Position numbers and translations under genes: made by a program. Shown in pieces: positions 1 through 64,000 of a stretch of DNA of 64,000 nucleotides. Numbering within the stretch: the stretch's first letter is position 1; every line of letters starts with the position of its first letter. The stretch is from Polyangiales bacterium (GTDB taxonomy: Bacteria > Myxococcota_A > Polyangia > Polyangiales > Ga0077539), in assembly GCA_044229975.1 (NCBI GenBank), contig JBGARZ010000005.1:384001-448000 (forward strand). The letters run 5' to 3'. The notes under the pieces were generated by a model. It made no database searches, had not been told where the DNA came from, and saw only the letters and a list, made by a program, of their open reading frames with translations.

Positions 1-777
1 GCGCGCCACGTTGAGCCCGAGGATCACCGACGGCGTCCCGTCGCTGTACCCCCAGCAGAGCACCGCGCCGGCGGGGCGACGCACGCACACCTGCGCGATG
101 GACGTCGCGATCTGCACGGCCTCCGCCACGCCGCGGGCGACGCGGGGGAAGGGGTGCGGGCGGAAGGTTCCGTCGCCGAGCACGCGGGCGTCGCGGTCTT
201 GCGAACCCCAACAACGCACGGTGCCGTCGGAGAGCACGGCGCAGGTGTAGACGTCGCCCGCGGAGACGTCCGTCACCGTGAGGCAGCGACCGTTGGTTCC
301 GCAGGTGACGGGACAGCTCATGGGGCACGCGCCGCTGTCCGTGACCGGGACGTCGGTGACGGCGCCGTCGGTGGGGACGCCGCCATCGCCCGCGACAGAC
401 ACGGTGATGGGCGAGGCGCAGCGGCCGCCGGCGACGCAGGTTCCGCCGAGGCAGTCGCCGTCGTTGATGCAGCGGACGTAGCAGCGGCTGTCGGCGCAGC
501 GGGCGCCCTGCGGGCAGTCGGCCTCCGACGAACACAAGCGCGTGGCGCCTTCGGGAAGGCACACCCGCGCGCCCGTCACGGCGCTGGGGAGGCAGGGTCG
601 GCCGACGGGGCAGTCGCGGTCGCTGCGGCACGCCTCGCGGCAGTAACGATCGGCGCACACGAGGGGCTGGTCGCACTCGTCGCTGAAGGCGCAGGTGCCG
701 CCGCTCGGGACCTTGGAGGTGCACGAGAGCACGGCGAGAGAGGCGACGAAAAGCGCGGCGGCGAGCGGGCGGAACAT
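1..777 (-). CDS. Cys-rich lipoprotein with RCC1-like repeats (3' end lies outside the window)
   Basis: Manual translation from ATG 777: MFRPLAAALFVASLAVLSC (lipobox), Cys-rich repeats, then RCC1/BLIP-II-like VSAGDVYTCAVLSDGTVRCWG. Open to position 1, so absent from the ORF track. Confidence 0.8.
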   Translation of the reverse strand, partial: MFRPLAAALFVASLAVLSCTSKVPSGGTCAFSDECDQPLVCADRYCREACRSDRDCPVGRPCLPSAVTGARVCLPEGATRLCSSEADCPQGARCADSRCYVRCINDGDCLGGTCVAGGRCASPITVSVAGDGGVPTDGAVTDVPVTDSGACPMSCPVTCGTNGRCLTVTDVSAGDVYTCAVLSDGTVRCWGSQDRDARVLGDGTFRPHPFPRVARGVAEAVQIATSIAQVCVRRPAGAVLCWGYSDGTPSVILGLNVAR

Positions 778-1067
778 CGCGCCACACTATCAGCAAGCCG
801 TGCCGGAAATGGCAGATCGGCCCCGACCCGATGGGCTCCGCGGTTGTGTTGATCGGGTGGTGCGTGGACGGACGCAACCCGACAACCGCGAGGCCCAGCA
901 AGTGGGACCGCTGCCGCGAAGATCGATGGGCGCTTGCGCGTCGCATCGTCTACGCACCCGGAAGGATAGTTACCGCGGCGGTCGATCAGGGGGAGGACCT
1001 CGACCAGCCGCGGCGCCCTCAGGCAAGAGGGACCCTATCGCGGGTCGACGGGCTCACAAAGATTTCG

Positions 1068-2348
1068 TCACACCTCGGTCGAGGCGTGGATGAGGGCCTC
1101 GTACTGGGTCTGCACCCGCGTGAGCGCGATGGAGTCGAGGAAGGAGAGAAACGCGAACTCCGGCACCAGGGTCTTCCACCGACGAAGCCACGCCGGGATG
1201 AAGCGCGGGCGCTGGAGGATGCCGCGCCGCCGCAGGTGCACCATCGCGGTGAGGTCTTCGAGCGCGAGCCGACCGCAGACCAGGAGCTCCATCTCGTCGC
1301 GGAAGCCCTCGCGCACCACCGCGCTCAAGAACGCCTGCACGTCGAGCAGCCCCGCGAGGTAGACGGTGTCCTTGGTGAAGGGCGCGCCGCCCGTCAGAAC
1401 GCCGCCGCGAAACACCCGCTGCGCGTCGAGCCAGGCATCGCGCTCGGAGGTTCCGGTGTCGACGAGGTGACGGAAGACTTCGAGGAAGCTCGCACCCTGC
1501 TCGGCCATGTCGACCAGCAACACCCGGCCGGCGAGCCGCTGCATCCGGTCGATGGAGGCGCAGTGGTGGTGCAGCTCCGTAAACACCGCGAGGCCCTCCT
1601 GCATGCGTGTCGAGCGCGGACCGCCTACGCGAAGGAAGGGCGCCTCCAGTTGTGCTGCGCCGTTGTGCCCGGAGAGCGCGTGGGTCTCGACCTCGTGGTG
1701 CCACAGCGCGTCGGCTTCCCACGGCGAAAACGTCGCGTCGCCCCGCACGCGCACGCGGCTCATGCCCGCGACCACCTTGGCCGTCGCGTCGGGGTCGACC
1801 ACGATGTTGATGGCCATGGAGGGGTACTCACGCGCCACCCGCGCGCGCAGCATCGCGGCGAAGCCCTCGGCGTCGAGGGTCTCCACCTCGCCCTCGTCCT
1901 GGGCCTCGTCGGAGCCGTGCGGGCGGAGGCGTTCGAGCACGTGGTTGGCGAGGTCGATGTTGCGCTCGCGTCCGCCGTGGAAGCGCGTGCGGGCGCCGCC
2001 GTACAGATCCCGCGACAGCCGATAGAACTCCGTCGTGCCCATGGCGAGCAGCAGCCGGCAGGCGTCGCGCATGGAGCCGAGCGTCGAGCGCAGCCACACG
2101 GTCACCGGGTCGTCGCCGTCGAGGGAGTCTTCGGCGGCGGTGAGCTCGTCGACGCGCGCGTTGAGGCCGTCGCGGTCGATGTCGTAGGTCACCTCGGGGA
2201 GCGAGCCCGCGCCGTCGGCGAAGAAGCGCTCCTCCGCCGCGCGAGGCCACGCGATGGCTTCGAGCACCCGCACCTTCGCGCCGCCCTTCGCGAGCGTCTC
2301 GACCATCTGCAAGCGCTCGCGGAGCACGTCGTCGCCGGGGAGGGTCAT
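1068..2348 (-). CDS. QEGLA-motif / DUF1704 family metallopeptidase
   Basis: HHEVETH (HExxxH), MQEGLA, QRVFRGG and FTKDTVYLAG motifs. Confidence 0.85.
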   Translation of the reverse strand: MTLPGDDVLRERLQMVETLAKGGAKVRVLEAIAWPRAAEERFFADGAGSLPEVTYDIDRDGLNARVDELTAAEDSLDGDDPVTVWLRSTLGSMRDACRLLLAMGTTEFYRLSRDLYGGARTRFHGGRERNIDLANHVLERLRPHGSDEAQDEGEVETLDAEGFAAMLRARVAREYPSMAINIVVDPDATAKVVAGMSRVRVRGDATFSPWEADALWHHEVETHALSGHNGAAQLEAPFLRVGGPRSTRMQEGLAVFTELHHHCASIDRMQRLAGRVLLVDMAEQGASFLEVFRHLVDTGTSERDAWLDAQRVFRGGVLTGGAPFTKDTVYLAGLLDVQAFLSAVVREGFRDEMELLVCGRLALEDLTAMVHLRRRGILQRPRFIPAWLRRWKTLVPEFAFLSFLDSIALTRVQTQYEALIHASTEV

Positions 2349-2429
2349 CGCCCGGCAGCCTACCGCGAACGTCGCCAGAAACGCGGGGCCTGTTTACGTC
2401 GGCCGGTATGCTGCGGGCGGAGCACCGCC

Positions 2430-3404
2430 ATGGCCGCACGCCGCGTCGCACCCATCCCCCAGCTCGACCTCTTCGCCGGCCCCGACCCCCTCGCCGCGGT
2501 CTATCGAGACGCCGCGGCCGTCGCCGCTCGGCTTCCGCCGCGGCTGCATTTCGGGACGAGCTCGTGGTTCACGACGGGGTGGGCGGGGATCGTCTGGGCG
2601 CGCCGCTACACCGAGGCCGATCTCGCGCATGAGGGCCTCACCGAGTACGTGCGCCACCCGCTGCTCACCACCGTGGGCATCGACCGCAGCTACTACGCGC
2701 CCGTTCCGCCGGCGGACTTCGATCGGTACGCGGGGCAGCTCCCGTCTGGGTTTCGGTGCGTCATCAAGGCCCCAGCGTCGGTGATGTCCGCCACGCTGCC
2801 GCAGAAGGACCGCGACGCCCCGCTCGTCGCCAACCCCGACTACCTGTCGCCCGAGCGCTTCTACCGCGACCTCGGCGACGCGCTCGTCGGGCACTTCCTC
2901 CCGCACACCGCCTGCGTGCTGCTGGAGTTTCCGATGGCCTCGCGGGTGTTCACCGGCGACGCGAAGACCTTCGCGCGGCGGCTCGACGCCTTCCTCGCCG
3001 AGATGGACCCGCGGTTGTGTTTTGCCGTGGAGCTGCGCGACCCGGCGCTGCTCCAGACGGCCTATGCGCGCGTGCTCGACGAGCGTCGGGTCGCGCACGC
3101 ATACAACCTGCACTCGCACATGCCGCTGCCGGGGGCGCAGCGCGCGGTGGTGTCACTCAAGCACCAGCCCTTCGCGGTGGTGCGGTGGTCGCTGCCGCCG
3201 CACACGCACTACGACGAGCGGAAGCAGGCGTTGCTGCCCTTCGATCGGCTGCAGGACGTCGACCCGGCGCGGCGGGCAGACACGCTGTCGGTGATTCGAG
3301 AGGCGCTCGGAGACGGGCTGGAGACCTGGGTGCTCGTGAACAACAAGGCCGAGGGGTGTTCGCCGCTCACCATCCGGGCGCTGGCGGACGCGCTGGCGGG
3401 GTGA
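2430..3404 (+). CDS. DUF72 family protein
   Basis: GTSSW, TVGIDRSYY, IKAP, AVELR and NNKAEG motifs. Start placed at ATG 2430; the 831-2429 extension overlaps the opposite-strand gene. Confidence 0.85.
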   Translation: MAARRVAPIPQLDLFAGPDPLAAVYRDAAAVAARLPPRLHFGTSSWFTTGWAGIVWARRYTEADLAHEGLTEYVRHPLLTTVGIDRSYYAPVPPADFDRYAGQLPSGFRCVIKAPASVMSATLPQKDRDAPLVANPDYLSPERFYRDLGDALVGHFLPHTACVLLEFPMASRVFTGDAKTFARRLDAFLAEMDPRLCFAVELRDPALLQTAYARVLDERRVAHAYNLHSHMPLPGAQRAVVSLKHQPFAVVRWSLPPHTHYDERKQALLPFDRLQDVDPARRADTLSVIREALGDGLETWVLVNNKAEGCSPLTIRALADALAG

Positions 3405-3407
3405 CGT

Positions 3408-3573
3408 GGGGTGGGGACGGTTTCAGCTTTTCATGTTGTTACGGCTGCTCGGATCGTAACAACTTGAAAAGCTGAAACCGTTTCGCTGTTACGGCTGCTC
3501 GGATCGTAACAACTTGAAAAGCTGAAACCGTCCCCACCCCGTCCCAACTTGAAAACTTGAAACCGTCCCCACC
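3408..3573. repeat. REP-like palindromic element with internal duplication
   Basis: Perfect 26-bp inverted repeat at 3408-3433 / 3515-3540 (GGGGTGGGGACGGTTTCAGCTTTTCA). Identical 45-bp direct repeat at 3437-3481 / 3487-3531. Degenerate third arm at about 3545-3573. Confidence 0.9.
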
Positions 3574-3583
3574 CTCCCCCGCC

Positions 3584-5053
3584 ATGCGCCCGATGGACGG
3601 CTTCTCCTTCGCGATCGACCCCGACTCCGAGCACCCGGTGTACGCGCAGCTCGCCCGCGCCGTGATCGACGATGTGCTCCGCGGGCGGCTCCGTCCCGGC
3701 GATGCCCTCCCGGGCAGCCGCACCCTCGCCTCGACGCTCGGCGTCCACCGCAACACCGTCCTCACCGCCTGGGGTGAGCTCACCGCCGAAGGCTGGATCA
3801 CCACCCGCCCCGGCGGCGGAACCTTCGTCGCCCCATCGCTCCCCAACCACGCCCCGCGGCGCTTCTCCCCGCGCGCCCCGGTCGCCACGGCCATGCCCGA
3901 CCGGGTCGGCTTCTCCCTGCCCGACGCGCCGCCCTCCTGGGACGATCCGTGGGACGCCCCTCGCGGCGCCCTCGTGCTCGCGAGCGGCATGCCCGACCTG
4001 CGCCTCGTCCCCGTCGACGCTCTCGCTCGCGCCATCCGTCGAGCCCTCACCCAACACCGCGAGGCTGCCCTCGGCTACGGCGATTCGCAGGGCCACCCGA
4101 GGCTGCGCGCCGCCCTCGCCGCCATGCTCGCGTCGCACCGCGGCCTGCCCGTCGGTGCGCAAGACGTGGTCGTCACCGAGGGCAGCCAGATGGGCCTCGA
4201 CCTCGTCGCACGCGCCCTCTTGCGACCCGGCGACGTCGTGGCCGTCGAGTCCCTCGGCTACCCGCCCGCATGGAGCACCTTCGCGCAGACCGGCGCCCGC
4301 CTCGTCGGCGTCACCATCGACCGCGGCGGCCTCTCCATCGACGCGCTCGAAGCCCTTGTCGCCAAGGAGCGCGTGCGGATGATCTACGTCACGCCGCACC
4401 ACCAGTACCCCACCACGGTCACCCTCTCGGCCGAGCGACGACTCGCCCTCCTGGAGCTCGCCCGCAAGCACCGCATCGCGGTGGTGGAGGACGACTACGA
4501 CCATGAGTTCCACTACGAGGGCAGGCCGGTGTTGCCCCTCGCGAGCGCCGACCTCCACGGCGTCGTCCTCCACGTCGGAACCCTCTCCAAGGTCCTCGCC
4601 CCCGGCCTGCGCGTCGGCTACGTGGTCGCACCCGCGCCGGTGCGAGCGCGCCTGGTGGCGCTGCGACAGCACGCCGTGCGGCAGGGCGTGAGCGCCATGG
4701 AGATGGCCGTCGCCGACCTGCTGGAAGAGGGCGAGCTGCAACGCCACGCGCGACGCATGCGGCGGGTGTACGCGCGGCGTCGCGAGGTGCTGCGCGGCGC
4801 GCTCGCGGAGTCGCTGGGCGAGGTGCTCACGGTGCAACCATCGGGCGGGGCCATGGCGCTGTGGGCGCGGGCGGCGCGCGGCTTCGACCTCGAAGCGTGG
4901 ACGGCGCGGTGCCGCGACGCGGGCGTGTGGTTCGCGACGGGGCGACGGTTTGCCTTCGATGGGCGCCCACGACAGGCGGTGCGACTGGGCTTCGCATCGA
5001 GCACGGAGGCCGAGATCGGGGAGGCCGTGAAGCGCATGGCGCGCGGGGTGTGA
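3584..5053 (+). CDS. MocR/GabR-family GntR regulator with PLP-dependent aminotransferase domain (PdxR-like)
   Basis: wHTH LRPGDALPGSRTLASTLGVHRNTV, followed by YVTPHHQYPT, EDDYDHEF and GTLSKVLAPGLRVGY. Confidence 0.92.
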   Translation: MRPMDGFSFAIDPDSEHPVYAQLARAVIDDVLRGRLRPGDALPGSRTLASTLGVHRNTVLTAWGELTAEGWITTRPGGGTFVAPSLPNHAPRRFSPRAPVATAMPDRVGFSLPDAPPSWDDPWDAPRGALVLASGMPDLRLVPVDALARAIRRALTQHREAALGYGDSQGHPRLRAALAAMLASHRGLPVGAQDVVVTEGSQMGLDLVARALLRPGDVVAVESLGYPPAWSTFAQTGARLVGVTIDRGGLSIDALEALVAKERVRMIYVTPHHQYPTTVTLSAERRLALLELARKHRIAVVEDDYDHEFHYEGRPVLPLASADLHGVVLHVGTLSKVLAPGLRVGYVVAPAPVRARLVALRQHAVRQGVSAMEMAVADLLEEGELQRHARRMRRVYARRREVLRGALAESLGEVLTVQPSGGAMALWARAARGFDLEAWTARCRDAGVWFATGRRFAFDGRPRQAVRLGFASSTEAEIGEAVKRMARGV

Positions 5054-5103
5054 GGGCCGTTGGCGCTTCCGCCACGAGCGCCGTGGCTCTACGACTCCCC
5101 TCG

Positions 5104-6312
5104 ATGACCACGCTCCGCCGCGCCTGCTTCGCGATCGTTCTTCTCGTCGCGGCTTGCGACTCCCCCGCTGCCCCGACCGATGCGAGCACGGTCCGCGACG
5201 CCAGCGACGACCTCGCGCGCACCGACGTCGTCGCCGTCGATGCTCCCGTCGTCGATGCCACCGACGCCGGCGCCCAACGATGCACGCGCGCCCTCTCCGT
5301 CGAGCGCGTCGAAGACCTCGGCGCCTTCTCGCTCCCCTCGGACGCCGTGCTCTCCCGCGACGGCGTCTCCTCCGGCCTCTTCCGCGGCCGCCTCGCGTGG
5401 ACCTTCGGAGACACCTTCCTCACGCGCCGCAACCCCATCGACAACAGCTCGGTGCTCTCGGCCACCGCAGGCTGGAGCCGCGCCGACGCGCCCCTCACGC
5501 TCAGCGAACCCGTCGACGACGCGGGCTTTCCCAACCAGCTTGTTCCGTACACGGACGAGGAGCTGCGGGCCAACCGCGCCGACGCGCTCAACGGCTGGGC
5601 GCTGTGGCCCGGCGCCGTCATCGACACCGGCACCAACGAAGCCCTGCTGCTCTTCCAGCGCATCAAGCGCATCAACGGCTCCGGCTTCGAGAGCCAGGGC
5701 ATCGGGATGGCCCGCCTCACCGAGGGATCCACCCTCGCCGTTCGCGCTGGCGCCGACCTCTTCCCGGCGGTGGCCGACGCGGGCGTCCCGGTGCTCTACG
5801 GCTCCGGGGGCGCGAGCGTGCTCGAAGACACCGTGTACCTCTTCGCGTGCGGCAGCGTCGGCTTCCTCAACCAGGGCTGCCGCGTCGCCCGCGCGCCTCG
5901 CGCTCGCGCGGCGGAGCGGGCGGCGTATGAGTTCTTCGACGGCGCGCGCTGGGTCGCCGACATCGCGCGCGCGGCGGTGGTCATCGAGCAGATCGGCGGC
6001 GGCGTCTCCATCTCGCTCAACCCGCACCTCGGCTGCTACCTCGCCGTCACCGGCGGAACCCTCCACAGCTCCATCATCCTCCGCTCGTCAGAGCACCTGG
6101 AGTCGGGCTGGGGCCGCGCGTCGTCGGGGGTGACCATCGAAGCGACCGCTGATGGGGGCGTTCTTCCGGCGCCGGAAGGGTACGACTACCTCTTCCTCGA
6201 ACACCCCGCGCTGCGCTCGGCCGATGGTCGGCAGATCGTCGTCAGCTACTCGCGACCGCTGGGCAACTTCCGCGGCGAGGTGCGCCTCGTGCGTATCACC
6301 CTCGGGCGCTGA
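5104..6312 (+). CDS. DUF4185-like putative beta-propeller lipoprotein
   Basis: Lipobox VAAC; WTFGDTF, YEFFDGARW and EHPAL...VVSYS motifs. Confidence 0.6.
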   Translation: MTTLRRACFAIVLLVAACDSPAAPTDASTVRDASDDLARTDVVAVDAPVVDATDAGAQRCTRALSVERVEDLGAFSLPSDAVLSRDGVSSGLFRGRLAWTFGDTFLTRRNPIDNSSVLSATAGWSRADAPLTLSEPVDDAGFPNQLVPYTDEELRANRADALNGWALWPGAVIDTGTNEALLLFQRIKRINGSGFESQGIGMARLTEGSTLAVRAGADLFPAVADAGVPVLYGSGGASVLEDTVYLFACGSVGFLNQGCRVARAPRARAAERAAYEFFDGARWVADIARAAVVIEQIGGGVSISLNPHLGCYLAVTGGTLHSSIILRSSEHLESGWGRASSGVTIEATADGGVLPAPEGYDYLFLEHPALRSADGRQIVVSYSRPLGNFRGEVRLVRITLGR

Positions 6313-6341
6313 TCGCCGCCCAACCGTCGTACCATCGCGCG

Positions 6342-7688
6342 GTGTTCAACGATCAGACCGCGCCGCATCTCTGGGATGCGAAGGACCGCGCGCAGCTCAC
6401 CGAGCACCTCGTGACGCTGCGCGCGCAGTACGCGAAGTTTCTCATGCGCTGGACCATCATCGCGACGGTGCTCTGGTGGGTGACGGACCCGATCCTGCTC
6501 CGCCACGTGCCGGGAGGCGCGACGGCCTTCGGGCTCATGCGCATCAGCGCGGTCGTGGGCTCGTCGGTGGTGCTGCTCATCCTCCGTGGCGTGAACCGCC
6601 TCGAAGGTGCCCGCCTCGTCGCGTGCACGGTGGTCTGGTCTGTCTTCACTGCGTGCATGACGGCCAGCCTCTCGCGCCTCGGAAACTTCTCGACCCTGTG
6701 GTTTCACGGGTTCTACCCGGTGGTGATCGCGACGGCGTTCTTCCCCTTCCATTTCAAGGCCCGCGTGGTCTTCGCCACCATCATCGGCGCCTCGCTCCTC
6801 GGCGGCTTCGTGCTGGCGCGACCCGACGCAATGCGCCCGCCCTTCTTCGGCCCGACGGTGGGCTACATGGTCTTCACCGTCGGCGTCGGCATCGCCTTCG
6901 GGCACCGCTTCTTCCTCGTCACCTGCGAGGCGTTTCGCCAGCGCCTCGCCGTCGCCGCCCAACGCGAAGACCTGCGTCACCAGGTCGACCTCCGCACCGA
7001 AGAACTCCGTCGCCTCGCCGCGCACCTCGACCGCGGCGGCGAAGAGGAGCGCCGTCGCATCGCCCGCGAGCTCCACGACGAGCTCGGTCAGGGCGTCTCG
7101 GCGCTGCGCTACGCCCTCGCCACCACGCGCCGCCGCTTCGAGCGCGACCCGGCGACCATCGGCGTCAACATCGACGACCTCGACGAGCTCGTGCGGCGCG
7201 TGGCCGACAGCACCCGCGACGCGCTCACCCACCTCCGCCCGCGCATGCTCGACGACCTCGGGCTCACCGCCGCGGCCGAGTGGCTCGTCCAGAGCACCGT
7301 GGCGCGCGGAGGCATCGCCACGACGCTGCGCGTGGAGGGCACCGAGACCGCCACACACCGCGACGCCGACGGCGAGACCCGCGGGGCCGACCCGGTGAGC
7401 GTCGCGGCCTTTCGCATCCTCCAGGAGGCGCTCACCAACGTGACGAAGCACGCGGAGGCGACACGCGCGGAGGTGACCGTTCGCTTCGCCGAGACGCTGA
7501 CGCTGGAGGTCGACGACGACGGCGTCGGCCCGACGGCGGACGGCCCCGGCGGACGCGGCCTCGGGGTGCTCGGCATGCGCGAGCGGGCCCACGCCCTCGG
7601 CGGAACCTTCTCCCTGGAGCCCCGCCCTGGCGGCGGAACGCGCATGCGTTGCTCGCTGCCGCGCCCCGCGGCGGAGGTGTCGGGATGA
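6342..7688 (+). CDS. Membrane sensor histidine kinase (HisKA_3/NarX type)
   Basis: Multiple TM helices; ERRRIARELHDELGQ, QEALTNVTKHA, DDGVG and GLGVLGMRER motifs. Confidence 0.93.
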   Translation: MFNDQTAPHLWDAKDRAQLTEHLVTLRAQYAKFLMRWTIIATVLWWVTDPILLRHVPGGATAFGLMRISAVVGSSVVLLILRGVNRLEGARLVACTVVWSVFTACMTASLSRLGNFSTLWFHGFYPVVIATAFFPFHFKARVVFATIIGASLLGGFVLARPDAMRPPFFGPTVGYMVFTVGVGIAFGHRFFLVTCEAFRQRLAVAAQREDLRHQVDLRTEELRRLAAHLDRGGEEERRRIARELHDELGQGVSALRYALATTRRRFERDPATIGVNIDDLDELVRRVADSTRDALTHLRPRMLDDLGLTAAAEWLVQSTVARGGIATTLRVEGTETATHRDADGETRGADPVSVAAFRILQEALTNVTKHAEATRAEVTVRFAETLTLEVDDDGVGPTADGPGGRGLGVLGMRERAHALGGTFSLEPRPGGGTRMRCSLPRPAAEVSG

Positions 7689-8323
7689 TTCGCGTGGTGC
7701 TCGCGGACGACCACGCCATCGTGCTCGGCGGGCTGCAACGCCTGCTCGCGGAGACCGGCGACATCGAGGTGGTCGGCACCGCCGCGGATGGCCGTCAGGC
7801 GCTCAAGCTATGCCTCGGGGCGGGCCTCGCGTGGGACCTGCTCGTGCTCGACCTCTCGCTGCCGCGCGTCGGCGGTCAGGAGGTGCTGCGACGCGTGCGC
7901 GAGGCGCTGCCCGAGGCCCGCGTGGTGGTGCTCTCCATGTACCCCGAAGACCAGTACGCCCAGCAGCTCAGGCGCGACGGAGCCGCCGCGTACGTGTCCA
8001 AGTCCTCGCCGCCAGAGACCCTCGTCGACGCCATCCGCGCCGTGATGGCGCACGGGAGTTGGTCGCACCGCGAGACGCCGAAGGCGGGCGACGAGAGCGC
8101 CAGGGCGCCCGCCGAGGCGCTGCCCCACCGCTCGCTGTCTTCGCGCGAGCTCCAGGTCTTCAACCTGCTCTTCGAGGGGCAGACCGTCACGGACATCGCC
8201 GCGCAGCTCGACCTGCACGCGAGCACTGTCAGCAATCACCTCCGCTCCATCAAGACCAAGCTCAACGTCAACACCGTCGCGGAGATCGTCCGCTACGCGC
8301 ACCGCGTCGGCCTCATCGACTGA
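7685..8323 (+). CDS. NarL/LuxR family response regulator
   Basis: IRVVLADDH, LVLDLSLP and LSSRELQVF...IAAQL HTH. ATGA overlap with the kinase. Confidence 0.93.
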   Translation: MIRVVLADDHAIVLGGLQRLLAETGDIEVVGTAADGRQALKLCLGAGLAWDLLVLDLSLPRVGGQEVLRRVREALPEARVVVLSMYPEDQYAQQLRRDGAAAYVSKSSPPETLVDAIRAVMAHGSWSHRETPKAGDESARAPAEALPHRSLSSRELQVFNLLFEGQTVTDIAAQLDLHASTVSNHLRSIKTKLNVNTVAEIVRYAHRVGLID

Positions 8324-8441
8324 GCGGAGCCCAACATTTGTTTGGGTCCCAGACGCTGGATTCTCCGCAGTCACAAAGGTAGTTGCACGGTGTCGGGTGC
8401 CCTGTCGCGCGTCGCGGCAGAGGGCTCCGGGGAGCACGCGC

Positions 8442-8954
8442 ATGCAGCACCTCCGCCTCGCATTGTTCTTGTCGGTGACCGCCCTCAGCGGCTCGGCTCG
8501 CGCGCTGCCCGAGACCGGCGCCGCGATGCCCAGCTTCGCCGTCGACGCCATCGACGGATCACGGCACACGCAGGCCGACCTCCGCGGTCACTGGAGCGTC
8601 GCGCTCGTGATGACCGACAAGGACGTGAAGGACGACCTCGCCGCGTGGTGGGGCCGCCTCGAAGGAGCCCTGCCAGGGCGCGCGCACCTCTACACCTTCG
8701 CGGCGCTGAGCATCTTCCCGCTCGTCCCGACGGCGCTGCTCATCGACCAGGCCCGCGGGTCGACGCCGCGCCCGCTGTGGTCGTCGGTGTGGTTCTCCCG
8801 CGACGGCAGCTTCGCGCGCTCGCTCGGCCTGCCCGAAGAAGAGACCCCCTGGGTGGTGGTGATCCACCCCGATGGCCACGTGGCGTTCACGCTGCACGAG
8901 CGCGTCTCCGCGCAGGGCCTGTCGCGCGTCCTCGCGGCGCTGCCGCCTCCGTAG
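8442..8954 (+). CDS. Secreted thioredoxin-like fold protein without CxxC (YtfJ/ATP10-like)
   Basis: Signal peptide; GAAMPSFAVDAIDG...ADLRG; PWVVVIHPDGHV. Confidence 0.55.
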   Translation: MQHLRLALFLSVTALSGSARALPETGAAMPSFAVDAIDGSRHTQADLRGHWSVALVMTDKDVKDDLAAWWGRLEGALPGRAHLYTFAALSIFPLVPTALLIDQARGSTPRPLWSSVWFSRDGSFARSLGLPEEETPWVVVIHPDGHVAFTLHERVSAQGLSRVLAALPPP

Positions 8955-9011
8955 GCGCGCCCGTCGACTCCGGAAGCCTTCCGCACAACCCCTGAAGGGA
9001 CACACCCCCCG

Positions 9012-10814
9012 ATGTCGCCTCTGCACGTCGCCGCTGCGGCCGTGTTGGCCGTGTTGCTCTACCTCGTCCTGCGCCCGTCCGGGTCCGGGAAGACCCGTCG
9101 CGTCCGCGCGCGTCCGAGGCGCCTCCCGTGGGTGCACTCCACCATCCGCGTGACCCGCGACGCGTGGCACAACTGGAGCGGCGAGCTGCACTGCAAGCCC
9201 GCCCGACTCTACTGCGACGACTCCGGTGGCCCGTGGCGCTCGCCGCGCACCCTCGAAGACCTCCAGGCCATCGTGCGCGACGCGCGGGCGGTGGGGGCGC
9301 CCATCCGGATGTTCGGCTCGTCGCACTCCTGGGCGCGGCTCGCCCCCTGCCCCGACGGCTTCATGGTCGACAACCGGATGATCGGCGCCGAGGGCGACTA
9401 CTTCCGCACCACCATCGAGCCCGACGCGGACGGAACCGGCGCGCGCGCCACCGCCCCACCGGGAATGCTCTCGCAGGAGTTCGAGAAGTGGCTCTGGGAC
9501 ATGGGCTACACCCTGCCCGCCAGCGCCTTCGAGGACTGCTTCACCCTCGGCGGCATGGCGGCGACCGCCACCCACGGCTCGGGCATCGACGTCGCCACCG
9601 TCTCCGACCACATCGTCGGCATGACCTTCGTCGACGGCCTCGGCGAGGTGCGCCGCTGGACCCGCGAGACCGCCACCGCCGACGAGCTCGCGGCCATCCA
9701 GTGCGGCCTCGGCTGCCTCGGGCTCATCTACGACATCACCTTCGCGGTCGAGGCCCGGACGGAGGTCGTCCACACCGCTCGTACGGTCCCGTACGACTCG
9801 CTCTTCGCCGACACCGACGAGGCCCGCGCCGCGCTGCGCGAGCTGCACGAGACCCACGACGGCATCGAGTTCTTCTGGTGGCCCTTCCGCTTCAGCGGGC
9901 TGCCGCTCGTGTCGCGCCCCGAGATCAACCCCGACGTGTGGATTCTCGCGATGCAGCGCACGCGCACCACCGAGGTGCCGCTACGCAGCGCGTGGCGAAG
10001 CTTCGTCCACCTGCAGATCCTCGACGTCGCGGCGATGGTGAGCTGCGGTCTGATGATGACGGCGCTGCGGCCGTTTCCCAAGGCAGCCTTCGTGCTGCCG
10101 TGGGTGACCTGCTTCACCAACCTCTGGGTCAACGCCCGCTCGGGCCAGTGGCGCATGCCCTACTACGAGGGCCAGCACTTCGTGAACGCCACCGGGGTGG
10201 AGTTCGTCCGCGCCATCGCCGCGGAGTGGAGCGTGCCCTTCGAGCGCCGCGCCGACCCCAACGCGCACGACGGCTACGAGCGCGTGCGGCAGTCCTTCGC
10301 GGCCCTCCACAACCTCTGCGTCGACCAGTTCAACACGCACCCCCTCACGGACCCGAAGGCCTCGCCGGTGATCCTCTCGGTCGAGATGCGAACCATCGCG
10401 GCGAGCTCCGCGCTGATGAGCCCCGGCTACCAGCCCGAGGGCCGCCGCCGCGCCGTGCACTACGCCGCGCCGGAGATCGTCACCGTCGCGGGACATCCCG
10501 CGTGGGACGGCTTCGTCCGCCGCGCCAACCTCGCGCTGACCGCGCAGCCGTCGGTGTTCGGCCGCGAGGTGCGCTGCCACATCGCCAAGCCCTTCCACAG
10601 CCTTCCGCACCCCGACTTCCCCGACGGCAACATGGCCGACTACTGCCGCGCGCAGTACGTCGCCGCGGGCACCTGGGAGCGCTTCCAGGCGGTGCGCCGC
10701 GCGGTCGACCCGGACGGGGTCTTCCTCAACGACTACCTGCGCGGATGGTTCAACGACCAGACCCCAGCCGCGGAGCTGCCCGAGGAGGAGCAAGCCCTCG
10801 ACCGCGTCGCGTAG
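9012..10814 (+). CDS. FAD-binding oxidoreductase, VAO/PCMH superfamily (ALO-like C-terminus)
   Basis: N-terminal TM segment; WHNWSG, GSSHSW, TLGGMAATATHGSG, GLGCLGLI, RCHIAK and VDPDGVFLND. Confidence 0.85.
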   Translation: MSPLHVAAAAVLAVLLYLVLRPSGSGKTRRVRARPRRLPWVHSTIRVTRDAWHNWSGELHCKPARLYCDDSGGPWRSPRTLEDLQAIVRDARAVGAPIRMFGSSHSWARLAPCPDGFMVDNRMIGAEGDYFRTTIEPDADGTGARATAPPGMLSQEFEKWLWDMGYTLPASAFEDCFTLGGMAATATHGSGIDVATVSDHIVGMTFVDGLGEVRRWTRETATADELAAIQCGLGCLGLIYDITFAVEARTEVVHTARTVPYDSLFADTDEARAALRELHETHDGIEFFWWPFRFSGLPLVSRPEINPDVWILAMQRTRTTEVPLRSAWRSFVHLQILDVAAMVSCGLMMTALRPFPKAAFVLPWVTCFTNLWVNARSGQWRMPYYEGQHFVNATGVEFVRAIAAEWSVPFERRADPNAHDGYERVRQSFAALHNLCVDQFNTHPLTDPKASPVILSVEMRTIAASSALMSPGYQPEGRRRAVHYAAPEIVTVAGHPAWDGFVRRANLALTAQPSVFGREVRCHIAKPFHSLPHPDFPDGNMADYCRAQYVAAGTWERFQAVRRAVDPDGVFLNDYLRGWFNDQTPAAELPEEEQALDRVA

Positions 10815-10846
10815 CCCCGCAGACAACCACAGGAACCATACGCCCC

Positions 10847-11914
10847 ATGAAACTCCCGCTCTTCCAACCGCGCACCAACACGCTCAACCACTTCGCGTCG
10901 CCGCCCGACGAGGGCCCCCGCATCGCGCTACCGTACCCGAGCGGTTGGTTTGGCCTCGCCTTCTCGGACGAGGTCGCGCCCGGCGAGCTGAAGCGCGCGC
11001 AGCTCGCGGGTCGCGAGGTCGTGGTGTTTCGCACGGAGTACGGTCGGGCGGCGGTCTTCGAGGCGCACTGCCCGCACCTCGGCGCGCACTTCGGTCACGG
11101 GGGTTGCGTCGAGGGGGAGACCCTGCGCTGCCCGATGCACGACTTCCGCTTCGACGTGGAGGGCCGGTGCGTCGCGGTCGGCGTCGGGCACTCGCACCTC
11201 CCGTCCGCGCGGGCGGGCGCGCTGCACGTTCGCGAGAACTGCGGGGTGATCCTCGCGTGGCACCACCCGGACGGCGCCGAGCCGGACTGGGAGCCTCCGC
11301 CGCTGGTCGAGGCATCGCTGGCCGACGGCCCGTCGCAGCGCCGGCACACCGTCATCCGCTCGCACGTGCAGGAGCTCGGCGAGAACCTCTTCGACGTCAG
11401 CCACCTCGGCGCCGTCCACGGCTACGAGCAGCCCGAGATGGACGCCCGCCCGACCACCGACGGGACGGCCATCCACGGCAGCGCGCGCCTCACCGCCGCG
11501 ACGAAGCTCGGGCCGTTCACGCAGCGCGTGCGGGTCGACCTGAAGACGCAGCTCCACGGCCTCGGCATCGCCCTCTTCGACTCCTCGTCCGAGCCCGGCG
11601 GGCTCTCGTTTCGCGGCGCCTTCACGTGGAACCCCATCGGCCCCGATCAGGTCGACTTCCGCATCAGCGTCTGGATCAGGAAGGTCGACGCCGGCCTCGC
11701 GACGATGCCCCTCTTCCGTCGCCTCCCGCCGCATACCCAGAGCGAGCTCATGGGGCGCATGCTCCTCCCCACGATCATGCGCGACATCCGCCAGGACCAG
11801 GTCGTGCTGGAGCGCAAGCGCCACCTCACGCACCCCGGCTACTCCGACGGCGACGTTCCGATCGCGGTGTACCGTCGCTGGACGAAGCAGTTCTATCCAG
11901 GCCCTCAGACCTGA
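10847..11914 (+). CDS. Rieske [2Fe-2S] oxygenase, Neverland/KshA-like
   Basis: PYPSGWF; CPHLGAH...CPMH; mononuclear Fe motif ENLFDVSHLGAVH; C-terminal D..I..YRRWTKQFY. Confidence 0.85.
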   Translation: MKLPLFQPRTNTLNHFASPPDEGPRIALPYPSGWFGLAFSDEVAPGELKRAQLAGREVVVFRTEYGRAAVFEAHCPHLGAHFGHGGCVEGETLRCPMHDFRFDVEGRCVAVGVGHSHLPSARAGALHVRENCGVILAWHHPDGAEPDWEPPPLVEASLADGPSQRRHTVIRSHVQELGENLFDVSHLGAVHGYEQPEMDARPTTDGTAIHGSARLTAATKLGPFTQRVRVDLKTQLHGLGIALFDSSSEPGGLSFRGAFTWNPIGPDQVDFRISVWIRKVDAGLATMPLFRRLPPHTQSELMGRMLLPTIMRDIRQDQVVLERKRHLTHPGYSDGDVPIAVYRRWTKQFYPGPQT

Positions 11915-13155
11915 GCGGCGCGCACGACTTCGGCGATGCGATCGCCGACCTCCCAGCCCCAGCGCCCGAGGCTCACCCCGCCCAGCGGCGTCACGTCGAA
12001 GCCCGGGAAGAACATCGTCGGCCGCACCCGCGAGCGACACCGCCCGTCGGTGATCGGCCAGTGCGCGCAGCCGTGCGCCGGGCCCGTGAGGTCGGCGTCC
12101 GCGAGGAGGCGTTCGAGCCCCGGCTCGTAGCCCGTCGCGAGGATGACGTCGTCGAAGCGCTCCTCCCCGTCGCTGAAGCGCACGCCGCCCGCGGTGAGCG
12201 CCTCGATCGCGCGCACGTTGCCGTCGATCACGCGGATGCTCCCGTCGCGGATGGCCTTCACGGCGCCGACGTCCATCACCGGGATGCGGTGCTCGTACAT
12301 CATCCCGTGCACGGGCGGCGTCGTGGGCTTGCGGATGCCGTAGCGGGAGAGATCAACCGAGAGCGCCCTCATCACGACGTCGCGCGTCCGCACCTCGCGG
12401 TCGAACGCGGGCGTCCCGCGGGTGAGCGCGTGCGACGCGGCCTGCTTCGCCTCGGACATCTGCCCAAACGCGCGGGCCACCTTGTAGAGCGTCAACGTCG
12501 GCGACAGCGGGATGAAGTGCCGCGGCGCCCGCACCCACATGGACACGGCGCGCGCTCCGCCTTGCGCGAGGTCGAGGGCGATCTCGGCGCCGGAGTTTCC
12601 GCTGCCGACCACCAGCACCGAACGCCCGGCGAAGTCGGTCGGGTTGCGGTACTCGCCGCTGTGCAGCACGCGCCCGCCGAAGCGCTCCTCGCCGCCGAGC
12701 GTGACCCGCTTCGGGAGGCGGTTGACGGAGGTGGCGACGGCCACGCAGCGCGCGCGGAGCACGCCCTTCGAGGTCTCCAGGCGCCACGGAAACGCCCCCG
12801 TCGTGTGCTCGATGCGCGTCGCCTCGGTGCCGAGGCGGAGGTGCTCGTCGAGCTGGTGGTGCTGCGCGTAGCCGCGGAAGTAGCCGAGGAGTTCTTCCCG
12901 CTTGAGCAGCAGGGGGAGGGTCTTGCGGAGACCGCCGTCGTGCGGGAGGTCGTGGTCGGGCGAGTGGAGATGGATGCGGTCGTACGTGCGGCTCCAGAAG
13001 TGCCCGACGCCATCGCCCCGCTCCAGCACGGCGAAGCGCAGCCCGTCCTCGCGTCGCAGGCGCGCACCCGTGGCGAGGCCCGCGAAGCCTGCGCCCACCA
13101 CCACGGCATCGAGGGTCTCTTCCGGGGTCTCGCTCGTCGTCACGCGGCGACCCAT
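11905..13155 (-). CDS. Class B flavin-containing monooxygenase (FMO/YUCCA-like)
   Basis: GAGFAG, FGGRVLHSGEY, GSGNSG and ATGY. Start uncertain (ATG 13155 or GTG 13143). Overlaps the Rieske gene 3' end by 10 bp. Confidence 0.88.
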   Translation of the reverse strand: MGRRVTTSETPEETLDAVVVGAGFAGLATGARLRREDGLRFAVLERGDGVGHFWSRTYDRIHLHSPDHDLPHDGGLRKTLPLLLKREELLGYFRGYAQHHQLDEHLRLGTEATRIEHTTGAFPWRLETSKGVLRARCVAVATSVNRLPKRVTLGGEERFGGRVLHSGEYRNPTDFAGRSVLVVGSGNSGAEIALDLAQGGARAVSMWVRAPRHFIPLSPTLTLYKVARAFGQMSEAKQAASHALTRGTPAFDREVRTRDVVMRALSVDLSRYGIRKPTTPPVHGMMYEHRIPVMDVGAVKAIRDGSIRVIDGNVRAIEALTAGGVRFSDGEERFDDVILATGYEPGLERLLADADLTGPAHGCAHWPITDGRCRSRVRPTMFFPGFDVTPLGGVSLGRWGWEVGDRIAEVVRAAQV

Positions 13156-13282
13156 AGCGTTCGGGCGGGGGAGCTGTCTGCCAAACAATGGTTTGTGCGA
13201 CCTTGCGGTCGCGGACCATCGGAGGTGATGGGAGTCGTGCTCGCGAACCTGCTCGGGCTCACGAAGCGCGGAGGGGACGCGA

Positions 13283-13789
13283 TCAGGCGTCGCGCAGGTC
13301 GAGCGGGCCGAGGAAGTCGCGCTTGCCGAGGTTGACGCCGTTGTGGCGCAGCAGCGCGTACGTGTGCGAGGCGTGGAAGAAGAAGTTGGGCAGCGCGTGC
13401 TGCTGGAAGTAGGCCGCGCCGGTCATGACCTTGCCCTCCCAGCGGGGCTGCGTGATGACGCGCGTCGCGGCGCCCTCGAAGTCCTGCGCGGTGAGCGTGT
13501 CGAGGAACGCGATGGTGGAGCGCACGCGGGCGCTGAGCTCGCCGAGGGTCTTCTCGGTGTCGGCGTTGGACGGCGCGGGCTTGCCCGTCAGGCGCGAGGC
13601 CGCGAGCTTGGCGGTGTCGCACGCGATCTGCACCTGCCGCGCGAACCCGAGCTGGTCGGGCGCGAGTCGAAACCCGAGGTAGAGGTCGGGGTCGAAGGAC
13701 TTCTCCTTCGCGTGAGCCGCCGCCGTCTCCAACCAGGTGTCGAGCTGACCGAGGGTCTTCTTGAACTGCTGAAACGTCTCGAAGTACAT
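13283..13789 (-). CDS. DUF1993 family protein
   Basis: RLAPDQ..FARQVQIACD and LPNFFFH...YALLRHNGVNLGKRDFLG. Confidence 0.92.
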   Translation of the reverse strand: MYFETFQQFKKTLGQLDTWLETAAAHAKEKSFDPDLYLGFRLAPDQLGFARQVQIACDTAKLAASRLTGKPAPSNADTEKTLGELSARVRSTIAFLDTLTAQDFEGAATRVITQPRWEGKVMTGAAYFQQHALPNFFFHASHTYALLRHNGVNLGKRDFLGPLDLRDA

Positions 13790-13822
13790 GGCGCGCACGC
13801 TACGCCAGACCGGGCCTGCCCG

Positions 13823-15502
13823 TCACGGACCCGGAGGCAGGACGCCGATCGCGAGTTGATAGCTCCGTGCGTCCGCGCCGCGCGCCACGATGCACGCGGC
13901 GTAGGTCCCGGCAGCGAGCTCACGGAGCGCACCCACCCTCTCGGGTCGGAGTCGCGCGCTGCCCCGAAGCGGACCACCCGAGCCGTCGTCGGAGGTGATC
14001 CAGCGCCCGAGCTCCACCCCCGACGGCGCATGGAAGCTCAATCGCAGACCGCTCGGAACGGTCTCCAGGTAGAGCGACTCGCCCGCGCGCACAGTGACGG
14101 CGTAGCAGTCCTGCGGGTCGGTCGTGGACACCGCGCCGGCGTAGAGCGTCGATCGCGCGACCGCGGCCATCGGCGCGGCGGGAGCATTGTTGGGCTCCAC
14201 TTCGTCGACCGCGGCCATGCACGTCGGCGTGCTCGATCCCGTCGTCGGGACGCAGCGGGTCGCGTCGGGGCAGAGCGTGCGGATGCCGCCGAGGTCACAC
14301 GCGCTGCCCACACTCGCGACGACCCGACACGTGGAGCGGTAGCGCGAGAAGTTGGAGCACTCCAGCGTGCCGTCGCAGCGCGGCTCGGCCCCTCGGCAGT
14401 CGGCCCCGGCGACGGTGCCGGGCGCGGCGCACTGACCGGGCTCGGTGAAGTCGGCCGAGGTGCAGCCGTCCCCCTCCTCCGCGCAGGCTGTCGTGCGGAG
14501 CGTGGCATCGCAGGCCCCACCGCGCGCGACGCGTCGTCGGCAGATGCCTGATCCACTGGGGAAGTTGCACTCCAGCCCGTCGTCGCACGCGGGAGACGTG
14601 TCGCGGCACCGCGCTCCGATGGACCCGGTCGCAACACAGCGAGAGGACCCGACGCCCTCAGCGCACTCAGCGCCCGCGGGGCAGCCGACGCCCGGGACGC
14701 CGCACTCCGCTCCGAGGGCGACCGTGCGCACACAGAACGCACTCTCCGGCGCGGTGAAGAAGGTGCTGGTGCAGGTGAGGCCGATGGGGCAGGTGGTGAC
14801 TCCCCCGTCGGGCGTGGGCGGAGCGACGAGGCAGGTGCCGCCCGCGGTACCGGCGGCGGGGGTGACGACGCAGCGGAGGGTTCCGTCGACGGACTGGCAC
14901 GATGAGCCGCGGCCGCAGCAGTTGCCCTGCACCGGGCAGCGCTCGTACGAGTCGCCGCAGAAGTCATCGGGTCGCAGCCCGGGACGGCACCGGTAGTACC
15001 CGCTGACCCCCGACACTTCGAGGTGGCAGGCGAGGCCGTAGTCGCACTCGTTGTGGACGGGCGCGACGGTCGAACGGTTGCAATAGCTGCCCTCCGATCC
15101 GCTGCGAACGCAGGAGTAGAGGCCGGCCGCGTCGGGCGCGCAGTCGGCACCGAAGACGCAAGGGCGATTGATGTCGCGCGGCTCGCAGCGCCCGCCGAGA
15201 GGCGTCGCCGGAAGGCAGCCCGTCGAGTAGCACTGGGTGCCCACGGGACACGGATTGTCGGGGCCGCAGCGGCCCGCATCGACGGACGCCTCGGCGACGG
15301 CGTCAGCCAATGGAGATGGCGCGCGATCGACGGCGGTGACGGCATCGACGGTGGCGGCATCGACGGTGGCGGTGTCGGTGACAGCGATGGCGGCGTCGAC
15401 GGTGGCGACGACCGAAGGGGGCTCGGCACAACCGACGAGCAGGGCGACGGACGCGGGATACAGGACGCGTCCGACGACGCTCGACGACAGAGGGATGCTC
15501 AT
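13823..15502 (-). CDS. Cys-rich repeat lipoprotein with C-terminal PPC-like domain
   Basis: Lipobox LVGC, many Cys repeats, then EVEPNN...DCYAVTVRAGESLYLET. Confidence 0.75.
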   Translation of the reverse strand: MSIPLSSSVVGRVLYPASVALLVGCAEPPSVVATVDAAIAVTDTATVDAATVDAVTAVDRAPSPLADAVAEASVDAGRCGPDNPCPVGTQCYSTGCLPATPLGGRCEPRDINRPCVFGADCAPDAAGLYSCVRSGSEGSYCNRSTVAPVHNECDYGLACHLEVSGVSGYYRCRPGLRPDDFCGDSYERCPVQGNCCGRGSSCQSVDGTLRCVVTPAAGTAGGTCLVAPPTPDGGVTTCPIGLTCTSTFFTAPESAFCVRTVALGAECGVPGVGCPAGAECAEGVGSSRCVATGSIGARCRDTSPACDDGLECNFPSGSGICRRRVARGGACDATLRTTACAEEGDGCTSADFTEPGQCAAPGTVAGADCRGAEPRCDGTLECSNFSRYRSTCRVVASVGSACDLGGIRTLCPDATRCVPTTGSSTPTCMAAVDEVEPNNAPAAPMAAVARSTLYAGAVSTTDPQDCYAVTVRAGESLYLETVPSGLRLSFHAPSGVELGRWITSDDGSGGPLRGSARLRPERVGALRELAAGTYAACIVARGADARSYQLAIGVLPPGP

Positions 15503-15893
15503 GGTGTGCGTGCAGCGTGGCCGACGTGTGGGGGATCCGTCGGGCAAACGTCGCGCGAGGTGCCGATCAGGCGGCGAAGGGGGGTCACCGGGGCCCGTCG
15601 GTCGGCGCCCCCTACGCGCTGCACGTCGTCGACCGGGACCCCGAAACCGCGACCCACCCTCCCACGGCGACGGCGCTCGCGACGGGCGCGGCGTCGGCCT
15701 TCGCGCCCTCGGTGGTCGCGCGCGACGGGTCGACCCGGCGCTCGATCGCGCAGATCGTCGACCACGCGATCACCATCTCGACGGCGACCAACGCGCGCGA
15801 ACCTGCGATCGCGTCGAGTGAATACCCAGGTCCCCGCGACCGGGGCGGCGGTGTGGTGCGGGCCTCACCGCTCACGCTGCCGTAGGGCGCTGC

Positions 15894-17693
15894 TCAGCGC
15901 ATCGCGCGCAGGGTCGTCTCGCTCTCGATGCGCGCGGGCGCCGTCATCGCCGCCGCCGTCACCCGCGCCATCGCCGCGGGCGGAACCGGGATCACCAGCT
16001 CCACGTTGCGATCGAGCGCCGTGCCGACGTGCGACGCCTCCCACGCCGAGACGTACTCCGTCATCGCCAGCCGCCGGAACCGTCGCTCCATGCAGTTGGT
16101 CGACGTGAAGTCGATCATCGTCCCGAAGAGCGACAGCGTGCCGTCACCGTTGGCCACGACCTCCATCGCCCGCGCCTGGTTGGGCCAGTCGGCCATCGAT
16201 CCGCTCTGCACCTCCCAGTAGCCGGGGTGTGCCGCGTCGGCCCCGCGCACGGGGCGCACCCGCACGTCGTGCTCGTGGCCCACCAGCCACGCGATGACGT
16301 TGGGGTACGACGCCACGCGCGCCTCGATCTCCGCCGCGGACACCGCATCAGCGATCTCGGCCCCGATCTCGCCCTCGCGCCGGTCGATGGACGTCGTCGG
16401 GTGGTGCGACGCCAGCATCACCAGCACGCCGTCGGTCTGCGCCCGCTCCAGCTCCGTGCGCAGCCACCCGTCGAACACCGCGCGCTTCACCAGACCACTG
16501 GAGCCACCCGTGAAGTCGCTCGTGTCCAGCGCGAGGATGCGCAGCACCCCCGGCACCACGTCCTGCGCCCAGTGCGCGCCCTGCGACACGTCCGTCGTCG
16601 CGGGGTAGCCGTGCCCTGCCGGACCTGGCATCGCGGGTCCTCCCCGCAGCGTGCTGACGATCTCGGCGCGCTCCAGCAGACGTCGCGATGGGTCGGCCTC
16701 GAACTGCCCACGACGGGGCGGCGCATACCACTGGGTGTAATCGCGCGTGCCGAAGGCGGACGTCGTCCCGATGGCGGCGGCGCGGAGCTGGTCGGTCGGC
16801 GCCGTGGTGCCCACCACCATCACGTCGTGGTTGCCAGGCACATAGAACCAGGGCGCCGGGAAGGCCACGGCGTCGAAGGGGTCCTTCGGGTCGTTGCCCG
16901 CGCCCGGGATGGGGTCGTCGTCGCGCCCCGAGTCGGTGTGCACCCCCGTCGCCCCGTCCATCACCTGCATGAACCACTGCAGCTCGTTGAGCTGCCCGCT
17001 GTCCGCACAGTCGCCCGCGATGACCCCGAACTGAAACGCCCGCCCCCCGGCGGTGAGATCGCGCAGCGTGCGGTTCATCGCCGACATGGCGCGCGGCAGG
17101 TACGCCTCCTGCGCACGGATGGCCCCCGAGAGCGCCGGGCTGTCGAGCGCGCCGTACCGCGTCGGCGACTCGTCATCCACGAGCTGTGTGTCCGAGAAGG
17201 CCACGAACCACGCGAGCGACCGCCGCCCCGCCGCGGGGGCCGTGCTGTTGGCGCCGAGGTCCATGCGCCGCTCGCGCGTCACCGCCGGGCCGCGCACGTA
17301 CTGGTCGTACCCGAGCGTGTGGTAGGCGCGCTCCCCGGCCTCCTGCATCGGGTTCATCATCGCGCGGCTGTCGGGCATCATCACCCGCATCGCCATCGGC
17401 GCGAACGACCCGAGCAGCGTCGACGCCACGGCCTCGGGCTCCACCGCGCCTGCGGGCTCGGTGTCCTCGCAGCGCGGCAACCGAAGCCCCCCGTGCGGAT
17501 CACCGACGTCCTCGATCGTTCCGAGGTCTTCCAGACCGGCCGCGTCCGAGGTCCCGGCGTCGACGATCACGTCGCTCGTGATGACGCCCTCGGTGAGCCC
17601 CGCGTCACTGCCCGCGTCGGTGTTTGCGGCGTCGTCGCTACAGCCCGCGACCGCCAGCAGCGCCATGAAACAGCCCGGAATGACACCTTTCAT
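15894..17693 (-). CDS. Calcineurin-like metallophosphoesterase lipoprotein
   Basis: Lipobox VAGC; SDTQLVDDESP, GDCAD, GNHD, SHHP and GHEH. Confidence 0.85.
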   Translation of the reverse strand: MKGVIPGCFMALLAVAGCSDDAANTDAGSDAGLTEGVITSDVIVDAGTSDAAGLEDLGTIEDVGDPHGGLRLPRCEDTEPAGAVEPEAVASTLLGSFAPMAMRVMMPDSRAMMNPMQEAGERAYHTLGYDQYVRGPAVTRERRMDLGANSTAPAAGRRSLAWFVAFSDTQLVDDESPTRYGALDSPALSGAIRAQEAYLPRAMSAMNRTLRDLTAGGRAFQFGVIAGDCADSGQLNELQWFMQVMDGATGVHTDSGRDDDPIPGAGNDPKDPFDAVAFPAPWFYVPGNHDVMVVGTTAPTDQLRAAAIGTTSAFGTRDYTQWYAPPRRGQFEADPSRRLLERAEIVSTLRGGPAMPGPAGHGYPATTDVSQGAHWAQDVVPGVLRILALDTSDFTGGSSGLVKRAVFDGWLRTELERAQTDGVLVMLASHHPTTSIDRREGEIGAEIADAVSAAEIEARVASYPNVIAWLVGHEHDVRVRPVRGADAAHPGYWEVQSGSMADWPNQARAMEVVANGDGTLSLFGTMIDFTSTNCMERRFRRLAMTEYVSAWEASHVGTALDRNVELVIPVPPAAMARVTAAAMTAPARIESETTLRAMR

Positions 17694-17700
17694 TCACGGG

Positions 17701-17706
17701 ATTGTA
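17701..17706 (-). promoter_or_regulatory. Putative sigma70 -10 box (TACAAT) for a leaderless transcript
   Basis: Lies 7 nt upstream of ATG 17693, with no SD sequence. Confidence 0.55.
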
Positions 17707-17818
17707 ACGTGACTCCCCACGCCCTCGCGACCATCCACCAGCCCCGCGGGGCGCGGCCCGCTGCGCGCGACCCGACGTGTCCCTTGCGGCGTTCGGGCGC
17801 TCCTGTTACGCGCTCTCA

Positions 17819-20800
17819 ATGGGACCCATCTACTCCGCCAGTGCCCGGGCACTGGGGCTCCTCGTGTTGGGCGCCGCGCTCGCGGTCGCCTGCTCCTCCA
17901 ACCAGAGCGTCATCGGGGGGACGGTCGACGCCGGCACCGACGTCGTGGTCGTCAACGACCTGGGCGTCCCGGACAACGGCGCCGTCGACGTCGGCACGCC
18001 CGACCGTCCAGACGTTTCGTCGGGCTGTCGCGCCAACGCCGACTGCGCCGCCAACAGCGCGGGCCTGCGGGTCTGCGACACCGCCTCGGGCCTCTGCGTG
18101 GCGTGCCTGCCCTCCAACGACACGTGCCCCGCCGACCAGCACTGCGTCGCGGGCATGAACGTCTGCGCCTCGGGCTGTCGCAACGACGACGGCTGCGCCG
18201 TCACCCCGACGGGCGACGGGGGTACCCCCGATGGCGGCGTGAGCGTCGAGCGCGGCCGCTGCAACGTCGCCACCAACTCCTGCGTGCAGTGCGTCATCAA
18301 CGACCACTGCCCCGCCGGCACCCGCTGCGCGGGCAACCAGTGCGTCCCCGGCTGCGACGCCGCGCGCGCCTGCCCGACGGGCCTCACCTGCTGCGACGGC
18401 GGCTGCGTCGACACGGCCCGCAACACCGCGAGCTGCGGCGCCTGCGGCACGACGTGCAGTGCCGCCAACGCCGAGCCCGGCTGCTTCGGCGGCGTGTGCG
18501 GCGTGGCCCGCTGCACCGCGCCCTTCGCCGACTGCGACGCCGTCGCGGCCAACGGCTGCGAGACCAACACCCTCAGCACCGTCAACCACTGCGGCGGCTG
18601 CGGCGTCGCGTGCCCGTCGCGCAGCAACGCCACCGTGAGCTGCACCGCGGGCACCTGCGCGTTCGCGTGCGACACGGGCTTCGCCGACTGCGACGGCGAC
18701 GCCAACAACGGCTGCGAGGTCGAGCTCGCCACGACGCCGTCGCACTGCGGGTCGTGCGCCAACGCCTGCACCGCCACGGCCGGGACGCCGGGCTGCGCCG
18801 CGGGCGCCTGCACCGTCGCGAGCTGCGACACGGGCTTCGGTGACTGCGACGGCAACGCCGCCAACGGCTGCGAGGTCAACCTCGGGTCGAGCATCGCCCA
18901 CTGCAACGCCTGCAACAACGCATGCCCCGCCCCCGCGGGCGGCGCGGCGGTGTGCGTCGCCGGGGTCTGCGGCCTCGGCACCTGCGCGACGGGCTTCGCC
19001 AACTGCGACGCGGCCGATGGCAACGGCTGCGAGGTCGACACGCGCACCACCCTCGCCCACTGCGGCGGCTGCGGGCAGTCGTGCGCGCCGGCCAACGCGA
19101 CGGGCACCTGCGCGGCGGGCGTGTGCGGCATCGGCGCCTGCACCACGGGCTTCGCCGACTGCGACGGCGTCGCGAGCAACGGCTGCGAGGTCAACCTCCA
19201 GACCGACCTGCGCCACTGCGGAACCTGCAACAACCTCTGCCCCACGCCCTCCAGCGGCAGCGCGGTGTGCTCCGCGGGCGCCTGCGGCATCGGCGCGTGC
19301 GACACGGGCTTCGGCGACTGCGACGGCAACACGGGCAACGGCTGCGAAACCGACACCCGCACCTCCACCGGCAACTGCGGTAATTGCAGCAACGCGTGCT
19401 CGGCCCGGCCCAACGCCGCGGCCTCGTGCGCGGCCAGCGTGTGCGGCCTCGGCACCTGCGCGACGGGCTTCGCCAACTGCGACGGCGACGCGAGCAACGG
19501 CTGCGAGGTCAACCTCCAGTCGACGCTCGCAAACTGCGGGGTGTGCGGCCGGGCGTGCAGCTTCGCCAACGGGGCGGCGGCGTGCACGGCGGGCGTCTGC
19601 GCGCTCGACGGCTGCAACGCGGGCTTCTCGGACTGCAACGCGATGGCCTCGGACGGCTGCGAGGTCAACACGGCCAGCACCGTGACGAGCTGCGGGACCT
19701 GCGGGCGCGTGTGCAGCTTCGCCAACGCGGCGGCGACGTGCGCGGCGGGCGCTTGCGTCTTCGGGGCCTGCACCGCGGGCTTCGGCGACTGCAACGCGTC
19801 GTCGGGTGACGGCTGCGAGACCGCGCTCAACACCGACTCGCGCAACTGCGGCGCGTGCGGGCGCGTCTGCGCGTCGGGGTCGGTCTGCGTCGCGGGCGCC
19901 TGCCAGTTCGGCGGCGGAACCGAAGACCGCACCATCACCACCGCGGTGGTGCTCGACCCGGTGCGCGCGGCGGCGCGGGGCTCCGTCGGGGCCTTCGTGC
20001 TCACGGTCTCCAGCGCGACGGGGGCCTTCGTCGTCGGGCAGACGGTGGTGATCCACCAGACGCAGGCGGCGGGCGCCACGGCCGGACGCTACGAGCTCAA
20101 CCGCATCACCGCGGTGGGCACTGGCACCATCAACCTCGCGACGGCGCTGTCCAACGAGTACACGCTCGCGGGCAACGACCGGGCGCAGGTGATGGTGGTG
20201 ACGGAGCTGCGCTCGCTCACCGTAGCGGTCGGCGGCTCGCTCGCGGCCGCGGCCTGGAACGGCACCCACGGCGGCATCCTCGCCCTCGACGTCGCCGGGG
20301 CGGTCAACGTCGCGGGGACGATCAGCATGGGCGGGCGGGGCTTCCGCTCGCAGGGCCACGCGTGCCTCTTCCACTGCGGTCGCGGCTTCCAGGGCGAAGG
20401 CTCGACGGGCGTCGGCGCGGCGAACATCACCCGCAACGGCTCCGGCGGCGGCGGCGGCGGCGCGGGCCAGGACGACGGCTCCGGCGGCGGCGGCGCGTAC
20501 GGCGGCGTCGGCGAGGATGGCGTCTACATCGCGGCCAACAACTGCGGGTCGTGCGCGGAGAGCTGCCCCATCCCCCACGGCCAGGGCGGCTCGGCGGTGG
20601 GCGGCACCAACCTCAGCGCGAGCGTGTTGTTCGGCGGCGCGGGCGGTGAAGGCGGCGCGGACGAGGACGGCGGCAGCCCCGGCGCAGGTGGCTTCGGCGG
20701 CGGCGCCATCCTCCTGCGCGCGGGCACCATCACCGTCACCGGATCGATCAACAGCAACGGCGGCGCGGGCACCCGCGGCAACAACGACTGCGGCGGCGGC

Positions 20801-21022
20801 GGCTGCGGCATGGGCGGCGGCGGTGGCGGCGCGGGCGGAGCGATCCGGCTCGTGGCGGCGACCAGCGTGACGCTCGGCACCGACCTGGTCGTGGCGCGCG
20901 GCGGAGCCTCCGCCAACGCCTCGTGTGACCGCGCCCGCAGCGGCGTCGGCGGCGTCGGGCGCGTGAGCGTCCTGGCGCCCGCCCTCGTCGGCACCACCTC
21001 CCCCACGCTCACCCGCGAGTAG
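17819..21022 (+). CDS. Large Cys-rich repeat surface lipoprotein with Gly-rich C-terminal domain
   Basis: Lipobox AVAC; nine 52-53 aa repeats (GF.DCDG..NGCE......HCG.C) spaced 156/159 bp from about 18520 to 19900; Gly-rich tail. Confidence 0.85.
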   Translation: MGPIYSASARALGLLVLGAALAVACSSNQSVIGGTVDAGTDVVVVNDLGVPDNGAVDVGTPDRPDVSSGCRANADCAANSAGLRVCDTASGLCVACLPSNDTCPADQHCVAGMNVCASGCRNDDGCAVTPTGDGGTPDGGVSVERGRCNVATNSCVQCVINDHCPAGTRCAGNQCVPGCDAARACPTGLTCCDGGCVDTARNTASCGACGTTCSAANAEPGCFGGVCGVARCTAPFADCDAVAANGCETNTLSTVNHCGGCGVACPSRSNATVSCTAGTCAFACDTGFADCDGDANNGCEVELATTPSHCGSCANACTATAGTPGCAAGACTVASCDTGFGDCDGNAANGCEVNLGSSIAHCNACNNACPAPAGGAAVCVAGVCGLGTCATGFANCDAADGNGCEVDTRTTLAHCGGCGQSCAPANATGTCAAGVCGIGACTTGFADCDGVASNGCEVNLQTDLRHCGTCNNLCPTPSSGSAVCSAGACGIGACDTGFGDCDGNTGNGCETDTRTSTGNCGNCSNACSARPNAAASCAASVCGLGTCATGFANCDGDASNGCEVNLQSTLANCGVCGRACSFANGAAACTAGVCALDGCNAGFSDCNAMASDGCEVNTASTVTSCGTCGRVCSFANAAATCAAGACVFGACTAGFGDCNASSGDGCETALNTDSRNCGACGRVCASGSVCVAGACQFGGGTEDRTITTAVVLDPVRAAARGSVGAFVLTVSSATGAFVVGQTVVIHQTQAAGATAGRYELNRITAVGTGTINLATALSNEYTLAGNDRAQVMVVTELRSLTVAVGGSLAAAAWNGTHGGILALDVAGAVNVAGTISMGGRGFRSQGHACLFHCGRGFQGEGSTGVGAANITRNGSGGGGGGAGQDDGSGGGGAYGGVGEDGVYIAANNCGSCAESCPIPHGQGGSAVGGTNLSASVLFGGAGGEGGADEDGGSPGAGGFGGGAILLRAGTITVTGSINSNGGAGTRGNNDCGGGGCGMGGGGGGAGGAIRLVAATSVTLGTDLVVARGGASANASCDRARSGVGGVGRVSVLAPALVGTTSPTLTRE

Positions 21023-21053
21023 CAGAGCCCCAAGCACTACCCCTCCCCCAACG

Positions 21054-21085
21054 CTCGCGAACGCCGGTCTTCCGGCGATCGCGAG
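21054..21085. terminator. GC-rich hairpin between convergent genes (possible bidirectional terminator)
   Basis: CTCGCGA-A-CGCCGG tctt CCGGCG-A-TCGCGAG; no U-tract. Confidence 0.4.
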
Positions 21086-21127
21086 AACGCCGCGCTCCGA
21101 CCGCCCCCCGAACGCGCGTAGCGCTCG

Positions 21128-21685
21128 TCAGAGCCTGAAGCCGACGTTGATGTCGACGGTCGGTGCGAAGCGCGCGAAGCCCGGAAACGCCGCTGCTCCG
21201 TCGAAGGTCGCCGTGTGGTACTGCGCGCCGAGGCCGAGCCCGATGAGCCAGCGCTCGCCGAGGAGCCACGTCCATCCGACGCTCACCCCAACCGCGAGCG
21301 CGGGGCCGAGGAGCGACTGCCCGCCGCGGGTCGCGCCCACCGCCGCGGCCTGAACGAAGGGCGACACCCAGAAGCCGCCGGGAGCTGTTCCGAAGGGGTG
21401 CACGAAGGCTCTGCCGCGGAGGACGACGCCGATGACGTCACCCGCGGGGGTGTGGTCGCCGCCCGCGAGACCGAGCACGTTGGAGTTCACCATCCACGGG
21501 CTGTAGAGACCGGCGCTCGCCTGCGCGGTGACGAAGCAGCCGAGCGTTCGTTGGTAGCCGACGTTGATGACGTGCAGCCCGAGGTCGGCGACGATCGCGT
21601 TGGGACGTTGAGTGCAGGGCTGCGCCGAGGCCGCGGCGCCAGCGAGCAGGACGGAGAGCGCGACGGAGGCGACCGGGAGCTTCAT
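21128..21685 (-). CDS. Small outer-membrane beta-barrel-like protein
   Basis: Signal peptide MKLPVASVALSVLLAGAAASA, amphipathic strands, C-terminal INVGFRL. Confidence 0.65.
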   Translation of the reverse strand: MKLPVASVALSVLLAGAAASAQPCTQRPNAIVADLGLHVINVGYQRTLGCFVTAQASAGLYSPWMVNSNVLGLAGGDHTPAGDVIGVVLRGRAFVHPFGTAPGGFWVSPFVQAAAVGATRGGQSLLGPALAVGVSVGWTWLLGERWLIGLGLGAQYHTATFDGAAAFPGFARFAPTVDINVGFRL

Positions 21686-21734
21686 GGTCGCGACGATACG
21701 GAGAGACCAGCGCGAACGCGACGGATGATTCCGC

Positions 21735-22601
21735 TCAGCCGAACGCGCCGACGACGACGCGCCCGATCTCCGCGTGCGCCTCTTCCCTCGCGCGAAGGCT
21801 CGCCGCTGGCGCCTCCACGTAGGCCGCCACCACGATCGGCGCCCGGCCGGGTGGCCACGCCACCGCGACGTCATTGCACGCGCCGCGCTCGCCGGTTCCG
21901 GTCTTGTCGCCGACGCGCCAGGTTGGTGGCATCCCCGCGCGCAGTCGGGCACGTCCCGTCGACGAGGCGACCATCCACTCCGCGATGCGAGCGCGCGACG
22001 CGGGCGAGAGAACCCGCGGGGAGAGCAGCAGCGTCGCCATGGTGCGCGCCATCGCCGACGGCGTGGTGGTGTCGCGCGGGTCACCCGCGAGGTTGGTGTT
22101 GAGCGTCGGCTCGTTGCGGTCGAGCCGCGTGGTGGCGTCACCCATCGCACGCAGAAACGCGGTGAGCTCGGCGGGGCCGCCGAGTCGCGCGAGCAGCAGG
22201 TTGGCGGCGGTGTTGTCGCTTCGCTCGACTGCCGCGGCACACAGCGCTTCGACGGACATCGCGCCGTCAGCGAGATGCGCTCGCGTGTCCGGCGCGTACT
22301 CCAACAGGTCGGCCGCGGTGAACGGCACCCGCGTCGCGAACATCAGCGTCCCCTCGTCGACGCGCCGCAATGCCATGCACGCGAGGACAGCCTTGAAGGT
22401 CGAGCACATCGCGAAGCGCTCGTCGCCGCGGTGAGCGATGCGACGCTCGGAGCCCGCGTCCCACGCCGCTACGCCGATGCGTCCACCAAGGCGAGTCTCG
22501 ATGGCCGCGAGGCGCGCCAAGGTGCCGTCTTTCGTCCGATGGCACGCACCGATCGTGGCGACCGCGGCCCCGACAAGCAGCCGCCGTCGGTCGATGGACA
22601 C
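21735..22601 (-). CDS. bla: Class A serine beta-lactamase with Tat signal
   Basis: RRRLL Tat motif; STFK, SDN, DRNEPTLN (E166/N170) and DKTGT. Confidence 0.93.
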   Translation of the reverse strand: MSIDRRRLLVGAAVATIGACHRTKDGTLARLAAIETRLGGRIGVAAWDAGSERRIAHRGDERFAMCSTFKAVLACMALRRVDEGTLMFATRVPFTAADLLEYAPDTRAHLADGAMSVEALCAAAVERSDNTAANLLLARLGGPAELTAFLRAMGDATTRLDRNEPTLNTNLAGDPRDTTTPSAMARTMATLLLSPRVLSPASRARIAEWMVASSTGRARLRAGMPPTWRVGDKTGTGERGACNDVAVAWPPGRAPIVVAAYVEAPAASLRAREEAHAEIGRVVVGAFG

Positions 22602-22608
22602 GACCTGC

Positions 22609-25434
22609 CTACCGCCCCGCCGCCCCGCCCGCGGGCTCGCCCGGATCGGACCCGTGCCCGTCGTCCAGCGCGAGCGCGTCGACCCGTCGCACCAGCAGCG
22701 CGTCGAGCCCCCGCGGCGCCAACGCGTCCGGTCGCCCCGAGACCCACCCGGTGAGCGCGTCGCGCACCAGCGGCGGCGCCGCGTCGTAGCGACGCACCAC
22801 CTCCTCTGGCGCCTCGACCACCCTCCCCATCGCCGCCAGCAGTTCGCCCGCTGCCGCCGCGTTGTCCGTCGGCGATCGGTCGTTCTGCAACGTCACCCGC
22901 GACCCGTCAGGACCGCGGTACTCCTGCACCGCGCGCACCTTGCTGCCGAAGCGCCCCTGCACCCGCACGCTCCGGTCGCCCTCGCGCACCGCCGTCACCG
23001 CGCGGCCCGACTCCCACGGCGCGACCCGCACCGCCGCCACCACCCGCCGCCCCGGCGCCTCCGCCGTGCCCGCGAGCCGCAGCCGATGCATGCCCGCCTC
23101 GCCGCGCAATAGCCCGAACGCGTACGCCCCTCTCACACCCAGCAGCCACGACTCCTCGTCGTCGCGCGGGTCTCGCCACCACGTCGCGGTGTACCCGCGG
23201 TGCTTCGCCCACTCGACGTACAGCGCCGCCAGCCGGTCGCGCATCTCCGGTCCGCTCGCGCCCACGACGCGGCACTCCACCAGCGCGTCGGCCCGACCGA
23301 GGTCGCCCATCACCACCAGCTCGCGCCGCGCGTCACGCAGCGCCTCCTCCAGCGCCCGCACCTCCTGCGCCGCGCCCTCCAGCGCCCGCCGCGAGGCCCC
23401 CTTCTCCAGCGCATCCCGCGCGCCCGCCACGCGCTCCTCCAGCGCCTCGACCCGATCGATGAGCTCCGACTCGCGCTCCAGGGCCTGCTCGTTGGCCGCC
23501 GCCCGCGCCGCGTCGCGCCAGAACCCCGGAGCCTCGCGCTCGCCCAGCAGGGCGTTCTGCCGATCGACGGCGGCCGTGAGGTGCACCGTCTCGCGCAGGC
23601 CATCGAAGCTCGCCTCGGCCTGTTGGAGCATCACCCGCAGCACCTCGCGGTCGATGACCCGCGGGTCCGTTCGCCGCGATGGAACCTCGCTCGCCCGGTA
23701 CGTCCGCGACGTCTCGGTCTCGACGACGCGCACCCGGATGGCGCCGTCGCGCGGCGTGATGCGGAGGATCGACCCCGGCGCCACGGCCTCTTCCATCAGG
23801 GTCATGGCGAGCGGCAACACCAGCCGCTTCTGGATCTCCCGCTTGAGCGCCCGCGCCCCATAGCGGGCGTCGACCCCCTGCCGGATGACGAGGTCGAGCG
23901 CGGCGTCGTCGACGTCGACGGTGAGCCCCGGCGCCACGATGCCTTCGCGTTGGAGCACCCGCGCGAGCTCGAAGCGCGCGACGGTGCGCAGCTCGACCAG
24001 CGAGAGCGCGTGGAAGATGGTGACGTGCTGAAAGCGGTTGAGAAACTCGGGGCGAAACGACGCTTCGAGCGCCGCACGGATCTTCCCTTCGCGGTCATCG
24101 CCCGCGCGCTCGCCGAAGCCGACGGCGCGCGAGGTCTCCTGGGCGCCGACGTTGGAGGTGGCGATGACGATGGTGTTGCGGAAGTCCACCGCGTCGCCGT
24201 CGGGCGTGCTCATGCGCCCTTCATCGAGCAGCGGCAGGATGAGGTCCCAGAGGTTGGGGTGGGCCTTCTCCAGCTCGTCGAGCAGCACCACCTGGAAGGG
24301 CTGCGCGCGCACCGGATCGAGCAGCCGCGCGGGCGCATCGCGACGCCGCGGAGAGCCGAGCAGCAGCTCGAACGCGTGGTAGTCCTTGAACTCCGACAGG
24401 TCGAAGCGGAGCAGGCGGTCGGCGCTGCCGAAGACGAAGGTGGCGAGCAGCCGCGCGAGCTCGGTCTTGCCGACGCCGGTGGGGCCGACGAAGAGGAAGG
24501 TCCCGATGGGACGCCCGGTGTCGTGGAGGCCCGACTTGTAGAGGGCGATGGCCTCGACCATGGCGTCGATGGCCGCGCGCTGGCCCACGAGGCGCTCCTG
24601 AAACCACGCGCGCACCGAGCCCGCGGTCATCGTCACGGCGCGCGACACGATGAACGACGGCAGACCCGTCCGCCGCGCAAACGCCGTCTCCACGGCGGCG
24701 GGCGTGAGCTCTTCGTCGGCGAGGTCGGGCTGCTCGATGATCCATTGCAGGAGCCCGAGCGCGGGGCCCGGCTGGAGCTGCGCCCGCAGGAAACGCGACG
24801 TGAGCTGCACCATGGCGCGACGCACGCTCTCGTCGACGGCGCGGCCCGCTCCCTCGGCGACACGCTGGAGCACGGCGTCGACCTGCGCGGCGTCGAGCGG
24901 CGCCACGTCGAAGCGCTGGAGGAGGCGCGTGAAGCCGGGGATGCGGTCCATGGTGCGGAGGCGCTCGACGTTGAGCTCGACGACGACGTTGAGCTCGCCC
25001 GCTTCGAGCATGGGGCGCAGCGCGTCGAGCACGTTGTCCGTGGAGGTGTCCGAGGCGCCCGCGGTGTTGAGGTTCCAGGCGTCGGTGAAGAAGAGGATCT
25101 CGTTGCGCTCACGCGACTGCTTCACCCACGCGCGCAGCTTGGACTGCCAGTCGCCGAGGTAGTGGGTGCCGCTGAGGAGGTCCATGGTGGACACCCGCAC
25201 GAGGCCGCCTTCGCCGCGTTCGAGGCGGGCGCTGTGCACGCCCTGGAGCACGGCGGTCTTGCCCACGCCCGTCGGCCCGACCAGCATCACCGAGCGCCCC
25301 GCGGTGAGCTGCTCGTCGACGCGCGCGATCAGGTCGTCGCGGTACGGCACCCCGAGGCTCTGCCCCCCGAGCGCGAAGGGAGCGAGGGTGCGCCGCTCCT
25401 GGAGATACAGCCCGTAGTAATCCTTCTCGGCCAC
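22609..25434 (-). CDS. ClpA/B-like double AAA+ ATPase fused to an inactive RF2-like module
   Basis: Two GPTGVGKT motifs, FDLSEF, LLDELEKAHP, FRPEFLNR and YGARAL. C-terminus APGFWRD...GAYAFGLLRGEAGMHRL...QNDRS...VRRY...VRDALTG. GTG start supported by an extended -10 box. Confidence 0.85.
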   Translation of the reverse strand: MAEKDYYGLYLQERRTLAPFALGGQSLGVPYRDDLIARVDEQLTAGRSVMLVGPTGVGKTAVLQGVHSARLERGEGGLVRVSTMDLLSGTHYLGDWQSKLRAWVKQSRERNEILFFTDAWNLNTAGASDTSTDNVLDALRPMLEAGELNVVVELNVERLRTMDRIPGFTRLLQRFDVAPLDAAQVDAVLQRVAEGAGRAVDESVRRAMVQLTSRFLRAQLQPGPALGLLQWIIEQPDLADEELTPAAVETAFARRTGLPSFIVSRAVTMTAGSVRAWFQERLVGQRAAIDAMVEAIALYKSGLHDTGRPIGTFLFVGPTGVGKTELARLLATFVFGSADRLLRFDLSEFKDYHAFELLLGSPRRRDAPARLLDPVRAQPFQVVLLDELEKAHPNLWDLILPLLDEGRMSTPDGDAVDFRNTIVIATSNVGAQETSRAVGFGERAGDDREGKIRAALEASFRPEFLNRFQHVTIFHALSLVELRTVARFELARVLQREGIVAPGLTVDVDDAALDLVIRQGVDARYGARALKREIQKRLVLPLAMTLMEEAVAPGSILRITPRDGAIRVRVVETETSRTYRASEVPSRRTDPRVIDREVLRVMLQQAEASFDGLRETVHLTAAVDRQNALLGEREAPGFWRDAARAAANEQALERESELIDRVEALEERVAGARDALEKGASRRALEGAAQEVRALEEALRDARRELVVMGDLGRADALVECRVVGASGPEMRDRLAALYVEWAKHRGYTATWWRDPRDDEESWLLGVRGAYAFGLLRGEAGMHRLRLAGTAEAPGRRVVAAVRVAPWESGRAVTAVREGDRSVRVQGRFGSKVRAVQEYRGPDGSRVTLQNDRSPTDNAAAAGELLAAMGRVVEAPEEVVRRYDAAPPLVRDALTGWVSGRPDALAPRGLDALLVRRVDALALDDGHGSDPGEPAGGAAGR

Positions 25435-25440
25435 GACGCG

Positions 25441-25449
25441 ACCATACCA
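25441..25449 (-). promoter_or_regulatory. Putative extended -10 (TGGTATGGT), leaderless promoter of the Clp-RF gene
   Basis: TGn-TATGGT lies 6 nt upstream of GTG 25434. Confidence 0.55.
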
Positions 25450-25497
25450 CCCGTCGTTGACCGCACCGCCCGTCAGGCGTGTTCTACTCCGCGACCG

Positions 25498-26706
25498 ATG
25501 GCGCGCCGGCTCGACTTCTGGTTCGACTACACCTGCCCCTACGCCTACCTCGCGAGCACCCAGGTGGAGGCCCTCGCGCGGCGCACGGGTGACGTCCTCC
25601 GCTGGCGCCCGATGCTGCTGGGCGGGGTGTTCAAGGCCAACAGCACGCCGCAGAAGCTCTTCGCGACGCTTTCGCCGCAGAAGGCCGCCCACAACGCCCA
25701 GGACCTCCAGCGCTGGGCTCGTCTGTACGACGTCCCGTTGACGATGCCCGCGGGTCACCCGCTGCGGTCGGTGGAGGCGCTGCGCGCGACGCTGGCCACC
25801 GGGTGCGACCCCCGGGTCATCCACGGTTTCTACCGGGCGTACTGGGTCGAGGGCCGGGAGATCTCACGGCCCGAGACCATGCGCGACGTGCTCGCGGCCG
25901 CGGGCCACGACGCTGACGCGGTGCTGCCGACGCTCGCGGGCGATGCGCTGCGCGACGCGCTGCGAACGGAGACCGAGCGGGCCATCGCGCTGGGCATCTT
26001 CGGCGCCCCGGCGTACGTGCTCGACGACGCGGTGATGTACTGGGGCGGCGACCGCGCGCACTTCGTCGAGGGGCTCCGACCGACTGATCTCATCCCGACT
26101 CCATCAAAGGACAAGCTCATGGCACACACGCTGGAAATCTATTGGGACTTCTCATCGCCCTTCGCGTACCTCGGCGCGACGCAGGCGAAGGCCCTGGCCG
26201 AGCGCACCGGGGCGACGCTCATCTGGCGCCCGATGCTGCTGGGCGGGCTCTTCAAGGCCATCGGGCAGGAGATGGTCCCGATGAACACCTGGAGCGACGC
26301 CAAGCGCCGCTACTACTTCGATGACATGAATCGGTGGGCGGAGTTCTGGGGTGTGCCCTTCAACTTTCCTGCGACCTTCCCGGTCAATAGCATCAAGGCG
26401 CTTCGCACCTACCTCGCGCTCCCGGCCGAGCGGCAGGACGCCTTCCGCGACGGCGTGTTTCGCGCGTACTGGGCAGAAGGGCGTGACATCAACGACGACA
26501 AGGTGCTGGCGGAGTTCATCGGCGACGACGCGGCGGCGGTGATGGCGCGCACGCAGGACCCGGCCGTGAAGCAGGCGCTGGTCGACGCCACCAAGAGGGC
26601 CGAGGCGGAGGGCGTGTTCGGCGCGCCGACCTGGGTCGTCGACGGCACGGATCTCTACTGGGGACAGGACCGTCTGCCGCTGGTCGAGCGCGCGCTCGCG
26701 AAGTGA
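25498..26706 (+). CDS. Tandem two-domain DsbA/HCCA isomerase (GST-kappa-like) protein
   Basis: Two repeats: FWFDYTCPYAY...GIFGAP...YWGGDR and YWDFSSPFAY...GVFGAP...YWGQDR. Confidence 0.88.
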   Translation: MARRLDFWFDYTCPYAYLASTQVEALARRTGDVLRWRPMLLGGVFKANSTPQKLFATLSPQKAAHNAQDLQRWARLYDVPLTMPAGHPLRSVEALRATLATGCDPRVIHGFYRAYWVEGREISRPETMRDVLAAAGHDADAVLPTLAGDALRDALRTETERAIALGIFGAPAYVLDDAVMYWGGDRAHFVEGLRPTDLIPTPSKDKLMAHTLEIYWDFSSPFAYLGATQAKALAERTGATLIWRPMLLGGLFKAIGQEMVPMNTWSDAKRRYYFDDMNRWAEFWGVPFNFPATFPVNSIKALRTYLALPAERQDAFRDGVFRAYWAEGRDINDDKVLAEFIGDDAAAVMARTQDPAVKQALVDATKRAEAEGVFGAPTWVVDGTDLYWGQDRLPLVERALAK

Positions 26707-26852
26707 TTCGAAGCGACGGTCGGCCGGGGCTCCCGGTGGGCGACCGCGCACGTTGCTTCCCTCCGAGCGCGCGTCGGGAGTAGCGTCGCCGTCGTCGGGT
26801 CCTTTGTCGGGGGACCAACACCCTCCCTTTCTCCACGCCGCATGAGACGCCG

Positions 26853-29402
26853 GTGAACACGCGCAACCGCACCCTCCTCGCCCTGAGTCTCACCGCCGCC
26901 CTCGGCGCCCTCCCCCGCGCCGCCCACGCCGACGAGCGCACCGAAGCCCGTCGCCACTTCCGGGCGGGACTCGACCTCGTCACGCAGCGGCAGTACGTGC
27001 GCGCCATCGAGGAGTTCCAGGCGGCGTACGCCATCCTCCCCAACGTCAACGTGCTCTTCAACATCGCCCGCGCGTACAGCGACGTGGGCGACGTCGACCG
27101 CGCCCTCGACTACTACCAGCGCTACCTGCTCGCGGACGTTCCTGATCGCGCCGAAGTCGAGCAGACCATCCGCGACCTCGAACAACGCCGCCGCGCCGCC
27201 ACCGCCCCGCCCGCTCCGACGCCCGCCACGCCCGCGGTCAACCCGACGCCCGTCAACCCGACCGCGACGCCCGTCGCGCCCGTCGGCCCGACCGGGACGC
27301 TCTCCCCCGAACAGGTCGCCGCGCTCCGCTCCGCCGCCGACACGCTGCTCCAGCTCGCCGGCAACGCACCCGCGACCATCGCCGCGACGCCTGCCACGCC
27401 CGCATCGCCGACGACTCCCACGACACCGCCGACCACCGGTCCCGCGCGTGGCGCCGACGACACCTACGAGGAGCGCGTGGTCACCGCCACGCTCACGGCG
27501 CAGAGCCCGCTCGATTCGCCCAACGCCACGTCCGTCATCACGGCGCAGGACATCCGCCTGTCGGGCCTCTCCAACGTCGCCGAGATGCTGCGCCGCGCGG
27601 TGGGCGTCGACGTGATGTCCCTCGACAACAGCGACCAGCAGGTGGGCATCCGCGGCTTCAACCGCCGCCTCTCCAACCGCGTGCTCGTCCTCATCGACGG
27701 CCGCTCGGTCTACCTCGACTTCATCGGCGTCACGCTCTGGTCGATGCTCCCGGTCAACCCGGAGGAGATCGAGCGCATCGAGGTCATCCGCGGTCCGGGC
27801 TCGGCCCTCTACGGCGCCGACGCCTACTCCGGCGTCATCAACATCATCACCCGAACCCCCGGCGAAGGACGCAACTCCGTCACCGTCGGCGCGGGCAACG
27901 GCGGCGTCCTCCGCACCACCATCACCAACTCGGGACGGGCGGGCAACGTCGGCTACCGCACCGGCGTCGGCTACGAGCAGGGATACACCTTCGGCCGCCT
28001 CGTCCCCCCGACCGACCTCTCGTATCGGATCGGCGCCAACGACACCAACCGCTCGCTCCAGAACCTCCACGCCGACATCGACCTGCGCTCGCAGCTCTCG
28101 CGCTCGCTCTCCATCCAAGGCGGTCTCGCGGCTACCACCGGGACCATCTGGTTCAACGCCATCGGGCCGCTGCGGCGCTTCTGGACGGACATCACCTTCG
28201 TCCAGCCGTACCTCCAGCTCAACGCCGGCGGCTTCACCGCGCGCGCCTTCATGAACCACGTCCAGGGCGAGTCCGGCGAGGTCCTCCAGCGCGTCGGGAC
28301 GCCCCCCATCAACACCCAGTTCACCCAGGACATCATCGACGTGGAAGCCCGCTACAACCGGGGTTTTCGCCTCGGGCCCGTCGGCTTCGACCTCACCCTC
28401 GGCGGGTCCTACCGGGCGAAGCACATCTCGTGGTCGTTCCTCGACGCCGACCACCTGCTGCACCACTTCGCGGGCTTCGTGCAGGCGCAGGCCCGCTTCG
28501 CGCCGCAGTTCTCCGCCACCGCCTCGCTGCGCGTCGACCGCCACCCGGTGCTCGACTCGCCGGTGCTCTCGCCCCGCCTCGCGCTCATCTACAAGCCCAC
28601 CGCCCGGCGCGCGTTGCGACTCACCGGCGCGACGTCGTTTCGCACGCCGACGATGCTCGAGCTCTACCTCAACCTCGCCAACCCATCACCGTTGCCCGGT
28701 GTGTCGGTGCAGGCCCAGGGCGGTGAGGTCTTCAACAACGGCGCGCAGCGACTCTCCGCCGAGAGCGCCGTCTCCGTCGACATCGGCTGGCAGGACCAGA
28801 CCTCCGACCGCTTCCAGTACGAGCTCGGCGCCTTCTTCATGCGCGGCGTCGACCTCATCGAGCTCACCAACGTGCTCTTCAACCCGCTCCCCGGATCGCC
28901 CAACCCCGGCGGCCTCGTCGACGCCGGGCGCTTCCGCTTCGCCAACGACCCCTTCGCGACCTCCATGTACGGAGTGGAAGCCGCCTTCCGCGTCGCCCCC
29001 GTCGAGGGCCTCGACCTCTTCGCCAACTACACCTTCGCGTACACCCAGCAGCAGACCGGCGCGGGTCTCCGCCTCGATGACCAGCGCACGCCGCAGCACA
29101 AGCTCAACGTCGGGGCCCAGGTGCGCACCGCCTTCGGTCTGGACGTCGAGGTCACCGGCAACCTCGTCTCGTCCCAGATATGGCGAGAGCAGGACTTCGA
29201 CGCCGCCCGCGGCGTGGTGCTCAACACCTATCCATTGGACACCTACTTCCTCCTCAATGGTCGGGTCGGCTACCGCGCCCTCCGCGACCGCTTGGAGTTT
29301 GGCGTCGTCGGCACCAACCTCACCGACAACCGCGCGCGGCAGCACCCCTTCGGCGCCCCCATCGGCGCCCGCGTCATGGCGACCGTCGCCTTCCGCTATT
29401 GA
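26853..29402 (+). CDS. TonB-dependent receptor with N-terminal TPR domain
   Basis: Signal peptide, TPR (AIEEFQAAY...LFNIARAY), plug IERIEVIRGPGSALYGADAYSGVINIIT, C-terminal aromatic residue (FRY). Confidence 0.92.
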   Translation: MNTRNRTLLALSLTAALGALPRAAHADERTEARRHFRAGLDLVTQRQYVRAIEEFQAAYAILPNVNVLFNIARAYSDVGDVDRALDYYQRYLLADVPDRAEVEQTIRDLEQRRRAATAPPAPTPATPAVNPTPVNPTATPVAPVGPTGTLSPEQVAALRSAADTLLQLAGNAPATIAATPATPASPTTPTTPPTTGPARGADDTYEERVVTATLTAQSPLDSPNATSVITAQDIRLSGLSNVAEMLRRAVGVDVMSLDNSDQQVGIRGFNRRLSNRVLVLIDGRSVYLDFIGVTLWSMLPVNPEEIERIEVIRGPGSALYGADAYSGVINIITRTPGEGRNSVTVGAGNGGVLRTTITNSGRAGNVGYRTGVGYEQGYTFGRLVPPTDLSYRIGANDTNRSLQNLHADIDLRSQLSRSLSIQGGLAATTGTIWFNAIGPLRRFWTDITFVQPYLQLNAGGFTARAFMNHVQGESGEVLQRVGTPPINTQFTQDIIDVEARYNRGFRLGPVGFDLTLGGSYRAKHISWSFLDADHLLHHFAGFVQAQARFAPQFSATASLRVDRHPVLDSPVLSPRLALIYKPTARRALRLTGATSFRTPTMLELYLNLANPSPLPGVSVQAQGGEVFNNGAQRLSAESAVSVDIGWQDQTSDRFQYELGAFFMRGVDLIELTNVLFNPLPGSPNPGGLVDAGRFRFANDPFATSMYGVEAAFRVAPVEGLDLFANYTFAYTQQQTGAGLRLDDQRTPQHKLNVGAQVRTAFGLDVEVTGNLVSSQIWREQDFDAARGVVLNTYPLDTYFLLNGRVGYRALRDRLEFGVVGTNLTDNRARQHPFGAPIGARVMATVAFRY

Positions 29403-29416
29403 TGGAGCGATGTGAG

Positions 29417-31009
29417 ATGAACCGCCCCCTCCCCCTCATCCTCGCGTCCCTCCTCCTCGGCTGCATGGACGCGCCGCTCGACCGCGACCGCGAGGACGGA
29501 TACCCCAACCACAACGCCCCCCTCGGCCGCATCGAAGGGACCATCCTCTACGAAGGCCCTACGCCCACGCTCGACCGCGACGGTCGGCCCCTCGGGCGCG
29601 TCGTGCTGCTGCTCTTCAAGGCCGACAACCCGCCGCCGCCGCAGGGTCTCGCCACCACCGCGGAGTCGGTTCAGACCATCCCCGCGTCGCAGGTGTTCAC
29701 CCAGCTCACGCCGACGTTGCCGGGTTACGTGCGGGCCAGCGTGCCCTTCGTCTTTCCCAACATCACCAGCGGCGGCCTCTATCAATTGAGGGCGTTCTAT
29801 TCCAACAGGGATGAGCGCACGGGCTTCCAACCGGTCTTCGGTGTGCGCAGCCAGCCGGTGCGCGGCGACGTCGGCGGCGGCGCGGTGCTCGACCCGCGCG
29901 CGACCGTCCCGTCCTTCCTCAGCATCCCCGTCGGAACCCCCAACGGCAGCGGCGTCTACACCCTCCCGGAGACCGGCGCCGTCACCGGGGACGTCACCGT
30001 CTTCATCGGCTCTCCCATCACCGAAGACCGCCCGGTCTTCCATGTAAGCCCCGCGCCGCCCGAGCGCGGGCAGACCTTCACCCCCGTGGCCCTCGAAGCC
30101 CGCCCCGCCCTCGGCGCCGCGCAGACCAACTACGCCTCGCGCACCGGCTTCATCAGCCCTGACGCGCGGGCCTACGAGATCCCCAGCAACACCCCGGCGA
30201 CGGACCTCCTGACCTTCCTCGGCGCGCTCCCGCGGCTGACCCTCAGCGGCGGGCTGCCCGACGCCGAGGTGCCCAACGCCGCCAACGCCGGCGTGGTCTT
30301 CACCAACCCCGTCCCCTTCGCCCTCGGAACCGTCTACCGCCCCCAGCACCCCACCCTCTTCGCGCCCAACACCATGGGCGCCGAGCCCCCGGTGCTGCGC
30401 TTCCCGTGGGTGTTTCCGCTCGCCATCCTGGTGAAGCTCCACGAGCCCACCGTCGAAGAGCGCGCCGTGCTCACGGCGGCGGCGCCCGACCCGCTCAGCC
30501 TCGCCCGCATCGTGAGCGCCCTCAACCAGCCCGAGCGCGCCGCAGGTACCGTCCCCGTCGTGATGTTTGGCAGCGTCGTGCCGGACAGTGGCTTGCAGGA
30601 CTTCGCGACCATCGTGCGCCCCGCGCCCGCTCCGCCCGTGGTGCAGCCCTCGGTGCAGGTGGTCTTTCCCCCGGTGGCCTTCGAGATCCGCGGACCCAAC
30701 CCCGAGCGCGACTGGGCTGCCATCGTCCCGCGGCTCCCGCCGCCCATCGCGGCCTCCACGGGTGCGCTGCCTCCGGGGTCGCGCTGCGCCGGTGCCCGCG
30801 GCCTGCCGCCGGGGCGCTACTCGCTCACCATCGTGACCGCGCGCGGCGCCACCTGGACCCTGCCCAACGACCTCGCGCCGCAGACCTTCCCCCCGCGCGT
30901 CGCGGGCGCGCCCATCACCTCGGCCGCGTCGCAGGGCGCGGTCGTGCGCATCGTCGCCGCACCGGCCCAGGCGGGCAACGTCTGCCCCGCAGGGATCCCG
31001 TCGGATTAG
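29417..31009 (+). CDS. Hypothetical lipoprotein co-operonic with the TonB receptor
   Basis: Lipobox LLGC; starts 14 bp after the receptor stop codon. Confidence 0.7.
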   Translation: MNRPLPLILASLLLGCMDAPLDRDREDGYPNHNAPLGRIEGTILYEGPTPTLDRDGRPLGRVVLLLFKADNPPPPQGLATTAESVQTIPASQVFTQLTPTLPGYVRASVPFVFPNITSGGLYQLRAFYSNRDERTGFQPVFGVRSQPVRGDVGGGAVLDPRATVPSFLSIPVGTPNGSGVYTLPETGAVTGDVTVFIGSPITEDRPVFHVSPAPPERGQTFTPVALEARPALGAAQTNYASRTGFISPDARAYEIPSNTPATDLLTFLGALPRLTLSGGLPDAEVPNAANAGVVFTNPVPFALGTVYRPQHPTLFAPNTMGAEPPVLRFPWVFPLAILVKLHEPTVEERAVLTAAAPDPLSLARIVSALNQPERAAGTVPVVMFGSVVPDSGLQDFATIVRPAPAPPVVQPSVQVVFPPVAFEIRGPNPERDWAAIVPRLPPPIAASTGALPPGSRCAGARGLPPGRYSLTIVTARGATWTLPNDLAPQTFPPRVAGAPITSAASQGAVVRIVAAPAQAGNVCPAGIPSD

Positions 31010-31122
31010 GCCCGCGGCAGCGTGGGACGCTGGACAGCCCCCGCGCGGCTGTGGGAGGTTCCGGCCCTCAGCGACATGCGTGCGGCGAAACTTCGATCAT
31101 CGACCGTATCGGGAGGATCTCG

Positions 31123-32991
31123 GTGAACATCACCTGCCCTCGTTGTGGCAAGGAGAACCCCGAGGACGTGCGCTTCTGCCTCGGCTGCGGCACCGACCTG
31201 CACGGCCGCGGTAGCGTCGCGTCGTCCATCGGTCGACCGCCTCCGCTCGGCGTCCCGCCGCGCCTCCAGCCGCCGCCTCCGCTCGGTGCGCCGCGCCCCG
31301 CGGGCGGCACTGGCCCGGCGCCCCTCGGCCCGCCGCCCGGTCCGGCGGCGTTCGGTGGCGGGCCCGCGCCGCTCAACGCGCCGCCGTCGCTCTCGTCCAA
31401 TCCCCTCAGCGCCTCGACCCCCACCAGCAACCCGGTCAACCCCAACGGACCGCTGCTCGGCCCGATGCCCTCCCTCGCGGGCCCGCCCGGTCTCGGCGCG
31501 CCTCCGGGCATCGGTGGCCCTCCCGGACTCGGTGGCTTCTCTCCGTCGCCGATGGGCCCGCCTCCGTCGCTCGCAGGCGCTGCCCCCATGGGCGGCATGC
31601 CGCCGCTCCTCGGTGCGATGCCGCCGCTGCCCGGTGCCGCGCCGCCGCCCGTTGCGCCTGTCGCTCCGGCCGCGATGCCGCCGTCCATGGGTGGTCTTCC
31701 GCCGCTCATGGGCTCGATGCCCTCGCTGCCTGGCGCGGCGCCGCCCGCCATGCCCGCGATGCCCGGTGCGTTTCCTCCGCCCGTCGGGCCCGCGATGCCG
31801 CCTGCCATGTCGCCCAACCCCTTCGGGTCGGCCATGGCGCCGGTGCCGCCCATCGCCGCCAACCTCCCGCCGCCCGTCGGCATGGGGCCGCCGCCGGTGC
31901 CCCCGATGGGGCCGCCCCCGGTGCCGCCGATGGGGCCGCCCCCGGTGCCCGCCAGCTTCGGCGCCAGTGATCCCTTCGGCTCGGCTGATCCCTTTGGTGG
32001 CGGTGGCGATGCGTTCGCCAACGTTCCTCCGAGCGACCCCTTCGCCGCCCATCGCGCCGCGCCCCCGGTCGCCCCGCGCATGGCCCCGCCCGACCCCTTC
32101 GCGGCGATGAACAACCCCTTCGCGTCGCCCTCCGGCGCGCCGCTCCCGGGCATCGCCCCGCCGCCCATGGCGCGTCCCATGACGGTGGGTGCGGGCGGCA
32201 ATGCCTATCCCCCCATCGCCAGCGCCGACCCGGTGCCCACGCTCTCCCGCGCGCGTCAGGCGACGGTGGGCCCCGGCGCGGTCGCGTGGCCGCCCAACCC
32301 CGGGGCGCCCTCGTTTCACCAGCAGGCCGAACCGTACGACCCGATGACCGAGGTGCGGTCGTCGATGGGCGCCAACCGCCCGCGGCTCATGGTCACGCAG
32401 CTCGACGGCGCCGAGCAGGGCGAGATGCCCCTCAACGAGGGAGACAACCTCATCGGCCGCGAGGTCGGCGGCATCTTCGCCGAGGACAACCTGCTCTCCA
32501 GCCGCCACGCGACGCTCATCGTGAAGGGCGGCGCGGCGTGGGTGCGCGACGAGGGATCACGCAACGGCGTCTACATCCGCCTCGCCCCCAACCAGCGCGT
32601 GGAGATGCAGGAGGGCGATCAGTTCTGCCTCGGGCGCATCATCCTGCGCTTCGACCACCGGGCCCCGCAGGGCCTGATGACCCCAGCCCCGCCCGACGCG
32701 GTGGGCTTCCTCTCGCTGGTCGTCGGCCGCGACGTCGACAAGGGCCTCTTCCCCCTCGCCGTCCCCGCCACGGGCCTCACCCTCGGGCGCTCGCGCTCCG
32801 ACGTGCGCTTCCCCAACGACGGGTGGATCTCCGGCCTCCACTGCCAGCTCATCGCCACGGGGCCGCAGGTGTTTCTGGTCGACCTCAAGAGCTCGAACGG
32901 CACCTACGCCCGCATCCGCGGCACGCGCGCCCTCAACCACGGCGACGCCCTGCTCATGGGCCAGCGGATCTTCCACGTAAACCTCTCCTGA
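31123..32991 (+). CDS. Zinc-ribbon / Pro-rich linker / double FHA domain protein
   Basis: GGAGG SD plus GTG; CPRCG...FCLGCG; FHA1 IGRE..SSRHA..SRNG; FHA2 LGRS..SGLHC..SSNG. Confidence 0.88.
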   Translation: MNITCPRCGKENPEDVRFCLGCGTDLHGRGSVASSIGRPPPLGVPPRLQPPPPLGAPRPAGGTGPAPLGPPPGPAAFGGGPAPLNAPPSLSSNPLSASTPTSNPVNPNGPLLGPMPSLAGPPGLGAPPGIGGPPGLGGFSPSPMGPPPSLAGAAPMGGMPPLLGAMPPLPGAAPPPVAPVAPAAMPPSMGGLPPLMGSMPSLPGAAPPAMPAMPGAFPPPVGPAMPPAMSPNPFGSAMAPVPPIAANLPPPVGMGPPPVPPMGPPPVPPMGPPPVPASFGASDPFGSADPFGGGGDAFANVPPSDPFAAHRAAPPVAPRMAPPDPFAAMNNPFASPSGAPLPGIAPPPMARPMTVGAGGNAYPPIASADPVPTLSRARQATVGPGAVAWPPNPGAPSFHQQAEPYDPMTEVRSSMGANRPRLMVTQLDGAEQGEMPLNEGDNLIGREVGGIFAEDNLLSSRHATLIVKGGAAWVRDEGSRNGVYIRLAPNQRVEMQEGDQFCLGRIILRFDHRAPQGLMTPAPPDAVGFLSLVVGRDVDKGLFPLAVPATGLTLGRSRSDVRFPNDGWISGLHCQLIATGPQVFLVDLKSSNGTYARIRGTRALNHGDALLMGQRIFHVNLS

Positions 32992-33051
32992 CCCGCCGAC
33001 TTCTCCCCTTCGCGCCTCGGCCCCGCGCTCTACACTCAGTCTCCCCCCGCC

Positions 33052-33864
33052 GTGTGGACCTCGCTCTGGTTCGAAGTGATCGGCTTCGTCGTCGCCGTCC
33101 TCCCGGTGGCGGTGCTGCTGCTCATCTTCCGCTACGCCGACCGCTGGCGCCCTGAACCCAAGCGCGAGGTCTTCCGCGCCGTGCTGCTCGGGGCCGCCGC
33201 GTGCGTGCCGGTGTTCTTCGCCGAGGTGGCCCTCAAGCGATCACTGGGTCCGTGGTCGCTCGCGGGCGCTCGCTTCGTCGACGCCTTCGGCGTGGCGGCG
33301 CTCCCCGAGGAGGGCGCCAAGCTGCTCGTGGTGCTCGCGGTGCCGTACCGCCGCCGCTACTTCGACGAGTTCACCGACGGCGTCCTCTACACGGGCGCGG
33401 CCTCCATGGGCTTCGGCCTCTTCGAGAACCTCCTCTTCGTCTCTGGCGCCTTCGCCAACGCCATCTGCGCCGTCCCCTGGATCTCCGGCCTCTGCGGCGC
33501 CGCCCCGGCTTCGCCCACCGACGCGCAGCACGTCATCCTCGGATTGGTACGGGCCCTTACCACCGTCCCCATGCACGCCATCGCCTCCGGGCTCATGGGC
33601 TACTTCATCGGCCGCTCGCGCTTCGTGCGCCGCCGCCGCGCGCCCCGCTGGTGGGCCGTCGGCCTCGCCGTCGCCGTGCTCGTCCACGGAACCTACGACT
33701 GGATGGTGTTTGCCCTCGGGCGCAGCCCGGCGATCTTCGCGCTGCTGCCGCTGATGCTGGCGCTCGCGGGCCTCAGCCTGCGCCGCGCCCTCCAGCACGC
33801 GCTCGCCCTCGACGAGGCGATGCTCGGCCCCGAGCGGCGCAACTCCCGCGGCTCGCTGATGTGA
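33052..33864 (+). CDS. prsW: PrsW-family glutamic intramembrane protease
   Basis: PEEGAK, FENL, HAIAS and HGTYD motifs; multiple TM helices. Confidence 0.88.
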   Translation: MWTSLWFEVIGFVVAVLPVAVLLLIFRYADRWRPEPKREVFRAVLLGAAACVPVFFAEVALKRSLGPWSLAGARFVDAFGVAALPEEGAKLLVVLAVPYRRRYFDEFTDGVLYTGAASMGFGLFENLLFVSGAFANAICAVPWISGLCGAAPASPTDAQHVILGLVRALTTVPMHAIASGLMGYFIGRSRFVRRRRAPRWWAVGLAVAVLVHGTYDWMVFALGRSPAIFALLPLMLALAGLSLRRALQHALALDEAMLGPERRNSRGSLM

Positions 33865-33868
33865 ACGC

Positions 33869-35752
33869 TCACCCTAGCGCGCGAATTACTTCGTTCGTCT
33901 CCCGTACCATCGCCTCGGCGTTGGTGTCCTCTCCGTAGCGCACCGCCGCATACGCGCGTATCGCCGACGCCACCCCGGCCCGCAGCTCCGGCGCCAGCAG
34001 GTCCGTCGCCGACACCCGCGCGGCGTACGCCTCCAGCGTCTCGTGGGGTGCCCGAACCATCCCCCGCTTCGACAGCGCCGCCGACAGCGCCGACCAGCAC
34101 GGCAGCGGCGCGTCGCCCAGCGCCTTCGTCACCACCTCGGCGGCCTCGGCGCGACCCCGCCAGGTGCGCCACCCGAGCCACCCGAGGAGCAGCACCAGCG
34201 CGACGCCCAGGAGCTGCTCGCTCGTCCGGTTGGCGAACCAGTCACGCACCCGCCCGGCCAGCACCATCGCGCCGTCGCCCAGCGCCGAGCCCCAGCGGCT
34301 CTCGTGCGCGAGGTTCTGCGGCAGCTCGCTGGTGGGGGTCGCGTCGAGGGTGACCCAGCCGTGCGCGGGGTCCCACGCCTCGACCCAGGCGTGGGCGTTC
34401 TTCTCGCGCACCACGAAGTAGTCGCCGAAGGGGTTGCGCTCCGCCACGCGGTAGCCGCCGATGACCCGCGTGGGGACGCCGGCCGCGCGACCGAGCAGCG
34501 CCAGCGCCGACGCGAAGTACTCGCAGTGCCCCTGCCGGTGCGTGTCGAGGAAGTCGATGACCGGGTCGCGACGGGCGGTGCGCTGAAACTGGAGGGCGTA
34601 CTGGTACCGCGTGCGCAGCACCTCGGCGATGTGCTCGACCCGCTCGAAAGGCGTCGTGCCTCCCACGCCGTACTGCTCGGCGATCTGCGTCAGTCGGGCG
34701 CGCTGGCTCTCTGGTATCGCGAGGTCCGACGCCGTCGGCGGCCCCGGCGTGAAGGGTCCGTTGCCGCCGCGACGAAACCAGACGCGCACCGCCGGGTCGC
34801 CCGGGATGGCCCGCACCACCCCGAAGGAGTCGACGCGCACGGTTCCCTCCTCGGTGGTCAGCGCCGAGGCGCCCAGCGGAAGCATCACCCAGCCGCGCAC
34901 ACCCCCGAGACGCTCGACCATCACGGCGTCGGGCTGCCGCAGCGGACCTCTGCCCACCCGCACGATGGTGTGCGCCGGGCCGTGGCTGTTCTGCCAGCGG
35001 TTGTGGGCGCGGTCGTAGCGGTCGTACGCGGTCCCACGAACACGGTCGATGCCCCGCCCGTGCACCCGAAGCACGATCTCGTCGGACTGCATGAGCGACG
35101 TGAGAGCCCCGAGCGCCATGGAGTCGCCGACGCCGCTCACGGCCGAGTCCTCGTACGACTGGAGCACCTTCACCATGATGAGCGTGTGCACCCGCGGCAG
35201 GGCCCAACCCATCGCGAGGGTGAACACCCCCACACTCGCCGCGAGGCCCGCGCCCAGGCCCAGCGTGCGACGGGAGAGCGTTCGGAGCGGCGGCCGGCCG
35301 GGGTCTCCGCCGCGCATCCCGAAGAGGCCCGCGACGAGGGTGAGGGCCGCGACGGGGAGGTAGAGCCCGCGGCTTCGCACCTGACCCGCGAGGAGGAGGA
35401 TCGCGATGATGAGCGCGAAGCCCGCGCGGGCGCCGCCCTCGGGGCGCACGAAGGTGGAGCGCACGAGGGAGGCGACGGAGAGCGCCGAGGCGATGATGCA
35501 GAACGGACCGACGAGGGTGGGTGCCTGCGGCGACGAGGGGACGAGCAGCAGCCCGAGGGCGCCGCCGAGCACGGCGGCGATGACGAAGGTGAGCCGCTGG
35601 ACGTTGTTGCCGACGCGAAACATCGGCCCGAGTCCGAGCCCGAGCGCGACCGCGACGAGGAGGCTGGCGCCGTGCAGGAGCTGTCGCGTGGCGAGCACCA
35701 CCGCCACGGTGGCGAGGGCGGGCGCGAGGCCGTGGGCGACGCGGTGGTTCAC
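33869..35752 (-). CDS. TgpA-like membrane transglutaminase-domain protein
   Basis: N-terminal TM helices; catalytic triad GHCEYFAS, HAWVE and DATP. Confidence 0.9.
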   Translation of the reverse strand: MNHRVAHGLAPALATVAVVLATRQLLHGASLLVAVALGLGLGPMFRVGNNVQRLTFVIAAVLGGALGLLLVPSSPQAPTLVGPFCIIASALSVASLVRSTFVRPEGGARAGFALIIAILLLAGQVRSRGLYLPVAALTLVAGLFGMRGGDPGRPPLRTLSRRTLGLGAGLAASVGVFTLAMGWALPRVHTLIMVKVLQSYEDSAVSGVGDSMALGALTSLMQSDEIVLRVHGRGIDRVRGTAYDRYDRAHNRWQNSHGPAHTIVRVGRGPLRQPDAVMVERLGGVRGWVMLPLGASALTTEEGTVRVDSFGVVRAIPGDPAVRVWFRRGGNGPFTPGPPTASDLAIPESQRARLTQIAEQYGVGGTTPFERVEHIAEVLRTRYQYALQFQRTARRDPVIDFLDTHRQGHCEYFASALALLGRAAGVPTRVIGGYRVAERNPFGDYFVVREKNAHAWVEAWDPAHGWVTLDATPTSELPQNLAHESRWGSALGDGAMVLAGRVRDWFANRTSEQLLGVALVLLLGWLGWRTWRGRAEAAEVVTKALGDAPLPCWSALSAALSKRGMVRAPHETLEAYAARVSATDLLAPELRAGVASAIRAYAAVRYGEDTNAEAMVRETNEVIRALG

Positions 35753-37059
35753 GCGTGCACCGGCTCGCCGCGGAGGATGGCGTCGTGGGCGAAGCGGGCG
35801 ACGTCGTCGCTGCTGGCGGGTGCGGGGTGGCGGGCGTCGTAGACGGCGAGCGTGCGGTGGCCGATGCCGAGGGCGCGGAGCCGGTCGCCGATGGCGCGGT
35901 GCGAGGCGGAGGGAGAGACCGTGAGGATGAGCGCGGCGGAGAGGCGACCCGCGTGGGGGCCGAGCGCGGCGAGGACGGCGTCGGGGTCGATGGCGTCGCC
36001 AGGCTCGACGCAGGCGAGGACGTCCAGGGTGGGGCCGAGGAGGTCGGCGCCGAGGCCGCCGTGGGCGTTGAGCTCGTGGAGGCGGCCGCCCACGATGACG
36101 AGGTCGACGAGGGTGTCGTCGCGACCGAGGGCGGAGGCGAGGCCCGCGGCGAGGGAGACGAGCGCGTCGAGGACGGCGGGGTGTCGCGCCCCGGAGGTGT
36201 CGGGGTCGACGACGATGGCGACGCGGCGGAAGTACTCCTGCTGGTATTCGCGGACGACGGGGAAGCCCACGCGGGCCCAGCTCCGGGCGTGGAGGTCGCG
36301 GATGGGGTCGCCGGGGCGGTACGGGCGAATGCCGCGCAGGTCGAAGGACTCCCCCGTGCTGGTCACCCGCGGAACCCCACCGGGTTGATGACGCGCGAGG
36401 GTGGGCGTCTTGATGCTGGCGACGCGGGCGACGGGAGGGACGACGACGAAGCGGCAGCCGGTGCTGTACACGGGCGGCCCCTGGCAGAGGCCGAAGGGGA
36501 CGAGGGCGCTGGAGCGGAACGTATCGAGGTGGTGCTCGCCGCGGGCGCGGAAGCGGGCGTGGCAGGTGACGGTCTCGGTGGCGCCAGGGGCGAGGCGGGC
36601 GATGGAGGCGAGGCCGCGGGTCCAGGTGCCGTCCCAGGGGAGGAAGGGGCCGTCGACGTGGAGGGCGGTGACGACGGTGGTTCCGGTGTTGTGGAGGGTG
36701 ACGGCGAAGGCGACCTCCTCGCCGACGGCGACGCGGGGCGGGGCGACCACCCGGAGCTGGAGTCCGTCGACGCGAAAGAAGAGGCTGGTGAGGAGCGAAA
36801 ACCCGACGGTTCCGGTGAGGGCGGCCCAGAGGAGGTGGGCGTCGTTGCTGTCGACCTCCAGGCTGAGGACGGTGGCGACGAAGGCGAGCACGGCGGCGAG
36901 CTGCCCCTCGCGGGTGAAGCGCTCGTAGAGGCGAAAGATCGGTTGGAAGGCGCGGCCGGCGCGGCTGCGTCGCCAGCGCTCGCGGTCGGCGGCGCTCGAC
37001 GGGATGAGCACGTGGTTGAGCCGCGCGAAGTCGAGGTCGGCGACGGCTTCGAGTGACAC
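35749..37059 (-). CDS. DUF58 protein (vWA-related)
   Basis: RPYRPGDPIRDLH...VVREY; GAGGAGG SD before GTG 37059; lies between MoxR and the transglutaminase. Confidence 0.88.
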   Translation of the reverse strand: MSLEAVADLDFARLNHVLIPSSAADRERWRRSRAGRAFQPIFRLYERFTREGQLAAVLAFVATVLSLEVDSNDAHLLWAALTGTVGFSLLTSLFFRVDGLQLRVVAPPRVAVGEEVAFAVTLHNTGTTVVTALHVDGPFLPWDGTWTRGLASIARLAPGATETVTCHARFRARGEHHLDTFRSSALVPFGLCQGPPVYSTGCRFVVVPPVARVASIKTPTLARHQPGGVPRVTSTGESFDLRGIRPYRPGDPIRDLHARSWARVGFPVVREYQQEYFRRVAIVVDPDTSGARHPAVLDALVSLAAGLASALGRDDTLVDLVIVGGRLHELNAHGGLGADLLGPTLDVLACVEPGDAIDPDAVLAALGPHAGRLSAALILTVSPSASHRAIGDRLRALGIGHRTLAVYDARHPAPASSDDVARFAHDAILRGEPVHA

Positions 37060-37067
37060 CCGCCTCC

Positions 37068-38021
37068 TCACACAGGAACCTCCACCTGCTTCATGATGGC
37101 GGCGATGAGGCGTTCGGGGGAGGTTCCGCCGTAGCGCGACTGTGGGGTGAGCATCACGCGGTGGGCGAGCACCGGGGCGGCGAGGGCCTGCACGTCGTCG
37201 GGCGTGACGTGGTCGCGGCCCGAGAGGAGCGCGCGCGCCTGGCAGGCGCGGAAGTAGGAGAGAGCGCCGCGCGGCGAAGCGCCGAGGGCGAGGTCGGCGT
37301 GGTCGCGGGTGGCAGTGACCACGCGCAGGAGGTAGCGGGCGACGGGCTCGCGGACGAGCACCTCACGGACGGCGCCCTGGAGGGCCGAGAGGGTGGCTCC
37401 ATCCGCAACGGGCTGGAGGTCATCGAGGGGGTCGCGGCGCTGCCGGGCGTAGAGCAAGGCGAGCTCGTGGTCGGCGGAGGGGTAGCCGACGGAGAGGCGC
37501 AGCATGAAGCGATCGAGCTGGGCGTCGGGCAGGGGAAAGGTGCCCTGTGACTCGATGGGGTTCTGCGTGGCGAGCACGAAGAAGGGCTGCGGGAGCGCGT
37601 GGGTGGTGCCGTCGATGGTGGCGCTGCCCTCGTTCATGGCTTCGAGGAGGGCGCTCTGGGTGCGGGGCGAGGCGCGGTTGATCTCGTCCGCGAGGAGAAC
37701 GTTGGTGAAGACGGGGCCGCGGTGGAAGCGGAAGGTTCCGTCGCGGGGGTCGAGCACCTGGGCGCCGAGGATGTCGCTCGGGAGGAGGTCGGGCGTGAAC
37801 TGCACCCGGGTGCAGGTGACGTTGAAGCAGCGGGCGAGGGCGCGCGCGAGGGTGGTCTTGCCGACGCCGGGGACGTCCTCGATGAGCACATGGCCACCAG
37901 AGAGGACACCGACGAGCAGCAGCTCGATGGCCTCGGGGCGGCCCGAGAGCACGGAGGCGAGGCGCTCACGGATGACGGCGACGGTCGCGCGGAGGGCCGG
38001 GAGTTCGGGGGAAGCGCTCAT
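37068..38021 (-). CDS. moxR: MoxR family AAA+ ATPase
   Basis: EDVPGVGKT, RVQFTPDLLPSD and LADEINRASPRTQSALLEAM. Confidence 0.95.
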   Translation of the reverse strand: MSASPELPALRATVAVIRERLASVLSGRPEAIELLLVGVLSGGHVLIEDVPGVGKTTLARALARCFNVTCTRVQFTPDLLPSDILGAQVLDPRDGTFRFHRGPVFTNVLLADEINRASPRTQSALLEAMNEGSATIDGTTHALPQPFFVLATQNPIESQGTFPLPDAQLDRFMLRLSVGYPSADHELALLYARQRRDPLDDLQPVADGATLSALQGAVREVLVREPVARYLLRVVTATRDHADLALGASPRGALSYFRACQARALLSGRDHVTPDDVQALAAPVLAHRVMLTPQSRYGGTSPERLIAAIMKQVEVPV

Positions 38022-38096
38022 GAAGGAGGGCCGGAGGGTAACATCGGGCGCCGCGGGGTGAACGACGGAGAGGGTGGTGGGTATTTCCGAAGAGGC

Positions 38097-38138
38097 GGGG
38101 ACGGTTTCAGCTTTTCGTGAAAAGCTGAAACCGTCCCC
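38097..38138. repeat. Perfect palindrome, second copy of the REP-like element
   Basis: GGGGACGGTTTCAGCTTTTC-gt-GAAAAGCTGAAACCGTCCCC; arms match those at 3413-3432 / 3516-3535. Confidence 0.92.
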
Positions 38139-39719
38139 ATGCACCTCGCCCTCGCCCAGTTGAACCCGCGCGTCGGCGACCTCTCCCGCAACGCCGACCT
38201 CGTCGTCGAGGCCCTGCGCGCCGCCCACGCCCAGGGCGCCGACGTCGCGCTCACCCCCGAGCTCGTGCTCACCGGCGCTCCCCCGCGCGACCTGCTCTGC
38301 GACCCCCGCTTCGTCGACGACACCCTCGCGGCACTTGGTACGGTCGCCCAACGATCGCCCCCCGCGCTCACCGCCTACGTCGGCGCCATCGCCCGCGCCC
38401 CCTCCCCGACGCCGGGGCATCCCGGGCTCTACAACGTGCTCGCCGTCCTCCATGGCGGGCGCGTCGTCGACGTCGTCCGCAAGCGCCTGCTCCCCGCCTA
38501 CGACGTCTTCCATGAGCCACGGTGGTTCGTCCCCGGCACCTCTCCCGCCACCGTGCGCGACGGTCTCGGCCCGCTCATCTGCGAAGACCTCTGGGACGAC
38601 GGCTACCCCATCCACCCCGGCGCCGAGCTCGTCGCCGCCGGTGCGCGAGTGCTCGCCTGCGGGGCCGCCTCTCCCTTTCGTTGGGATGCGTACCAACGGC
38701 GCGTCGCCCACGCCGCGCGGCAGAGCGTCGCGGTGGCCTACGCCAACCTCGTCGGCGGACAGGACGAGCTCATCTTCGACGGCGGCAGCTTCGTCACCGA
38801 CGCCACCGGGCACGTGGTGCACCGGCTCCCCTTCTTCGAGGAGGCCGTCGAGACCTTCGACCTCGGCGACGCCACCCACGACGCGCCCGCGCTCCCCTCG
38901 CGCGAGGCCCTCGGCTTCGACGCGCTCGTCCTCGGCCTGCGCGACTTCGCCCGCAAGAACGGCGTTCGCCGCGTGGTGCTCGGCCTGTCGGGCGGCATCG
39001 ACTCGGCGCTCGTGGCCTGCATCGCGAAGGAGGCGCTCGGCGGCGACCGCGTTCTCTGCGTGGCGATGCCCACGCGGTACAACGACCCGCGCTCGACGAC
39101 CTGTGCTCAGGAGCTGGGCGCGGCGCTCGGGGTGCGAGTGGAGGTGTTTCCCGTCGAGGCGATGACCGAAGCGATGTCGGGCGCGCTGGGCGGGTGGCTC
39201 GACGGACTCGGCCCGGCGCGGCCGGGCGACACCACGCACGAAAACCTTCAGGCGCGGGTGCGAGCGCAGGTGTTGCTCGCGGCGATCAACCGCACGGGGG
39301 GGATGCTGCTCAACACCAGCAACAAGACGGAGCTGTCACTCGGCTACGGAACGCTCCACGGCGACCTCGCGGGCACGCTCTCGGTCATCGGCGACCTGAC
39401 CAAGCCCGAGGTGTACGCGCTGGCCCGCTGGTACGACGCGGGCCGCGGGGTGATCCCGGCGTTTGTGATGGAGCGAGCGCCGAGCGCGGAGCTGCGCGAC
39501 GGGCAGGTGGACCCCTTCGACTACCCGGTGGTGGCGCCGCGAGTGGAGTCGCTGGTGAAGGGGATTCCGTTGGAGGGGTGGGATGAGGCCGATCGTACGG
39601 TCACCGAACGATCGGTGCGAACGGCCGAGAGCAAGCGATGGCAGGGGGGCGTGGTGCTGAAGGTCAGCGACCGGGCCTTCGGGTCGGGGCGGATGATGCC
39701 GGTGACCCGAAGTCGGTAG
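38139..39719 (+). CDS. nadE: Glutamine-dependent NAD+ synthetase
   Basis: Nitrilase domain (PEL, KRLLP, ICEDLW) plus GLSGGIDS, ENLQARVR, TSNKTE and PSAEL. Confidence 0.95.
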   Translation: MHLALAQLNPRVGDLSRNADLVVEALRAAHAQGADVALTPELVLTGAPPRDLLCDPRFVDDTLAALGTVAQRSPPALTAYVGAIARAPSPTPGHPGLYNVLAVLHGGRVVDVVRKRLLPAYDVFHEPRWFVPGTSPATVRDGLGPLICEDLWDDGYPIHPGAELVAAGARVLACGAASPFRWDAYQRRVAHAARQSVAVAYANLVGGQDELIFDGGSFVTDATGHVVHRLPFFEEAVETFDLGDATHDAPALPSREALGFDALVLGLRDFARKNGVRRVVLGLSGGIDSALVACIAKEALGGDRVLCVAMPTRYNDPRSTTCAQELGAALGVRVEVFPVEAMTEAMSGALGGWLDGLGPARPGDTTHENLQARVRAQVLLAAINRTGGMLLNTSNKTELSLGYGTLHGDLAGTLSVIGDLTKPEVYALARWYDAGRGVIPAFVMERAPSAELRDGQVDPFDYPVVAPRVESLVKGIPLEGWDEADRTVTERSVRTAESKRWQGGVVLKVSDRAFGSGRMMPVTRSR

Positions 39720-39723
39720 TGGA

Positions 39724-40554
39724 TCAGGTGGTCGGGGCGACGGGCGCCGGGGGCGTCGGCGTCTTCGAGCGAGCCGCGGGTTGCGCGGCGAACTCGGCGA
39801 CCATCTCGTGGAAGGGGCCGAGCAGCCATTCGGCGAGGGGCTCGCTGTCGCGGATGTCGGGGTCGGCGCTGCCAGCGACCTTCATGACGTAGTCGCGCAG
39901 GGCGTCCTTGGCGGCGACGAACTGCGGGAGCATGACGGCCGCCGCGACCGAGGGCGACTGCGCCGTCGTGAAGGCGAAGGCGTGACCGAAGGCGGCATGC
40001 GTGGCGGTGAGCCGGGCGAGCAGGCGTTCGCCACCGAGCGCAGTGACGAGCGCGACGCTCTCTGGCGCGGCGAGGATGTCCATGCGCGTTTGCATGGAGG
40101 TCCACTGTCGGCGCGGGCGGTGGGAGATGAAGCGCAGTCCCTCGGGAGGCGGAAACAGCCGCCCGAAGAGCCTTTGGGCTTCCGCGGGGGTGGGGCTCAC
40201 GCCGTCGTCGTCGCGCAATGACCAGCCGCCGAGCCAGCCGTTGAGCGCCTGCCACGCGTTGTCGGAGGCGCGGTTGGCCGTCGCCTGCGCGTCGGTGTCG
40301 GGCAGATCGCTGTCCGCATCGTGGCGCTTCGCGGTGGCTTCGCGCAGAGCAGTGAGCGTCGTGGAGAAGCGCGCGTGGGAGGCGCTGACCGTCGCGGGGA
40401 CGGCGACGTCGACCGGGCAGCCGACCGGCGCGGCGGAGGCGCCCGGGAGCACCGCCGTGAAGCGGGCGTCGAGCTGCGCGCCCAGCGCGAGGACGTCGGC
40501 GGCCAACATGCGAGCGGGGAGCTGAACGAGGAGAGACGCGAAATGGATGTTCAT
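39724..40554 (-). CDS. Hypothetical alpha-helical protein
   Basis: Host-like codon bias, AGGA upstream of ATG 40554, no recognised motif. Confidence 0.7.
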   Translation of the reverse strand: MNIHFASLLVQLPARMLAADVLALGAQLDARFTAVLPGASAAPVGCPVDVAVPATVSASHARFSTTLTALREATAKRHDADSDLPDTDAQATANRASDNAWQALNGWLGGWSLRDDDGVSPTPAEAQRLFGRLFPPPEGLRFISHRPRRQWTSMQTRMDILAAPESVALVTALGGERLLARLTATHAAFGHAFAFTTAQSPSVAAAVMLPQFVAAKDALRDYVMKVAGSADPDIRDSEPLAEWLLGPFHEMVAEFAAQPAARSKTPTPPAPVAPTT

Positions 40555-40692
40555 GGAGATGCCTTCCTGAGCAGCACCAACCATTGGTTTGCTCGGGAGG
40601 CTCATCGGGAGGCCGCGGAGGGAGGTTGCGGAGAAAGTGGAGAGGCCGACGTTTTTCGCAAACGGGTCTGCGAGCAGGTGATTGGCCGTCGT

Positions 40693-40864
40693 CGACGCTC
40701 GTGGACCTGGTTGCAGGTGGGTTCGAGAGGATCGGCGACGCTCGCGGACCTGGTTGCAGGTGGGTTCGAGAGGATCGGCGACGCTCGCGGACCTGGTTGC
40801 AGGTGGGTTCGAGAGGATCGGCGACGCTCGGGAAGCTGGCTGCAGGTTGTTTCCGAAGCGTCGA
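40693..40864. repeat. 43-bp intergenic tandem repeat (3 near-identical units plus 1 degenerate)
   Basis: CGACGCTCGCGGACCTGGTTGCAGGTGGGTTCGAGAGGATCGG at 40693, 40736 and 40779; degenerate copy from 40822. Confidence 0.92.
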
Positions 40865-41044
40865 CACGGCTTTGCCTACCAAGTCGACGTTCCGATCATT
40901 CGGGGGTGGCGCGGACCGCGGAGTGTGCCGACGCGGGGTCGGCACCGGCGCCTGTCGGAGCGCATGGGTCGGTACGTGACTGCGGTCCGTCGTGCGGCGT
41001 ACCGTCGCCTTGATCAGGCGGTTGCTGGCGGCGGGGAGACGAAC

Positions 41045-42214
41045 ATGAGAACCACGGCAAAGTCTGTGCGTCCGAACAAACTGACGACGCTGGCGATAGC
41101 GAGCGTGCTGCTCGTGGGGTGCCCCGACCCGGTGCCCTTGCCCCCGACGAGCTGCCTGCCGGGCGCGCAAACAGAGTGCGCGTGCCCTGGCGGGACCCGC
41201 AGCGTGCAGGTCTGCGGCACCGACCGGGTGCTGGGCCTGTGCCAATGCGGCGGAGACGCTGGGATGGACGTAGCCACTGTCGACGGCGGCGACGCGGGGA
41301 CAGGGGCGTCCGACACGAGCGCCGTGGACCTCGGCGCGGGCGATCTGGGTTCGGCGGACGTTGGTGATCCCGATACGGGTAGCCCTGCGCCGGACATTGG
41401 TAGCCCCACGCTCGACACGGGATCCGGTGCCGATGTGCTCCCGGCCGGGTGCGTCGCAACGACGCCGGGCAACTGCTGCGGGGTCGCGTGCCCCGCGGCC
41501 GACCACGCCTCGCCCGTGTGCGGCGGAGGCACGTGCACGGTGGCCTGTATGGTGGGCTACGCGAGCTGCGACGGCACGCTCACCAACGGCTGCGAGGTGA
41601 CGCTTGCAACGAGCGACGTGCACTGCGGCGGCTGTGGCACCGCATGCGCCATGGGCCAGCGCTGCACCATGGGCATGTGCCAGTGCCCGGCGGGTCAAAC
41701 GCTCTGCGGCGGGCGTTGCGTCAACACGCAGACGGACGCGGCGAACTGTGGCGCCTGCGGAGCACCTTGCGCCGCGGGGGGCGCCTGCGTCGGCGGCGCG
41801 TGCGTGCTTTGCACGGGCGGGCAGACGCCTTGCCCCGGAGCGTGTGTGGACACCCAAACCAACAATGCCCACTGTGGCGGCTGCGGACGCGCCTGTCCGA
41901 GCGGTCAGGGGTGCGTGGCAGGAACGTGTCAGGTCCTCTGCGCCCTTGGCGAGTTCGCCATGTGTTCGCCGTCGGGGTCAGCGCCAAACTGCTGTGCGGA
42001 TGGGCGTACCTGTGGCGTTAGCGGCGTCACGCAGCAGTGCTGCCGTCCCCCTGGCGGGGCGTGTACGGGTCGCGCTGGCTGTTGCTCTCTCGGCACCGTG
42101 ATCTACTGTATGCGAGGTGTCTGCTGCATCAGCAGCGCTGCTTCGGGGTGCACGGAGAACTCGCACTGTTGCAGCAACTCGTGCGGGAGGGTGCGACCCG
42201 GAGTCTGCGATTGA
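41045..42214 (+). CDS. Cys-rich repeat lipoprotein
   Basis: GGGGAG SD, lipobox LVGC, CVDTQT..xCGxCGxxC repeats, CC-rich tail. Confidence 0.8.
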   Translation: MRTTAKSVRPNKLTTLAIASVLLVGCPDPVPLPPTSCLPGAQTECACPGGTRSVQVCGTDRVLGLCQCGGDAGMDVATVDGGDAGTGASDTSAVDLGAGDLGSADVGDPDTGSPAPDIGSPTLDTGSGADVLPAGCVATTPGNCCGVACPAADHASPVCGGGTCTVACMVGYASCDGTLTNGCEVTLATSDVHCGGCGTACAMGQRCTMGMCQCPAGQTLCGGRCVNTQTDAANCGACGAPCAAGGACVGGACVLCTGGQTPCPGACVDTQTNNAHCGGCGRACPSGQGCVAGTCQVLCALGEFAMCSPSGSAPNCCADGRTCGVSGVTQQCCRPPGGACTGRAGCCSLGTVIYCMRGVCCISSAASGCTENSHCCSNSCGRVRPGVCD

Positions 42215-42684
42215 TTGGTCGGCCAACGGTGCTGCTGGCGCTACGACGCACCACTGCACGTCCCTCCGAAGGTGCGGTGCAGAACGCCCCAAGTAACAGG
42301 TAGAGCACCGTGACCGCGACGCAGGCGCCGAAGGGCAGCGCGGCGAGCGTGAGGGCCACCAGCACGTGGCCATCGGGCAACACCTCAACCAACGTCGACC
42401 CGCGCGTGAAGCGCGCCGACCGACTCTCGGAGCACCGCCCTTCGACCGCGCGGCAACCAGCGCCTTGAGCGACGGGTACTCCTCCGCGGGCAGCGACTCG
42501 GCGGGCGCCGCGAGCGCTCCCGCGGGAAGCACCCGCAGCCGCCGGACAGCATCACGATGCACAACTCCCCGAGCACCCCGAGGGCGAGGTCACGACGGTT
42601 CACGGTTGCACCTGAGCGGCGACCCCACTCGACCCGGTTGCGGGTGGGTTCTACGCCCCCACGCTGGCGCTTCCTCCCAGGCCG

Positions 42685-42827
42685 GCGGTGGACGTCCTTA
42701 CCCGAAGGGACGCGACCGCCCACGCCCGCGGTCGTCTCCTCCGACGGGGACTCGCTCGCGCGGCGGTCGAGCTCCGACGACCGCGGACGTGGGCGGTCGC
42801 GTCCCTCCGGGTAAGGACGTCCACCGC
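42685..42827 (-). repeat. 52-bp inverted repeat (REP/MITE-like or 3' stem-loop)
   Basis: Arms at 42685-42736 / 42776-42827 with 2 mismatches and a 39-nt loop. Confidence 0.88.
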
Positions 42828-42849
42828 GGGCGTAGGCGGGTGCTCCTCG

Positions 42850-43893
42850 CTACCGCCGCCGGTCGATGCGCAGCGTCTCCGGGCTCTCGACCGCCCCATC
42901 GGGCATCGCCCACGCGTCGCCCGTCTCCGGCATCCGCGGCTCGCTCTCCCCGTCCAGCGTCTCGGCCAGTCCCACTCGCAGCCCCACCAGGGCCGCGATG
43001 AAGTCCTCCGCCCGCTGGTAGCGCTCCTCCGGGTACCGCGCCATCGCCCGCGCCACGCACGCCACCAGCGCCGCGGGCAGCGTCGGAACCCTCCCCTCCA
43101 ACGCAATGGGCGCCGCGCTGCACGCCTTCATCATGATCTCGCCGGTGTGCGCCCCCTCGAAGGGGAGCGCCCCGCTCAGCATCTCGTAGAGCATCACCCC
43201 GACCCCATAGAGATCAGCCCGGTGGTCGACGCCCGCCGGGTTGAAGATCTGCTCCGGGGCCATGTAGTGGGGCGTCCCCAGCGTCGTGCCCGCCGGGGTC
43301 AATGGCGAGGTGCGCTGCTCGAAGAGCATCTTGCTCGTCCCGAAATCCAGCACTGTCGCCGACTCGCCCCCGTCATCCGTCCGCCGCAGGAAGACGTTCC
43401 CGGGCTTCATGTCGCGATGCACCACGCCGTGCGCGTGGGCCACGCGCAGGCCCTCCAGCACCTGCAACGTCAGCCGCACCGCCCGCGCCGGGGACAGCCG
43501 CTTCTCGCCCAGCAGCGTGATGTGCAGCCCCCTCCCCTGGAGCAGCTCCATCACCAGGTACGCCGTGCCGTCCGCCGCGATGGCGCAGTCGTGCGTCTCG
43601 ATCACGTGCGGTGACCGCAGCGCTCGCGCCGCCCTCGCCTCGCGAACGAACCTCTCCAGCGAGTCATCCCGGTCGGCGATGTCCGGCTTCAGCAGCTTGA
43701 TGGCCACCCGATCGCCCAGCAGCTTGTGCCGCGCCCGATAGACGCTCCCCATGCCGCCGCCGCCGAGAAACCACTCGACCTCGTAGCGGTCGATGGTGGT
43801 GCCGCACGGGCCCACGGTGGTCGGCGTCCCGGTCTTCGGGCACCGCGCAAAATCCTCTGGGTGGTCGTCGCCACACGCCCTGCAATACGCCAT
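42850..43893 (-). CDS. Hanks-type Ser/Thr protein kinase with N-terminal Zn-ribbon-like motif
   Basis: CRAC...CPKTG; LGGGGMGSVY, VAIK, HRDMKPGN, DFG and YMAPE. Confidence 0.93.
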   Translation of the reverse strand: MAYCRACGDDHPEDFARCPKTGTPTTVGPCGTTIDRYEVEWFLGGGGMGSVYRARHKLLGDRVAIKLLKPDIADRDDSLERFVREARAARALRSPHVIETHDCAIAADGTAYLVMELLQGRGLHITLLGEKRLSPARAVRLTLQVLEGLRVAHAHGVVHRDMKPGNVFLRRTDDGGESATVLDFGTSKMLFEQRTSPLTPAGTTLGTPHYMAPEQIFNPAGVDHRADLYGVGVMLYEMLSGALPFEGAHTGEIMMKACSAAPIALEGRVPTLPAALVACVARAMARYPEERYQRAEDFIAALVGLRVGLAETLDGESEPRMPETGDAWAMPDGAVESPETLRIDRRR

Positions 43894-43902
43894 CGCGTTC
43901 GC

Positions 43903-43908
43903 AGTATA
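43903..43908 (-). promoter_or_regulatory. Putative -10 box (TATACT) in the 41-bp divergent kinase/Clp intergenic region
   Basis: Lies 9 nt upstream of kinase ATG 43893; the overlapping GTATAC is palindromic. Confidence 0.45.
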
Positions 43909-43934
43909 CCTTTAGCCCCGCCCAAAACTCCCCG

Positions 43935-46900
43935 ATGACGACACCCTCCATTCCCCTCCGCGTCCAGCTCCTGCGTCTGCGCCTCACCAGCGGGCGCACG
44001 CTGCTGCTCCCCATCGCCGATCCGCGCCACGCCGTGGTCGCCGAGGAGTCCGACGCCCTCCTCGAAGCACAGCTCTTCCTCTCCGAGTGGCTCGCCACCC
44101 AAGCGCCCTCCGTCGTCGGCGGCTTCATCGCCAACCCCAACGCCCGCGTCGAGTACGTGCCCGTCCCCCTCACCCGCGAAGACCTCCCGCGGCGATTCCG
44201 TGAGCCCGTCATCGTCTGCGTCCCCTGCGTGGTTCTGCCCGAAAACAACCGCTCGTGGGTGTTCGTCGCGCCGCTGGAGACCGTCGTCTACGTCGGCCCC
44301 AACGCCTCGCTCGCCGAGACCGTCGGCGCGGAGGTCAGCCGCCTCGTCGACGCCTGGGAACTCCCCCCCGACCGCCGCCTCGACCTCTTCCCCCTCCCCG
44401 GCGCCGAGCTCGTCGCCACCGACCTCGTCGTCGAGCGCCGCCACGGCCGCGGCCCCGACGGCGAAGCCTCGCGCCCCCGCGAGCGCGCCCGCTCCGAAGA
44501 GAAGGCCGCCGCCCTCGAAGCCCTGCGATCCATCGGCAACGCCCTCGACGAGCGCGAGGCGACCACCCTCGCCCACCGCGACGACGCGCTCCGAACGCTC
44601 TCCGCCCTCCTCGACGGCACTCAACGGCAGTCGGTGTTGCTCACGGGCGCGTCGCTCGTGGGTCGCTCGGCGCTGCTGCGCGCCTGGGTCGCCCGGCGCA
44701 AGGCCGACGGTCGCCCGGCGACGGCGTTCGTGACGAGCGGCGCGCAGCTCCTCGCGGGCATGAGCGGCCTCGGTCAGTGGGAAGCCCGCTTGAAGAAGGT
44801 GCTCGACGCCGCCGAGCTGCTCGACGCGGTGCTGGTCTTCGACAACCTGGGCGAGCTGCTCACCGATCGACCGTCGGGCGGGGTCAACCTCGCCGCCGCG
44901 CTACGACCCGCGCTCGAAGAGGGCCGCGTGCGGTTGGTGGGCGAGCTCCGCGACGACCTCGTCGACGCTGGCGAGCGCCACCACGGCAGCTTCCTCGGCA
45001 ACTTCACCCGGCTGCGCGTGGAGCCGCTCACCGCGGCGCAGACCCTCGACGCCCTCCAACAGCGGGCGGCGCAGGAGGCGAAGGCGCAGCGCGACGGTCC
45101 GGCCCTCACGCGTGATGGCGCCGAGACGGTGGTGGACCTCGCGGCGCGCTACATGGCCTACGACGCCTTTCCGGGGAAGGCGTTTCGCCTGCTCGACGAG
45201 CTGCGCGCGGTGGTCGAGAGCGACCGCGACCTCACCACCGCCCACACCCCGGCGATGGACCGCGACCTCGTACAGCGGGCGTTCAGTCGGCAGAGCGGGA
45301 TACCGGCGTTCATCTTGAGGGACGACCTCGCGATGCGGGTGGAGGAGGTCACCGCGTCGCTACAGAAGCGCATCGTGGGACAGACCGCAGCGGTGCGCGC
45401 GATGGCGCAGACCCTCGGTGTGGTGAAGGCCGGGATGCAGCGGGGCGGACGACCGCTCGCGTGTCTGCTCTTCGTCGGTCCGACGGGCGTCGGCAAGACC
45501 GAGCTCGCCCGCGCGACGGCGCACCTGCTGTACGGCAGCGACGAGCGGATGATCCGCTTCGACATGAGCGAGTACACCGACCTCGAAGCGGCCGATCGTC
45601 TCATCCGCGGGGTGCGCGGCGCGGAGGGCCTGCTCACGCGGCGCATCCGCGAGCAGCCCTTCGGCGTGCTGCTGCTCGACGAGGTGGAGAAGGCCCACCC
45701 GGCGGTGTTCGACCTGCTGTTGCAGGTGCTCGGCGAGGGCCGCCTCACCGACGGCCAGGGGCGAACGGCCTACTTCCACAACGCCATCGTGGTGATGACG
45801 AGCAACCTCGGCGCGACGGGCATGCGCGACCCGGTTGGCATCGGGCAGGCGCCCGCGGACATGGGCGCCCACTACCTGCGCGCGGTGGAGTCGACGTTTC
45901 GACCCGAGTTCATCAACCGGCTCGATCGGGTGATTCCCTTCGACGCGCTGGGTGCGGCGGAGGTGCGCGCGGTGGCGACCATGACGCTCACGAAGCTGGC
46001 GCAGCGACGCGGTCTCGACGGCGTGACGCTGACCGTGAGCGACGCGGCCGTCGACCACCTGAGCGCGCGCGGATACTCCAACCGCTACGGCGCGCGGGCG
46101 ATGCGTCGGCACCTCGAAGACCACCTCGTGGCACCCGTCGCGGGCCTCGCCAACGACGCGGTGAACCCCGGCGAGACGCTGCTCGCCGTGCGGGTGTCGC
46201 TGCCGTCGGAGCCGGCGGAGGCACGCGCCGAGGGCTACCGGGACGAGGTCGTGGTGGGCGGCCTGCGGGTGGAGGTGTGGGCGGCGGCGCCACGTGAGGG
46301 CCACGAAGCAGCAGCGCTACGAACGGAGCTGGCGACGCACCGACGCTGGGTCGACGCGGCGCTCAAGCTGCCGCGCATCGACGGCATCCGCAGCCAGGTG
46401 GAGCACCTGCGGGCGCAGCTCTCGTACCGGGCGGCGGGGACAACGACCGGGACGGGTGAGCGCAACGCGTTGCAGCGCGAACACCACCAGTTGGACACGC
46501 ACTGGACGGCGCTCACGCGCTTGCAGCACGAGCTGTGGTCGCTGGAGGAGCTCGGCCTGGAGGGGCACCTCGGTCGCGACGAGGCGAAGGAGCTGCGCGC
46601 CGAAGCGGAGGCGGTGCGCGAGCGCTTCGAGGTGGCGCTGGCCGAGGCGATGCTGTCGTCGGTGGTGGGGCGCAACGGCGTAGTGCTCATGGTCTCGGAG
46701 CTCGACGACACCCGCGGGCTGGAGCCGTGGCTGGAGGGCTACGACGTGGCGTGCGAGGCGCGACGGTGGACCCTCGACGCGCACCTCATCGACATGGCCC
46801 CCGAGCGGGGCGACGAGTGGCCGGCGGAGCGACGGTGGGGGCCGCCGCGCAAGCTGCGGACGGTGCTCGACCTGCTACGCGCGGAGGAGGATCGCGGACC

Positions 46901-47309
46901 GAAGAGCGTGGTGCTGGAGGTGGAGGGTGTGCATTCGGGGGTGCTGCTGGCGCTGGAGCGCGGGCTGCACGTGCGGCGCGAGGGGGACCATCGGTCGGTG
47001 GTCGAGGTGCGGCTCCTCACGCGGGGCCTCGGGCTCGACGACAAGGAGTGGGCGCACGCGGCGCTGGTTCCGCCGATGCCGACGGACTTCGAGGCGCTGG
47101 GCAAGCGGCCCGCGGCGCGCACGACGTGGGTCGACCTGTATGTGCAGACGCCAGGGATGCGGAAGGTGGAGCTGCGCAAGGGCCAGCACGCGCACGAGGT
47201 CATCGAGCGCGTGGCGTGTCAGCACCTGTTGGAGTTGGAGTTCGACCCCGACGCGCAGCCCCTGGAGGAGCTCATGGAAGGCCCGCTCGACGAGGGGAAC
47301 GAGGGGTGA
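43935..47309 (+). CDS. ClpA/B-like AAA+ ATPase (degenerate NBD1) with PCRF/RF-like C-terminus; trio subunit 1
   Basis: NBD1 GASLVGRS / VFDNL; NBD2 GPTGVGKT, FDMSEY, LLDEVEKAHP and FRPEFINR; C-terminal PKSVVLEVEG..GVLLALERGLH. Confidence 0.85.
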   Translation: MTTPSIPLRVQLLRLRLTSGRTLLLPIADPRHAVVAEESDALLEAQLFLSEWLATQAPSVVGGFIANPNARVEYVPVPLTREDLPRRFREPVIVCVPCVVLPENNRSWVFVAPLETVVYVGPNASLAETVGAEVSRLVDAWELPPDRRLDLFPLPGAELVATDLVVERRHGRGPDGEASRPRERARSEEKAAALEALRSIGNALDEREATTLAHRDDALRTLSALLDGTQRQSVLLTGASLVGRSALLRAWVARRKADGRPATAFVTSGAQLLAGMSGLGQWEARLKKVLDAAELLDAVLVFDNLGELLTDRPSGGVNLAAALRPALEEGRVRLVGELRDDLVDAGERHHGSFLGNFTRLRVEPLTAAQTLDALQQRAAQEAKAQRDGPALTRDGAETVVDLAARYMAYDAFPGKAFRLLDELRAVVESDRDLTTAHTPAMDRDLVQRAFSRQSGIPAFILRDDLAMRVEEVTASLQKRIVGQTAAVRAMAQTLGVVKAGMQRGGRPLACLLFVGPTGVGKTELARATAHLLYGSDERMIRFDMSEYTDLEAADRLIRGVRGAEGLLTRRIREQPFGVLLLDEVEKAHPAVFDLLLQVLGEGRLTDGQGRTAYFHNAIVVMTSNLGATGMRDPVGIGQAPADMGAHYLRAVESTFRPEFINRLDRVIPFDALGAAEVRAVATMTLTKLAQRRGLDGVTLTVSDAAVDHLSARGYSNRYGARAMRRHLEDHLVAPVAGLANDAVNPGETLLAVRVSLPSEPAEARAEGYRDEVVVGGLRVEVWAAAPREGHEAAALRTELATHRRWVDAALKLPRIDGIRSQVEHLRAQLSYRAAGTTTGTGERNALQREHHQLDTHWTALTRLQHELWSLEELGLEGHLGRDEAKELRAEAEAVRERFEVALAEAMLSSVVGRNGVVLMVSELDDTRGLEPWLEGYDVACEARRWTLDAHLIDMAPERGDEWPAERRWGPPRKLRTVLDLLRAEEDRGPKSVVLEVEGVHSGVLLALERGLHVRREGDHRSVVEVRLLTRGLGLDDKEWAHAALVPPMPTDFEALGKRPAARTTWVDLYVQTPGMRKVELRKGQHAHEVIERVACQHLLELEFDPDAQPLEELMEGPLDEGNEG

Positions 47310-47451
47310 CGTAGCCCGCTAGCAGACCGGGGTTGGTCGCGTCCCGCGCCTGCACCCCGGCACGCGAGCGGGTCCCGCGAGATGTGGCCCGCGACCGGGC
47401 GCGACGTCGTTCCCCCATTCCGACCCTGGATGACGTTATGGTCCGCGCTCC

Positions 47452-50400
47452 ATGGAGGTACGGCTCACCGTCTATCATGTGCGCGAGGGGCAGCGGGTGC
47501 TGTGGGCCCCGCTCGGCCTCGGCGCGCTCTTCCACCGCTTCGAGGGCGCCCACGAGAACAAGCTCCGCGACCAGCTCTCCGTGCACTACCGCGAGGTGCT
47601 GCGCGAGCTCCCCACGGCCGACGTCGCGCGCTTCGAGCTCTCCCGCGGGGCGCGGCTCACCTCCGTACGCGTCGACCTCACGCTCCAGTCCGAGGGCAAG
47701 CGCCACAAGCGCTCGATGACCGTCCCGCTCGTGCTGCTCTCGCGGTGGGTCGGACCGACGCCGCGCGTGACCGTGGCCTTCCACCCGCTGCGCCAAGGCG
47801 ACTGGTTCGCCTTCCGGCCCGAGCACGGAACGCTCGCCGAACACGCCGCGGGGTGCTTCAGCGAGCTGTGGGCGGGCCTCGATCAGGAGACCCTCGACGG
47901 CCTGCGCCACCGACCGCGGTCGGGGTTGCGGGTGGTCTCCTTCAACGCCGCCACGCGCTCCATCCTCGACACGCTCAAGCCCGAGAGCGCCGACCCGCGC
48001 GGCGAGCGGCCGCCCTCGGAGGCCGAGCTCTCGCAGCGACGAACCGGCTACCGCGTGCTCCCGCGCATCGGCGACAACCTCACCCGCCGCGCCATCGACG
48101 GCGACCTCCCCGTGCCCGAGCACGCCTCGCCCGTGCGCGAACGCCTCCGCGCCCAGGTGAGCGCGTCGCCCCCGCGCAGCGTCGTGCTCATCGGGCCGTC
48201 GGGCTCCGGGCGCACCACCGCGCTGCGCGGCCTCGTGCACGACCTGCTGACGGCCGACGACTTCGGCGCCCATCAAAACGCCGACAAGGTGCGCGCCGTC
48301 TGGCAGGTGAGCGGCACGCGCATCATCGCGGGGATGTCCTTCCTCGGCGACTGGGAGGAGCGCTGCGGCGACGTGCTGACGGACGTTCGCACGCGGCGCG
48401 CGGTGCTCGCCGTGGGCGACCTGCACCAGTGGGGACGCGTCGGCCGGTCGAGGGACAGCGACCGCAACCTGGCGGAGTTCTTCCGGGCGCCGGTGTCGCG
48501 CGGGGAGTGCGTGCTGCTGGGCGAGTGCACGGTCGAGCAGTGGCGGCAGTTGGAGGAGGACGCGCCGGCCTTCGCGGCGGCGTTTACCCGCGTGGCGATG
48601 CCCGAGACGTCGGCCGCGGAGACGATGCGGATGCTGCTCCACGAGTCGCGCTCGCTGGAGCTCACCTACGGCATGCGCATCCCCGCCGAGGGCCTGCGCA
48701 CGCTGCTGGAGGTGGGCGGTCCGCTGTTTCCGCACCGGGCGTTGCCGGGGAGGGTGTTCGACCTCCTGCACGCGGCGCTGCGCGACTGCAACGGGGCCTC
48801 CATGGCGAGCGAGGACGACCTTCCGCTGCAACGCGCCGAGGCGCTCTCGCGGGCGGGCGCGCCGACCTTCAGCGAAGACAGCGCCCTCGACTGGATCTCC
48901 ACGCGCACCGGCTTTCCGCTCGGTCTCCTGCGCACGGACATCCCGCTGTCTGCCAACGACGTGCGCGCGGCGATGACAGACCGGGTGCTGGGACAGCCCG
49001 CCGGGGTCGAGGCCGTGGTCGACCTCGCGATGCGTATTCGCCAGGGGCTGAGCGACCCGAAGCGACCGCTGGCCGTGTACCTGTTCACGGGACCGACGGG
49101 CACCGGCAAGACCGAGCTCGCGCGGGCCATGGCGGCGTTTCTGTACAGCTCCCCGGAGAGGCTGTTGCGCCTCGACATGGGCGAGTACGCGACGGCCGAC
49201 GCGGCGGCGCGGCTCATCGGCGATCGGTGGTCCCCGGAGGGTCTGCTCACCCGACACGCGGCGCAGCAGCCCTTCGGCGTGGTGCTCTTCGACGAGATCG
49301 AGAAGGCCCATCCGCAGGTGCACAACCTGCTGCTCCAGCTCTTCGACGAGGGACGCCTCACCGACGCGGGTGGGGTCACGGCCAACTTCACCCACGCGGT
49401 CATCGTGATGACCTCCAACCTGGGCGCGCGGCGCGAGTCCGTGGTGGGCGTCGGCGTCGATCCGGTGGCGTCGTCGCACGACCACCTGCGCGCGGTGCAG
49501 GAGTTCTTTCCGCCGGAGCTGTTCAACCGCATCGACCGGGTGGTGGCCTTCTCGGCGCTCACGCCGGAGGTCGCGCGGGTGGTCGCGTCGCGGGAGCTCA
49601 CCCGGCTCGCCGCCCGCCCCGGACTGGTCGATCGCGGGGTGTTCGTGTCGTGGACCGACGCGCTGCTCGATCGTGTGGTGAGCGAGGCCTTTCGCGCGGA
49701 GGACGGCGCCCGCTCGCTCAAGCGCTACCTCGAAGACCGCGTCGGATCGGCGCTCACCGACCACCTCGTGCGAGAACCGCGGGCCGACCTGACGCTCCTG
49801 CGCGTGGACGTGGGTGACGCGCCGGGCAGCTTCACGATGAACGCGCGAGCGCTGCGCGAGGCCGAGCCGTTGGCGGCGCGGTATCCGTTGGAGGAGCTCG
49901 CGGAGGCCGACCGCGCGACGCTGGCGACGAGGGTGCGCCGGGCGTTGGTGGTGCTGGAGTCGGCGATGGGCTCGACGGACTTCGAGGAGCTGTCGCGGAA
50001 GATCCACGAGCGGGTGGAGGCGCACCGGGCGGGCGACCGCGCGGCGAGCGACTCCGCGTTTCACCTGGACGCGTTGCGCGCGCACGGCGACGCGCTGCAC
50101 GAGCGGCTCACGACGCTGGCGCGAAGGGTGTCCGAGGCGACGGACTGGGAGCTCGCGGAGGTCGACGCGGAGGGACGGCTCACCTACGGGGTGGACCAGC
50201 TCCCGGTGCGGGCCGAGCTGCTGGCGGCGATCGCGGAGGTGGCGGCGCTCACGCGAGCATTGCGAGAGGTGGACGACCCGACGCAGCACGCGGTGATGAT
50301 CACGCTGAGCCCGCTGGAGGGCGTCGGCAGCAGCATGGTGGGGCTCATCAACGCGCTGGCGTACGTGTACAGCCGGGCGCGCGGAAGGGTCGAAGCGAGC

Positions 50401-50775
50401 GGGGCGGACTCGGTGCGCGGGCAGCGGATCGCGCTGAAGGTGGTGGGGCTGTCGGTGCGGTCGTTCTTCGAGCACGAGGAGGGGGTGCACCTGTGGCACA
50501 CGCCCGACGGGCCGCCGATGATCGCGGTGGTGCGGGTGCGTCCGGCGCTGGCGGGCGAGACCCCGGAAGACGCGCTCGCGACGCTGGACCGCGACTTCGA
50601 TCCGGCGCTGCGGGTGGTGCGATCGATCCGCTACGACCCGACGCGGCGACCGGGCCCGCTGACGCTGGAGGACTACGTGATGGGCACCACCCGCGCGGTG
50701 AGCGCATCGCGCGTGACGGACCCGCTGCCCGCCCTCTGGATGGCCCGCATGGCGCGCGAGGAGGAGGCGTCGTGA
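47452..50775 (+). CDS. ClpA/B-like AAA+ ATPase (degenerate NBD1) with PCRF/RF-like C-terminus; trio subunit 2
   Basis: NBD1 GPSGSGRT / AVGDLH; NBD2 GPTGTGKT, LFDEIEKAHP and FPPELFNR; C-terminal IALKVVG...FEHEEGVHLW...VVRSIRY. Confidence 0.85.
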   Translation: MEVRLTVYHVREGQRVLWAPLGLGALFHRFEGAHENKLRDQLSVHYREVLRELPTADVARFELSRGARLTSVRVDLTLQSEGKRHKRSMTVPLVLLSRWVGPTPRVTVAFHPLRQGDWFAFRPEHGTLAEHAAGCFSELWAGLDQETLDGLRHRPRSGLRVVSFNAATRSILDTLKPESADPRGERPPSEAELSQRRTGYRVLPRIGDNLTRRAIDGDLPVPEHASPVRERLRAQVSASPPRSVVLIGPSGSGRTTALRGLVHDLLTADDFGAHQNADKVRAVWQVSGTRIIAGMSFLGDWEERCGDVLTDVRTRRAVLAVGDLHQWGRVGRSRDSDRNLAEFFRAPVSRGECVLLGECTVEQWRQLEEDAPAFAAAFTRVAMPETSAAETMRMLLHESRSLELTYGMRIPAEGLRTLLEVGGPLFPHRALPGRVFDLLHAALRDCNGASMASEDDLPLQRAEALSRAGAPTFSEDSALDWISTRTGFPLGLLRTDIPLSANDVRAAMTDRVLGQPAGVEAVVDLAMRIRQGLSDPKRPLAVYLFTGPTGTGKTELARAMAAFLYSSPERLLRLDMGEYATADAAARLIGDRWSPEGLLTRHAAQQPFGVVLFDEIEKAHPQVHNLLLQLFDEGRLTDAGGVTANFTHAVIVMTSNLGARRESVVGVGVDPVASSHDHLRAVQEFFPPELFNRIDRVVAFSALTPEVARVVASRELTRLAARPGLVDRGVFVSWTDALLDRVVSEAFRAEDGARSLKRYLEDRVGSALTDHLVREPRADLTLLRVDVGDAPGSFTMNARALREAEPLAARYPLEELAEADRATLATRVRRALVVLESAMGSTDFEELSRKIHERVEAHRAGDRAASDSAFHLDALRAHGDALHERLTTLARRVSEATDWELAEVDAEGRLTYGVDQLPVRAELLAAIAEVAALTRALREVDDPTQHAVMITLSPLEGVGSSMVGLINALAYVYSRARGRVEASGADSVRGQRIALKVVGLSVRSFFEHEEGVHLWHTPDGPPMIAVVRVRPALAGETPEDALATLDRDFDPALRVVRSIRYDPTRRPGPLTLEDYVMGTTRAVSASRVTDPLPALWMARMAREEEAS

Positions 50776-53045
50776 GCGCGAAGCCGGGCTGCCGGGTGTA
50801 CTTCGTCCCGCACGAGGGCGGGCTCGTGAGCGGGACCCTCATCGGGATGCTCGGGCCCTTCGAGGAGCCGCCGAGCGCCATCGGGCGCAGCGGCGACGAG
50901 GTGCTCAAGCAGTTGGAGGTGCTGCTCCAGCGGGCCATCGCGCACAACCCGGGGGTGCTCGACCGGTACCTGTGGGACGTCCCGTTTGCGACGCGCGAGG
51001 TGACCGTCGACGTGCACCCGCAGGTCGCCAAGGAGAAGCGCATCGTCATCGGGGCGGGCGAGATTCCACTGCGGCTCACCTACGCCTGGAGCGCCCTCAA
51101 GCGCGGCGGGTATCGCGTGATGCTGCCGCGCTTCGGGTGGTCGTTCGTGGTGGAGCGGCTGGAGATCGCCCCGGAGGTGTTGCGCCACGCGGTGAGCACG
51201 GTGCTACTCGGGCAGAGCCCCGGCGCGCTGATGACCTTTCAGCGCCACGGTGACGAGTGGGTGAGCGAGTGGACCCCGAGGGTCATCGACCCCGACCTCG
51301 ACGAGGAGTCTGGAGCAGCGCTCGCGAGGGAGTTTCCGACGGTGACCGCCGTGGCCGACGAGTGGGTCGAGCGGGTGGCGCGCCGACGGTTGACGATGCC
51401 CGTGGGCGACGACCCCACGCTGGCCCAGCTCGCCGCGATCACGTCACGACAGCCGATGCCCTCGGTGCTGCTGGTGGGTCCGACGGGCGTGGGCAAGACC
51501 ACGCTGGTGCGTCGGCTCGCGCGGCACCTCCTCATCGAGCGGCGGGCGCACCCCGACCGGCACGTCGCGCGGCTCTGGTCGACCTCGGCCACGCGGCTCA
51601 TCGCAGGCATGACCTACGTGGGCATGTGGCAGGAGCGCTGCCTCTCCCTCGTCAAGGAACTCTCCCACGAAGGCGACCTCCTCTTCGTCGACCGGCTCGT
51701 GCCGCTGCTCCAACCGCAGCCCGACGGCGGGTCCATCGGCGAGGTGCTGCTACCCGCCGCGCGCGAGGGTCTCATCTCCGTCGTAGCGGAGTGCACCCGC
51801 GCCGAGCTGGAGGCGTGTCGTCGTCGCTTCGGCGGAGCGCTGGAGGTCTTCCAGGTGGTGCACGTCGAGGAGCCCGAGGCCGCGGCGATGCTGCGCTTCG
51901 TCCCGGTGTACGCGCAGCGCAAGCTGCCCACCTACGCGCTCCCGCCCTCGTCGGTGCGGAGGCTCACCACGCACCTCGCCGCGCTCCAACGCGACGCGGC
52001 GTTTCCGGGCAAGGCGGTGCGCTTCCTCGACTGGATCGCCGCCGCCCACGACCCGACGGACACCTCCGCGCACACGCTGTCGCCGCGGGACGTGTCGTCG
52101 CGCTTCGCGAAGTTCTCGGGCATCCCCGAGGAGCTCATCGCCGACGAGCACGCCGTCACACCCGAAGGGCTCGCTGCAACACTGCAACGCTCCGTCATCG
52201 GACAGGACCCGGCGTGTCAGTCGGCCGCCCGCGTGCTCGCTCGCTTGAAGGCGGGGCTCAACGACCCCGAGCGACCAGTGGGGACGCTGCTCTTCCTGGG
52301 GCCGACGGGTGTGGGCAAGACCGAGCTCGCGCGGGCGATGGCGACGTACCTCTTCGGCGACCCGGCGCGGATGATCCGTCTCGACATGAGCGAGTACATG
52401 TTCGCGGGGTCGGGGCAGCGCATGCTGGCGGTGGGACAGGGCTCGCAGAGCCTCGCGACGAAGGTGCGCGAGCGACCATTGTCGTTGGTGCTCTTCGACG
52501 AGATCGAGAAGGCCCACCCGGAGGTCTTCGACCTGTTGTTGGGCATGCTCGGCGAGGGACGCCTCACGGACTCCTTCGGGACGAGCGTCGACTGCCGGAT
52601 GACGGTGGTGGTGATGACGTCCAACCTCGGGGTGAGCGAGTCGCGCGCGGTGGGCTTCGGCGATGCGGGCGGCGGCGACAGCGCGATGCGCGCGGCGCGG
52701 CGACACTTCCGACCGGAGTTCTTCAACCGGCTCGACCAGGTGATCGGGTTCAACACGCTGACGCCGGGGGACGTGCTTCGCATCGTCGACCTGGAGCTGA
52801 CTCGCGCCGAGGGTCGCGCGGGCCTCCAGCGGCGGCGCGTGAAGCTGTCGGTCGATGCGGCGGCGCGCGAAGAGCTCGCGCGGCTGGGCTGGCATCCGAC
52901 GCGGGGCGCGCGACCGTTGCAGCGGGTGATCGAGGAGCGGGTGATCGCCCCGGTGGCGGCCCACCTCGCGGCCAATCCGGGGTTGCACGACACGGTGCTC
53001 CAGGTGGACGCCCGCGGCGTGGTGACGGGACGAGGTGACGCGTGA
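50772..53045 (+). CDS. ClpA/B-like AAA+ ATPase without RF module; trio subunit 3
   Basis: GTGA overlap with the upstream gene; GPTGVGKT twice, LDMSEY, LFDEIEKAHP, AVGFG and RGARPLQR. Confidence 0.88.
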   Translation: MSAKPGCRVYFVPHEGGLVSGTLIGMLGPFEEPPSAIGRSGDEVLKQLEVLLQRAIAHNPGVLDRYLWDVPFATREVTVDVHPQVAKEKRIVIGAGEIPLRLTYAWSALKRGGYRVMLPRFGWSFVVERLEIAPEVLRHAVSTVLLGQSPGALMTFQRHGDEWVSEWTPRVIDPDLDEESGAALAREFPTVTAVADEWVERVARRRLTMPVGDDPTLAQLAAITSRQPMPSVLLVGPTGVGKTTLVRRLARHLLIERRAHPDRHVARLWSTSATRLIAGMTYVGMWQERCLSLVKELSHEGDLLFVDRLVPLLQPQPDGGSIGEVLLPAAREGLISVVAECTRAELEACRRRFGGALEVFQVVHVEEPEAAAMLRFVPVYAQRKLPTYALPPSSVRRLTTHLAALQRDAAFPGKAVRFLDWIAAAHDPTDTSAHTLSPRDVSSRFAKFSGIPEELIADEHAVTPEGLAATLQRSVIGQDPACQSAARVLARLKAGLNDPERPVGTLLFLGPTGVGKTELARAMATYLFGDPARMIRLDMSEYMFAGSGQRMLAVGQGSQSLATKVRERPLSLVLFDEIEKAHPEVFDLLLGMLGEGRLTDSFGTSVDCRMTVVVMTSNLGVSESRAVGFGDAGGGDSAMRAARRHFRPEFFNRLDQVIGFNTLTPGDVLRIVDLELTRAEGRAGLQRRRVKLSVDAAAREELARLGWHPTRGARPLQRVIEERVIAPVAAHLAANPGLHDTVLQVDARGVVTGRGDA

Positions 53046-55297
53046 AGCGGTGGGTAGCGGCGCTGCTGGTGTTTCTCACGGGCGGCGCGGCGCTCATCTA
53101 CGAGCTGGCGTGGACGCGCTGGCTCACGCTGACGCTGGGCGCGAGCGCGCGGAGCCTCGCGGTGGTGACCGCGAGCACGATGCTGGGCTTCGGCGTGGGC
53201 GCGGGGTTGCTCGGCGCGCGCATCGACCGGACGTCGCGTCCGCTGCGGATGTACGGGCTGCTGGAGATTGCCATCGGCGTGAGCGCGGCGATGGTGACGG
53301 CGGTGCTGCGGGCGGCCCCGATGGCGCACTGGAGCGCCGACCTGCCGCACTGGGCCGTCGCGCTGGTGGTGCTGGTGCTGGTGGGGATTCCGACGGCGTT
53401 CATGGGGGTGACCATCCCGGCGCTGGTGGCGCACCTCGGGCGCGGTGACGCCGCCACCACCCGCGGCGCCTTCGGAACGCTCTACGCCGCCAACACCGCC
53501 GGCGCCGTACTGGGAACGCTCGCCGCCGGCTTCGTTCTCATCGAGGCGCTCGGCTACACGGGTGCCTCGGCCATCGGCATCGGGCTCAACCTGCTGGTGG
53601 GCGCCGTCGCGGTCGCGAGCGATCGCGGGGATGCACCCGCCGCGACGACCGAAGCGCCCGTCGAAGAGGAGTCACCCGCGGCGGCCTACGACCCGAAGGT
53701 GGCGCGGGCGGCGTTGATGGCGGCGACCGTGTCGGGCTTCGGCGTGATGGCCCACGAGGTCATCTCGTCGCGGCTGCTGGTCTACGGGTTCTTCGCGACG
53801 ACGCACGCCATCGCCATCATCCTGGCGGTGTTTCTCGGCGGCCTCTCGCTGGGCGCGCGCATCATCGCGGGGCCGATGCGCCGCGGCACCGTCGGCGTGG
53901 TGCACCTGGGCGGAGCGCTGCTGGCATCGGGTGCGTTGTCGCTCGCGCTGGCGCCGTCGCTCACGCAGACCGCCGCGCTGGTCGACGCCCTCCGCGGGAC
54001 GCGCCCCGAGTGGTCGGTGCGGCTGGGCATCGAGGCGCTGGTGGCGTCGGCCGTGCTGCTGCCCGCTGCGGTGGTGATGGGGCTGGTGTTTCCGCTGGCG
54101 GCGGGCCTCTACGCGAGCGCGAAGAGCCCGGGCGCGACGCTGGGGCGCGCGGTGCTGAGCAACACCATGGCGGGCGTGGTCGGGGCGCTGGGCGCGGGCT
54201 TCGTGCTGGTTCCGTTGTTTGGCGTGCGCGGCTCCATCGTGGCGGTGGCGCTGGTGCAGGCCGCGTCGGGCGCGTGGATCGTCGCCACCCACGCGACGGT
54301 GAAGCGGGTCGCGGCGATGGGTGTCGGCGTGGCGATCGCGGTCGCGGTGGGCGGCGCGCTGTGGGCGCAGAAGCCACGCACGGGCGGCGTCCCGGGCGAG
54401 ACGACGCTGGTGGCGCAGCACGTCGTGGGTCACGAAGAGGACTACCGGGTGCGCTGCTACCGGGAGGGACCGACGGCCATCACGGAGGTGCTGGAGCACA
54501 TGCCATCGGGGCGGCGCGACGTGGTCATCGACGGCTTCGTGGCAGCGGGCAACGACGGCAGCGCTGGGTACATGGACCTGATGGGACGCGTCCCGATGAC
54601 GCTGCACCCGGCTCCGCGAAGGGCGCTGGTGATCTGCTTCGGGACGGGCGCGACGTCGCGGGCGGTGGCGTCGTTCCCGGAGGCATCGGTCGACATCGTG
54701 GACATCAACCCCGACGTGTTCGCGTGCGCGCCGTCGTTTCCGGCCAACGTCGCGCTGCTGCGGCGGGCGCACACGCACGTCGAGGACGGTCGGGCCTTCC
54801 TGCGGCGCTCGTCGGGCGCCCGCTACGACGTCATCACGCAGGAGCCGATGCCGCCGCACTTCGCGGGCGTCGCGGCGCTCTATTCGGAGGAGTACTACCG
54901 CCTCGCGCGGGCCCGCCTCGCCGACGACGGGGTGATGGTGCAGTGGCTGCCGATGCACCTGACGGCGCCCGACGACGCGCGCCAGATCGCAGCGGCAGCG
55001 CTCAGGGTGTTTCCCGAGACGTGGCTGGCCATCGCGCCGGGGGATTTCACCGGGCTGCTGGTGTCGTCGCCGCGGCCGATCCCAGCCGCGCGGCGGGCCG
55101 TGGTGGAGGCCGAGCTCAGGACGGCCTTCGCGCTCGACCCGGCGCACCTGCGGCGCTTCATCGACGGCGCGGGGCCCACGACGGACGACCGGCCGTCGCT
55201 CGAATACAACGGCGTCGACCGCGTGCTCGATCGGTTCAGGAGCCCGGCGCGGATGCTCCGGTACAACCTCCGTCGGGTGGTGGCGGCGGGGCGGTAG
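53042..55297 (+). CDS. Fused MFS-like membrane domain / spermidine synthase-like protein
   Basis: GGAALIYELAWTR, LYAANTAGA, about 12 TM helices; ICFGTGAT, VDINP, EDGRAFL and YDVITQEP. GTGA overlap with Clp subunit 3. Confidence 0.88.
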   Translation: MKRWVAALLVFLTGGAALIYELAWTRWLTLTLGASARSLAVVTASTMLGFGVGAGLLGARIDRTSRPLRMYGLLEIAIGVSAAMVTAVLRAAPMAHWSADLPHWAVALVVLVLVGIPTAFMGVTIPALVAHLGRGDAATTRGAFGTLYAANTAGAVLGTLAAGFVLIEALGYTGASAIGIGLNLLVGAVAVASDRGDAPAATTEAPVEEESPAAAYDPKVARAALMAATVSGFGVMAHEVISSRLLVYGFFATTHAIAIILAVFLGGLSLGARIIAGPMRRGTVGVVHLGGALLASGALSLALAPSLTQTAALVDALRGTRPEWSVRLGIEALVASAVLLPAAVVMGLVFPLAAGLYASAKSPGATLGRAVLSNTMAGVVGALGAGFVLVPLFGVRGSIVAVALVQAASGAWIVATHATVKRVAAMGVGVAIAVAVGGALWAQKPRTGGVPGETTLVAQHVVGHEEDYRVRCYREGPTAITEVLEHMPSGRRDVVIDGFVAAGNDGSAGYMDLMGRVPMTLHPAPRRALVICFGTGATSRAVASFPEASVDIVDINPDVFACAPSFPANVALLRRAHTHVEDGRAFLRRSSGARYDVITQEPMPPHFAGVAALYSEEYYRLARARLADDGVMVQWLPMHLTAPDDARQIAAAALRVFPETWLAIAPGDFTGLLVSSPRPIPAARRAVVEAELRTAFALDPAHLRRFIDGAGPTTDDRPSLEYNGVDRVLDRFRSPARMLRYNLRRVVAAGR

Positions 55298-55384
55298 AGC
55301 GGCGCGGAATCAAACCCCCACGAAAGGGGTGTCCCCAAAGATTCCGGTGCTCCGTACGAGCGTGTTAGCGTCGCGCGGCCCGCG

Positions 55385-58300
55385 ATGGACCCTGCCGCCT
55401 ACGCCTGCTACGAGCGCCTCAACAAGAACCCTGATGACGCGGAGGCGCTGTCATTCCTGTGGGAGTACCACGGGCAGCGCGCCGAGTTTCAGCAGCTCGC
55501 GACGCTGGTCGAACAGACCGCCGGACGACGCCCCGACCCGCGCTCGTCGGCCGACCTCTATTTCCGTGCGGCAGAGCTCTGGTCCAAGAACGTCGGGCGC
55601 GCCGATCGCGCCGTCGCCAACTACACCCGCTCGTTCGAGCGTGACCCGGCGCAGCTCGGGGCCATCGAGGCCGCGCGGCAGATCTACCTCCAGCTCGGAA
55701 ACCTGAAGCTCGCGGCACAACTGCTGGAGAAGCAGCTCACCGCCACGGGCGACCCCCTCGTTCGCGTGATGCTGCTGCGAGAGGGCGCCGAGCTCCACGG
55801 CCGCCTCGGCGCCACCGACACGCAGATCGCGTGGCTCGAAGAGGTGCGCGCGGCGCAGCCTGACGACTGGGAGGTGCTCCGCGAGCTCGCGGGCGCCTAC
55901 CTCACGCGGGCCCAGTCGCCCAACGCCCAGCCCAACGACACCACCACGGGCGCGGGCCTGCTCTCGTCGCTCGCGACGAGCGTGGGCGGCGAGCACGGCC
56001 TGGCCTTCGCCGAAGCCGCGCTCGATGCGTGGCCGGGCGACGAGGCGGCCTTCGCGCTCGTCTACGACGCCTATGGCGCCCAGGAGCGGCTCGACGAGCT
56101 CGCGGTGCGGCAGATCGCGTTCGTGCAGGCCAACCCGACGAGCCCGTACACGCCCGTGATGCGCAAGGCGCTAGCCGACGCCTACCTCGAAGTGGGGCAG
56201 GTCGACGACGCCATCGCGGCGCTCGAACCGCTCGCCGCCAGCGACCCCGAGGTGCGGCGCACGCTGCTCGGCCTCTACCGTGATGCGGGCCGCGCGGCGG
56301 ACTTCGCGCGCGTGGCGGCGGACTTCGCGGCGGACGGCGACGTCGCCCAGCAGGTGCGCGACCTGAAGGATCTCGCCGAGATCCAGGGGCGGTCGGGCGA
56401 TCGGGCCGGGATGCTCGACACCATGCGGCGGGTGCTCGGGCTCGACGCGGCCGACCTCGAAGCGCTGGCGCTGGTGGAGGACGACCTCCGCGCGCGCGGC
56501 GACTACTCGACGCTGCGGGACGTCCTGGCCGAGGCCGTGCGGAGCGAGCAGTGCCCGCCCGACATGCGCATCCCGCGGCTGCGGGAGATCGCCCAGGTGT
56601 CGCTGGAGCGCCTCGACGACGCGCAGGCGGCCCTCGACGCGTGGCGCGAGATTCTCGACAGCGTCGGCGAAGACCCCGAGGCCCTCGCGGGTATGGACCA
56701 GGTGCTCTCCCAGCAAGATCGCTGGGAGGAGCTCACCCCCGTGCTCACGCAGCGCGCCGACGTGCTCGAAGACGGGGACATCCGCAACGCCGTGCTGCGA
56801 CGCCTCGCCGACCTGCACCGCGACCGCACGGGCGACCGCGCGGCCGAGGCGGCGGCGCTGGCGCAGCTGTGGCGGGCGGTTCCGCACGACGACGACGTGG
56901 CGGGGCGCCTCGTGGCGCTGCGGCGCGCGAGCGGCAACCTGGCGGGCGTGGTGGAGGTGCTGCGCGCGCGGGCCGAGCGCTCGCCGCCGACGGCCGCGGG
57001 TGAGCGCTGGGCGGAGCTGGGTCAGGCGCTCGAAGCGCAGGGTGATCTGCACGGCGCGGTGGGCGCGTGGCGCGAGGTGTCCATGCGCGACCCGGTGCAC
57101 CCGCGGGCGTGGGACGAGACCGAGCGCTTGCTGCGCGCGACGAGCCAGCACGCGGTGCTCTACACCTCGCTGGTCGAGCGGGCCGAGGCGCTGCACCCGG
57201 GCCCGGAGCGGGCGGCGATTCACGCGCGGGCTTCGGACGCGGCGCGGGCGATGGGCGACCCCGGCACGGCGCTGGCCGAGGCCGAGCGGGCGCTGGAGAT
57301 GGACCCGTCGAGCGACGCGCTCGCCAACGCGCTCATGGACTCGCTGGAGGTGCTGGGCGAGCGCGAGCGGCTGCTGGCCTTCGTGCGGACGCGCTCCGAG
57401 GGCCTGGCGGATGGTCCGGCGCGGGTGGAGCTCACGCGGCGCGCGGCGCGGGCCGTCGGGCAGACCGACCCGGCGGGCGCGGCGGCCGTCTGGGAGCAGG
57501 TGCGGGAAGGCGCGCGGCGCGCGGGCCGACGCGACGACGGCGAGGCGCTCGATGCGCTGCTGGGGCTCGCCGAGCTGGCAGGCGACGACGAGCGCGTGGT
57601 GGCGCTGCTGGGCGACGCGGCCGCGGCGGCAGAGGACGCGGAGTCGCGACGCGGACTGCGGATGCGTCGGGCGCGGATGCTCGCCGAGGAGCTCGGCCGG
57701 GTGGACGAGGGCCTCGACGTGCTGGAGACGGCGGCGCGCGAGGGCGACGACGGGGCGCTGGACACCTGGGAGGCGCTGGAGGCGCTGGCGGCCTCGCACG
57801 GGCGCTGGGAGCGGGCCTTCTTGGCGCTCGAAGCGCAGGTCACGCAGACCCAGGACGACGACGACCGCATCGAGCGCGCGGCGCGGCTGGTGTCGCTGGT
57901 GGAGAGCGAACCGTCGCTCTCGCATCGCACGCTCGACGCGCTGCGGGTGCAGCACAAGGCCGACCCTGGCGACCTCGGGCTGGCGCAGAGGCTGGCGGAC
58001 CTGTGCGAGGCCAACGGCGAGTGGGCCGAGGCCGTGGGGTTGCTCGAAGAGCTCGCGGAGATGGAGGGCGACGACGAGGAGCTCTCGACGTTGGTGCAGC
58101 GCATCGCGCACCTCGCGGACGAGCACCTCGACGACTACGAGCGCGCGTGGCGCATCCTGCTGCCGCAGGTGCAGGGCGGCGACATCGGCTGCCTCGACCT
58201 GATCATCGGCCTGAGCACGCGGCGCGGATTGCACGCGCAGGTGGTTCCGGTGCTTACCGACCTCGCGCTGCGGGTCAACGACGGCGAGGCGCGGGCCTCA

Positions 58301-60346
58301 CTGTGGCGCGAGATCGGCGCGCGGAAGGCGACGTACCTCAACGACCCGGCGGGCGCCGTGGAGGCCGAGTGCGAGGCCATCATCTCGCAGCCGACGGTGA
58401 CCGAGGGGCTGGCGCGCATCGACGCCCTCGCGGCCGCGTCGGGCAACCCGGCGTCGGTGGCGGCGGCCTATCGCGCGGCGCTCGAAGCGTGTGAAGACGC
58501 GACGGCGGCGCACGACTTCGCCATGCGGGGCCTGCGCTCCATCGAGGCGGCGGGCGGTGCGGCGGAGGCGTTGGAGTTCTCCCTCGCGGCGCTCGCGCGG
58601 ATGCCGGCGGACGACGAGCTGCTCGACGCGGTGATTCGACTCGCGCCCGGCAGCGACCGCGACCAGGAGCTGTACGTGGCCCTCGACCGCCGCAAGCGCG
58701 CGGCGCAGGGGGACGGCGAGCGGCTGGGCGTGACGCTGCGCGGGGCCGAGGTGGCCGGCGCGGTGGTGGGCGATCAGGACACGGCGTTCCAGTACCTGGA
58801 GCAGGCGCTGGCGCTGGCGGTGGGTCGCAAGGAGCCAGACGAGACGCGGCTGGCCGAGGTCGAGGCGACCGCGCGCCGGGTCGACGCCGCGCGACCCGAG
58901 GTGGGGATGATCGCCGCGCTGGTGGAGCGCCTCGCGTCCCGCGGCGACGAGCTGGGCGAGAGCGAGCCGCGCGGTGGCGTGGTGCTGCTGCGCCGGGCCG
59001 CGGCGCTGTGCGAGGAGGAGCTCGGTCTCCCGGAGCAGGCGATGGCGCTCTACTCGCGCGCGGTGCGGCTGTGGCCGGGCGACGCGGAGTGTCCGCCCAA
59101 GCTGGAGGAGATCGCCGCCAACCTGCGCCGCCTCGGAGATGTCATCGCGCTGTACGACGGCGTCATCGACACGGCCTACGACGCCGCGACGGCGCGGGCG
59201 TTCACGGCGCGGCGGGCCTCCCTCCTGGGTGAACGCATGGGCCGCGTGGACGAGGCCATCGAGACCTACCAGCGGCTGGTGGAGATCGCGCCGAAGGACG
59301 TCGCGGTGCTGCGGTCGTTTCAGGAGCTGCTCGAGCGCAACGCGCGCTGGCAGCCACTGCTGGTTGCGCTGGAGCGCGAGCTGGAGCTGGGCGGCGACCG
59401 CGGGGCGATCTATCGCCGCATGGCGGGCGTCTGGGAGCTGCGCCTCCGCAACACCTTCGAGGCGAAGGACCTCTGGAAGCGCGTCCTCAAGCTGAGCCCC
59501 GATGACGCCGAGGCGCTCGCCGCGCTGGAGCGTCTGGAGCGCAAGCCCGCCGAGGTGATCGAGGACGACGAGGCCGTGGAGTCGGTCGACGACGACGTGC
59601 TCGACGAAGAGCCCGCGGTCGACGACGAGCCCACGAGCATCGGTGAGGTTCCCGCCTCGGAGGAGCCCGCGTCGGAGCCTCCGGCCGCGTCCACGCCGCC
59701 GCCGCCACCGCCCGAGGAAGACCCGCGCGCGGCGCTCTTCGGCGACCCACTCTCCGACCTCCCCGAGACGCCCCATCAGACCTCCGGGTCGGGCGCTCCC
59801 TCGGCCGACCTCGCCGCCCTCCTCACAGGCGGAACGCCCTCCGACCAGCGCCCGAGCCCCCTCGCCCGGCCGTCCATCGAGGAGGGCGTCGCGGCCCACG
59901 CCGAGTCATCGGGGCACGACCCGCGCGCGGCCTTCTTCGATCACGAGGAGTCGCACCCCGAGAGCCTGATGCCCGAGACGTCGTTCGACGGACCGGAGCC
60001 CGGCGTGGTGCTCGCGCCCGACGACCACCTCGACGACCTCTCGCTCGGCGACGAGCCACCGCCGCTGCGGCCCTCCGTCCCGCCGCCGCCGCTGCCCCGC
60101 TGGTCGGCGCCCATCGCGACGGTGCCCCCTCCCCCGGCCCCCGCCGCGGCATTGGAAGCCCTCGAAGCCGCCGACCACGAGGAATCCCTGGAGGCCGACT
60201 TCGTCGACGAAGACGAAGAGCCCGGCGACGAGACCCTCTCGCTCGACGACCTCGCCGACCTCGTCCCCGCGCCGCCGACCCAACCGCCGCCGCGCCCCAC
60301 CGCCGCGCCCGCGCCGCCGCCGTTTCCGCCGCGCCGCAACGGCTGA
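55385..60346 (+). CDS. Giant TPR-repeat protein with acidic/Pro-rich tail (myxobacterial AgmK-like)
   Basis: Continuous TPR-like helical repeats over about 1400 aa, then a disordered D/E/P-rich tail. Confidence 0.8.
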   Translation: MDPAAYACYERLNKNPDDAEALSFLWEYHGQRAEFQQLATLVEQTAGRRPDPRSSADLYFRAAELWSKNVGRADRAVANYTRSFERDPAQLGAIEAARQIYLQLGNLKLAAQLLEKQLTATGDPLVRVMLLREGAELHGRLGATDTQIAWLEEVRAAQPDDWEVLRELAGAYLTRAQSPNAQPNDTTTGAGLLSSLATSVGGEHGLAFAEAALDAWPGDEAAFALVYDAYGAQERLDELAVRQIAFVQANPTSPYTPVMRKALADAYLEVGQVDDAIAALEPLAASDPEVRRTLLGLYRDAGRAADFARVAADFAADGDVAQQVRDLKDLAEIQGRSGDRAGMLDTMRRVLGLDAADLEALALVEDDLRARGDYSTLRDVLAEAVRSEQCPPDMRIPRLREIAQVSLERLDDAQAALDAWREILDSVGEDPEALAGMDQVLSQQDRWEELTPVLTQRADVLEDGDIRNAVLRRLADLHRDRTGDRAAEAAALAQLWRAVPHDDDVAGRLVALRRASGNLAGVVEVLRARAERSPPTAAGERWAELGQALEAQGDLHGAVGAWREVSMRDPVHPRAWDETERLLRATSQHAVLYTSLVERAEALHPGPERAAIHARASDAARAMGDPGTALAEAERALEMDPSSDALANALMDSLEVLGERERLLAFVRTRSEGLADGPARVELTRRAARAVGQTDPAGAAAVWEQVREGARRAGRRDDGEALDALLGLAELAGDDERVVALLGDAAAAAEDAESRRGLRMRRARMLAEELGRVDEGLDVLETAAREGDDGALDTWEALEALAASHGRWERAFLALEAQVTQTQDDDDRIERAARLVSLVESEPSLSHRTLDALRVQHKADPGDLGLAQRLADLCEANGEWAEAVGLLEELAEMEGDDEELSTLVQRIAHLADEHLDDYERAWRILLPQVQGGDIGCLDLIIGLSTRRGLHAQVVPVLTDLALRVNDGEARASLWREIGARKATYLNDPAGAVEAECEAIISQPTVTEGLARIDALAAASGNPASVAAAYRAALEACEDATAAHDFAMRGLRSIEAAGGAAEALEFSLAALARMPADDELLDAVIRLAPGSDRDQELYVALDRRKRAAQGDGERLGVTLRGAEVAGAVVGDQDTAFQYLEQALALAVGRKEPDETRLAEVEATARRVDAARPEVGMIAALVERLASRGDELGESEPRGGVVLLRRAAALCEEELGLPEQAMALYSRAVRLWPGDAECPPKLEEIAANLRRLGDVIALYDGVIDTAYDAATARAFTARRASLLGERMGRVDEAIETYQRLVEIAPKDVAVLRSFQELLERNARWQPLLVALERELELGGDRGAIYRRMAGVWELRLRNTFEAKDLWKRVLKLSPDDAEALAALERLERKPAEVIEDDEAVESVDDDVLDEEPAVDDEPTSIGEVPASEEPASEPPAASTPPPPPPEEDPRAALFGDPLSDLPETPHQTSGSGAPSADLAALLTGGTPSDQRPSPLARPSIEEGVAAHAESSGHDPRAAFFDHEESHPESLMPETSFDGPEPGVVLAPDDHLDDLSLGDEPPPLRPSVPPPPLPRWSAPIATVPPPPAPAAALEALEAADHEESLEADFVDEDEEPGDETLSLDDLADLVPAPPTQPPPRPTAAPAPPPFPPRRNG

Positions 60347-60418
60347 CCGCCCCACCGCTCCAATCCGTCGCCACGAACCGCCCTCCGGCGCGCGGGTTCG
60401 TGTATCCATCAACGACCT

Positions 60419-61270
60419 ATGCCTCCCTCGCGCATCGCCTTCACCGCCCTCGCGATCGCCCTCTGCGGCGCGGCCGCGACCGCCTCGGCGCAGCCCCGCC
60501 GAAGGCCCGTCGCCACCACCGTCGCGATGGTTCACCCCGCGCCCGAGCCGCCGCCCGGCTGGGATCTCTCCAACGCCGACGACACCCTCGCCCGCATCCA
60601 GCGCGCGGCCACCGGTGACCCCCGCCGCGGAACCCTCGAGATCGCCAGCGCCCTCCTCGCGGGCGTCGAACCCCACGTCGCCGCGGCGGGCCTCGACACC
60701 CTCGGCGTGCTCGCGCGACCGGAGTCCGCCGACGCCATCCTGCGGTACCTCGATCACCGCCGGGTGTCGCTCCGCCGACGCGCGCTCATCGCCGCCGCGC
60801 GCCTCCACACGCCTGCCATGCTGCGGGCCATCGAGGTGCGCCTCGGTGACTCTGATCCAGAGGTTCGCGCCGAGGCGGCACGCACCCTCGCCGACGTGGC
60901 CGACGCGACCTCCGTGCGCGCCCTGTGGGCGGCGTTCGAGCGCGAGGCCGGGACGGGGCTCGGCTCCGAAGGGTCGTCCCTGTTGCAGGAGTCCGCGCGG
61001 GCCCTCGGGGCGCGCGGCAGCGATCAAGACGTCGAGCGACTGCTGACCTTCCTGCGACGCACGCCCTTCGGCGCGATGGCCCGCGCCTTCGAGGCCGCGC
61101 TGCGCCGCGCCGACGTCACCAACCCGGTGAAGGTCAGGGTCGTGCAGGCCCTCGCGGGCATCGCCACCCCGCAGGCCCGCGAGGTGCTCACCCGCCTCGT
61201 CGACGAGCACCGCGGCCGTCCGACGCCCGCGATCGAAGCCGCCCGCACCGCAGTGTCGAGGATCCAATGA
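60419..61270 (+). CDS. Secreted HEAT-repeat protein
   Basis: Signal peptide; LGDSDPEVRAEAARTL repeats. Confidence 0.8.
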   Translation: MPPSRIAFTALAIALCGAAATASAQPRRRPVATTVAMVHPAPEPPPGWDLSNADDTLARIQRAATGDPRRGTLEIASALLAGVEPHVAAAGLDTLGVLARPESADAILRYLDHRRVSLRRRALIAAARLHTPAMLRAIEVRLGDSDPEVRAEAARTLADVADATSVRALWAAFEREAGTGLGSEGSSLLQESARALGARGSDQDVERLLTFLRRTPFGAMARAFEAALRRADVTNPVKVRVVQALAGIATPQAREVLTRLVDEHRGRPTPAIEAARTAVSRIQ

Positions 61271-63444
61271 AGCGTTCCGCCCTCCCCCTCGTCGCCCTCG
61301 CCTTGAGCCTCGGCTGCTCCATCGCCATCCAGCGCGGGGCCTTCTCGCTGAGCACGCCCGCGTCCGATGCCAACAACCTCCGCGCGGTCACCGAGCGCGT
61401 TCGCACCGCGGCCCCGTCTGCCGAGCGCGCGACCGCGGCCATCGTCGCCGACGACCCCGCGCAGGGGCTCACCGTCGTCGACCTCGAAAACGGCAGCGCC
61501 CTCGGCCGCGTCGCCGCTCCGCTCACCTCGCGCCCCGTGCTCGCGGGCGACCTCGTCATCGCGCGCTCGGGCGGGGCCATTCGCGCGTGGTCGTTTCAGG
61601 GCGCCGAGCGCTGGCACATCGCCGACGACGGCCTCGACCTCGTGGGCGCGAGCCGCGACGGCGACCGCGTGGCCATCGTCCTCGGCGGCGCGGGCGTGAC
61701 CCGGCGGCGGGGCATCCTCCACGTGGTGCAGGCGAGCGACGGGAGCACCGTGGCGCGCACCGAGATCGCCCACGCCCTGGGCCCGCCCACGCTGGTGGGT
61801 GACGACGTCTTCCTCCCGTGGGACGGGCAGAACCTCTCGGTGCTCGACGCGCGCAACGGCGACGAGCTGTCGCGCGTTCGCAGCCGCGACGACGTGGTGG
61901 GCTTCACCTTCCGCGAAGGGTCGGTGGTGTACTTCGGCGCCCGCGCGCTCTACCGCCTCGGCCCCGAGGCCGCCGCCGGAACAACCGAAGCGACGCCCCA
62001 CTACATGCCTCGCCGCGACGAGCTGCCGGGCGCCGCGCCCTTCGCCCTCGACGCGTACACCACGCTGCGAGCGGGCGTCGACGCGCGCGAGCGGGTGCGC
62101 CTCGTGTGGCGGCCCGACCCGGTGCAGCCCGGCGTGACCCTGCTGCACAACACGGTGTTCGCGCTCTACCACCGCGACGTGTTCGCCATCGACGCGGCGT
62201 CGGGCGCGCTGCGCTGGGCGTACGTGAGCCACAACGACCTCGCGGGCGTGGCCGTGGTGCGCGCGGGCGTCGTGGCCATCGACGACCACGGCGGCGCGTC
62301 GTTGCTCGCCCCCGAAGACGGGCGCGTGCGCTGGCGGCTCGCGCTGCCCGCGACGGGTCCGCAGGCGGTGTTGCAGATGCCGATGGAGTTCGCGCCGACC
62401 TTCAACGCGAGCGACCCGCCGCGTCCGCTGGTGGAGTCGCTGCTCGAAGCGGCGGGTGGGTCGGATGCACGATTGCTCCCGGCGCAGCGCTTCGCGGCGC
62501 AGGCCCTCGCGACGCTGCCCGGCGCGCCCGCGACGGCTGCGCTGGTGTCGATCCTGACGCGGCGGGGATTGTCGCCGGAGCTGCGGGGCGTGGTGGGCGA
62601 AGGGCTCGTCACCCGCACCGAAGGCACCGACGCGATGCTCGAAGCGCTCGATCATCACTTCGACCACGTGCGCGGGGTGGACGTTCCGCCGGTGGGCTTC
62701 CTCGCGCGGGCGCTGTCGCACGCGCACGAGCGGCGCGCGGTGGCGTTGCTGGTGTCGCACCTCTTCGACCCGGCCACGCCGACGGATGACCTCGCGCCCA
62801 TCGTGGTGGCGCTGCGCGAGCTCGGCGACCCGTCGTCGGTGAACGCGCTCGCGGACTTCGTGCGGCTCTATCACGCCGACGTCGGGGCGGTTCCGCCGGT
62901 GGGCGGAGGCGATGCGGTCATCGAGCGCGACCTCGGCGAGCAGCAGCACCTCAACGCCGCGGTCGAAGAGGCCGTGGAGACCATCGCCCGGATGGGCGGC
63001 GCGCCGGAGCGGGCGCTGCTCGACCGGGTGCGCGCGCACGGAGCGGCCCCGGAGACGGTGCGCGGCGCGGCGTCACGGGTGCGCGACGGCGCAGAGCCCG
63101 AGGCGCCCGCCGCCACGGGAGATGGCGCGACCGGCGACGGGGCCGCGGCGGCGGGCAGCGACATGAGCTTCGGCGCGGCGTCGCAGCGGGTGAGCATGGA
63201 CGCCATCGACACGGCGATGGCGCCGCGGCGGGCGGAGATCATGGCGTGCCTGCGCGACGCGCCCTCGCGGCCGGCGCAGCTGCGGGTGCAGTTTCGCTAC
63301 GACGGCGACGGGCACATCAGCCGGGTATCGGTGATGCCGCAGAGCTTCGAGGCGTGCGTGGCGCCCATCGTCGCGGGGGTGTCCCTGCCGACGTCGCTCG
63401 CCGTGCGCGAGCTCGCCACGTGGATCTTCAGCACGGCGCAGTAG
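61267..63444 (+). CDS. PQQ-like beta-propeller + HEAT-repeat lipoprotein with TonB-C/AgmX-like C-terminal domain
   Basis: ATGA overlap; lipobox SLGC; AIDAASGALRW and PEDGRVRW; C-terminal IMACL..LRVQFRYDGDGHISRVSV..ACV. Confidence 0.75.
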   Translation: MKRSALPLVALALSLGCSIAIQRGAFSLSTPASDANNLRAVTERVRTAAPSAERATAAIVADDPAQGLTVVDLENGSALGRVAAPLTSRPVLAGDLVIARSGGAIRAWSFQGAERWHIADDGLDLVGASRDGDRVAIVLGGAGVTRRRGILHVVQASDGSTVARTEIAHALGPPTLVGDDVFLPWDGQNLSVLDARNGDELSRVRSRDDVVGFTFREGSVVYFGARALYRLGPEAAAGTTEATPHYMPRRDELPGAAPFALDAYTTLRAGVDARERVRLVWRPDPVQPGVTLLHNTVFALYHRDVFAIDAASGALRWAYVSHNDLAGVAVVRAGVVAIDDHGGASLLAPEDGRVRWRLALPATGPQAVLQMPMEFAPTFNASDPPRPLVESLLEAAGGSDARLLPAQRFAAQALATLPGAPATAALVSILTRRGLSPELRGVVGEGLVTRTEGTDAMLEALDHHFDHVRGVDVPPVGFLARALSHAHERRAVALLVSHLFDPATPTDDLAPIVVALRELGDPSSVNALADFVRLYHADVGAVPPVGGGDAVIERDLGEQQHLNAAVEEAVETIARMGGAPERALLDRVRAHGAAPETVRGAASRVRDGAEPEAPAATGDGATGDGAAAAGSDMSFGAASQRVSMDAIDTAMAPRRAEIMACLRDAPSRPAQLRVQFRYDGDGHISRVSVMPQSFEACVAPIVAGVSLPTSLAVRELATWIFSTAQ

Positions 63445-63448
63445 CAAC

Positions 63449-64000
63449 TCACCGCCCTGCGCCCGCACACCCATCCGCCTCGCGCCCGAACGCCAGCACC
63501 TCCTGCTCGCACCGCCACGTCCCGCACAGCGCAGCGATGGCGTAGCGAGCGCCCGGCCGATCGACCAGCGCGGAGTCGTGCCGGTACTGGTGCCACGTCC
63601 CGGTCTTCCGGTAGACGTGGGCGCCCGGCCAGCGCTCCAGCACCGCGCGCCGGATGCGATTGTGGAAGGCCGACGGCTCCAACAGCACGCGCATCTCGGC
63701 GCTCGACGCGGCGTCGACGAGGCGGTCCTGCCCCAGCAGCGTGTAGAAGGTCACCAGCGAGCGCGCCGTCGCCGCGTGGGCGAGGTTGCGCATCGGCTCC
63801 GGTCGCCACACCGGGTCGTGGAAGAACCCCCGTCCCAGCCACACGCCACCGCCCAGCGCTGGGTCGTAGATGCCCGCGTCCCACAGCCACGACGCGACGC
63901 GCGGCAAGCCCGTGCGATGCGCCGCCGCCGTCGCCGCGCGGTTGTTGGAGTGGAAGATCATCAGCCGCAGCTCTTCGCGATATGCCCGCGTGAAGTTCGC
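63449..64000 (-). CDS. Serine hydrolase, class A beta-lactamase-like (5' end lies outside the window)
   Basis: LMIFHSNNRAA (SxN), RKTGTW and HDSALV. Confidence 0.75.
   Translation of the reverse strand, partial: ANFTRAYREELRLMIFHSNNRAATAAAHRTGLPRVASWLWDAGIYDPALGGGVWLGRGFFHDPVWRPEPMRNLAHAATARSLVTFYTLLGQDRLVDAASSAEMRVLLEPSAFHNRIRRAVLERWPGAHVYRKTGTWHQYRHDSALVDRPGARYAIAALCGTWRCEQEVLAFGREADGCAGAGR

Follow-up and report, generated by a model that had tools for sequence, protein, structure and literature searches.

Three genes lie in a row on the forward strand of the 64,000-nucleotide stretch of DNA analysed here (the window): gene 1 (43935..47309), gene 2 (47452..50775) and gene 3 (50772..53045, read from a GTG at 50772), encoding proteins of 1124, 1107 and 757 aa, respectively. 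The gene 1 product comprises a HicB-like N-domain (aa 1-205), a degenerate first nucleotide-binding domain (NBD1), an intact second one (NBD2) and a tail derived from release factor RF2; gene 2 repeats this layout with a more diverged tail, and the tail-less gene 3 product has the N-domain and the two rings, ending after the second (NBD2). Genes 1 and 2 are spaced by 142 bp, and the GTG start of gene 3 overlaps the stop of gene 2 as GTGA. These open reading frames, all on the forward strand and each with two Clp NBDs, confirm what a sequence-only reading of the window had described: three co-oriented Clp-like paralogues of these lengths, the last two joined by a GTGA overlap and the third stopping after NBD2. 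GTGA overlaps are common here, and gene 3 overlaps the unrelated gene that follows it in the same manner, an observation which we count against the interpretation preferred below.

The Pfam domains AAA, AAA_2 and ClpB_D2-small were matched in the trio, with full alignment to the ClpA/ClpB cores. By these two AAA+ modules with a D2-small domain, the trio can be assigned to the class I Clp/Hsp100 superfamily, at scores (257-307 bits) far below the curated cut-offs for ClpA, ClpB and ClpC (993-1232). The Clp_N helical repeat domain had no match in the trio and the coiled-coil middle domain of ClpB is absent, as indicated by a Walker A spacing of 274-299 aa and a single continuous ClpA match. The Walker B glutamate of NBD1 was found in 0/58 gene 1, 0/79 gene 2 and at most 1/52 gene 3 sequences, and is missing too in the rows shown for a second trio type (type II, see below). 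A glutamate conserved one strand over (58/58, 70/79 and 52/52) might compensate for this loss. The NBD1 of gene 3 retains the Walker A lysine and the pore-loop tyrosine without the Walker B glutamate, and the pore-1 residue depends on position, being glycine in 57/58 gene 1 sequences and aromatic in all 52 of gene 3. In NBD2, the Walker A and Walker B motifs, the arginine finger and sensor 2 are invariant in 189/189 sequences. None of the 189 carries the GYVG pore loop of NBD2, which makes ordinary threading doubtful and counts against the preferred interpretation. An IGF-type (ClpP-type) loop follows sensor 1 of NBD2, variable in its first residue, with glycine in 188/189 sequences and then phenylalanine in 159/189; the genome has two ClpP genes, and encodes its own ClpA and ClpB elsewhere. 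A single-sequence structure model of gene 1 (pLDDT 38) was unusable.

The N-domain of gene 3 (50772..51374, forward strand) is homologous to those of genes 1 and 2 and was modelled as an alpha/beta fold (pLDDT 86.5). The best structural matches to this model were HicB antitoxins (Z 5.1-6.3); the top five rows were all HicB or HicB-like, with an rmsd of about 3 over 67-80 aligned residues, and none reached Z 8. The sequence match to HicB-type domains is weak (E 0.2-0.6), Foldseek returned no match at E 0.001 and the Atlas search gave no usable match.

The tails of genes 1 and 2 (46200..47306, aa 756-1124, and 49810..50772, aa 787-1107, both on the forward strand) had no Pfam match when the window sequences were searched alone. 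As a profile, the gene 1 tail matched RF2 (E 7e-11 in the PDB, and 97.9%), more weakly when type I tails were used alone (E 1e-4), and this similarity is kept in both trio types. Domain 1 of RF2 is covered by the alignment together with domains 2/4; the FW-D and E-G-HR motifs fall within it, and the tail lies nearer RF2 than RF1. On this profile evidence, the gene 1 tail is RF2-derived. The profiles of gene 2 tails found no match in the PDB; they match the tails of gene 1 and of the 22609 type described below (95-97%), and their weak direct match to release factors (3-27%) counts against the preferred interpretation. The gene 2 tail is, by these comparisons, a more diverged copy, tied to RF2 solely through the other tails. 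GGQ and SPF are both absent from the two window tails, and the gene 1 tail lacks the GGQ domain; anywhere in the tail, the GGQ string occurs in 2/57 and 1/57 homologous tails, and SPF in 0/57 gene 1 and 3/57 gene 2 tails. The earlier claim of PCRF-like tails without GGQ therefore stands for gene 1, which matches the RF2 profile, and for the absence of GGQ, and reaches gene 2 only by way of the other tails. In one genome pair, conservation is lowest in the tails (61-66% identity), where dN/dS is 0.42-0.59 compared to 0.13-0.26 for the rings. Such fast divergence would be unexpected of a surface binding conserved rRNA, and we count it against the preferred interpretation.

The complete order 1>2>3 was found in 43 of 80 loci, the remainder holding parts of it (1>2 in 22, 2>3 in 10 and gene 2 alone in 5), with no other order among the 80 and no position duplicated, save for one split gene. 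Where gene 3 was missing from the locus, it was found elsewhere in 4/4 genomes tested (55-61% identity), and in four close relatives gene 1 is separated from genes 2-3, which counts against the preferred interpretation. An in-frame start falls between 30 bases before and 20 after the upstream stop at 43/58 and 51/52 junctions. All three members had strong matches in 11/41 genomes sampled from one family, and one or two members in none of the 41; in the genus holding Myxococcus xanthus, three members are present in 30/32 genomes. There are two trio types, I and II, the window holding type I, and some genomes, e.g. G011 and G225, carry both. Phylogenetic analysis gave six position-by-type clades (SH-aLRT 98-100%); across types it unites position 2 alone (98%). 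The comparison of sequences confirms a real, conserved trio of non-interchangeable paralogues, with one clade per position, across many myxobacteria. The proposal of a conserved trio of distinct paralogues is thus borne out by fixed order, all-or-none presence and separate clades.

The window holds one further member of the family, the 22609 gene (22609..25437, reverse strand), which has no N-domain. Since close relatives are 939-944 aa long, this gene is probably about 942 aa, with a start near 25437, and not 1071. The sequence-only reading had noticed motifs in common with the trio; the two-ring signature is shared, core identity among the four genes is 33-39%, and the RF2-like tail is complete over domains 1-4, its GGQ loop being trimmed. 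Its orthologues were the sole family match in 8 genomes, where the absence of the trio is a floor since three candidates were scored per genome, and most trio genomes checked have no such orthologue. We therefore reject the four-gene Clp-pseudoRF system that had been proposed; judging from this distribution, the 22609 gene belongs to the same family as a solo relative and forms no fourth part of the trio.

The type II trio of M. xanthus, MXAN_4823-4825, has the same family, order and size pattern as the window's trio, to whose type I it is the sister type. In the main text of a study of chloramphenicol exposure, the three genes, in the order MXAN_4823 to MXAN_4825, are up-regulated with log2FC of 3.57, 2.67 and 2.61 and of 1.47, 2.17 and 1.92, among 1920 and 481 changed genes, and the authors there read the induction as general proteolysis (PMC6617876). 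The seven text supplements of that study have no rows for these genes, so that the fold changes rest on its main text. The portions of the literature found mention MXAN_4823-4825, annotated as ClpA/B family, only in a table listing and for this induction. The induction offers one independent hint of translation quality control; the large number of changed genes, the authors' own reading and the trio type (II, where the window has type I) we count against the preferred interpretation.

That the trio products form a mixed (hetero-oligomeric) ring is a reasonable inference from these gene patterns. The alternative, three independent homohexamers whose genes share one operon through common regulation, seems improbable to us: known Clp/Hsp100 proteins are homohexameric, the solo 22609 type is an architecture able to exist alone and the trio genes are scattered in some genomes, but one of each position is kept even when scattered, duplicates are wanting as described above and motif losses are complementary by position. 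We propose a mixed ring that would bind stalled ribosomes and deliver its substrates to ClpP, which we consider possible though somewhat short of probable. The fixed gene set with its position-specific clades and motifs, the coupled genes, the invariant NBD2 motifs, the ClpP-type loop, the RF2 match of the gene 1 tail and the chloramphenicol induction speak for it. The fuller version, in which dead release-factor mimics on a heteromeric Hsp100 enter the A site of the stalled ribosome and clear it by means of ATP and ClpP, we put forward more tentatively. The ring would be a hexamer with two copies each of subunits 1, 2 and 3, its second ring serving as the motor and its first as a nucleotide-bound scaffold, in which the aromatic pore residue in subunits 2 and 3 would provide the grip. 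The tails would reach into the factor-binding and decoding site, neither reading stop codons nor releasing peptide, the HicB-like N-domains would bind substrate or RNA and the ring would pull out or remodel the stuck substrate, with ClpP as partner, likely receiving it. From Clp architecture, the tails and the ClpP loops presumably lie on the same ring face, which counts against this proposal, as does the lack of a conserved translation gene adjoining the trio in the neighbourhood survey.

The trio may instead form a mixed ring specialised as a partner of ClpP or as a remodeller, without a link to the ribosome, the RF-derived tails now acting as adaptor or assembly domains. The loss of the GGQ domain and SPF, the strong divergence of the tails, the conserved ClpP-type loop and the variable gene neighbourhood, in which kinases and sigma-54 activators are frequent, fit this explanation, which we nevertheless hold to be unlikely, as the solo 22609 type keeps all four RF2 domains in recognisable form, gene 1 tails of both types keep their RF2 similarity and chloramphenicol is reported to induce the M. 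xanthus trio. Less likely still is a mixed-ring conflict machine, in which RF2 mimics and HicB-like domains would be bait for toxins or phage proteins that are fed to ClpP. The HicB-type best matches of the N-domain by sequence and fold, the fastest evolution in tails and N-domains, the patchy all-or-none presence (11/41 in one family) and the two trio types, found together in some genomes, speak for it, whereas the near-universal presence in one genus (30/32) and the middling HicB Z-scores speak against it. So does the neighbourhood: no conserved partner or defence genes were found near the trio in 113 loci, where the largest neighbour cluster consists of antisense shadow ORFs and the next of sigma-54 activators and kinases. 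PADLOC 2.0 gave only partial matches, over the generic AAA domain, and identified no known anti-phage system. The best 80 viral matches hold no family member and resemble ordinary Clp, mostly at 23-29% identity; a phage origin was rejected on this result. The neighbourhood survey gives no co-location with defence islands; from the sequence-only reading as a whole, the conserved trio, the subunit-specific motifs and the RF-derived tails without GGQ remain, and the four-gene system and the defence-island setting find no support.

If the dead release-factor mimics do act in the A site, they would constitute a way of rescuing ribosomes distinct from those of tmRNA, ArfA/ArfB, PrfH and RqcH; it would be widespread in Myxococcota, might extend to other phyla, and could be tested in M. 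xanthus. Look-alikes in Planctomycetota, Bacteroidota and Acidobacteriota are so far no more than a lead. More generally, action on ribosomes would make the trio a new rescue route and action as bait a new kind of conflict system, and either can be tested directly in this model organism, whose trio is MXAN_4823-4825. In the usual teaching, Clp/Hsp100 ATPases are single-gene homohexamers, and the folds of release factors serve as catalysts on the ribosome; three fixed Clp paralogues with dead release-factor domains had no description in the literature searched, which covers few subscription papers. The trio resembles ClpA/ClpC in its tandem NBDs, the lack of a ClpB middle domain, the intact NBD2 motifs and the IGF-type loop after sensor 1, but differs in that a HicB-like N-domain replaces Clp_N, the NBD1 Walker B glutamate and the GYVG loop are missing, and RF2-derived tails and three fixed paralogues are present. 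To RF2 (PrfB; Pfam PCRF + RF-1), of which the genome has its own intact copy, the gene 1 tail is homologous in domain 1 and domains 2/4, whereas the trio tails have no GGQ domain and no SPF and are placed behind an ATPase. Non-interchangeable paralogues are likewise found in Pex1/Pex6, Rvb1/Rvb2 and the proteasome Rpt ring, and in Pex1/Pex6, too, the first ring is inactive and the second active; these are eukaryotic, belong to other AAA+ clades and have no release-factor domain, unlike the trio, whose genomic patterns would fit joint assembly. Release-factor paralogues have been recruited for stalled-ribosome rescue in PrfH-RtcB and ArfB, which keep the catalytic domain that the trio tails have lost, in an account whose main text does not contain the string 'Clp' (PMC6514570). 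The trio, in comparison, joins the Clp and release-factor folds, both the release factor and the first ring having lost their catalytic parts.

The sequence-only reading described three co-oriented ORFs with the last two coupled, and the ORF coordinates bear this out: gene 1 (43935-47309, + strand, 1124 aa), gene 2 (47452-50775, +, 1107 aa) and gene 3 (50772-53045, +, 757 aa), with 142 bp separating genes 1 and 2 and a GTGA overlap joining genes 2 and 3. Each protein has a Clp core with two rings and without a middle domain. The trio proteins belong to the Clp/Hsp100 superfamily, yet fail the tests for ClpA, ClpB, ClpC and RF2; their scores of 257-307 bits fall far short of the ClpA/ClpB cut-offs, which lie at about 1000-1200, and core identity is 33-39% both among them and to the paralogue at 22609-25437 (the 22609 gene). 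Ordinary ClpA- and ClpB-like proteins, an intact RF2 and two ClpP genes are encoded elsewhere in the same genome, so the trio is additional to them. The N-domains of the three proteins are homologous to each other (98%), match no Pfam family and are modelled confidently (pLDDT 86.5). Their best matches are HicB-type (sequence E 0.2-0.6, structure Z 5.5-6.3), followed by dsRNA-binding-type folds, which is suggestive of a likeness to HicB, short of membership.

A genome-collection pattern scan with the first ring of gene 2 confirmed 354 relatives, and the best 80 of these, nearly all labelled myxobacteria or deltaproteobacteria, were used. The proposal of a hetero-oligomer was to fall if homologues stood singly in random contexts; what was found within 8 kb was the order 1>2>3 in 43 of the 80 loci (one with a split gene 1) and no other order in any. 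Partial loci held 1>2 (22), 2>3 (10) or gene 2 alone (5), and several of the 80 end at contig ends. All four tested genomes without gene 3 at the locus carry it elsewhere (55-61% identity), and in four close relatives gene 1 is separate from genes 2-3. Across 41 genomes of one family, 11 have three strong matches, 11 a single weak match (33-35% identity) and 19 none; in the genus of Myxococcus xanthus, 30 of 32 genomes have three members, one has gene-1 pieces only and one has none. Between genes 1 and 2, 43 of 58 junctions have an in-frame start close to the preceding stop, and between genes 2 and 3 this holds for 51 of 52; at 72% GC such overlaps, taken alone, are weak evidence.

A tree of 90 cores gave one clade per position in each of two trio types, of which the window trio is type I, with the 22609 type and canonical Clps as further groups; it omits one duplicate and one broken locus, any ORF scoring below 200 bits, and proteins with an off-pattern second Walker A. 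A 30-row quick tree including the N-domain recovered six clades, each supported at 98-100%; across the two types it united position 2 only (98%). One clade per position means that each genome has one each of three long-diverged paralogues, as expected for subunits of a single complex. The genomes compared are kin, hence not independent, and the pattern carries no statistical test. A Clp-like protein elsewhere in the window's genome (G000:C27:78781-81168), with a degenerate first ring and an intact GYVG loop, groups with canonical Clps outside the trio family.

The 22609 gene (22609-25437, - strand, about 942 aa) is a solo Clp-RF2 fusion without the N-domain, and its RF2-like tail has all four domains with the GGQ loop cut down. 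It had been proposed as the fourth member of a Clp-pseudoRF system, which we reject, as among the genomes scored it occurs with no trio match and most trio genomes checked show no orthologue. Orthologues were found in 8 other genomes of 121 searched, in each as the sole family match (three candidates scored per genome); one same-genus genome has the orthologue and no trio match, and none was seen in trio genomes such as G012, G043, G053, G076 and G136. The 22609 type may be the ancestral one-gene form of the trio family.

The window tails alone gave no Pfam match, and 11 of 61 tails matched PCRF at E <=0.05 (ten gene-1, one 22609-type). Against the PDB, a profile of 25 gene-1 tails found RF2 chains at E 7e-11 and RF1 at 0.14 or worse; the gene-1 tail profile aligned to RF2 at 97.9%, and a profile from 57 type I gene-1 tails alone matched RF2 at E 1e-4. 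Gene-2 tail profiles found no release factor in the PDB and reached 3-27% against RF, and they paired with gene-1 and 22609-type tail profiles at 95-97% in most pairings and 80% in one. The claimed release-factor similarity of the tails holds directly for gene 1, and for gene 2 only by way of the other tails. The trio tails span RF2 domain 1 and domains 2/4, without the GGQ domain and without SPF. The gene-1 tail profile matched 372 representatives at E <=1e-10, some possibly plain RF2, and many of the best 150 of these are about 1100-1200 aa long; clusters of similar appearance in Planctomycetota, Bacteroidota and Acidobacteriota amount to no more than a lead. Short PCRF matches also lie in 197-aa frames elsewhere in the window's genome (G000:C4:11310-11438, G000:C34:314770-314898). 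One gene-1 homologue (L029:3299-4513) carries at its end an additional domain resembling the C-terminal domain of ribosomal L7/L12 (E 6e-05, below cut-off); this isolated example would be in keeping with a connection to the ribosome.

Motifs were counted in type I only (58 gene-1, 79 gene-2 and 52 gene-3 proteins), type II being judged by eye. In the second ring, the Walker A lysine, Walker B glutamate, arginine finger and sensor 2 are all kept in 189/189, the GYVG pore loop occurs in 0/189, and an IGF-type loop has its glycine in 188/189 followed by phenylalanine in 159/189. In the first ring, the Walker A lysine is kept in 56/58 gene-1, 59/79 gene-2 and 51/52 gene-3 proteins (arginine replaces it in window genes 1 and 2), the Walker B glutamate in 0/58, 0/79 and at most 1/52, and the arginine finger is mostly lost. 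The first pore loop has glycine in 57/58 gene-1 and an aromatic residue in 52/52 gene-3 proteins. From these motifs the second ring is predicted to be active and the first to serve as a scaffold, with subunits that differ in grip. A glutamate just ahead of the NBD1 sensor-1 position (180/189; window 44556-45245, 48103-48792, 51387-52076) is possibly a relocated catalytic residue, through which the first ring may keep activity.

At one locus encoding a type II trio (1149, 1127 and 836 aa), protein 2 is identical to ABF88121.1 and protein 3 to ABF88791.1, while protein 1 clusters with ABF91057.1; PMC11423568 equates ABF91057.1, ABF88121.1 and ABF88791.1 with MXAN_4823, 4824 and 4825. PMC6617876 calls MXAN_4823-4825 one chloramphenicol-induced operon, with log2FC of 3.57, 2.67 and 2.61 at 8 h (1920 genes changed) and 1.47, 2.17 and 1.92 in adapted cells (481 genes changed). 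This induction fits a role in translation stress and is not specific to it. In one genome a type II trio is bracketed, within about 11 kb, by two canonical-type Clp genes (L247:14155-16848, L248:1217-3952), the downstream one clustering with MXAN_4832 ClpC.

Co-location with defence islands, a proposed check, did not emerge: when flanking ORFs from 113 loci were clustered, sigma-54 activators and kinases were the only conserved neighbours to appear. PADLOC matches of the trio cover the AAA domain only, and the best 80 viral matches resemble ordinary Clps. In the window, a Ser/Thr kinase gene (42850-43893, -) diverges from gene 1 with 41 bases between start codons; kinases adjoin certain further trio loci too, but these genomes have many of them. 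A membrane protein and spermidine-synthase domain fusion (53042-55297, +), overlapping the gene 3 stop by GTGA, is not one of the conserved neighbours, and MoxR-type AAA ATPase, DUF58 and transglutaminase genes lie in a row at 33869-39239 (-).

We tentatively favour a mechanism, short of an even chance, in which the three products would assemble as a mixed ring, the tails would dock in the manner of RF2 on stalled ribosomes with the peptide not released, the second ring would power extraction or remodelling, and the IGF-type loops would recruit ClpP. In RF2 bound to the ribosome, domain 1 lies outermost, and the ATPase is attached at the corresponding domain of the RF2-like tail. That the trio is a new ribosome-rescue machine is possible, if doubtful. 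The missing GYVG loop and the fast evolution of the tails speak against the favoured mechanism, as do the placement of tails and loops on one face and the lack of translation genes nearby. A specialised remodeller acting independently of the ribosome is rather unlikely; the RF2 match of the gene-1 tails speaks against it.

A conflict machine of the bait type is slightly less likely again. For one relative, dN/dS is 0.35-0.59 in tails and N-domains vs 0.13-0.26 in rings, values inflated by high GC, and the tails and N-domains are less constrained than the rings; the neighbourhood survey and PADLOC speak against a conflict machine. Three separate homohexamers are the least likely of these readings; the retention of a single gene per position speaks against them. 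The full texts searched, with subscription papers mostly uncovered, describe neither the trio architecture nor any Clp ring of mixed subunits, and 'Clp' is absent from the main text of the release-factor survey PMC6514570. What appears new is the trio architecture, together with the predicted heteromeric Clp ring, within the already known Clp/Hsp100 superfamily.
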